From assembly GCA_046538485.1 (NCBI GenBank), contig JBKHIT010000050.1:1-37878 (forward strand): DNA of 37,878 nt. Reading direction: 5' to 3'. The stretch is from Candidatus Brocadiia bacterium. Lineage in GTDB: Bacteria > Planctomycetota > Brocadiia > SM23-32. How positions within the stretch are numbered: position 1 is the stretch's first letter; each line of letters opens with the position of its first letter. The notes beneath the pieces are model-generated. The model was not told where the DNA came from. It did not search any database and saw nothing but the letters and a program-made list of their open reading frames with translations. Made by a program: the position numbers and the translations under genes. Below, in pieces: positions 1 through 37,878 of the stretch.

Positions 1-79
1 AGACATTTTTCTATCAGGACTTTTCTTTGGTAAAACTACCCCTTAAAATGGCTGCATGGCGGGGCCGGCAAGCGGGCGA

Positions 80-180
80 TCTGCCCTCTGACCTCTGACT
101 TGCAACCTCTCTCCTCTGCCGTTCGCTTGTGCGCCGTCGCTGACATCTGGCCTCTGACCTCTGACTTCTGACATCTGTGC
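80..180. repeat. Degenerate heptamer tandem repeat (TCTGACY), two blocks
   Basis: Units TCTGCCC TCTGACC TCTGACT TGCAACC TCTCTCC TCTGCCG (80-121) and GCTGACA TCTGGCC TCTGACC TCTGACT TCTGACA TCTGTGC (139-180). Confidence 0.85.
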
Positions 181-243
181 TTTGTTGTCCGCCTCAAGTC
201 CAGTTTCGCCCGCCGGTGGCGGGCTCAGCTGAACTCGAGTCTC
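168..243 (+). repeat. Dispersed palindromic repeat (family D), copy 1
   Basis: CTGACATCTGTG...CCGCCTCAAGTCCAGTTTCGCCCGCC-ggt-GGCGGGCTCAGCTGAACTCGAGTCTC recurs almost identically at 30693-30769; internal GCCCGCC/GGCGGGC hairpin. Confidence 0.85.
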
Positions 244-414
244 CGTTTGCCCCCCCAATCCGCTGCAAGGCCCTCAGCAGACCCTTCATCATTGCAACAT
301 GCTGGCGGATAACGATATGTTATTATCCAATGCCAATACGCAGGGAGTAAACAACACCACAGAAAATGCACGTCATAATTTCGATTGAACAGACTGACAA
401 GTGAGGAGCAACTT

Positions 415-1740
415 GTGCCGCAACCCAATGTCCTGTTTATCTTCACCGACCAGCAGAGCGCGAACATGCTAAGTTGCGCCGGCAACCGCTACCTCCAAAC
501 TCCCGCCATGGACAGCATAGCCGACGGTGGAATGCGGTTCGATCGGGCATATTGCACCAATCCCGTCTGCGTTCCGTCCCGGGTGAGCCTGATGACCGGC
601 CACATGCCCGGCGAGTTCGGGATCGTCGCCAACCAGGACGAGCCGGTGCCGGAGGAGGTGGTGAAGAACGGACTGGGAACTCTGCTCCGCCAGGCCGGAT
701 ACCGCACGGCTTACGCCGGGAAAATTCACCTGCCCGAGGACCTGCATCCCACCAACATCGGTTTCGATTATCTCACCGATGACCGCCGGGAGGGGCTTGC
801 CGAGAGATGCGCTCAGTTCATCCGTCAGGACCACGACCGCCCGTGGCTGCTGGTGTCCTCCTTCATCAACCCGCACGACATCTGTTTCATGGCCATCCGC
901 GACTGTCCGTCCGAGCGGCAGAAAAGCTGGCTCGACCCGGCCAACGCCCATATGCAGAGACTGAATAAAGCCCTGAGGATGCCCGAGGGCGTATCGGAGG
1001 AGGAGTTCTACGCCGAACATTGTCCGCCACTGCCGCCGAATTTCGAGATTCAGCCGGAGGAACCGCAGATCATCACCGAATCCGTGCGCAACTCGCCGTT
1101 CCGCAACAACGCGCGGGAGAACTGGCCGCCCCGCCGCTGGCGCCTGCACCGGTGGGCTTACTGCCAGCTTACGCAGATGGTCGATGCCCGCATTGGAGTG
1201 GTGCTGAACGCGCTACGCAAGAGCGGCCAGGCCGACGACACGCTCGTGATCTTCACCAGCGACCACGGCGACCACGACTCCGCCCACCGTCTGGAGCACA
1301 AAGGCACTTTCTACGAGGAGGCCATCCGCATACCTCTGATCATTCGCCCGCCTGGTGGAACCGCCGACAGTCACGCCACCGCCGACCATCTCGTCTCCAA
1401 CGGCCTGGACCTGCTGCCCACGATCTGTGATTACGCCGGCGTGGACCCCCCTGCTGATCTTATGGGCCGGAGCCTGCGCCCGCTGCTGACAGGCGGTTCG
1501 GTTTCGGCGCCGCACGAGCACCTGCCCATTGAATGCGCTCACGGACGCATGGTCATGACCGATCGGTATAAATACATGCTCTACGACGAGGGCGACAACC
1601 GGGAGCAACTCATCGACCATGAAAACGATCCGGGCGACATGCACAACATCGCCGGCGAACCAGCCAGTAAGGAACTTCTGGAGGAACATCGGTCCCGGCT
1701 GGCAAAGGTATTTGACTATTCACATCCTGGAAACGCCTGA
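415..1740 (+). CDS. Formylglycine-dependent (S1) sulfatase, choline-sulfatase/arylsulfatase-like; no signal peptide
   Basis: PNVLFIFTDQQ start, CxPxR motif CTNPVCVPSRVSLMTG, GKIHL, INPHD, TSDHG, YEEAIRIP. Start moved to GTG at 415, downstream of GAGGAG (403-408). Confidence 0.93.
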   Translation: MPQPNVLFIFTDQQSANMLSCAGNRYLQTPAMDSIADGGMRFDRAYCTNPVCVPSRVSLMTGHMPGEFGIVANQDEPVPEEVVKNGLGTLLRQAGYRTAYAGKIHLPEDLHPTNIGFDYLTDDRREGLAERCAQFIRQDHDRPWLLVSSFINPHDICFMAIRDCPSERQKSWLDPANAHMQRLNKALRMPEGVSEEEFYAEHCPPLPPNFEIQPEEPQIITESVRNSPFRNNARENWPPRRWRLHRWAYCQLTQMVDARIGVVLNALRKSGQADDTLVIFTSDHGDHDSAHRLEHKGTFYEEAIRIPLIIRPPGGTADSHATADHLVSNGLDLLPTICDYAGVDPPADLMGRSLRPLLTGGSVSAPHEHLPIECAHGRMVMTDRYKYMLYDEGDNREQLIDHENDPGDMHNIAGEPASKELLEEHRSRLAKVFDYSHPGNA

Positions 1741-1902
1741 AGGGAATTCCGGGGACAGTTGCGCAGTCGCGCCGCTTTTTGCCGCGCAAGTTCCGGGGGA
1801 GAGCGGTCCCACAACACAAAAATGCCCCGAAGGGGACGACACACAGGTAAGCGGTCTCGTGTACGTATCCCAACGTTTTGACAGAGAAAGTTATCGGTCC
1901 CG

Positions 1903-2224
1903 AAAACCTGAAGCCATCTATCCGGTCCTGGCGGCCCCGTCCACAGGCTGGAGAGCCTGTACCACATGCGTTTGTAGCTCATGGTATGGCAGAAGGCTAC
2001 ACAGGTACTCGCGGCATGGCGCATTGCAATGACAGGACTTCCGGGAAAGCGCTTCTCGGGGCCAATGGCCCGGGAGATAACAGCCTGGGGTGAAGAGGGC
2101 CGAAGGTCCTCGGAGCCCTGGGTCAAGGATGCGGAGGAAAATATAGTGGGCTGAAGGCCCACCATAAATCCGTTCCCCGAATACCGTATCAGGAGCGGAC
2201 TGGACTTCAGAACCGCTCCCGCGG
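1903..2224 (+). repeat. ~265-bp structured composite repeat, copy 1, with a 48-bp extra insert
   Basis: Direct repeat of 24030-24302; about 22 differences over ~260 nt by manual count; several hairpins (GGGCCAAYGGCCC, GTGGGCTGAAGGCCCAC, GGAGCGG...CCGCTCC). Confidence 0.93.
1943..1965 (-). repeat. Canonical REP-like hairpin with GTRG guide tetranucleotide (family B), copy 1
   Basis: Minus strand GTGGTACAGGCTCTCCAGCCTGT; ACAGGCT/AGCCTGT stem; further copies at 31113 and 36830 start with GTAG. Confidence 0.8.
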
Positions 2225-2242
2225 GGCTGGAGTTCAGAACGC
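2195..2242 (+). repeat. REP-like family A (CTGGACTTCAG...CTGGAGTTCAG), long-loop variant
   Basis: GCGGACTGGACTTCAG aaccgctcccgcgg GGCTGGAGTTCAGAACGC. Confidence 0.85.
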
Positions 2243-2300
2243 GATCCGGAAGCCTGCTGATTTCGCGGCAGAAACGGCGAAGTATTCACGAACCAGATCA

Positions 2301-2702
2301 CTAAGCAAGACTCTCGCGTATCGCACGCATCTGGTCCGTGGTTACGTTCTCCGGCAGAACCACACCAATTTCAGGGGTGCCCCCGCATTCCCGCGTTTTT
2401 CTCACGTGCTCAGGCACCAGTTCGGGATGGTAGTTGAAATGCGGTTTGAAACGGGTTCCCGGACGGAGAGCTTGCAGCATTGACTGGCGATCTTCGAGAT
2501 ATGACAGATCCTCGTCCCACCGTTCCTCCATTGCAACGACCGTGGTATAGGGAGTGATATGCGGATTGATATCGCCCCCTCCTTTGAATCCAACCGAAGA
2601 CTTGTGTGATGTCGCGATCTCGTGAAACATTCTGTACATTTTCACGGTGCATCGTTCCTCACCCCGGCTTTCATTCATACCACGTACGGCAAACCGCCAC
2701 AA
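2301..2702 (-). pseudogene. Probable C-terminal remnant of a uroporphyrinogen decarboxylase/MtaA-like TIM-barrel protein (otherwise hypothetical)
   Basis: MFHEIATSHKSSVGFKGGGDINPH and GGTPEIGVVLPENVTTDQMRAIRE resemble the F-H-x-C-G and P-x-x-V-P-x-E-N-I-x-A segments of URO-D-family C-termini; far shorter than the usual ~350 aa; no good start. Confidence 0.4.
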
Positions 2703-2820
2703 CGTGTGAGCATGAATGGGGAAATGTAAGACACATTGGGGATGAAGTCCAGTCCGTTCAGTTCAATGCAGACCCCAGGTGAGCTGAGTTCACTCGTTAA
2801 ACAATCGTCCGGCCAACAGA

Positions 2821-4197
2821 CTATCCGCTCGTCACCTCATCCTTATCCAGAAGCGCGCCGCTGTGGCGAAGCCCGTCGCGCAGCTCCGAGACTTCCACGT
2901 CCCGGAACGGAAGACCATTCTCAACAACCTGGCGCGCGGCGAATCCTGCGCCCTCCCCCATCGCCATCACGGGCGCCATAACCCGGAGCGGACCCAGCAC
3001 GTGGCGCTCGACGCTGACCGATCTCCCCGGACAAATTACGTTGTCGATTCCTCTCGGTACCATAATGCGATACGGAATGGGAGTCACCTCCGGTTTTGGT
3101 TGATCGTGCATTGGTTGGTGAGACGGTTTTTTCGGATCGGCCAGGTCCCATCCATAGCTGGAATAACCGATCGTGTCGGGAAAGCTCTTTTCGGCCATCA
3201 GCTCATCGACGCTCAGGCGGTACTCCCCGTCAATACGACGCGTCTCCCGCACGCCAAGCATCGGCGCGATCGATTTCACACGGACATTGGAGAAACCGGG
3301 CATGTGCTCACGCAAAAATCCGATGAGCCATTCAATCTCCGCCCGTCCTCTCTGCATTCCTTCGGTCACCGACTCGCCGTCGGTCCCGTCGATACCGCAC
3401 ACGCGGGTCGTATTGAGCATCATCACGCCCTTCTCGGTCATCTGCACACAGATGAAGATGTCACCATTCTGTGTCCAGGAACCCTCAGCGCGTTTTCCCT
3501 TGATGAATTCACGCATACGGGGTGAGTCATTGGTTCGGACATATTCGGCGTATTTATCCTGGTCCACGTTGTCGACGTGGACTTCCAGAGTGACGGGCGT
3601 CATCGCCCCATCCTCCTCGCGGCCTTTCTCATAGCCGCATCCGCAGAGCGCGGACACGTCCGCGTCGCCGGTGGAATCAACCACGGCCCGAGTCGAGACG
3701 GCCTGGAGTCCGCTTTTGTTATGGATGATGACATGAGACACCCGATCATCCTGCTGCACCACATCGACGACGCGGGTATCGAGCAGAACCCTGACGTCAT
3801 TGTCGTCCATTTTTCGGTCCAGATAGCCGGTCATGGCGTAAGGATCAAACGGCACGCCATGGCTCAGACCGAGCAGCCAGCCATGAGGAGTATACTTCTG
3901 TCCCTCCTCCACGGCGGGAAGCAGCGCAATACCCTCCTCCTTTGCCTCTTTACTCATCTCACGGAAAACACCACCCACAACCCACCGTCCATCCGCTTTT
4001 CGACCGCCCAGCCAGTGCGAGACCAGCCCGCTGGTCCCCGTTCCGCCAAGCTGCCCTCGCCCCTCCACAATCAACACACTGAGGCCCTGCCGGGCCGCGG
4101 ACAGAGCGGCTGCACAACCAGCGGACCCTCCGCCACAAACGACGACGTCGTATTTATAATTCACGGGAATCGAACGAGTCAAATTTACTTCAGACAT
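2821..4197 (-). CDS. FAD-dependent oxidoreductase (FAD_oxidored/PF12831-like)
   Basis: YDVVVCGGGSAGCAAALSAARQG dinucleotide motif, LGGTGTSG, VDSTGDADV, GVRETRRIDGEY, IPYRIMVP, GRSVS. Confidence 0.92.
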   Translation of the reverse strand: MSEVNLTRSIPVNYKYDVVVCGGGSAGCAAALSAARQGLSVLIVEGRGQLGGTGTSGLVSHWLGGRKADGRWVVGGVFREMSKEAKEEGIALLPAVEEGQKYTPHGWLLGLSHGVPFDPYAMTGYLDRKMDDNDVRVLLDTRVVDVVQQDDRVSHVIIHNKSGLQAVSTRAVVDSTGDADVSALCGCGYEKGREEDGAMTPVTLEVHVDNVDQDKYAEYVRTNDSPRMREFIKGKRAEGSWTQNGDIFICVQMTEKGVMMLNTTRVCGIDGTDGESVTEGMQRGRAEIEWLIGFLREHMPGFSNVRVKSIAPMLGVRETRRIDGEYRLSVDELMAEKSFPDTIGYSSYGWDLADPKKPSHQPMHDQPKPEVTPIPYRIMVPRGIDNVICPGRSVSVERHVLGPLRVMAPVMAMGEGAGFAARQVVENGLPFRDVEVSELRDGLRHSGALLDKDEVTSG

Positions 4198-4241
4198 TGT
4201 GTTTTCCTTTACTGGTTTTCGTGATTACTCCTGAATTCCAA

Positions 4242-4629
4242 TTAGTCCGTAGCCTCCATCGGCACAGGGCCGATTGAGGGCTGGTCGCGGCGGCGCCACA
4301 CGTAGTGGCTAATCGTATTTCCGCTGGCGCAGGGCCAGCGGAGAAGTAAAGCCTCCAACAATCGCTAATCGTCTTATCGGCGGCACAGTATTCCGAGCAG
4401 CTAAATCCTCCATCAGTGGCTAATCCGCTTTCCACCGGCGCAGGCAGGCAGACAAGTTTCCCTTCGCAAAATACGACGCCACTCCAAAACAATCCGCCTG
4501 GCAATAACTGCCGGCGTCACATCCTGCCCCCGCCGACCCTGCGTCGGCGGAGCCTTTGATTAGCCCACTACGTGCGCTCCAGTCCAAAATCGCCCTCCGC
4601 CGGCCCGGCGCCGGTGGAGGCGCGGACTA
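4242..4629. repeat. REPIN-like inverted pair of a two-hairpin element (family C)
   Basis: Forward copy 4242-4346 (TAGTCCG..CCTCCATCGGC-ACAGG-GCCGATTGAGG..CACGTAGTGGCTAATC..CCGCTGGC-GCAGG-GCCAGCGG); partial copy near 4416-4445; inverted copy 4530-4629 (GATTAGCCCACTACGTG..CCTCCGCCGGCCCGGCGCCGGTGGAGGCGCGGACTA). Confidence 0.8.
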
Positions 4630-4660
4630 TAGGGGAAATATCGACTTCACTCAAAAACAC

Positions 4661-5803
4661 TCAGTTTACACTCCCAGACAGTATCCACTCCAGCTCAAAT
4701 CGAATCAGTGTCACATATTTGTCGTCGTGGATCCGTTCAACGATCTGATCCTCATACAGGCAGCCGACCCGACCATCGGGAAGCACCGTCAGATCGCTGT
4801 AGCCTGACGGCCCGGGTTCAATGACGCGACTGGCAATCCAGTTTTTACCATCATCTTCGCTCAGGCGGATGGTGAGATTCTTTCGATCCCGGTGTGGCTC
4901 TTCGGCGGGATCGACCCACGGTCGCATGTTGATACCCAGTGTGTCAGGATTGGCAAAAAGGATCCGCCCGGGCCCGTCGTCCTCAGGCCAGTCGTATCGA
5001 AGCAAACTGGCCATGCACACGGGTTCAACCAGTTCATCGTCAAATCCCTGGCAGGTCCATCCCGTGACTCCATTCGGGCTTGTGCCGATCAGGCGCCGGT
5101 TATTCATCGATTCACTCCGGATGTTAAACATCACCCCACCATCATTCAGTTCCACCGCGACGGTTTCGCTGGGATTGACCACTTCCACCCCCTCGACTGT
5201 GTCGCCGTGGCGGCACACGATTTCTCCGCGCTCCCAGGTTTCGCCCCCGTCCTCGCTATAGATCAACGATACGATGGACGGACGGTGTCCACGTTTATCC
5301 TCGCCGAACTCTCCTCCACTGCCATCGGACAACCACACTGGCACGATCATCCGGCCGTTCCGCAGCTGCGTGCCGTGTCCCGGCCCCGTCGCGCAGACCC
5401 GCCACGGGTAGTCATCCCGGAACTGCTCAAACACGTCGGTGATCTCTTGCGGTTCAGTCCATGTGGCTCCATCATCCCGGCTCCGCATGGCAAAAACACG
5501 GGCGTAGTCATGGCAGAACACCGCCACGACGTGTCCGGTGTCCCGGTCGGGGATCATAACAAAATTGCTGACGGGGCCTTCCCCGTAATCGCGGTGATCC
5601 ACCAATTTCCGGGCCGGTTCGAAAGTATCCCCGCCGTCGGTACTGCGACGCATGACCACATCGTTGTAATCGTAGTCGCCGCCCTCGCCCGGCCGCGCCT
5701 CGGCGGTCACGATCACCGCACCGTCGGAGCTCGTCACGATTCCGGGTATGCGGTACGTTTTGTAGCCGTTGGTTCGCGCTTCAAACAGGTGTTGTTTATC
5801 CAT
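4661..5803 (-). CDS. Sialidase/neuraminidase (GH33-like, BNR/Asp-box propeller); no signal peptide
   Basis: YRIP motif; Asp boxes STDGGDTF, SRDDGATW, SEDGGETW, SEDDGKNW; GPGHG, PSE, SGYSDL, CLYE. Confidence 0.92.
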   Translation of the reverse strand: MDKQHLFEARTNGYKTYRIPGIVTSSDGAVIVTAEARPGEGGDYDYNDVVMRRSTDGGDTFEPARKLVDHRDYGEGPVSNFVMIPDRDTGHVVAVFCHDYARVFAMRSRDDGATWTEPQEITDVFEQFRDDYPWRVCATGPGHGTQLRNGRMIVPVWLSDGSGGEFGEDKRGHRPSIVSLIYSEDGGETWERGEIVCRHGDTVEGVEVVNPSETVAVELNDGGVMFNIRSESMNNRRLIGTSPNGVTGWTCQGFDDELVEPVCMASLLRYDWPEDDGPGRILFANPDTLGINMRPWVDPAEEPHRDRKNLTIRLSEDDGKNWIASRVIEPGPSGYSDLTVLPDGRVGCLYEDQIVERIHDDKYVTLIRFELEWILSGSVN

Positions 5804-5840
5804 GGTCTTCGCAATCCTTTCGTTTTTCTTTCTGTTGTTG

Positions 5841-5945
5841 TTAGTCCGTTGCCTCCATCGGCGCAGGGCCGATGGAGGGCTGGTTCGTGCGCCGCCGCAC
5901 GTAGTGGCTAATCGTGTTTCCTCCGGCGCCGGGCCGGAGGAGAAG
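5841..5945 (+). repeat. Two-hairpin element (family C), single copy
   Basis: Colinear with 4242-4346; second stem changed to CCTCCGGC-GCCGG-GCCGGAGG, keeping pairing. Confidence 0.85.
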
Positions 5946-6111
5946 CATCCGTCAGCTGCGGCGCATGTCCATCCATGCTAAGCGGTCACGCAAAAGTGTC
6001 CCAAGATTTTGGCATATAATCATAGCAATACAACCTACGCCTAATCCTTTTCGCAATCGTAGAGTGCACCTTCGCTACTACCGGCATACGTCCAGGTCTA
6101 ACATTGGTCTG

Positions 6112-6715
6112 CTAACCATTCGTATCCCGTGACCCGTTGAACCGGGGCTTCGCTTGATCAGTTTTGGCTTTTTGGTCAATCGCTTCGGGATCCACCCAAT
6201 CGTGAAGAACATCATTGAGCCTTCGTCTGATAGAGGAGTACTCGGCCTCGCCACTCACATCTTTCAGTTCCTCCGGATCACTGGCCAGATCATACAATTC
6301 CGGATCGTGATTGACGTAATAGTTATATTTGTACCGGCCCTCTTTCCCCATGTAGCCAGCATTGGCCATACCGATGGTGTGATACTCGCTGAAAACCGGC
6401 TCCGAGGGTTCATCCTCCCCCCTTATGGCAGCGCTCAGATCTCGGCCCGGCAGGCTGTCCTCGACCCTCAGGCCGGTGATCCCAAAAAGCGTCGGCAGAA
6501 CATCGACCAGACTGACGTCACCGGCAACCCGATGTCCGGCAGGTCCCTCCGGAGTGCGAACGATGAATGGAATTCGCACGGAGTGCTCGTAGAAACACTG
6601 TTTCTGCCACTGGCAGGTCATCGGAATAATACATCTCGAAGTACCGTTCCGGGCAGATGAGAGGAAAGTGCGGATTTATAAACTCACAATAGAGCAGCCA
6701 CGGCGTATTATCGCT
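6112..6715 (-). pseudogene. Sulfatase (choline-sulfatase-like) pseudogene: N-terminus lost, internal deletion with frameshift
   Basis: ORF 6112-6621 is a sulfatase C-terminus (WQKQCFYEHSVRIP, SLVDVLPTL, FSEYH, ELYDLASDPEE). A different minus frame at ~6715-6610 reads DNTPWLLYCEFINPHFPLICPERYFEMYYSDDLP. No CxPxR or SDHG motif recognisable. Confidence 0.8.
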
Positions 6716-7076
6716 CTTCCTGGCTTTATGCTGCCGCCTGCGGACACCGCGGGATGAGCGCGAGAGTATGAGTGCGGCCCGGAGGATGCGAATAGAAATT
6801 TCCTGCTGGCCCGCCCCGAAGGCAAAAGCTCAGCAGCCGGCCCCAGCTGGCCGGTTGGGCGGTGACCGCGAATAGATGACTGCGCCCCCAGAGGCCTTTT
6901 GCCAGAGATCGGCATCGAAACGACAGAACAGAAACGGCAGTAACGAAGGTGAGATAATCTGTCCGGCACTTGACGCGCCCCTGCATAGATGAATCCCACT
7001 ATCTTTTTCTGCAATGTGCCTCCCATCGTCTCTCCCTCCCACTTGAAAGCCTGCGATATAGATCTGTTGCGCTATT

Positions 7077-8156
7077 TCACTCTTTCAGATAACCGGGCAC
7101 AAAGACCGGTTGTTCCCACCGCTGGACGGGCACATCCGCCGGAATGTCATCGTCCAACAGGTAATCTATTGTGTCCTCCAGCAACCGGGCCATATCATAC
7201 TGAACGCGCGGAACCGACTCGTATCCGGCCTTTGGCGGCAGAAAACACGACGCCACGCACAGCCGTTCCCGCACCTGCGCATCACATTCCTGTCGTGCCT
7301 CCTCAATGGCAGCCGCATGGTCGGATTTACACGCCAGCACAGCTGTATTGGGATTCAGCGAGGAAAGCCAATCGACAAGATCCTTTCCTTGAAGGGTCGG
7401 AGGCTTCTTCCACATCTCAACGCCCTCCCGGACAGCCCGCACCGTAGCATCGGTCTCCAACCCGGCATGACTCCCCCCTTCGAACATCCAGTCCTTGTAG
7501 ACGGCCAGGTCATGGGAAGCGACGAAAACGAAGTTTTGAAACCCCTTCCGTTCCAGTTCCCTGACCACCAGGTAACCTCCCCGTCGGTGGTTGGGCAGGA
7601 AGACCGTCTCCTGGCTCACATCATAGGCGGGTGGGGCCAGCAAAGCGACCTTCATACCATTCGACCTTAGTTCGAGGTAGTAGTCGACGTTTGTGGGAGG
7701 AACCGATGTGGCGAACACCCCCACTCCCTGGAAACCTTTCCGCCGGATGTTTTCCAGGAATTTTCTCTCCATTTCCGGACACTGGTTGTCCTCAGACGCG
7801 TTGTGAAGCGTCAGCGTCGCCCCTCGCTCCGTCACCGTCTCCTGAAGCTGATGCAGGATTTCGGGATGTTTTCCCAGGGGGTATCCCAGAGCAATAAACC
7901 GGCAACTGTCGGCGGTTTGATTCGGGGCTTCTGGCGCCACAAACGTCCCTCTGCCCCACTTGCTTGTCAGGATACCTTCTCCCACCAGGTCTCGTATCGC
8001 GTTACGAGCCGTCCCGTAGGCGATATCGTACCTGTCCGCCAGCGTGGAAATCCCCGCAATCGGCTCACCCGGATGCAATCTGCCATCCTCGATCCGTTCA
8101 CGAATATCATCTTTCAACTCATCGGCCGCGAACCGCCGCGTCATAGCATCCGCCAT
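7077..8156 (-). CDS. GntR-family winged-HTH regulator with LacI/periplasmic-binding-protein-type effector domain (AraR-like)
   Basis: IRERIEDGRLHPGEPI..LADRYDIAYGTARNAIRDLVEGILTSKWGRGTFV-type GntR HTH followed by a PBP-like domain; ATG at 8156 after GGAGG. Confidence 0.9.
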   Translation of the reverse strand: MADAMTRRFAADELKDDIRERIEDGRLHPGEPIAGISTLADRYDIAYGTARNAIRDLVGEGILTSKWGRGTFVAPEAPNQTADSCRFIALGYPLGKHPEILHQLQETVTERGATLTLHNASEDNQCPEMERKFLENIRRKGFQGVGVFATSVPPTNVDYYLELRSNGMKVALLAPPAYDVSQETVFLPNHRRGGYLVVRELERKGFQNFVFVASHDLAVYKDWMFEGGSHAGLETDATVRAVREGVEMWKKPPTLQGKDLVDWLSSLNPNTAVLACKSDHAAAIEEARQECDAQVRERLCVASCFLPPKAGYESVPRVQYDMARLLEDTIDYLLDDDIPADVPVQRWEQPVFVPGYLKE

Positions 8157-8177
8157 GACCAAACCTCCACAGTTTCA

Positions 8178-8225
8178 ATCTCTTATTGATCTCTTAATGA
8201 TATAAAGATTCGTTGACCCTGTCAA
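8178..8225 (-). promoter_or_regulatory. sigma70 promoter of the GntR gene with a candidate direct-repeat operator
   Basis: Minus strand TTGACA (8225-8220), 17 nt, TATCAT (8202-8197); ATCTCTTA repeated at 8178 and 8189 (11-bp period); TTGAC-CCT-GTCAA palindrome at 8213-8225. Confidence 0.7.
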
Positions 8226-8705
8226 GTTCGAAAATCAACCCTTCCGTGCAGTGCAATCTGTCGGTCTTTGAAGCCTTGCAGGGTTTTCAGCCGGTTCGTT
8301 TTAATGGGGCCTCGCAGTCCAAAGAATTCACGCTGATAAGGCGCTCTGCCCGTTAAAAATCTCCGATCAAAGGCGTCACTGATCCCGTTGGCATGCATAT
8401 CGGCTCATTGCCTGTTCATAACATGATTCGAGACGCTTTCTGCTTTCTGTCGGCAATTTTTACACTCTAACATCCGTTTGACTCTATCGTATTCAATTGG
8501 TATGTTTCTAACTCGGGGTTTACAGATAATTTGAACCGACTATTGTTAAATTGCACGCGGCTTGTTTACTGGATACCGTTGAAAGCGCTTCTACAGCAAA
8601 AAATCCGGGATAGCCTTGTCAGAGCAATTGAGAAGGTAGCCAACAAGGCGTCTGCCAGCAATTCTTCCCACGGATGTAACGAAGTGTTAATTTCCGGGGT
8701 CCAAT

Positions 8706-9653
8706 ATGTCAACGGCGGCTATCGAAACAAACGGATTGACCAAAGTGTATCACTCCCTATTACCGGGGCAAGATATCCCTGCCGTTGATCATCTCGATCT
8801 GGCTGTACCGCAGGGGACGGTATTCGGTTACCTTGGGCCCAACGGAGCGGGGAAAAGCACCACTCTGAAATTATTGCTTGATTTAACGCAACCGACTGAA
8901 GGGACGGCAAAGATTCTGGGCCGAAAACCCGGAGATACCACGGCCAAGAGCAAGATTGGTTACATGCCGGAAAAGCAAAATTTCTACAATTACCTGACGG
9001 CCAGGGAACTACTGGATTACAGTGCGAAATTCTATAAGATGAAACGTTCGCAGCGCCGTAAAACCATTCCCCGACTGATCGAGTACGTCGGCCTCGAAGA
9101 TGTTAAAGGAGCAAGAATAAAGACGTTTTCGCTGGGGATGAAACGCCGCCTTGGCATGGCGGAAGCAATGCTGAACGACCCTGAGCTTCTCTTGTTGGAC
9201 GAACCAATGTCCGGGCTTGACCCGCTTGGTAGAAAGCATTTCAAAGATCTCATTAAACGGCTATCACGCGACGAGGGAAAAACGGTTTTCTTGTGTTCAC
9301 ACGTATTGGCAGAAGTGGAAACTATTTGTGAGATGGTGGGCATTCTCTCGCGAGGACGGCTTTTGTTGAAGGAATCGATGGATAAGTTGCCCAAGATGCA
9401 CCGTGTACAATTTACAATTGAGGACGCAACAGAGGAGGCGGTTGAAGCTTTGCGGAAGGCCGGAATGACGGTAGAAATAAAAGATGGGCGGGCGATGGCC
9501 TCGACATTAGGCCAACAGAAGGCAGAAAAAGCGCGAGAAGTTCTGCAGTCATACCCCGGTGAGTGCCTGGAAGAAACGGTGACGTCTGAATCGCTTGAAG
9601 AATTTTTTGTCCGTGTGATTAACGAGTCTGAAGAGGGCGAAAAACATGCATAA
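8706..9653 (+). CDS. ABC transporter ATP-binding protein (CcmA/DRI-type; Myxococcus PilH-like)
   Basis: Walker A GPNGAGKST, signature FSLGMKRR, Walker B LLLLDEP, CSH switch. Confidence 0.93.
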   Translation: MSTAAIETNGLTKVYHSLLPGQDIPAVDHLDLAVPQGTVFGYLGPNGAGKSTTLKLLLDLTQPTEGTAKILGRKPGDTTAKSKIGYMPEKQNFYNYLTARELLDYSAKFYKMKRSQRRKTIPRLIEYVGLEDVKGARIKTFSLGMKRRLGMAEAMLNDPELLLLDEPMSGLDPLGRKHFKDLIKRLSRDEGKTVFLCSHVLAEVETICEMVGILSRGRLLLKESMDKLPKMHRVQFTIEDATEEAVEALRKAGMTVEIKDGRAMASTLGQQKAEKAREVLQSYPGECLEETVTSESLEEFFVRVINESEEGEKHA

Positions 9654-10410
9654 CATTCTTGTGATCGCACAGGGCACACTTGTGCGTCAGATTCGAAACA
9701 AAGTCCTTTATCTGCTTATTATCATCTCCCTCTGTTTTGTCGCCGTGGGATCAATGTACCGAGTTCTGTCCTTGGGCGCTGAAATAAAGCTAATGAGGGA
9801 TCTTGGCCTGGCAGGGATCAGCCTCATCGCTATGGCCGTCGCCGTGTTCGTGGGCTCGAACGAAATCGGGAAAGAAATCCGAGAGGGAACTGTGGATGAT
9901 CTGCTGGCAAAACCACTGGGACGCGATGAATTTATCCTCGGTAAATATCTCGGGACATTTATTGTTGCCGCTCTCAACATTGCTCTGATAACGATCGGGT
10001 TCGTAATTATTCTCGTCTGGCACAAAGGCACACCCGCTCTGGGTTTGTTGCGGTCAGTTGTATTAAGCCTGTGCGAGGCCGGCATCCTGATTGCTGTGGC
10101 TGTTTTCTTCACTTCTTTTCTTCCCGAAGCAGTGAGCGCAGTCATAACATTTCTGTTTTTTGTCATCGGACACGGGGCCCATATGTTGCCTCTTATCTCC
10201 GACAAATCGGGGGAACTGCCCGTCAAAATTCTCAGCACGGCTCTCTTCTACATATTGCCCAATTTGCACCACTTCAACGTCAGGGCAAGCATCGGGCAGG
10301 AAGTTCAGGTGCCGTGGGCCTACACTGCTTGCTCCATTTTGTACGGCCTTTGTTACACAGGGATGTTGTTATGCGTTAGCCTTGTCGTTTTCCGGAAAAG
10401 GGAACTGTAA
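9646..10410 (+). CDS. ABC-2-type permease (PilI-like)
   Basis: About six hydrophobic segments; KEIREGTVDDLLAKPLGRDEFILGKYLG motif; ILPNL; ends FRKREL; overlaps the ATPase stop. Confidence 0.9.
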   Translation: MHNILVIAQGTLVRQIRNKVLYLLIIISLCFVAVGSMYRVLSLGAEIKLMRDLGLAGISLIAMAVAVFVGSNEIGKEIREGTVDDLLAKPLGRDEFILGKYLGTFIVAALNIALITIGFVIILVWHKGTPALGLLRSVVLSLCEAGILIAVAVFFTSFLPEAVSAVITFLFFVIGHGAHMLPLISDKSGELPVKILSTALFYILPNLHHFNVRASIGQEVQVPWAYTACSILYGLCYTGMLLCVSLVVFRKREL

Positions 10411-10411
10411 A

Positions 10412-11197
10412 ATGCGAGAGGCACGCACAATATATGTCGTTCTCATCTCGCTGCTGTTTTTTGTTGGTTCCATCGGGATCAGCCGAGAACTTCAGGGATA
10501 CAGGAAGGAACGGCCGAGTTTTCGCCAGAAGGTCACTCACATTCCGATGGGAGGTTTCGAAACCGTCACGGCCGATGTCCTCTGGATGCGCCTGGTTCAA
10601 TACATGGGCTCTCCCAGCCAAGACCAAAGACATCAATATGTAAGCAGGGTTGCGGGACAGCTCGATTCCATAACGAGGCTGGACCCCCGTTTCAGGATTG
10701 TGTACGATCATGGCGTGCTTTTCCTTGCGGTTAATAAACCGGCAGAAGCGCTCGATCTGGTGGACCGTGCGCTTGAACACATTCCCGGGGGCGAATATGG
10801 ATGGCGTTTGCCTTTCTACGGAGCTTTTATAAGCTACAGGTACTGGGACCATCCAGACCGTTATAAAAGAAGTCTCCAGTACATGAAAAAACTGGAGAGT
10901 ATCCCGGATGCCCCCGTGTTTGCGAAACGCTTCAGGGCTCGAATACTGGAGAAAAAGCAGGATTATGACAGTGCTTTCCTCGTTTGGCAAAAATTATTCT
11001 TGGCCGCACAGAACCCTCATGACCTCAGTATCGCCTGGAAAGGCATGAGACGAGCGGCCGCGGAAGTGGCCGGAGGAACTGCGGATAAGGAGCTGAGAAA
11101 GAAAGCATTATCCATTCTGGAAAAAGGCAAAGTAACACCGGAACCAGAAATAATATCCGGAGAAAAGCAGGGACAAGATCTTGGACAAAATAAGTAA
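10412..11197 (+). CDS. Membrane-anchored helical/TPR-like protein resembling the PilG/XapA-type ABC accessory proteins
   Basis: N-terminal TM (IYVVLISLLFFVGSIGI); ADVLWMRLVQY, ITRLDPRFRIVY, ALDLVDRALEHIP..WRLPFYGAFISY; ATG 1 nt after the permease stop. Confidence 0.7.
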   Translation: MREARTIYVVLISLLFFVGSIGISRELQGYRKERPSFRQKVTHIPMGGFETVTADVLWMRLVQYMGSPSQDQRHQYVSRVAGQLDSITRLDPRFRIVYDHGVLFLAVNKPAEALDLVDRALEHIPGGEYGWRLPFYGAFISYRYWDHPDRYKRSLQYMKKLESIPDAPVFAKRFRARILEKKQDYDSAFLVWQKLFLAAQNPHDLSIAWKGMRRAAAEVAGGTADKELRKKALSILEKGKVTPEPEIISGEKQGQDLGQNK

Positions 11198-11372
11198 TCG
11201 TATCCTGCTCTTAGTGGCTCTCGTGCTCGCGCTGTGTGGACTGAGAATCCGATGGCATCTTGATCAGAAATTTGAAAAACTTGTGCCGGAAGCCGGAGAC
11301 GCGGAAGTTGGCATACTTGATTCTTTTTTCCTTGAAACAGGAAACGAACTGAGGGGGGAAGAAGAAAAGTAA
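11181..11372 (+). CDS. Small hypothetical single-TM/secreted protein (63 aa)
   Basis: TTG start overlapping the upstream stop region; hydrophobic ILLLVALVLALCGL segment. Confidence 0.4.
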   Translation: MDKISNRILLLVALVLALCGLRIRWHLDQKFEKLVPEAGDAEVGILDSFFLETGNELRGEEEK

Positions 11373-11658
11373 ATTCATGGGATCGCAAACGATAACTGGG
11401 CCGTTGCCGCACCAGCGGTTCCATTTGGGCGACCGATCTGGCCCTGGGGGGGATTGTTATCGTAGTGCTGATCGCCGGTCCCGATATGCTGCCGACCATG
11501 ATGACGATCGGTACCGGCGATTTTCCAGACGACAACACAGTTGCCCAGCCCTTTAAAGCAAATGGATCTTTTCCTGCTCTTTCGTCGGGCCCTCGTATTT
11601 TGACCGTTGTCTTTTTGCTGCATGCCCTGTCCGTTCATTTCTTCGTTCCGGCAAGAAA

Positions 11659-14600
11659 TCAGTCTCGCCCCCTCAGATCACGGGCAACAAGCATAATTCC
11701 CGTGGCCTCCCCTTGTTCCATTATCGGCGAGGAGCTGACCTCCACGGGCACTTCCTCTCCCGTATTATCTCGCAGTTTCGTCTTATAGACACGTCGGCGC
11801 ACATCACCGGAAAGTCTCGCGTCACGTCGCAGTTTCATCGATGTAAGTTCCGACTCGGGCAGGAAATCAGTTACGTTCATTGAGCAGACTTCCTCTTCGC
11901 TCAAACCGACAATTTCTAACCCCGCGCGGTTCAAGTATTGAATACCTCCATCGAGATCATGCACGCAGATGATGTCCTGCATTGTCTCGGCCACAAGGCG
12001 GTATTTTTTCTCGCTCTGCCGAAGGGCATCTTCGGCGCGATCACGTTGTTGCGCAAGCTCGAGTTTTCGTAGCCCAAATGCGAGATCATCCACCATTTCC
12101 TGAAACAATTCTTTTTCTTCTGGGTTCTCCGCATACCGCAGAGAAACGCAAGAGATGAGAACCCCGTAGATCCTTCCCTCGGATTCGAAACGACACGCCA
12201 GAACCCCGTCATGCTGGCAACTGGATGCAAGGGGACAATTTTCACATACTTCTTCATCCCTGGCAACTACCCGCGGGCCTGTTTTTCGAATGGCTTGTTC
12301 CGCACAGCCCGGCAATTCTTTTAGTTGGACGGCGTCGGGCTCCAGGCCCGCTTGAGCCTGCAAAATAAGTTCATTTGAATTATCTAACAAACCAATCCAG
12401 GCAAACTCATAATCGCTTCTTCGCGTCAAGCTGCGGCAGGCCTTTTGTATGAGCTCATCTCGCTGATCTTCACGGACAATTACCTGGTTGACATTTCGAA
12501 TTGCCTGCAGAACTGCGTTGAGGTGGCGAAGGCGTTCCTGGGCTTCTCGCCGGTCCGTGATATCGAGACTTATTCCGCCCAGAAGGGGCGGTCGACCCTC
12601 CCGAGGAATGGGAAACTTGTGACTCTCGTAAACATGCTCAATACCTTCCTTGTCGGGGACAGATTCTTCTACGACGAGGTATCCATCTTCCAGCGCTTTC
12701 TGGTCATCCGCCATCATCGGCCGGGCTACATCGTCCGGGAACAGCTCATCCGATCGTTTCCCGATCCACGAATCATCAGCACCCATCACGCCCTGCATAT
12801 AGCGGTTCAAATAGATGTTGCGCCCTTTGGCATCTTTTATGAAGACGGCGGCCGGCAGATAATCCATGAAAAGTGAAAACCGTTCTTCGCTTTCCCTGAC
12901 CGCGTGTTCAGCCAGCTTACGTTCGGTAATATCGCGGACAACAGCGAGCAATAGCCATTCTTCTCCAATCTGGAAACGATTCAAACTCACGTCAGCATAA
13001 AAATCCGTTCCGTCCGAACGGGAGTGGACCCATTCAAAAGATTGCGCCATTCCCTGGTAGGCCAGTTCGAATTTCTTTTTGGCTTTTTCAACTGAATCAC
13101 GGCCGTCCGGCTGTTCAGGGGGCGAAATGTCGACCGGATGTTTGCCAATGATCTCGTGTCTCGCGAGTCCGAACATCTGCTCCGTAGCCGGATTGCAGTC
13201 GATAAATTCTTCGCCCCTGATTACGAAAATGGCGTCGTTCACCGACTCAAACAAACTGCGATATTTCTGCTCGCTTTCCCGGAGTTGTCTCTCCGTGCGT
13301 TTCCGGGAGTCACGCGTGCGAATGTTGCCAACAGCGTAGGCAACATCATCTGCCAGTTCTTCCAACAAACTGACCTCGTCCTCGTCAAAAGCTGTGGCGT
13401 TCTTTGAGTAAAGATTCAGCGCTCCCAGAACTGTTTCCTCGACGGTAAGAGGCAGGGCAATCGATGACCGGAACCCTCTGGCTGTCGCTTCAGGTTTCCA
13501 GGGCTCGTAGGAATCGTCGGTGGCATTATCGTGATAAATATTCGGTTCGCCCGTCCGAATGGCCGTTCCGGTTGGTCCGCAGCCCAGTTCATTGCCCCCC
13601 CATCCTACTTCGATAGAATCCAAATAGCCCTCTTCGTCACCGGCGCAAGCGACCGGTCGCACCCGCTTTTGCTCGTCGTCCTCCGCTATTCCAACCCAGG
13701 CCATCTTGTACCCGACATCATCAACAAGAAGCTGACACACTTTCCGAAACAGTTCTTCTTCACTTTCAGCCTGGACAACAACGCGGTTGCACTGGCTCAG
13801 GGCCCGTAACGCCCTGTTCGTCTTACGCAATTCGTCCGTTTTCCTGCGGAGATCCTCGGTCTGAGTCTTGAGCTGACTTCGCAAGAAGGCATTTCCCAAA
13901 ACCGCAAGAACAAGCATAGCGAACACAATCAGTAAAACGTATATTACCGCCGACGGCATGCCCCCCAAATCATCTTCCTGAACCCACCGTCCAAGAATTG
14001 AATAATAGATCGACTCTTCGTCGTCCTTCCATTGAGTGAGATGCTTATCAATAGAAGAAAGCAAATCAGCATTCTTACCTTCGCACACTGCGAAGTGAAG
14101 CTGGGAAGGACCGACAACTATCGAGGTTCTTGCCACTTGAGGACCCATTTTATAATGCTGCGCGTAGAGTCGGCTGATAACACCGGCGTCCACCTCCCCC
14201 TGGCTGATCTTCTCAAAGACCTTGCCAAAATCCTCGACTTCCAGATACTCACATTCGATATGAAATTTTTCTGCACGGTTGCGGAATGCCTCAGCGTAGA
14301 TGTCCTCCTTTATCACGGCCACCCGTTTCCCTTTTAAATCAAGAAGATCCGAGATGTTTAGACCGTGCGCACGGTAAACATAAGCCCAGCTGGGAAGGAC
14401 CGTGACGGAATTGAAATCAAATTTCCTATCCCTCTCGGGTGAATATCCAATCGCAACAAGCAGATCGATATCCCCATCCTCGAGATTATTCAGACATTCC
14501 AACCAGCTGCCCGGGACGTACTGAATCCGCCATTCTTCGATTTTCGCTATCGCTTCGATGATTTCCGGGAAAAATCCCCGCGGAGTCCCCGTCTCGTCCA

Positions 14601-14721
14601 GAAAAACTTTCGGTCTGTTCTCATAAACACCGACGCGAACCTGCCTCGTTTTCTCGCCAGCGTAAGCCGCGAAGCAAATAGCCAGTATTGCGAATAAAAT
14701 GAGCGATAGTTGCCTTTTCAA
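11659..14721 (-). CDS. Membrane sensor: periplasmic SBP (family 3)-TM-GAF-PAS-PAS-GAF-PAS, with no output domain
   Basis: Signal-like N-terminus from TTG at 14721; VGVYENRP..GDIDLL..YSPERDRKFDF SBP; TM; GAF (RSSIALPL..GALNLYS..FDEDEVSLLEELADDVA); ESEQKYRSLFE/RDITERK PAS-PAC units; stop right after the last VARDL. Confidence 0.88.
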   Translation of the reverse strand: MKRQLSLILFAILAICFAAYAGEKTRQVRVGVYENRPKVFLDETGTPRGFFPEIIEAIAKIEEWRIQYVPGSWLECLNNLEDGDIDLLVAIGYSPERDRKFDFNSVTVLPSWAYVYRAHGLNISDLLDLKGKRVAVIKEDIYAEAFRNRAEKFHIECEYLEVEDFGKVFEKISQGEVDAGVISRLYAQHYKMGPQVARTSIVVGPSQLHFAVCEGKNADLLSSIDKHLTQWKDDEESIYYSILGRWVQEDDLGGMPSAVIYVLLIVFAMLVLAVLGNAFLRSQLKTQTEDLRRKTDELRKTNRALRALSQCNRVVVQAESEEELFRKVCQLLVDDVGYKMAWVGIAEDDEQKRVRPVACAGDEEGYLDSIEVGWGGNELGCGPTGTAIRTGEPNIYHDNATDDSYEPWKPEATARGFRSSIALPLTVEETVLGALNLYSKNATAFDEDEVSLLEELADDVAYAVGNIRTRDSRKRTERQLRESEQKYRSLFESVNDAIFVIRGEEFIDCNPATEQMFGLARHEIIGKHPVDISPPEQPDGRDSVEKAKKKFELAYQGMAQSFEWVHSRSDGTDFYADVSLNRFQIGEEWLLLAVVRDITERKLAEHAVRESEERFSLFMDYLPAAVFIKDAKGRNIYLNRYMQGVMGADDSWIGKRSDELFPDDVARPMMADDQKALEDGYLVVEESVPDKEGIEHVYESHKFPIPREGRPPLLGGISLDITDRREAQERLRHLNAVLQAIRNVNQVIVREDQRDELIQKACRSLTRRSDYEFAWIGLLDNSNELILQAQAGLEPDAVQLKELPGCAEQAIRKTGPRVVARDEEVCENCPLASSCQHDGVLACRFESEGRIYGVLISCVSLRYAENPEEKELFQEMVDDLAFGLRKLELAQQRDRAEDALRQSEKKYRLVAETMQDIICVHDLDGGIQYLNRAGLEIVGLSEEEVCSMNVTDFLPESELTSMKLRRDARLSGDVRRRVYKTKLRDNTGEEVPVEVSSSPIMEQGEATGIMLVARDLRGRD

Positions 14722-15012
14722 TGTCCAACCCCAATTGGGAGGTATCCAGTGTAACGCGCCTTTTACACTTTCATCATCTAAGTTACAGGACACCATCGCA
14801 GAATGGTAAACCCTTTTCGTCCTTTCATTTGCTTCAGGTCGCTCTCATCCACTCAAAACCCCTCCGTAAACCGACAAATCCTCTTGAAGGAAGAATATCA
14901 GCGCAAGATGCCTGTTGTCAAGCACGCACGGCAATAATGTCTAATTAAGCAACAATACAAAGCCCCTTCCCGGTAAAAAAACAAATAAGGAAGGAACACT
15001 TCCTTGTTGCCC

Positions 15013-15041
15013 TTGACAGACGTTATGTTTCGCACTATAAT
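15013..15041 (+). promoter_or_regulatory. Perfect-consensus sigma70 promoter
   Basis: TTGACA (15013-15018), 17 nt, TATAAT (15036-15041); 31 nt upstream of ATG 15073; A/T-rich tract upstream. Confidence 0.85.
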
Positions 15042-15072
15042 CGCCACATACTACAACATAGGTGCCTGTTGA

Positions 15073-16182
15073 ATGAGCAACACAGGGACAGCAAAATATC
15101 ATCTTCTGGCCGCACAGTTGCGACGGGGAGTAGCGGAAGGAAAATGGGAACCCGGCGGAAAACTTCCCTCCCGACGGCAGCTGCAGCAGGATTTTGAGGC
15201 CAGCAGTATCACGGTACAGAGAGCTTTCGATGCCCTCACCGAAGAAGGATTCGTCGTGCCAGAAGGTCCGCGCGGCACATTCGTGGCCGAACGACCCCCC
15301 TCCCACTATCGCTACGGCCTGGTCTTTGATCGGCACCCCGATGGCTCCGGCTGGTCCCGTTTCTTCGAATCCATCAAGACTCAAGCCCAGGCCATCGGTT
15401 CCAACCGCCCCTGCTCGTTCCGGATGTATTTCGGGGCCGGGGGGCATCCCGACCAGGAGTCCACACAATCGCTTTTCGATGACATCCGCCAGAACCGCCT
15501 GGCGGGCGTAATCCTGAGCCGTAATATCCCTGGATCGAGCGAGTGGCCCATCTGGGATGAGACCGATCTCCCGGGAATCGTAATCCAGAGCAGCCCAACC
15601 CACCCCCGTTTCCCCGCGATTTATCCTCGACTTGCCAGCTTTATGGAGACCACCTTTGATTTTCTTGTGGAGCGCGGCCGACGCCAAATCGCACTGATCG
15701 GTCCTCTGGGAAAACCGGAAGACTCCCCCGGTCTCGCGAAGACTCTCCAAAAAAGAAATCTGAACATTCCCCCTTACCACAGGATCCACCTGACCAACGC
15801 CGTTCGCGATGTGGCCCGCAACTGCGCCCACTTGCTCATGAAATCAGCTCCCGTTCCAAACGCGCTCATCGTCAGCGACGACAACCTTCTGGATCCGGTC
15901 GCTGCCGGTGTGCTCGCCGCGGGAGCAAGGGTTCCCGAAGAGTTAACGATCGTCTCGCTCGCAAATTTCCCCGTGGATGAACAACCGCTCGTGCCCGTCA
16001 CGCGGATCGGTTTCGACATCCATCGGCTCATCGAACTGTGTCTGGAATCGATGGGCCGGCAACGGAAAGGCCAGAATGAAAAGTCCCGCCTGATCGGACT
16101 CGAAGCCCAAATACAACAGTCCTCCGCCCTCCAGGGCGAACCAATTCAGGAAAGGACGTTTCTTCAAGGAGACGCGAAATGA
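15073..16182 (+). CDS. GntR-family regulator with LacI-type sugar-binding domain
   Basis: [60 protein letters not shown]-terminal [26 protein letters not shown]. Confidence 0.9.
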
Positions 16183-17246
16183 AAGATTCATGGGGCAAAT
16201 CAGACGCGGCTTTCACTTTGATAGAACTGCTGGTCGTTATCGCCATCATCGCGATCCTGGCCGCCATGCTCATGCCCGCGCTCGAGTCAGCGCGCGACGC
16301 GGCCCGACGCGCCGTCTGCGCCACGAACCTCCGTCAGCTCGGAACCGGTATGATGCTCTACGCGGGCGACAATAACGGCGCGCTGGGACGGACCGACCTG
16401 GGACGCTGCTGCGATAGCGATGAAGACCACACAAATGGAACAAACTGCGATGCTGGTTACTATCCTTCCCCTGGCAGCGACCTCGATTGCGATAGCTGGA
16501 AATCCGCCAGCGGTATCGCCAATGCCAGCGGACAACCAATCTATGCCGTCAACGATCACGGATCCTGGCTCATCGGGGGGGGTCTTCACACAGATCTGTA
16601 TTTTTGCCCCGACATCGAACATACGGAACCGTCCAGCGGCTGGTACGGCCTGCGCGAGCGCCAGAAAGCGTGGGCCACGTCGACCACGCAGCAGTGGTTC
16701 CACAGCGGAGGCTCTACCCCCGCCGGACAAAACAACACGGCAAGCGGGGGACCGGGATTCAATACCGTCAATGAGGTCAGTTACACCATCAATTGGGCCT
16801 TGATGCCTTTCAAAGGATTCTGGGGATACACAAGTTGCCCCCACGATCGACTCCGGTACAAAATGAGTACCGTCCGCCGCGCCTCCGACCTCCGAAGCAT
16901 CTACCCCGTCCTCGCCGACCATCGGGACATGGGATACGGGAACGTCGATCCGCGACATCATAAAGGAAAAGGGTTCAACTTCCTGGCCGGAGACGGTCAC
17001 GTCGTCTGGGCCAACACCTCTGAATTTATACAGACCGGCAAAACGATAGGCCTCTTCCCGCAATTCTATAATCCCTGGGCGGGTTACAAACAGCTCCCGC
17101 TCTGGTGCAGCGTCGATAGCACAAACTGGCCGGAATGGTTCAGCACAAAGAGCAACCCGTTCCGCGGCGGCGCCGCGTATAACCACGGCGGAACGGTCTT
17201 CTGGCTCACCGCAGCGAAAGTGCTCGGAGCCCCGGAAGCCCGGTAA
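16179..17246 (+). CDS. Prepilin-type N-terminal cleavage/methylation domain protein (DUF1559/H-X9-DG-like)
   Basis: [70 protein letters not shown] overlap with the regulator. Confidence 0.9.
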
Positions 17247-17287
17247 AAAGGGAATCAAAAAGCAGCAGATTACCAGGAAACGCTTGC

Positions 17288-20200
17288 ATGAATATCAGAA
17301 CAAAAAGACAACTGAATCATTTGGTCGCAGCTGTTGCGTGTCTGCTCGTGTCGCTCGCAATGGTCTGCCCCCGGGTATTCGCACAGTCAGACGCCCAAAT
17401 CAAAGCTTTGTTGTTGTTCGACGAACGGGTTAAAAAACTCGATCCGGGCCTCGAAGAAGTATTTCAAAAACGCAAAATAGAAACAACCATTCGCCCCCTC
17501 GGCAAACCGTTGAGTCCGGAAATGCTCCGTCTGTTCCCCCTGGTCATTCTTCCAGATTTTGACGGGTTGAAACCACCGCAGTTTGCCGTCGGGAAAAGCC
17601 TGCACAGCTACTACGCAGAAAAACGAAACATCGATCTGATTCTCGAGTACGTGCGGGACGGAGGAGGATTGGTTTTTTCGCCGTCAGTGCGAGGGGGCGG
17701 ACAACAAACGGTCCGGGGTTGCTCCGCCATTCTGGAACCTCTGGACGCGAAACTTATCGCCGCACAAATCCGCGATGACCAGCGTTCTGTCGTCGACGGA
17801 AATTACTCCTGGACTACCAATATCGACGATTCAGCAGTCAGTAAAGGCGTCGAAAGAATCGCCTACCCCACCAACCTGCTCCGCTGGGACGACGCCTACG
17901 CAACCGTCCCCCTCACAACGGAAGACCCGGCGTGGCAACCCGTTGTCCGTGGAATGCCCAAAAGCATCGCCGCTCGAGGTCTGAAAGACGAATGGTTTCC
18001 TGTTAATGACCATAAGTCGCCGGCCATGGCCGCCATTCGACCGTTCGGAAAAGGAAGGGTGGCCGTCCTGACCCTGAACCCGGCCTACACATTCGAAAAA
18101 GGCCTTTCAGAGATCGAACGCGGTTGGCTCGGTGAAGCCCATGTCGGACCCGTCAACGGAATTTTCTTGGAAAAAGGCGACGAAAAAGGTCGGAGCGACG
18201 GCCTGCAACTTATCCTGAATATGGTGCGGTGGACAGCGTCCGCCGGTGTAAAGGCAGGTTTTGGCGGTTACACGCAAGAAAAACTCGCCGCGCTCCCCGA
18301 ACCCAAAAAGCCGGACATCCCCGGGTGGTTAAAAGGCTGGAACACGGGGAATGCAAAGCCACAGAAAATTCTGATCGGTGCGCGAAGCCGCTACAGCAAC
18401 GGAAAAGGAAGCGTCAAAGATTTCGCCAGCGCCGCCCAGGATGCCGGCTGCAGCGTCTTGGTGATGAGCGAGACCTTCGAGGACATGAAAGCAAAAGACT
18501 GGCCGCAATTTGTCGACGACTGCCGCTCGGCAAGTTCGGAAAAACTGGTCGTCCTCCCCGGAATCGATATCCCGGACATTTATCTCAACCGCTACATTCT
18601 TTTCGGCCAACCGACTTTCCCCCAGCCGTTCATGCTCAATGAGGCCGGTGATGCCCTGAAGGAACTTCAGTACCTGGCCCACGGCTTCGGGACCCATTTC
18701 GCGGCCATCCATCGCCCCAGCACCACTCCCATGGTCCATCAACTCTACAAATTCTTCCAGGGCATCTCAGTCTACACCTATAAGGACGGGGAAGTTGTGG
18801 ACGACGCCCGGTTGGCGTACGAATGGCAGGCCAACAGCGCCAGTCTCCCTATCCCCATAGTTGTTCATGAATTTGATTCGCCGGAAAAGGTTCAGAAGGC
18901 CGCCTCCACCGGGCATCAGCTTTACGTCTGGGCCGACACCCCCCGCAATGCAGCGTGGTATGCCCGGGCGGGAGCTCAGCATTACTGGGCCTCGCCGTCG
19001 CATTTTCTCGTCACCTCCGGCCCCATGATCTCTGCGCTCGGCCGAAAATCAGCGCAGAGCGGAACCGTCACGGTCGAAAGCGAAGCGCCCATCGTGGACG
19101 TGCAACTCCGCAACCACCGTTTCGCCGAAAGACGCTGGCGCCCGAACGCCAGGAAAGCCCGACTGGATTACCACCTGCCGTGGTCCCATCTGCGGTGGAA
19201 TATTCTCTGGGTGGAAGACGCCAGAGGGCGCACGGCGATTACACCTCCGATGAAGTTCGGCCCGACACAACGGTACACGTTCCGATGCAGCGACCGGCAG
19301 AATTTCTTCGGATGGGCCTGGCGGTATCCGGGAACCCGACAGCGTGGCGCCTCCATAACCGCATGGGGAACTCACGAAGGCCGCGGAACCTGGCCTCACG
19401 GCGGCGGCGTCCGCCGAGGCGAAAACATGGCGCCGCTGCTGGAATTCCCCTATGCCAGCCCGGAAGTTTACATCACCGATGTCATACTCGATCAGCGCTA
19501 CTGGCGGGCCAACTGGCGCGATGTCGGCTACGACGCCGGCTCCCAGCAGGGAACAACCCGCAGCCGGGTCTACCAGGGCCGGGTCCGCTACCTCGACTTC
19601 AAAAAAGACAAAGAACATATCACTCGCGACCGCACCTGGATGGTGCGTGACTGGTGGCTGCGTCTCCGTATGCCAGTCGCGCCGGAAGGGCCTGTTTTCC
19701 CGGGCCTGACATCCGTCGGCCGCAAACCGCTCTACGGATACACAGACCCGGAAAGTGGCAAATACGTCACGGGCAAACTGGAAAAAGGCCACCTCGACCT
19801 CCCCCCCGGCAGCTGGGTTGGTCGTAAAAACAAAAACGTCCTCGTCTCCCTCAAAAGGGCTCTGCGCGTTACTGCACGGGGCAAAGTTGGTATCGCTGCG
19901 CCGAAAGATTCCGGCGCCCCAGTGCCCGTGGGAACAACCTGGAAAGCGCGATACGTCATAGTGCCACACAAAGAAATCGAAGATGTCCTCTCTTACATGG
20001 GTTTCGGCTCAGAAGTTCCGTACCGACTGCAACTTTCCCGAGGCTCCCTGGAAAAAATCGCTCTTATGGCCGAGATCAAGCCCGATGGATACGGCGCAGC
20101 CGGAAACGTTGAGCCGGCGAAGAAATTTCCGCTTCCCTACCCGCTCCCTGTCATGGTTCACGGACTCAACCCGAACTGGGAAGCCGGGCTCTGGCGCCCC

Positions 20201-20503
20201 GACGGCAAATTGGACAGATTCGGCATATTCGAGCGCGTGGGGCGGGCGGAACTGGATGTCACAAAAGAAGGGAAGTTTTACGCTGGCAACCTGATCACAG
20301 CTGACAACCCCCGCCTCCGGCTCAGCATCGCAGAATGGAAAAAAGACCTGATAACAGTCGTCGCCAATAATCCCACGACTTCAGACATTACGACCTTTCT
20401 CAAAACTCCCAGAGAGATCGATAACAAATACCGGCTGGAAGCGGAAGCCAAAATTCCCGCCGGCAAAAACATTCACCTGACGTTCCCCCAGAACAAGGAG
20501 TGA
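17288..20503 (+). CDS. Large secreted protein A: GATase-like N-domain, degenerate PHP (CehA/McbA-like) domain, beta-rich C-terminus
   Basis: Signal peptide (..PRVFA|QS); EYVRDGGGLV and FGKGRVAVL (GATase-like fold); GARSRYSNGKGSVKDFASAAQDAG, VLPGID, VTSGP; full-length paralogue of 20508-23804. Confidence 0.8.
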   Translation: MNIRTKRQLNHLVAAVACLLVSLAMVCPRVFAQSDAQIKALLLFDERVKKLDPGLEEVFQKRKIETTIRPLGKPLSPEMLRLFPLVILPDFDGLKPPQFAVGKSLHSYYAEKRNIDLILEYVRDGGGLVFSPSVRGGGQQTVRGCSAILEPLDAKLIAAQIRDDQRSVVDGNYSWTTNIDDSAVSKGVERIAYPTNLLRWDDAYATVPLTTEDPAWQPVVRGMPKSIAARGLKDEWFPVNDHKSPAMAAIRPFGKGRVAVLTLNPAYTFEKGLSEIERGWLGEAHVGPVNGIFLEKGDEKGRSDGLQLILNMVRWTASAGVKAGFGGYTQEKLAALPEPKKPDIPGWLKGWNTGNAKPQKILIGARSRYSNGKGSVKDFASAAQDAGCSVLVMSETFEDMKAKDWPQFVDDCRSASSEKLVVLPGIDIPDIYLNRYILFGQPTFPQPFMLNEAGDALKELQYLAHGFGTHFAAIHRPSTTPMVHQLYKFFQGISVYTYKDGEVVDDARLAYEWQANSASLPIPIVVHEFDSPEKVQKAASTGHQLYVWADTPRNAAWYARAGAQHYWASPSHFLVTSGPMISALGRKSAQSGTVTVESEAPIVDVQLRNHRFAERRWRPNARKARLDYHLPWSHLRWNILWVEDARGRTAITPPMKFGPTQRYTFRCSDRQNFFGWAWRYPGTRQRGASITAWGTHEGRGTWPHGGGVRRGENMAPLLEFPYASPEVYITDVILDQRYWRANWRDVGYDAGSQQGTTRSRVYQGRVRYLDFKKDKEHITRDRTWMVRDWWLRLRMPVAPEGPVFPGLTSVGRKPLYGYTDPESGKYVTGKLEKGHLDLPPGSWVGRKNKNVLVSLKRALRVTARGKVGIAAPKDSGAPVPVGTTWKARYVIVPHKEIEDVLSYMGFGSEVPYRLQLSRGSLEKIALMAEIKPDGYGAAGNVEPAKKFPLPYPLPVMVHGLNPNWEAGLWRPDGKLDRFGIFERVGRAELDVTKEGKFYAGNLITADNPRLRLSIAEWKKDLITVVANNPTTSDITTFLKTPREIDNKYRLEAEAKIPAGKNIHLTFPQNKE

Positions 20504-20507
20504 ACCG

Positions 20508-23500
20508 ATGTTCGGAAAACGTTTGATTTCGCTGATTGTGCTCGCCGGACTCATGCTGGCCTCTACTGTCTCCGGTGCCGAATTGCCCGATCCAAAAACG
20601 GGAGCCCCGGATGGAAACCCCATGAGTCTGCTCCTGATTGAGTCCGGCGGCCACGGGATTATCGATCCCCAGCTCAAAAAAGAGCTGGACCAAAAGGGAT
20701 ATAAACTCCGGATTCTGAAATCTTTCGGCGCTTACAAATTTGACGTCGATTACCTCAAGAATTTCAGCGCGGTGCTCCTCTCCGGCTATCCCGGCAGCAA
20801 AGACACATTCGGAGTCGGAAGCTGGAGGACGGCTCAGACTCTGGAGCCGAATACCAGAACGCTCCACGATTACGTCCAGAACGGCGGATCGATCTTCCTC
20901 ATCCCGGATTACGGCGGCGGCGGTCGTTCCAAGTTGCGAGCGTGCAATAAGTTCCTCAAACCTTACGTCGCGCGCTACCTGCCACAGCAACTCATGCCTG
21001 ATCCTGATTTCAAGGACACTTGGACGGAAGCCCGGATCCATCCCGGTCACCCGATCACAAAAAACCTGGCAAACCTTGCCTACCCCGCCGACGTGCTGCG
21101 CTGGGACACGGCCTGCTCGGCCAATCCGATCCTTGTCGGGGACGGCTGGACAGTTCTGGCTTCCGCAGCCGAAGGTCACGGCACTTACGTCGTCAAAAGC
21201 AACAATGGCGTCTTCCCGGAACGCCAGACCGAACATCGGAATCTCTGGGTCGTGCGGAAGTCCGGCAAAGGGACCGTCGCTCTCTCCGGCATCAACGCTT
21301 TTTATATCCTCAGCCACGCCTATCACAAAAAGAACAGCGTCGGGGAAGCCGGAACAGGGAAGATTGACGGTGTTTTCATGCATGGCAAGGAAAACGGCCC
21401 GGCCAGCGAAGGTTTTAAATTTCTCGACCGCACGCTTCGTTATCTCGGCTCGCAGAGCGCGAAAAATGGCATCGGCGGAAAAGACCCCGGCGAGCCGACC
21501 AAACTGCCACTGCCCGAGACGCAAAGGGTGATGGACTGGGACAAACGCGAGATTCCCCCCACCTGGGCGAGCAAAGTCGTTCCCGACCGGCGCACATGGG
21601 TTTTTGATCCGTATCCCGACCCCACCATCGATAAGATCGATTATTACAAAGCGCTCGTCGGTCCTCGAACCGAGTACAGCGTCGGCGAAGGTTCGGTGAA
21701 AGACTGGCGCAAAGCCGCAATGGATGCCGGCTATGACGCGATCATGTTCGCCGATCTCATGGAACACACCACGCGGGAAGAATTCCAGCAGCTCGTTGAA
21801 GATTGCGAGAAAAACTCCGACGAAAACTTTGTCTGTCTGCCCGGGCTTGATGCCGCGGATTCTCAGGACACCCGCTATCTGCTGCTGGGTCTTGATCAGT
21901 ATCCGCTCCCGCAGTGGACGACACATTTTGGGCGGCGCATTCTGCACACCCCGAACCTGTCCCTGGGATTGGGCGGGCGGAAGATGGTCAGTCTCCACCA
22001 TCCCACCCGATCGGGAATGCAGCCACAGATGTTCAAACACTACCAGGGCATCACGGTCTACACTTATGATGAAAAGGGAAACCTGATCGACGACGGTCTC
22101 TTTGAGTACCAGTGGCAAATCAGCAGCGATAGCAATCCGATTCCCATCGCGGCTCACGAATTGACTTCACCCTCGCAGGTCGCGAAAGCGGCGCGGTCGG
22201 GATTCCAGCAGATCCTTCCCGCCCCGAGTATCACACGCGGCGTTGAATATTTCCGCCATCCCCACGCCCTCTATTTCACATGCCCGGTACGCTATTTTAT
22301 CAGCGAAGGACCGATTCTGGATGGCTGGAGCATTCTCAACAAAGATATCAAAGGACCCGAGCTCAACCGCGATCGCTATCGGATGGCCGTCGGCGTGAGC
22401 AGCGACGCCAACATAAAGGATATCACGCTTTATGACGGTTTCCGACTGGCCCGCCGCTGGCGTCCCGAGAGCAACGATTTCGACACCCTCGTTGTCGGCG
22501 AACACGACGCTCAGCACATGTATATGCTCGTCGCGGAAGATGAAAAGGGCCGGCGTGTCGTCTCGCCTCAGATTCGCACGGTGGTGCGGAATTATCGTTT
22601 GCGTTGCGGCGATCGACAGAACTGGCTCGGTTCCCAACCCAATTGGTGTATCTATCCGGGGTGGCGTCGCACCTACGGACACTGGAGGTTGCCTCTGCGC
22701 AACGCGCGCGAATCGACGGGATACTGGGACAAGGAAGCCGTCTTCTTCGAGTTCCCGTTCTACTCCAATCATTTTGTGATGACCGATCTGAACGCCTCTA
22801 AAAAATTCGTGAGCGTCTTCGGCGGGCCGCATATGACCGCGGGCGATTCTTCGCCCATGTTCAACGTCCAGGACAAGGATTTCACCGAAACTTACGTCCG
22901 CACCCTCTATCGGAATCCGCCCAAACGGAAAGATTTCAACGTCCTCATGGTCGAAACGACCATCAGGGTCAAACGCGATCTGGAGCCGGTAATCAACGGA
23001 CCGATCTATCCGGCGATACGCGTGCGCAATGAAGGCAGACGTCTCATTCTGCCCGGCAAGGAACCGACAACCCTCCCGGCGGAAAAACTCACCAAATTGC
23101 CGGTCGGGAGTTATCTGGGTGGATGGATTCCGCTCACGGAAGGTCTGGTGATGAAAGGCAAAAGAGTCGGCTACCCGGCACCGGACAATATGGATGTGGT
23201 TCCCCGAGGGACGGAATGGACGGCGCGTTATCTCCTTCTGTCCGGCAAACGCTGGTGGTGGCGTGCGGGCGGCAAAGGCAAAATCGATCCTCGCGCCGAG
23301 CAAGCGCTCAATCAGATGGGGTTCCGTGGTGACCCGCCGTACTCTTTCGATCTCAAACAGGGCAAACTGGAAAATATCGGATACTGGGTTGATTTCCAGG
23401 CTGCTGATGGGGGTATCCGCGGCGGGCTCAAAAACTCCGAAGGTGAGAAGATTCTCTATGACCTGCCCTGCCGTATACACGGTCTTAACCGCCGCCACCC

Positions 23501-23804
23501 GGCTGCCCTGTGGCGTTCCGACGCGAAATATGTCGAATGGTTCGGTGTTCACGAGGGAATCGGCTACGTCCCCCTCAACGGGGACAGAAATGTCGATTTC
23601 TACGCCGGCAACATCGTCCAGACGGATCCGCGGTTGTTTGTGGCCGTGCTGACGTGGACGGCCGACAGGGCCGAGTTCCGCGTTAACAATCCCACGACAA
23701 ACGCCATAACGACCACCTTCGCCACCGTCCAGGAGATTACCGGGCACAAACAAATCAAAAAACAGATAACAGTCCCGGGCGGGCGATCGGTAACGGTTAA
23801 ATAA
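20508..23804 (+). CDS. Large secreted protein B: paralogue of protein A
   Basis: Signal peptide (..STVSG|AE); DYVQNGGSIF, SGKGTVAL; GPRTEYSVGEGSVKDWRKAAMDAG, CLPGLD, ISEGP; AAGGAG RBS; 4 nt after the stop of A. Confidence 0.8.
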   Translation: MFGKRLISLIVLAGLMLASTVSGAELPDPKTGAPDGNPMSLLLIESGGHGIIDPQLKKELDQKGYKLRILKSFGAYKFDVDYLKNFSAVLLSGYPGSKDTFGVGSWRTAQTLEPNTRTLHDYVQNGGSIFLIPDYGGGGRSKLRACNKFLKPYVARYLPQQLMPDPDFKDTWTEARIHPGHPITKNLANLAYPADVLRWDTACSANPILVGDGWTVLASAAEGHGTYVVKSNNGVFPERQTEHRNLWVVRKSGKGTVALSGINAFYILSHAYHKKNSVGEAGTGKIDGVFMHGKENGPASEGFKFLDRTLRYLGSQSAKNGIGGKDPGEPTKLPLPETQRVMDWDKREIPPTWASKVVPDRRTWVFDPYPDPTIDKIDYYKALVGPRTEYSVGEGSVKDWRKAAMDAGYDAIMFADLMEHTTREEFQQLVEDCEKNSDENFVCLPGLDAADSQDTRYLLLGLDQYPLPQWTTHFGRRILHTPNLSLGLGGRKMVSLHHPTRSGMQPQMFKHYQGITVYTYDEKGNLIDDGLFEYQWQISSDSNPIPIAAHELTSPSQVAKAARSGFQQILPAPSITRGVEYFRHPHALYFTCPVRYFISEGPILDGWSILNKDIKGPELNRDRYRMAVGVSSDANIKDITLYDGFRLARRWRPESNDFDTLVVGEHDAQHMYMLVAEDEKGRRVVSPQIRTVVRNYRLRCGDRQNWLGSQPNWCIYPGWRRTYGHWRLPLRNARESTGYWDKEAVFFEFPFYSNHFVMTDLNASKKFVSVFGGPHMTAGDSSPMFNVQDKDFTETYVRTLYRNPPKRKDFNVLMVETTIRVKRDLEPVINGPIYPAIRVRNEGRRLILPGKEPTTLPAEKLTKLPVGSYLGGWIPLTEGLVMKGKRVGYPAPDNMDVVPRGTEWTARYLLLSGKRWWWRAGGKGKIDPRAEQALNQMGFRGDPPYSFDLKQGKLENIGYWVDFQAADGGIRGGLKNSEGEKILYDLPCRIHGLNRRHPAALWRSDAKYVEWFGVHEGIGYVPLNGDRNVDFYAGNIVQTDPRLFVAVLTWTADRAEFRVNNPTTNAITTTFATVQEITGHKQIKKQITVPGGRSVTVK

Positions 23805-23892
23805 GAGCGGCTTTTCGAGTGTTAGCAAACCAGAAAAGCGTCAACGGCAGATGAAGGAGAAAGATAACTTACCAGGACGAAATCTTGGGGCA

Positions 23893-23933
23893 GCGGACTG
23901 GACTTCAGCCGGAGGCTGGAGTTCAGAACGCGG
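23893..23933 (+). repeat. REP-like family A
   Basis: GCGGACTGGACTTCAGCC GGA GGCTGGAGTTCAGAACGCGG. Confidence 0.88.
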
Positions 23934-24029
23934 ACCTGCAGCTCTTGAGCATTGTCCGGACTCGCAACAACTTTCGGCTTGTGGAAACTTTCCACAATAT
24001 ACCCCGGCCTCACGTATCCGTGAACAACA

Positions 24030-24302
24030 AAAACCTGAAGCCACATGCGTTTGTAGCTCACCCTTTGGCAGAAGGCTACACAGGCACTCGCCGCATGGCG
24101 CATTGCAATGACAGGACTTCCGGGAAAGCGCTTCTCAGGGCCAACGGCCCGGCAGATAATAGCCCAGGGTACAGAGGGCTGAAAGTCCTCGGCGCCCTGG
24201 GTTAAGGATGCGAGGAAAATATAGTGGGCTGAAGGCCCACCATAAATCCGCTCCCAAAATACCGTATCAGGAGCGGACTGGACTTCAGAACCGCTCCCGC
24301 GG
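24030..24302 (+). repeat. ~265-bp structured composite repeat, copy 2
   Basis: Direct repeat of 1903-2224 lacking the 48-bp insert; ends in the left arm of family A. Confidence 0.93.
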
Positions 24303-24340
24303 CATTCGAGTTTAGCGTGTGTTATGTAGTCTAAAAAGAG

Positions 24341-24586
24341 GCCCGGTAGGGCCGATGCAGACTTAGCCCCGGGCGAGCCCGATTCAGGCAGAGCCCGGGG
24401 GAGAGGACGGCTAACAATGCGGAGCGGATCGCACGGACGAGGTCCGTCGCCGCTTCTGCGGCGCTCGCCTGCGGCGAGGCGATCCGCATTCTTTCTCTTA
24501 CGTTCCGTTATCCCAGGGCTCGTTCGGCCGAACAACGGCCTCACTTCACACCTGGGCTAAGTCTGCTGCGCCCGCTCCGCGGGCTG
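24341..24586. repeat. REPIN-like long inverted repeat
   Basis: GCAGACTTAGCCC (24357-24369) / GGGCTAAGTCTGC (24554-24566) perfect IR; nested GCGGATCGC (24424) / GCGATCCGC (24479); small terminal hairpins GCCC..GGGC. Confidence 0.75.
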
Positions 24587-24622
24587 ACGGATCAAACGCA
24601 CCCGGACGCTTAACTGATACCT

Positions 24623-24663
24623 GCGGGGCTGGAGTTCAGAACGCGGTGCGTAAACCTGCAGGT
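24623..24663 (+). repeat. REP-like family A right half
   Basis: GCGGGGCTGGAGTTCAGAACGCGGTGCGTAAACCTGCAGGT; matches 30810-30850 and 2221-2257. Confidence 0.8.
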
Positions 24664-24744
24664 TTCGCGGCGGAGCGCTGGCCCGGTGTTTGGCCGGCCC
24701 CGCCACGGCGGGGGCGAACGACAAACGGCAGGTCCGCCTCGCCC

Positions 24745-27054
24745 TCACGAAGCTTCCACTACAAACTCAATCTCCGCGTTCCGCACAACGTCTCCGCACT
24801 TTACGGTAACTGTCACCACCGCCAGGCCCGTCTCCCCCGCAATCGCCACCCCGTTCTCGGCCGCCGCCACTCTATCGGGCAAATCGCTCGAAAATTCTAT
24901 CCTCGCGTCTCTCAGATCCGCCACGTAGCCGTTCTCCGTCCGGCCCATGACCGTCAATTTTGCCTCATCACCCGACGATAACCGGACAGCACCGGTATAT
25001 TCGCCATCGGCCGATACAAAAATCTTCTCAAGCGGATCATCATCTTCCGCAAACGGATAATTTTTTGTCAGACCGATCGGACGCGGATCGACTTCTTCGA
25101 TACCCAGCTCCCGCGCCGGAGAATCGTGGCGGAACCTGTAATCGCCGGCTTCCGGATCAAAAAAACGGGGGTTACCGATTCGGGAGGAACCATCATATTT
25201 TTCGTCAAGAATCTCACGCCACTGTTCCCAATCTTCGATTTCCGGGACGTTTTTAATCCCATAATTTCCCGCCGAATTCCAGAGCAGGTTCCGCTCGCTG
25301 CTTTCAAGGCGATCTTCCTGCCAATCTTCGTCCGTGTCGTGGTTGGAAAACTCATAAACCGTATCCCCGGTCTCGTAAAAAATGTTCCGTTCGATCAGGA
25401 GCCGACGGTTGGGCTCCTGGGCCATCTCGATAAAACACGCCGCATCATCGGCCTCGTTTTGGGCCACGACATTATTGACAATCCTGTTGTCCTGCCCCTT
25501 GATCAGAAGCGGCGCCCACAAACGCCCTTCGCCCTCCGTCCGAAGGCGTTCCACGATATTCTTCTCAACCAAAAACTCATCGCACCCGTCGTCCAGGTAA
25601 ATTGCGAAACCGAACGACATGTAAATATTGCTGTCATGCACGTGGTTATTGGAAATTACGTTCCCCGTACCAGCTCCCCAGGCCTCGAAAACCCCGGTAT
25701 CCTGAGAATCCGTATTCACCCGGAACATATTGTTAAATTCGATGCGGTTGTTTCGAGCATGAGCGAAATCTTTGGCATTGTCCCGTGTCACCTCCACACC
25801 ATCGATTGTTTTCCCGACAAGAACCCCGGGTCGCGGGCTTTTAAGGCTGATCGCATACCGGGGAGCGTGATGGATGCGGTTGTGCGATATCACATTATCG
25901 CCACTCTGGGAGAGCTGAACCCCCGCCCCGTGCCGGATGATGCGCCCGACATGGTGAATGTGATTGTTGGAAATCTCATGATCGCAACTCAAATACTCAC
26001 GCGTGCTGGAAGGACCGGAGATGTATACCCCGGTGAAACCCAGAGACCTGATTTCGTTCCCGCAGGTCCGACATCCCTGGCTCGCCCCATCGATTCGAAC
26101 ACCGCAACGTCCGCCGTTCTGAATCCTGCAGCCTGTAATGTCAACATTGCGCGCGTTGGAGAGATGAATGACCCCTTCTCCATCGCCCGCAACGTCAAAA
26201 TCAAGTCCTTCAAACTTAATATTTCCAGCGGGGCAGTCTTTGCCATCCCCTTCAACACGAACAATGACCGGGACAGACGGAACCACGATCTCCTGGTTTT
26301 CAGTCGTGCCGCTGAACGGTTTGTAGTACAACCATTTCTCATATTCATCGAGGGCAAATTCTCCGGGTTCGTTCAGAAACTCGTGCTGGCTCTGAATAAA
26401 GTACCGCGAGCCCGGTCCGATGTCATAATTTGCATTTCGTGCCAGAGTTACGGTGCGGGATTCGGTATCAATATCTTCGATCGACAGAATCTGGAAACTC
26501 CAGTTCCATTCTCCTTCTACACCACCCGGCCAGAGTCCGATTTCGACCCGTTCGGGATCGGCGTTCTCGATCGGATCGCCCGGGGCATACCGGAACTGTC
26601 GATGTGAATTCTCCTCGACCATCTCGGCAACCCGGGAATAGCTCTCGGAGGGCAGACGCGCGAGGTGAGCGCGCTGGCTATTCTCAAAGAGTGATCCGGG
26701 CACATCCAGATCCTCGACAGAAACGCGAAATATCCCGTCTCCGGCATCTTTCCAGCCGGTCAAAGCGGTGCCCCCGCAGAGAACCGGCCGCTCGCCTGGA
26801 TAGGCCTGCCAGCTGACTTTCGAGCCTTCCGGCGGCGATTCCTGGGGACCGAGCACCAGCGGTTCTTCCAGATAGTACGTCCCGGAGCGGATCAGGACGT
26901 TGATCTCTCCGTCCGGGCCTTCAGCAATTGCCGCTCTGACCGCTTCGCGAGCCCGATGCAAGGTCAGGAACGGGCCATCGGTCTTCTCGTTATTGGGCTC
27001 TTCAATTTCGCCATTCCAACCGTCATTACCTTCAGGTGAAACGTAAAAAATCAT
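24745..27054 (-). CDS. Right-handed parallel beta-helix protein (pectin-lyase-like fold, putative GH/PL) with C-terminal Ig-like (Big_2-like) domain
   Basis: FYVSPEGNDGWNG..DGPFLTLHRAREAVR, GTYYLEEPL, repeated ISNNHIHH/ISHNRIHH/IEFNN units, IYLDDG; C-terminal IEFSSD..VAAAENGVAIAGETGLAVVTVT. Start set at ATG 27054 after GAGG; no signal peptide. Confidence 0.87.
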   Translation of the reverse strand: MIFYVSPEGNDGWNGEIEEPNNEKTDGPFLTLHRAREAVRAAIAEGPDGEINVLIRSGTYYLEEPLVLGPQESPPEGSKVSWQAYPGERPVLCGGTALTGWKDAGDGIFRVSVEDLDVPGSLFENSQRAHLARLPSESYSRVAEMVEENSHRQFRYAPGDPIENADPERVEIGLWPGGVEGEWNWSFQILSIEDIDTESRTVTLARNANYDIGPGSRYFIQSQHEFLNEPGEFALDEYEKWLYYKPFSGTTENQEIVVPSVPVIVRVEGDGKDCPAGNIKFEGLDFDVAGDGEGVIHLSNARNVDITGCRIQNGGRCGVRIDGASQGCRTCGNEIRSLGFTGVYISGPSSTREYLSCDHEISNNHIHHVGRIIRHGAGVQLSQSGDNVISHNRIHHAPRYAISLKSPRPGVLVGKTIDGVEVTRDNAKDFAHARNNRIEFNNMFRVNTDSQDTGVFEAWGAGTGNVISNNHVHDSNIYMSFGFAIYLDDGCDEFLVEKNIVERLRTEGEGRLWAPLLIKGQDNRIVNNVVAQNEADDAACFIEMAQEPNRRLLIERNIFYETGDTVYEFSNHDTDEDWQEDRLESSERNLLWNSAGNYGIKNVPEIEDWEQWREILDEKYDGSSRIGNPRFFDPEAGDYRFRHDSPARELGIEEVDPRPIGLTKNYPFAEDDDPLEKIFVSADGEYTGAVRLSSGDEAKLTVMGRTENGYVADLRDARIEFSSDLPDRVAAAENGVAIAGETGLAVVTVTVKCGDVVRNAEIEFVVEAS

Positions 27055-27192
27055 CTTGTCCTCATCTTTCGAAATGAGACTCTGATTTCGCATTGAAAGC
27101 GCTTCGGGCAGGGCTTTCTCGCCTTTTGCTGACACCAAATAAGAACTCCTGCGTTTCGCGTCGAACACAACGGACGCATGAATGGTACCTTA

Positions 27193-27240
27193 CCAGCGCC
27201 TGCGCTGGCTTTGGACTGCGCGCGCGTCAGCGCCGCTTTT
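27193..27240 (-). repeat. REP-like family E (AAAGCGGCG...GCACTCCA)
   Basis: Minus strand AAAAGCGGCGCTGACGCGCGCGCAGTCCAAAGCCAGCGCAGGCGCTGG matches 34428-34478; partial relatives at ~1760-1779, ~30878 and ~30978-31005. Confidence 0.75.
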
Positions 27241-27317
27241 GCTTTTGTTGCCATTTTTCCGCCGTAGTCGCCAAAAAGAGCGAAACCCGACATAACATTC
27301 GTTCTCAGGTCCGGGAA

Positions 27318-28544
27318 TCAATCCCGCGCCACGTTCCGTCCAACCGTCAGAAGATAAACGGCGGCCAGAATACCGATCATGGGGAAACCGCAGGCGGGGA
27401 TCAACATCGCTTTCCACATCTGAGCTTCGCCGATCTTTTCCACAACAGTTCCCATGGCGTTCAACGACACGAATATAGCCAGCGCACTGATTACCTGGTG
27501 GAGTGCCATCGCCGCACCGAATCTTTCCGATTCTTCGTCCGCCAGCACACTCAACATCGTCGGGAATTCAGCCGACCACAGGAAACCTCCCAGCACGTAA
27601 CCGCCGGCGGTCAACAAATAGTTCTTCGACAAAATACCCGCAATCAGCACCGAACCACCGAGAATTCCCGGCAATATCATGAACAAACGCTTGCCAAAAT
27701 TTTCCGGCATCAAACCGAGCAAAAGACGCGACAGGATATACGACACCGCATAACCCGAAAGCACATATCCCGGCCCGATCACGGGATCGCCCGCAAAAGC
27801 ATCGCTGTCCAGAAACCGTGCCATCCACAGATGGATCGTCGAATCGCAGGTCCCGTGCAGGACCATCAAAAGTATGATCGGCAGAAGCTGGGGCGGCAGA
27901 AGAAGATCTCGGAAACTCCAGCGTTCACGGCCGTCTCCCTCAGGGGTTCCAAAACGAACGCGACATCGGTAAAGAAACGTTGCTCCCAATACCAGCAGCG
28001 TGAACAAAACATAGGGCATATGAAAAACGATCCCGAACGTAACCCGGTAAACCTTCCGGCTCAACTGAAGAAGACCTTCGGCAACGCTCGGGAAGAAAAG
28101 CGACCCCACGCTGGTACCCGCGAAATTAAGCGACAGCACACGGCGCCGATTATTTGGAAAAAGTCGGATCAAATATCCGCTCACTGCGACCACGAGCGGG
28201 CGCATAGAAAACCCGTAGAGAGCCATCCCGATTGCCAGCACAATCCAGCTCCGCCCCGATGCCGCAATCACAGTGAAAGCACATGCAACACCAAACAGAG
28301 AGATTCGAAGCACTCTCCGCGGTCCCCACCGGTCCACCATTGCCCCACCGATCAGAACCGTGAAAAGCCCCGCCCCACTCAGCACGCTCAACAAAAACCC
28401 GAACCGCCCATCACCAATACCGAGATACTGCTGCAGCGTATCCCGAAAGACAGGGATCATCTTCATGCTCTGGCAGAGCCAGATCACACAGACCGTTATC
28501 ACAGCGTATTTGACCCGGCGGTATTTTGTGGTGGCGGACGGCAC
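27318..28544 (-). CDS. Major facilitator superfamily transporter (FucP-like sugar permease)
   Basis: About 12 hydrophobic segments; motif A GGAMVDRWGPRRVL; 408 aa. Confidence 0.88.
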   Translation of the reverse strand: MPSATTKYRRVKYAVITVCVIWLCQSMKMIPVFRDTLQQYLGIGDGRFGFLLSVLSGAGLFTVLIGGAMVDRWGPRRVLRISLFGVACAFTVIAASGRSWIVLAIGMALYGFSMRPLVVAVSGYLIRLFPNNRRRVLSLNFAGTSVGSLFFPSVAEGLLQLSRKVYRVTFGIVFHMPYVLFTLLVLGATFLYRCRVRFGTPEGDGRERWSFRDLLLPPQLLPIILLMVLHGTCDSTIHLWMARFLDSDAFAGDPVIGPGYVLSGYAVSYILSRLLLGLMPENFGKRLFMILPGILGGSVLIAGILSKNYLLTAGGYVLGGFLWSAEFPTMLSVLADEESERFGAAMALHQVISALAIFVSLNAMGTVVEKIGEAQMWKAMLIPACGFPMIGILAAVYLLTVGRNVARD

Positions 28545-28787
28545 TTTTCTTATTGAGGGGCTATTCTGGGAACTGATTTCCAGGTAAAGGCACAGAAACT
28601 ACCACGTTGCCAGCCGAAAGGCAAGGACACAACGATTTTCTGGCCCCCCAGGAACGGATTACGGGCCCGAAGAAATTCGTCCCGTTTACTCAGCCGACCC
28701 CTGGTTTCTGACGCATTTACTGCTTCCCTGAGCCCATATCCGTCCCCGAAACTCTAACAAACATCGTCCCAAACGTAACCAACGAAT

Positions 28788-30247
28788 TCATTCCAAAAAC
28801 TCCACTGTCGCAGCACCATCTCCATCCGTTGCCACAACCCGCGCCGGTTTCCCGCGAATCCACATCCGTTCGATCTCAATCGAATCCCAACTCTGCGGCA
28901 TTGCGGGCACATACTCGCACCACTCCGAAGGGTTGGACTCTTTCAGCTGAATCCCCGGGAATCCCAGAATCATAGCCGTGACCAGCCCGCCGACGGCAGT
29001 CACAAAATTGACGTCCTTCGACATGAAACCATACGGGAAGAAGAATCCCATTGGCGACGGCCAAAGGAAATTTCATCCCCCTGCAGCGCTCCCTCGAACA
29101 ACTCCAGAACATGATTTTCCGGGTCGACAAGCAGGAGAAGATTCTCTCGTATTCTCTTCCAGTTGTCCGGCGCGGAATACCCGAGCTGATCCGCAAAACC
29201 TGTCGCCTCTTCCAGCACAAGACAGCACATCATATTCGTGTAAGCATCGTTATTGACATTGTGGTAACACTCTGCCGGACTCTGCAGATGCTGCCGTCGG
29301 CTTAATGCGAACGGGGCGATGCCCTGAGGAGACGAGGAGTGGACCGAGCTGTGAGTGTAGAAAAACGCCGCGTCCACGATCTCCTGCCATCGGTCGTCGC
29401 CACCCGAGATGACAGGCCTCGCGCGCCAGAGGTTTTTCCAGGCAGATGCGTTCAGGGCCCGCAACTTCTCGAATCCATACCACAGGCCCATTCGGACCTG
29501 TCGAGAGGCCTGCCAGTGGGGTTCTTCGTGCAGGGTACTCGGCACGAGCGAGCCATATTGTCGGAGGGCGTAGCGTTTACCGGGCCGGGCATCGATAATG
29601 TAACTTGTGAATTCACCTTCTTCTTCGTGTCCATACTCGTTCCGTGTTTTTTCCCGTAGATCGTCGCCTTCGAATTCGGTGACGTATGAGGCACCGAGCC
29701 GGGTCAGCCCGCCGCGACTCTCCCAGTGCAAAACGGCATCGGCCGGTCTATCCGCGCGTTCTTCTCCCGGGATCCCTGGCATACAACGATCAAGCAAGTT
29801 CCCCATCAGATCCCGCTGGTCGATCTGGGCGCGGAGCAGCAGTTCGCATTCCCGATTGATCCGTACCGCAACTTCCTGAAGCGTAAGTGTCGGTTCCGTG
29901 CGACTGCAGAACGTCAGGACTTCCACACTCGCTATGGTATCGCCCGCGGCAAATTCAAACTGGCTTCGAATCTCCCCGCATGAAAAGTCGCATTCCTGTG
30001 ATTTGAATTGCACTCGGTGACGGTGTTTCGATAGCCATGCTTTATCCAGCTGGATATCGAGTCCTACCGGGTACGGTGCTTCGCCGTATTCTTCCACACC
30101 TTTTTCGGGGCTTTTCCCCACGTAACCGTTCAGCAGAGCCGTGCCGCCGGGCAGAGGAATCTGGGGGATCCGCAATCCCACCAGACCGTTCGCAATGTAG
30201 GCATCTTCAAGTCCGGGATCGTATTCCGCGATCTGATGTGTTTTCAT
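28788..30247 (-). pseudogene. GH65-like (trehalose/maltose hydrolase, PGGHG-like) pseudogene with internal deletions and a frameshift
   Basis: N-terminal AYIANGLVGLRI, DFSCGE, TFCSRTEP, NASAWKNLW..WQEIVDAAFFY; jumps from GIAPFALS to VNNDAYTNM without a GHxFWD-type catalytic segment; frameshift near 29050 into the C-terminal frame (FFPYGF..FVTAVGG..LGFPG..WDSIEIERMWIRGKP). Confidence 0.75.
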
Positions 30248-30283
30248 CAAACGTCCCTCTGGAAAAACTTCTGTTGTATTTTA

Positions 30284-30445
30284 GGCTCTGTCTGAGAATG
30301 CGGTCGTCGGACCGAGAGCGAGCGAATTTGCGGATGGCGCGGACGCCGAAGCAGGCCTATCCAGTGGAGATAAGCCGATACAGGCGGACAAAGCCAGCCG
30401 CAAATGCAGCCGCTCGAATCCAGATCCGTATTTTCAGACAGAGCC
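30284..30445. mobile_element. MITE (162 bp) with ~20-bp terminal inverted repeats and TA flanks
   Basis: TA|GGCTCTGTCTGAGAATGCGG ... CCGTATTTTCAGACAGAGCC|TA; internal complementarity ATTTGCGGATGGC/GCCAGCCGCAAAT; no transposase. Confidence 0.82.
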
Positions 30446-30625
30446 TAGCCCTGCGCAGGCCTCTCGTTTAACAACTCGAATGGTATGGTAAAAAGCAAGT
30501 TTCTTGCATCTGGGATCGGGGTATGGAACTTCAAAGCTCTCAAACAGCTTGCGCGCGAGCCGTCTTTCAAATACTCCCCCCGCTGCCGTGGGCCCCAAAG
30601 TCGGTCGCGGATCGTTGGCATCTGA

Positions 30626-30664
30626 GCGGACTGGACTTCAGCCGGAGGCTGGAGTTCAGTCCGC
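30626..30664 (+). repeat. REP-like family A, most complete hairpin
   Basis: GCGGACTGGACTTCAGCC-GGA-GGCTGGAGTTCAGTCCGC: 18-bp stem with two G.T pairs. Confidence 0.9.
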
Positions 30665-30692
30665 GGTCGAGTGCGTTGAATCTCCGCGCATC

Positions 30693-30769
30693 CTGACATC
30701 TGTGAGCCATTGCCCGCCTCAAGTCCAGTTTCGCCCGCCATCCGGCGGGCTCAGCTGAACTCGAGTCTC
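30693..30769 (+). repeat. Dispersed palindromic repeat (family D), copy 2
   Basis: Near-identical to 168-243; loop ATCC instead of GGT. Confidence 0.85.
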
Positions 30770-30785
30770 ATGGGGTCTTGCGAGC

Positions 30786-30850
30786 CGACTGGACTTCAGC
30801 GCCGCTTCCGCGGGGCTGGAGTTCAGAACGCGGTGCAGAAACCTGCAGGT
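30786..30850 (+). repeat. REP-like family A, long-loop variant
   Basis: CGACTGGACTTCAG cgccgcttccgcgg GGCTGGAGTTCAGAACGCGGTGCAGAAACCTGCAGGT. Confidence 0.85.
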
Positions 30851-31088
30851 CTCGTTGCAAAACGATGAAAAAAGCCAAAGCGGCGCCCCCCGTGGGGGAT
30901 TCGTTGGGCAGAGATAGCTGGTATTTTGAATGTCATTGCTACTGGCATCCGCCTTTCCACGTAGTCCACCGCGACTCGCGGTCGCCGTACTCCACAGCCG
31001 GCTCCGCCGGCGGGGTTCATACACGAGACGGTGCTGATACGATTGTCCGCCACCCCGCATATTCCGTTTCGCAGCAAAGGACAACGAC

Positions 31089-31133
31089 TCCGGGTCTGAC
31101 GCCCCGGTCCAGAGGCTGGAGAGCCTGTGCTAC
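31089..31133 (-). repeat. REP family B (GTAG guide), copy 2
   Basis: Plus strand TCCGGGTCTGACGCCCCGGTCCAGAGGCTGGAGAGCCTGTGCTAC; minus strand begins GTAGCACAGGCTCTCCAGCC. Confidence 0.8.
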
Positions 31134-31204
31134 ATAGGAAGGCGGCATTTCCTCTTATCCTCAGAGTAAACGCTTACACCTGACCGCGCACTGACTATTA
31201 TTTC

Positions 31205-34045
31205 TCACGGCTCAAAAAGCCCGCCATCCTTAAATTCACTATCGGGGGAAGCGGGGTCGCCGACATCTTCATCGAATTCCGCTGTGCCCGGCGGATCGTG
31301 CTGGAGGACGGGTTTGTGCCATTTTACGACCTCACTCACACTCGTCTTATTCCCATCCGCCGCCAGCTCCAGGACTATCACCTTGCCGCGGTACGGCGTC
31401 AGGTTCACCGCCCCCGTATCCAGAGGTATCGGCTGCGGCTTGTCCGGCTGGTCCGGGTCGGGTTTGCCCCGCTCCGGGCGATAACGTTTCCAAACTTCCT
31501 CCCCATTGATACGAACCTTGTAATTTGCCCCGTCCCCGTACGGATGCCGCGAACCGTAATTGAAGACAAGATACGTCTTCTCCTCCATGTCCAACGCCGA
31601 TACTTTCAGAAGATACGTGATGATACCTTCTTCTCGGTTTCGGACGTTTCCAACCCCCTGATGCATAGTCGCTTTGCCATCGGATTTGCGCCCGTAACGG
31701 GTCACGAGCCCACTGGCCTGCCGATGCACGGTGTTTCGGGCAGGGATTTCCCAGATCTTCGACCCATTGCTTACATCCACAGGTTGTGCCCAGTACGCGC
31801 CGAAACCTCCCGGCGCTTCGAGCTGCACATCGTAGAGCCCATCCCCCACCGATCTGGCGCTTTTGACACCGCAGAATTTCACGTCCGAGCCCGAAGACCT
31901 GACGCGCACCGTCACCGTCTGAGGCCACTTGTTCTTTTTGGACGCCGAAAGGTGCGCCAGCCAGTAATTATCCCGGGGGACACATCGTTTCACAAAAACA
32001 CCTTCTGGCAGAGCGGAAATCGTAACGGATGGACGTTTTACGTCCGGCAGCACGATATAGACCTGTCGCGGGTTCAGGCCCACGAGCCCTCTTTTGTTGT
32101 ATCCGATCCATCCCTGAACCGCTCCGTTTTCTACGTCCGCGTTTCTGACGCCATGCACCCGCCAGTAAATCGTCTCAGCTCCCCCCTCGGTCATGCGCAA
32201 GAACCGCGTTCCACTGTCCCGCACAAACTGGTATTCTGTTCCTTCTTTGTCCCGAAAATAATGCAGAACTTTCGGGTCCCACTCGTCTGGCCAGTAACTA
32301 CTGAGCTGGCCTCGCGCAAAAGTGTACGCCCGTTGCCGGATCATGCGTCCGCCGGGACTGTTATCCGGGGAAGTCGGCAGCGGAGTGATCATCCCTCGAA
32401 TATCGTCGGAGTCATACCCGCCGGGCTGAAGTTGCAGATTGTAGAGATGCTGGAAAGGCGAGAACAAATAGCTGAGGATCGGGTGCGCGCAGTTGGCCCA
32501 CTGGGTAATCGTTAATGCGAATTTCTGCCCGCGCAAAGTCACCTCGTTCGTCCGCTCCCCCATCAAAGCAACGTCCGGCAGGAGTTTGTGAAAATAATTC
32601 CGCATTCTCACCGATCCCTGATACCAGTTCTCGCCGTCCGGCTCGCCGAGTTTGTGACGCTTCAGCACCCAGCTGCAATCCTCGTAAATCGCCGACACAC
32701 CGTAGCGCTCGACGAGATCTTTGCAGAGCTCGGGATAAAATCGCTGCCAGAGACGGTATGCGAAAAACTTCCGCGGGCCGATTTTCCGACGAATCCACGG
32801 ATGGCCGTGAGTCACTATTGTCGGGTTCGTATACGGGAATACGTGGACGCCCATCTCTTCCAGGGCCGTCATTTTCTCTGGCATTCCCTCCGCCGCCTCG
32901 TAGTGGTCAGGATTATCAAGCGGCCAGTTGGGGAAATAATCCATCCCCACACCACGTTTCCGTATTTGACCATCGTTCCAGCCTTTTAACCACCCCTGCG
33001 TGCTGAACCACACCATACTATCGCCGGGCAAATCCTCGGCGTATTTGCGAATCTTTTCCACGTACGCTGGTCCGAGCAGCACGATCCGGCTTCGGGCGGC
33101 CCAGGAAGCAGGTCCTTCGTCCAAGCGGTGAAGATCTTCCCACTGAGCTTCCATCTGCTGTCGATATCGTCGGGCAGCGTTCGCCCAGTAGCCCTCAAAT
33201 ACGTTGAAACGCCAGCTGGCGCCTTTCAACTCCGTGCAGCGGTAGATTTGGCGGTTCGTCTCGAATTCAAAGGCGGCGTGCCAGCGTTTCTCGCGTTTCC
33301 GAAGTCCCAGGTGCCGGCCGAATTCCAGTTCCGGTTCGTCGGCCCAGATGCCCATGCACCCTTTTTCGGATTCCGCAATGAAAAGCGCCGCCTGCCAGAA
33401 CTGCGGCCATCGCCAGTTCCCACCCCATCCCTCGCCCACGTCCTCGCTGTCCACCCCAACCCCATCGGATACCGGGAGGATCATACGAAGTTTTGAATCC
33501 ATATCTCGGACCTGAATCGCGCTGCGCAACACTCCCCGATCGCGGACTCCGAAGACTTTCTCAATCTCCGCCTCCACCTCGGGTCGAATCACAAGGTCAC
33601 CGGTCTCAGGATCGACCTGAACCGAAAGCTGAATTGTCATGTTCGGATCGAAAACTTCCCCGTGCTGCAATCCCGAGAAGATCAGTTTTTTCCCGCCGGG
33701 TATTTCTTTGCTTTCGATTTCGCTCTTCTCAGAGATGTCGTAATACTTCCGGGGCACGGCCGGACGCAGAGACCTGATCGCCAGACCCTTGCATCCGTCC
33801 AGTCCGGTCTCGTTCTCTCCATCGGTTGCCTTCGCGTACGTCTCGCCCGTCAGGTGATTGGTGATTTTGCAGATAGCCAGCCTATCAAACGTCACACTGA
33901 ATCTGTCGGTCTTGACTTCCAACCGTTGGCCGTCGACATTGAACTCGGGTTCAGCGGCCACAGACCGACGTGCGGATGCGATTGCAGCAATCCCGCATAA
34001 ACAGAGAATTATTTCCAACGAAATTCTGCCGACCGATTTCCGCAT
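31205..34045 (-). CDS. Large secreted hypothetical protein, putative glycoside-hydrolase-like (DUF6259-like core, C-terminal jelly-roll/CBM-like domain)
   Basis: ATG 34045 after AAGGAG; signal peptide MRKSVGRISLEIILCLCGIAAIASA; WPQFWQAA, EGYWANAARRYR, GVHVFPYTN, GVSAIYED, LMGERTNEVT; C-terminal DGANYKVRINGEEVW..VNLTPYRGKVIVLEL. Confidence 0.7.
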   Translation of the reverse strand: MRKSVGRISLEIILCLCGIAAIASARRSVAAEPEFNVDGQRLEVKTDRFSVTFDRLAICKITNHLTGETYAKATDGENETGLDGCKGLAIRSLRPAVPRKYYDISEKSEIESKEIPGGKKLIFSGLQHGEVFDPNMTIQLSVQVDPETGDLVIRPEVEAEIEKVFGVRDRGVLRSAIQVRDMDSKLRMILPVSDGVGVDSEDVGEGWGGNWRWPQFWQAALFIAESEKGCMGIWADEPELEFGRHLGLRKREKRWHAAFEFETNRQIYRCTELKGASWRFNVFEGYWANAARRYRQQMEAQWEDLHRLDEGPASWAARSRIVLLGPAYVEKIRKYAEDLPGDSMVWFSTQGWLKGWNDGQIRKRGVGMDYFPNWPLDNPDHYEAAEGMPEKMTALEEMGVHVFPYTNPTIVTHGHPWIRRKIGPRKFFAYRLWQRFYPELCKDLVERYGVSAIYEDCSWVLKRHKLGEPDGENWYQGSVRMRNYFHKLLPDVALMGERTNEVTLRGQKFALTITQWANCAHPILSYLFSPFQHLYNLQLQPGGYDSDDIRGMITPLPTSPDNSPGGRMIRQRAYTFARGQLSSYWPDEWDPKVLHYFRDKEGTEYQFVRDSGTRFLRMTEGGAETIYWRVHGVRNADVENGAVQGWIGYNKRGLVGLNPRQVYIVLPDVKRPSVTISALPEGVFVKRCVPRDNYWLAHLSASKKNKWPQTVTVRVRSSGSDVKFCGVKSARSVGDGLYDVQLEAPGGFGAYWAQPVDVSNGSKIWEIPARNTVHRQASGLVTRYGRKSDGKATMHQGVGNVRNREEGIITYLLKVSALDMEEKTYLVFNYGSRHPYGDGANYKVRINGEEVWKRYRPERGKPDPDQPDKPQPIPLDTGAVNLTPYRGKVIVLELAADGNKTSVSEVVKWHKPVLQHDPPGTAEFDEDVGDPASPDSEFKDGGLFEP

Positions 34046-34324
34046 TGGAACTCCTTTGTTAATCAAGGCACAGGCTTCCGGTTCGCATCCGCATCGACGA
34101 TTCACCTTGCCCAGAGCTGCAGCAATTGTAGCGGTCCTTCAGACCTCAGCGGGTTCGATTGCATCTGCTCAAATTGTGTTTCGAGGCTCGACTTTGAATG
34201 AAATTGCAGATATATCAAATTAGCGGATGCAGGCCCTGTTGTCCAAAGAGTGCTCCGACATCCGCGAAAGCACAGGGCCGGTCTCGGCAACCCCGGATCC
34301 CGTCCCCTGGAGGCCGGCATATGA

Positions 34325-34365
34325 GCGGACTGGACTTCAGCCGCAGGCTGGAGTTCAGAACGCGG
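34325..34365 (+). repeat. REP-like family A
   Basis: GCGGACTGGACTTCAGCC GCA GGCTGGAGTTCAGAACGCGG. Confidence 0.88.
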
Positions 34366-34427
34366 CACAATAAAGAGGAATGCCAGGAGACTTTAGAGAC
34401 CACTGTCATCAAAAACAATTACCAAAT

Positions 34428-34478
34428 AAAAGCGGCGCTTTCGCGCGCGCACTCCACAGCCAGCGATCACGCGCTGGC
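34428..34478 (+). repeat. REP-like family E
   Basis: AAAAGCGGCGCTTTCGCGCGCGCACTCCACAGCCAGCGATCACGCGCTGGC; inverse of 27193-27240. Confidence 0.75.
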
Positions 34479-34535
34479 AAGACACGACAAAGTCCGCCGC
34501 GGCCGCGGCCCGCCGTACATCCTGCAAAACCCCCA

Positions 34536-34562
34536 GTCCCTTCCGTCCCTTCTGTCCCTTCC
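34536..34562. repeat. Nonamer tandem repeat (GTCCCTTCY x3)
   Basis: GTCCCTTCC GTCCCTTCT GTCCCTTCC. Confidence 0.85.
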
Positions 34563-34657
34563 GTTTCTCACATTTGCCCAGCTCACCCTTGCAAGCGGCA
34601 TGGCCACAACCCCATAATGCCCCCTCATTTTCTCATCAGCAGGAAAGAGAGAGACAG

Positions 34658-36712
34658 ATGTTGATCTCGCGAGACGCATTGATTGAAAACGCGCACCAGC
34701 TGCGCGAAGCTTTTGGCGACGATATTAATCCGTTCCGCCACGCCGGGAAAAACCTGGAACGGGCTGACAAGGCCGTCGACGGTATTCTGCCCTTCAATCA
34801 CCTCGGCACTCACTGGACGGAGGTTGGACGACGGGATATCGACTGGAGTGCCCCCGAGCACAATCACCAGGAATGGCCCGCGCAGCTCAATCGTTTCTTC
34901 CAGCTCCCCGCCGTCGCCGCAGCTTACCAGGAGACACAGGACGAGAAATATGCGAACGCCGCCTTCGATTACATCGGCGACTGGATCGAGTCTCATCCCC
35001 CCGCCGATGATTGGACCATCGCGCCCTACGACAACACGCTCAATCTTTGCATCAGAAACCAGCAGTGGTTCCGGACGCTACCTGCTTTCCTCGATAGTGC
35101 TGTCTTCGATAACGAATTTATCGACCGAATGATTGAATCCGGCCGCGCCCAGCTGGAATTTCTCTGCGATAATCTCAGTTCCCACGGAAACTGGCGCATA
35201 GCACAGGCCGATTCCCTTTTCACCAATGGTATGCGGCTGAAAGGTATTCCGGAGGCCGAACACTGGCGAGAGCTGGCCCGACGAGTTCTCAACGATGCTT
35301 TCCACCGCCAGGTCCTGCCCGACGGCGCCCACTGGGAACGAAACCCCAGCTACCATAACTGGATGAAAACGGTCTTCACGAAATACTGGCACCTCCAGCA
35401 GAATATCCCGGACGCCGGGATGGCAATGGAGGCCGAAGGTGTTGCAAGGATGCACGATTACGCCGCCGGAACCACCCGTCCCAATGGCTATCGAAACGCC
35501 ATGCACGACTGCACCGGTGCCCGGACGGGAAGGAGACCGAACCGGATGCTGGAGGAGAGAAACGAGTTTCGCGAAGAAGCCGGATTGCCCGAAGGAAATC
35601 CCCCCACCTCACAGTTTTTCCCCGATGCCGGCCAGGCTTTCCTGCGAGACAGCTGGGAACGCGACGCGACCTACCTGACGTTCGATGCCACCAATTGGGG
35701 CGGTGCACACTGCCACATGAGCCGAAACTCCGTCCAACTCCACGCCCACGGGCGATCCCTGATCGTTGATCCCGGCTCGTTCACCTACGAAACAAGCGAT
35801 CCGATGAAAGCCTACGGGAAAGGAACCCGTTCGCACTCGACCCTGAACCTCAACGGGTGGAATCAATCGGAGGACAATCCGGAAACACGATACGAAAACG
35901 CCCCGGGCTACGATCTCGTGGCATCGGAATACGCTGGAGGTTATTGGCCAGGGAAACGAAGCTGGAGTTTCGAACCGGATCACGGTCAAGGCGTTTTCGC
36001 CCGACACCACAGGTCGTTGCTCTGGATTCACGACACCTGCGCTATCGTCCTGGACCATCTAATGCACGATTACGGGGACAACTCGCCCGATCTGGAGATC
36101 AACTGGCAGTTGTGCGAAGGGAATGCTGTGCTTGATCCAGAAGAACGGATGGTCCGCACCGATCACGATGACGCCAACGTCCTGATGCTCTTTCCTGTCA
36201 TGCCGGAGGAGATGAAAATGTCATTGCACATCGGCGAGAAGGATCCTATTAGAGGGTGGCTCCCGGGCGACGGCAAATATGTCCCAGCGCCGATGCTCTC
36301 AATGAGATCTCCCGATTATGGACGTTATTACACGGACGTTGCAACCGTTCTGATCCCCTATGAAGGCACTGAAGCACCGTCGGTTAAAGCAGAAGGCAAT
36401 GCCGATGACGGGTGTGGTATCAACCACTTGCGTCTGGAATGGGCGGAGGGCACGACGGATGATTTGATCTGGACAGCAAGGCTTTTTACGGCCATCGGAG
36501 AATGGAGCGAAATGAAGACTGATGCTTCCCTGGTCCACCTACGGCGCGACCAGAACGCTGAGGTCACGCGGGGGCTCATTGTCGACGGGACGCATCTGGA
36601 TCCCTTCTATCCGGAAGAACTCTCCAGCCCGGAGACTTTTGTGTTTTCGCCATCGGGGGAAAAGGACTTAAGGGACATAAAGGACCAAAGGGACTATGTT
36701 AAGGGGGATTAG
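34658..36712 (+). CDS. Heparinase II/III-family protein (PL12-like); no signal peptide
   Basis: EWPAQLNRF, DEKYA, HGNWRIAQ, QVLPDGAHWERNPSYH, FFPDAGQAFLRDSW, GAHCH, LIVDPGSFTY, TRSHSTL. Start set at ATG 34658 after AGGAAAG. Confidence 0.9.
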   Translation: MLISRDALIENAHQLREAFGDDINPFRHAGKNLERADKAVDGILPFNHLGTHWTEVGRRDIDWSAPEHNHQEWPAQLNRFFQLPAVAAAYQETQDEKYANAAFDYIGDWIESHPPADDWTIAPYDNTLNLCIRNQQWFRTLPAFLDSAVFDNEFIDRMIESGRAQLEFLCDNLSSHGNWRIAQADSLFTNGMRLKGIPEAEHWRELARRVLNDAFHRQVLPDGAHWERNPSYHNWMKTVFTKYWHLQQNIPDAGMAMEAEGVARMHDYAAGTTRPNGYRNAMHDCTGARTGRRPNRMLEERNEFREEAGLPEGNPPTSQFFPDAGQAFLRDSWERDATYLTFDATNWGGAHCHMSRNSVQLHAHGRSLIVDPGSFTYETSDPMKAYGKGTRSHSTLNLNGWNQSEDNPETRYENAPGYDLVASEYAGGYWPGKRSWSFEPDHGQGVFARHHRSLLWIHDTCAIVLDHLMHDYGDNSPDLEINWQLCEGNAVLDPEERMVRTDHDDANVLMLFPVMPEEMKMSLHIGEKDPIRGWLPGDGKYVPAPMLSMRSPDYGRYYTDVATVLIPYEGTEAPSVKAEGNADDGCGINHLRLEWAEGTTDDLIWTARLFTAIGEWSEMKTDASLVHLRRDQNAEVTRGLIVDGTHLDPFYPEELSSPETFVFSPSGEKDLRDIKDQRDYVKGD
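36660..36695. repeat. Nonamer tandem repeat (WAARGGACH x4) inside the heparinase 3' end
   Basis: AAAAGGACT TAAGGGACA TAAAGGACC AAAGGGACT; encodes KDLRDIKDQRD. Confidence 0.8.
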
Positions 36713-36756
36713 CCCCGATGCCGCAGACAAGGGATCCAACGCAAAGTTCCCTCTGG

Positions 36757-36797
36757 GCGGACTGGACTTCAGCCGGAGGCTGGAGTTCAGCACGCGG
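36757..36797 (+). repeat. REP-like family A
   Basis: GCGGACTGGACTTCAGCC GGA GGCTGGAGTTCAGCACGCGG. Confidence 0.88.
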
Positions 36798-36806
36798 CTG
36801 ATCAAA

Positions 36807-36851
36807 TCCGGGTCTTACGACCCGGCCCCCAGGCTGGAGAGCCTGTGCTAC
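36807..36851 (-). repeat. REP family B (GTAG guide), copy 3
   Basis: Plus strand TCCGGGTCTTACGACCCGGCCCCCAGGCTGGAGAGCCTGTGCTAC. Confidence 0.8.
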
Positions 36852-36949
36852 AGGTGTTTCTTGGAAGCCACCGTCTTGCTGGCAGGGGATGCTTGTAACC
36901 CAATATGGCACCGTATGAAACGCCTATATCCTCCGCCCATCATTCCTCT

Positions 36950-37876
36950 CTACGGGTACCCGAACTTACGCCTGTCGCTGGAATTGCTCACATTAACCGG
37001 ATTACTCCCCCACCAACCTCCGCCAAAATCCGCGTTGTTGGTGCTGATATACTGGAGTTCCCTCACGCCGAGCGGATAACATCCTTCCCACCAGTAGCCG
37101 GTCCTGTTGTTGCAAACCCCCATTCGGACGGCGATGTAATCCTTCGGCATATAGATTGCACCGCCATATTCGGCCGTGTACACGTAACAGGCCTCGTTGA
37201 CAAACCCTTCGCACGCCCCGTCGGGCGACGTAATATTCCCGCCGTCCGGATGATTGGTCATATCGACAAGGAAAGCCAGCTTTTTCCCGTCATAACGCCG
37301 CATCAATGACAGACGCGGGAACGCCACGGGATATGGCCCATAGCCGTCCCAACCTCCACAATTCGGATCCGTGCGATACTGATGCGCACCAAAACCAGCG
37401 AGAAAATAGTCAACGTGAGCCCGGTAGCCATCGCTGAATTTGAGCCGGGAGGAAGGGCAGTGAAAAATCGTGCCATCGTCCCGCAATCTCTGGTTGTCCC
37501 ACCCGTTCATCTTCTGAACCCGCACGCCGCCGTAATCAACCAGAAAATTGCCGATCCCACCGACGTGATTGTTATAGATCGACGAACCCACGCCCCACGG
37601 ATACGTCGGATGAGAAGTCTGGTGCCCCCGGAAAGGGTACCGGGAGAACCCCGCATTGCCGCAACGTTCGGGGAGACAGTCTCCGAAATCGGTCGCGTAA
37701 AGCGCCGCATTAATGTAAATCTGGTGCTGGTTTGAAGAACAATACGCCTGCCGGGCTGCCTCTCGAGCGCTCTCAAGAGCCGGCATCAACATAGCCGCCA
37801 GAATGGCAATGATGGCTATCACGACAAGCAGTTCTATTAGAGTGAAGCCTCTCCGCCAGAGGCGCATCGGCTTCAC
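36950..37876 (-). CDS. Prepilin-type N-terminal cleavage/methylation domain protein (DUF1559/H-X9-DG-like)
   Basis: [64 protein letters not shown]. Start is at the window edge (GTG 37876 or ATG 37867). Confidence 0.9.
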
Positions 37877-37878
37877 CC

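Follow-up and report, generated by a model that had tools for sequence, protein, structure and literature searches.

A tightly packed four-gene operon in a Candidatus Brocadiia bacterium appears to be a sugar-induced unit in which two large secreted proteins, A and B, act independently of each other as enzymes from what may be a new carbohydrate-active family. We give this reading, and with it the putative activity of both proteins, about an even chance of being right. The operon lies within the 37,878-nucleotide stretch of DNA analysed here (the window) and is predicted from four open reading frames (ORFs) that run in one direction: a regulator, a prepilin-like gene, A and B.

The operon is preceded by a sigma-70 type promoter (TTGACA-17 nt-TATAAT; 15013–15041, + strand) that matches the consensus at 12 of 12 positions, as a first-pass annotation of the sequence had claimed. 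A promoter scan found no other perfect site within 14700–24800, a region that holds 5 promoter-like sites compared with 3.3 ± 1.8 in shuffled sequences. An inverted repeat with 10-nt arms (90% complementary, 5-nt spacer; 14984–15008) ends 4 nt before the −35 hexamer, and we infer only that it is a candidate operator. The genes for the regulator P0001 (369 aa; 15073–16182, +) and the prepilin-like protein P0002 (355 aa; 16179–17246, +) share a 4-nt ATGA overlap; a gap of 41 nt then leads to protein A (P0003, 1,071 aa; 17288–20503, +) and one of 4 nt to protein B (P0004, 1,098 aa; 20508–23804, +). The tight coupling first described for these genes was confirmed in every position, overlap and gap.

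P0001 combines a GntR winged helix–turn–helix domain (PF00392, residues 12–71, E = 4.9 × 10−13) with a LacI-type periplasmic-binding-like sugar domain (Peripla_BP_3, PF13377, residues 196–338, E = 2.4 × 10−10), both matched with Pfam. We take a GntR winged helix joined to a LacI/GalR-like sugar-binding domain to be the AraR type of the GntR family; P0001 has both domains of that type and heads an operon that is presumably its own target for repression. Regulators of this kind are expanded in the genome (12 matches), and the P0001 query found no match in 12 genomes of the same family. Unlike the AraR type generally, those of this genome typically have a pilin-like gene next downstream. Under the reading that we prefer, P0001 would keep the consensus promoter off until a sugar ligand frees it of the repressor. 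P0002 would probably be cut by one of the prepilin peptidases of the genome, and would then either stay in the inner membrane as an anchor or be incorporated into type II secretion or pilus-like machinery. Proteins A and B, exported by the Sec route, would each work on the same complex glycan, probably anionic or sulfated, with a specificity of its own, either periplasmically or extracellularly.

The surrounding genes of the window include two for sulfatases (one of them a fragment) and others for heparinase II/III-like, BNR and beta-helix proteins. The arrangement, with its predicted regulation by a substrate, resembles the Sus-like loci of Bacteroidota, in which a substrate-regulated cluster of secreted proteins also lies among glycan-degrading enzymes. 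It differs from them in that the 21 window ORFs scanned against Pfam include no TonB-dependent transporter or SusD-like protein, and a prepilin-like protein is present instead. The first-pass annotation had stated that the window contains neither a SusC/TonB protein nor a sugar ABC importer; the former part stands for the 17 flanking ORFs scanned, and the statement needs correcting to include an MFS transporter (27318–28544, −) and an ABC-2 type transporter (8706–10410).

P0002 has the cleavage and methylation motif (N_methyl, PF07963, E = 1.4 × 10−7, 31.2 bits against a cut-off of 21.2; TIGR02532, 27.1 against 16.3) and the alpha-1 helix of the DUF1559/H-X9-DG prepilin-like family of Planctomycetota, Verrucomicrobiota and Lentisphaerota. 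Its match to DUF1559 itself (PF07596) is marginal (23.9 bits against 23.3); residues 37–64 align with profile positions 2–29 of 268, so that only the first 28 positions or so of the family model are covered, and the protein has its own C-terminal extension, which is common to only three orthologue clusters. Near the C terminus lies an H-x10-DGHV sequence with D272–G273 conserved among relatives. The C-terminal H-X9-DG motif is presumably that of TIGR04294, and the NCBIfam H-X9-DG model did not match P0002 at E values up to 0.1.

The prepilin-like family is greatly expanded here: the genome encodes 125 pilin-like ORFs (132 motif matches in six frames), together with matches to prepilin peptidase (2), secretin (3) and the T2SS-type ATPase (10). 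Among 11 regulators, 6 form a pair with a pilin-like gene immediately downstream, and four of these six pairs (C51, C57, C73 and C85) run on into giant proteins of other families (CBM9-like, DUF4838, NHL and unknown). An ORF of at least 1,000 aa comes next after 18 of 108 pilin-like genes and after 111 of 4,113 other genes, making it about six times commoner there, in a crude ORF set in which paralogous cassettes are not independent. The grouping of a pilin-like gene with giant secreted proteins and a regulator of sugar type, which the first-pass annotation had pointed out, is a layout that recurs in the genome. We suggest that the genome repeatedly uses an operon type consisting of a regulator, a pilin-like protein and one or more giant secreted proteins, with the present operon as a sugar-responsive member; the reading as a whole is evenly balanced between right and wrong. 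Elsewhere, one report gives 68 DUF1559-type prepilin-like paralogues for Planctopirus limnophila (PMC10632474), and another places a pulG-like pseudopilin that has 67 homologues in the alginate cluster of a Verrucomicrobiota isolate, with over-expression of a pseudopilin on alginate (PMC13274419).

A and B align from end to end (1,132 columns, 27% identity, E = 2 × 10−109) and have the same domain order. Their paralogy had been proposed from a series of paired motifs, every one of which is visible in the alignment, and the Sec-type signal peptides reported at both N termini were also recognized by eye. The two proteins belong to a superfamily of 1,158 representative clusters, in which A-type and B-type genes form separate sister clades, each spread across several phyla; the split between the clades is ancient. 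The suggestion that the proteins are undescribed held up. No Pfam or NCBIfam model exists for A or B, neither has a Pfam match at E values up to 1, no glycoside hydrolase (GH), PL, CE or esterase model from the two databases matches A, B or their relatives, and we found no paper on such a family in the literature searched. We treat the superfamily as a candidate for a new family of carbohydrate-active proteins, the members of which probably cleave or bind complex sugars.

The predicted structure of A (AF2; pLDDT 87.5, pTM 0.85) begins with a GATase1-like/ThuA/GIFT flavodoxin-like domain (residues 37–322; 17396–18253, +). Its fold matches OST48 (Z = 18.9 and 18.1), IFT52 (Z = 17.6), STM3548 (Z = 15.8), ThuA (1t0b, Z = 14.4) and a GH42 enzyme (5xb7, Z = 13.5), and its profile matches 2gk3 (E = 0.0014); weak Pfam matches among 31 family members are to ThuA (3), IFT52_GIFT (2) and GATase1_like (2). 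As far as can be judged from sequence, the conserved GGG stretch (G125, G126) appears to contain no nucleophile elbow, and domains of this type are accessory domains in GH42, GH112, GH5 and fucosidase structures. Next in the chain is a PHP-type (beta/alpha)7 barrel (residues 356–577; 18353–19018, +), which matches 2anu (TM0559; Z = 17.7, rmsd 2.6, 189 residues aligned) and, when taken with the next beta-domain (residues 350–649), 3e38 (BVU_3505 of Bacteroides vulgatus; Z = 16.7). Weak matches to the Pfam PHP model (PF02811) occur in 17 of the 31 family members (best E = 1.6 × 10−5), with none significant for A or B. After the barrel comes an Ig-like beta-sandwich (residues 580–650; 19025–19237, +), as in PDB 3e38 and EndoQ. 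The most conserved loop of the family, R-C-S-D-R-Q-N (residues 666–672; 19283–19303, +), is a low-confidence stretch in both models. It falls in a probable galactose-mutarotase-like supersandwich (residues about 665–930; 19283–20077, +) that matches GH38 (2wyh, Z = 9.4, 186 aligned, rmsd 3.5) and GH2 (6sd0, Z = 9.1) enzymes. The Z score of 9.4 is only slightly above background (typical best 7–8), and Foldseek gave E values of 1.6 × 10−5 to 5 × 10−5 for Ams1 and OpgG/OpgD (2 × 10−5 for OpgG/OpgD). The chain ends in a C-terminal beta-sandwich (residues about 912–1049; 20021–20434, +) with a match to 4a37 (Z = 8.5, 85 aligned).

As modelled, this layout is glycosidase-like. GH42, GH2 and GH38 enzymes have a similar domain repertoire and are comparable in size to within an order of magnitude. 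In A, the GATase1-like domain corresponds to the middle domain of GH42, and the probable supersandwich to the C-terminal domains of GH38 and GH2. Like multi-domain glycosidases, both proteins are secreted and are encoded among carbohydrate genes. They differ from these enzymes in having a PHP-type barrel in place of a TIM (beta/alpha)8 barrel, in placing the GATase1-like domain first and in having no sequence similarity to GH models.

The barrel has a degenerate PHP site. When the family was aligned (hhalign) with canonical PHP domains of the same genome, R366 fell on the second His of HxH and E395–T396 on Asp-His, a register that puts G364 in place of the first His; we take HxH and Asp-His to be PHP motifs I and II, both of them metal ligands. 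Degenerate PHP domains occur in some DNA polymerase III alpha subunits, and the loss of the His ligands could leave the barrel purely structural. A and B may be imagined as non-catalytic glycan-binding or scaffold proteins with a purely structural barrel, whose GIFT-like and mutarotase-like domains attach to sugar chains, keeping polymers in place for neighbouring enzymes such as the sulfatases and the heparinase-like lyase. We consider this rather unlikely, although it fits the missing canonical ligands (G364-x-R366, and E-T for D-H), the failure of catalytic family models to match A or B, the fact that in GH2, GH38 and PL8 enzymes the supersandwich fold also serves for sugar binding without catalysis, and the CBM9-like modules on giants of the sister cassettes. 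What argues against it is conservation across the superfamily: among 113 full-length members, the barrel residues E395 (102), D430 (88), D505 (84, plus 17 with Glu) and H527 (75) are widely kept, as are D669 (111) and N672 (106), alongside G364 (113), C412 (113), D644 (111) and C667 (97). E395, D430, D505 and H527 of A probably lie at barrel strand ends, where the conserved residues would cluster, and such a set together with the C-x-D-x-x-N loop is a pattern that one would sooner expect of an active site than of a scaffold. The A and B clades have an invariant Arg at position 366; 34 of the 113 members have His there, so part of the old PHP site has been kept.

The first-pass annotation had proposed that A and B assemble into a heteromeric complex, in the periplasm or at the cell surface, which captures glycans and works with the pilin-like protein as a possible PVC counterpart of SusC/D. 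The 4-nt gap between A and B, their predicted operon with a pilin-like gene and the sixfold enrichment of giant ORFs after such genes are compatible with this idea. So are the few loci at which two divergent family members stand in tandem (L106, and L083, where two pilin-like genes lie upstream) and one (L099) that repeats the order of regulator, pilin-like gene and A-like gene. However, across the comparison set of 100 related loci there is no A-type/B-type tandem. For 21 A-type genes the sequence extends at least 3.3 kb downstream, and in no case does a B-type gene follow; of 18 B-type genes, a single one has an A-type neighbour, which is divergent and lies 4 kb away. Six assemblies contain both types, and in five of them the two sit on separate contigs whose available flanks contain no partner, leaving one with both at the same locus. 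Adjacent pilin-like genes on the same strand were found at 4 of the 100 loci, roughly the base rate of some 5% derived from 108 pilin-like ORFs among 4,221; three further paralogues in the genome have no pilin-like neighbour, and the four-gene operon contains no outer-membrane transporter. Neither a specific tie of the A/B family to pilin-like genes nor a SusC/D-like uptake role is borne out, A and B probably do not form an obligate complex, and the capture complex as a whole, mostly not supported, seems to us improbable. The annotation had also named single, characterized enzymes or homologues unlinked to prepilin genes as findings that would count against it; the homologues are single and largely unlinked, but they are not characterized enzymes.

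Least probable of all, and only a slim prospect, is that A and B are secreted classical PHP phosphoesterases acting on phosphorylated glycans (phosphodiester-linked capsules or teichoic-acid-like polymers) or extracellular nucleic acid: TM0559 and BVU_3505 are both annotated as predicted phosphoesterases and have the barrel in common with A (BVU_3505 also the trailing Ig-like domain), the weak PHP matches point the same way and the invariant Arg 366 could bind an anionic group, but Gly replaces the first His of HxH in all 113 members and A and B have Thr or Leu for the motif II His, so a three-metal site of the PHP-enzyme kind cannot form, and the proteins are three times longer than these two structures, with extra GIFT/ThuA-like N-terminal and supersandwich C-terminal domains and with neighbouring genes of carbohydrate type.

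Related loci have variable neighbourhoods, in which some neighbours are housekeeping genes (for example, RpoC). No carbohydrate enzyme occurs among the four nearest ORFs at 22 of 32 loci, and a glycoside-hydrolase, pectate-lyase-like or sulfatase gene is among the two nearest neighbours per side at 10 of the 32.

The four consecutive genes of the locus were recovered as plus-strand open reading frames at the positions assigned by the first-pass annotation: a regulator (15073–16182), a pilin-like protein (16179–17246) that overlaps the stop of the regulator in an ATGA, protein A (1,071 aa; 17288–20503, after a gap of 41 nt) and protein B (1,098 aa; 20508–23804, after a gap of 4 nt). The preceding promoter (TTGACA-17-TATAAT, 15013–15041) does score 12/12, and is the sole perfect one within 14700–24800, where our scan returned 5 promoter-like sites (shuffled sequences, 3.3 ± 1.8); an inverted repeat with 10-nt arms (14984–15008) ends 4 nt 5′ of its −35 hexamer. 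The end-to-end relationship of A and B was likewise borne out, with a full-length alignment (27% identity, E = 2 × 10−109) that includes every motif quoted originally, and both proteins have Sec-type signal peptides at the N terminus by eye. Pfam assigns GntR and Peripla_BP_3 domains to the regulator. The pilin-like protein carries a prepilin N-methylation motif and a marginal DUF1559 match covering the start of the model only, and in a PDB search it resembles the alpha-1 helices of pilins and GspG. Only three clusters of its orthologues were found (62%, 45% and 46% identity), and there is only a hint of pilin–B synteny between one of these and the closest orthologue of B (75%). Judged by gene arrangement, we regard the region as a real operon and one example of a cassette that recurs, with induction by a sugar as the most likely mode of control.

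The recurrence is seen within the source genome. Regulators of this type, defined by BLAST alignments of at least 200 aa, are directly followed by a same-strand prepilin-like gene in 6 of 11 cases, and a looser list has a pilin-like gene within 4 kb in 9 of 14. Four of the regulator–pilin pairs continue into giant proteins of other families: on contig C57, two proteins of 909 aa (DUF4838) and 804 aa, with a second pilin-like gene farther down and a CBM9-like protein (1,275 aa) about 2 kb beyond; on C73, a protein of 1,288 aa with no family match; on C85, a CBM9-like (1,335 aa) and an NHL-repeat (1,426 aa) protein; and on C51, a CBM9-like protein (1,254 aa), upstream of which the ‘regulator’ ORF bears the N-terminal part of a sulfatase. 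A sixth pair, on C119, has no same-strand gene behind it. In the C51 ORF (C51:39292–40992, or 1293–2993 of locus L056), a single frame runs from the N-terminal half of a sulfatase into the C-terminal portion of a LacI-type binding domain; fusion, frameshift and decay of a regulator are possible origins.

ORFs of at least 1,000 aa lie within 300 nt after 18 of 108 pilin-like genes and after 111 of 4,113 other genes (Fisher P = 2 × 10−9), in a crude gene set in which paralogous cassettes are not independent. The genome (5.19 Mb, 88% complete) encodes 125 prepilin-like ORFs (132 six-frame motif matches) and five genes of the A/B superfamily, three of which, on contigs C67, C44 and C96, are very distant paralogues; matches to secretion machinery comprise 2 prepilin peptidases, 3 secretins and 10 T2SS-type ATPases. 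The regulator has 12 matches in this genome and none in 12 same-family genomes searched with the same query, and B-like genes (E ≤ 1 × 10−20) turned up in none of 18 genomes from the same family and in 3 of 12 that are more distantly related. These absences from same-family genomes suggest a lineage-specific expansion or acquisition of the cassettes. Within each cassette, a regulator that may sense the inducer comes with one pilin-like protein and a cargo, all of them open to joint testing, and the order of regulator, pilin-like protein and giant protein provides a handle on the DUF1559 paralogues, which are among the largest unexplained gene expansions of the PVC group.

A and B parted long ago within a large superfamily that has no annotation and whose domain arrangement, built around a reworked PHP barrel, resembles that of glycosidases. 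Pfam and NCBIfam contain no model that matches either protein, PDB sequence searches with A or B as lone queries gave nothing useful, and the literature outside subscription journals yielded no paper on such a family. Word-based searches identified 23 clusters of strong homologues for A (42–54% identity) and 7 for B (40–75%). A profile of 31 sequences from both groups, run against 1.84 billion representatives, matched 1,158 proteins at E ≤ 1 × 10−3 and 476 at E ≤ 1 × 10−30, with the N-terminal ~680 positions as the most widely common part. The superfamily comprises at least 1,158 sequence clusters of very large secreted proteins without a family model, from Lentisphaerota, Armatimonadota, Planctomycetota, Verrucomicrobiota and Kiritimatiellota. 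Two candidate relationships were rejected. DUF3604 and DUF4350 clusters, low-score Atlas leads (0.77), are both absent from a Pfam scan of the 31 members at E ≤ 1; and a recurrent giant neighbour (a single-linkage cluster, 10 loci), considered as a tandem paralogue, was left out of the family because its member in locus L047 has no more than a GATase1-like segment in common with it (hhalign probability 1.5%).

The AF2 model of A is confident (pLDDT 87.5, pTM 0.85), and structure comparison, as envisaged in the first-pass annotation, matched its successive parts to known folds. Residues 37–322 resemble GATase1-like, ThuA and GIFT domains (OST48, Z = 18.9; IFT52, Z = 17.6; ThuA, Z = 14.4; GH42 middle domain, Z = 13.5); residues 356–577 form a PHP barrel (TM0559, 2anu, Z = 17.7), which together with an Ig-like domain spans 350–649 (BVU_3505, 3e38, Z = 16.7). 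In a separate model of residues 580–1071 (pLDDT 84.7), a probable galactose-mutarotase-like supersandwich at about 665–930 (GH38, Z = 9.4 over 186 aligned residues; GH2, Z = 9.1; OpgG/OpgD, Foldseek E = 2 × 10−5) precedes a terminal beta-sandwich at about 912–1049 (4a37, Z = 8.5). Among the 31 profile members, Pfam support for the two N-terminal folds is weak (PHP in 17, ThuA in 3, IFT52_GIFT in 2 and GATase1_like in 2), and the family profile matched STM3548 at E = 0.0014.

Conservation was scored in 113 full-length sequences: A and B together with, from the profile search, 111 representatives no shorter than 1,000 aa. In the numbering of A, G364 and C412 are invariant (113/113 each), followed by D644 and D669 (111 each), N672 (106), E395 (102), C667 (97), D430 (88), D505 (84, with E in 17) and H527 (75); position 366 is R in 48, H in 34 and Q in 15. 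The conserved positions are found where strands of the barrel end, or in an R-C-x-D-R-Q-N loop, which has low model confidence. They may line a remodelled pocket completed by this loop, possibly with a C412–C667 disulfide. Among the two nearest ORFs on each side at 32 loci (108 of 161 listed ORFs scanned), 10 loci have a glycoside-hydrolase, pectate-lyase-like or sulfatase neighbour, with GH9, GH116, GH39, GH2, GH4, GH127 and GHL10 included, and 3 loci have GFO/IDH/MocA oxidoreductases. The leading reading, at about even odds, is that A and B are independent carbohydrate-active enzymes. That they are non-catalytic binders or scaffolds is a minority possibility, favoured by the altered PHP site and disfavoured by the conserved positions. 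URO-D-like (uroporphyrinogen decarboxylase family) genes also adjoin superfamily members at unrelated loci (L016:12186–13385, L031:6717–7841 and L032:6688–7710) and lie beside the C67 paralogue (L007:8527–9582).

The first-pass annotation had proposed that A and B form a heteromeric glycan-capture complex with the pilin-like protein, as a possible counterpart of SusC/D. The tight spacing of the three genes fits such a complex; the distribution of their relatives speaks against it. In a FastTree phylogeny of 44 proteins, A and B fall into separate clades of 13 sequences, each with a support of 100. Armatimonadota and Lentisphaerota are present in both, and the B clade additionally contains Planctomycetota, Verrucomicrobiota and Kiritimatiellota; the duplication is old because both clades span several phyla. 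The 100 related loci examined (39 genomic and 61 metagenomic, some of them duplicates) contain A-type genes (40), B-type genes (30) and others (28). Downstream sequence of 3.3 kb or more is available for 21 A-type genes, and no B-type gene follows any of them; 18 B-type genes have as much sequence on their upstream side, and an A-type gene lies close to just one. That one is in locus L020, where the two are 4 kb apart on opposite strands. Both types are present in 6 of the 18 assemblies that hold either, and share a locus only in L020. Given these counts, and those of B-like genes in related genomes, an obligate A–B heteromer is unlikely, and co-occurrence within one genome is common. Two divergent superfamily members stand in tandem in L083 and L106. 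The former (L083:5185–13417, on a metagenome contig) is the nearest outside parallel of the layout: two pilin-like genes are accompanied by an A-type gene (44% identity) that is followed, after 15 nt, by a very distant superfamily member (23%).

Nor did the expected linkage of homologues to prepilin genes emerge. An adjacent same-strand pilin-like gene occurs at 4 of the 100 loci (L020, L028, L083 and L099), close to the base rate, since 108 of 4,221 genes in the crude set from the source genome are pilin-like; 12 loci contain a pilin-like ORF anywhere, and a GntR/PBP regulator adjoins a superfamily gene in L026 and L099. With base-rate adjacency, and no pilin-like neighbour beside the three other paralogues in the source genome, the superfamily as such is not tied to pilin-like genes. 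Complex prediction for A 36–700 with pilin-like protein 36–355 scored 0.00, which for this tool is evidence neither for nor against an interaction. We judge the A–B–pilin capture complex to be quite unlikely.

That A and B are classical PHP phosphoesterases, as the barrel might suggest, is very unlikely: in an hhalign comparison of the family barrel with canonical PHP domains of the same genome (probability 88%), R366 falls on the second His of H-x-H, E395–T396 on the D-H of motif II and G364, by register, at the place of the first His, from which we infer that the site is rebuilt rather than intact. A 749-aa open frame in the region of C64:5827 (L069) has a canonical PHP start with H-x-H and D-H present, so this genome has large, intact PHP proteins alongside the degenerate ones of the A/B type. 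If A and B are enzymes, their active site would be a rebuilt PHP barrel that has exchanged its His metal ligands, retains the carboxylates and a single His, and is closed over by a Cys-tethered C-x-D-x-x-N loop. Separately, a DUF1559 pseudopilus or secretion route would export giant glycan-processing proteins or retain them at the envelope, and could serve the PVC group and Armatimonadota in place of Sus-type systems. The conjunction, a new CAZyme class with pilin-like proteins linked to cargo in such a route, is speculative and on the improbable side. If enzymatic, the superfamily would represent a new fold class for glycan degradation in bacteria whose substrates include sulfated and other recalcitrant polysaccharides, and would show the PHP barrel put to a new use.

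Published excerpts provide some context for the pilin-like genes. Planctopirus limnophila is described as having 68 DUF1559 paralogues without known function (PMC10632474), and a copy on a plasmid is mentioned (PMC5352709). In a 2026 paper on a Verrucomicrobiota isolate, the alginate cluster includes a pulG-like pseudopilin that has 67 homologues, a pseudopilin is reported to be over-expressed on alginate, and export of the alginases by type II secretion is suggested (PMC13274419). Our search, of literature outside subscription journals, found no functional study of DUF1559.

Around the operon, the window lacks SusC/TonB among the ORFs scanned, as first stated; the accompanying remark on transporters needed correction, as transporters of the MFS and ABC-2 types are present. 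No Rfam family was found in the window. A second GntR/PBP regulator (7077–8162, minus strand) has no pilin-like gene within 4 kb. Directly downstream of it, a 169-aa ORF (6112–6621, minus strand) matches only the C-terminal part of sulfatases (SGSH_C; Sulfatase positions 254–300) and is probably a gene remnant. At the window end, the upstream side of a second DUF1559 pilin-like gene (36950–37876, minus strand) is lost at the contig end. The ~940 nt 3′ of B (23805–24745) contain no convincing gene, with a sole ORF of 240 aa (23822–24544, minus strand; no Pfam match). Exact direct repeats lie in the same interval, one of 20 nt (copies at 23914 and 24627) and one of 17 nt (copies at 23892 and 24272), as does an inverted repeat with 23-nt arms (24350–24372 and 24551–24573).
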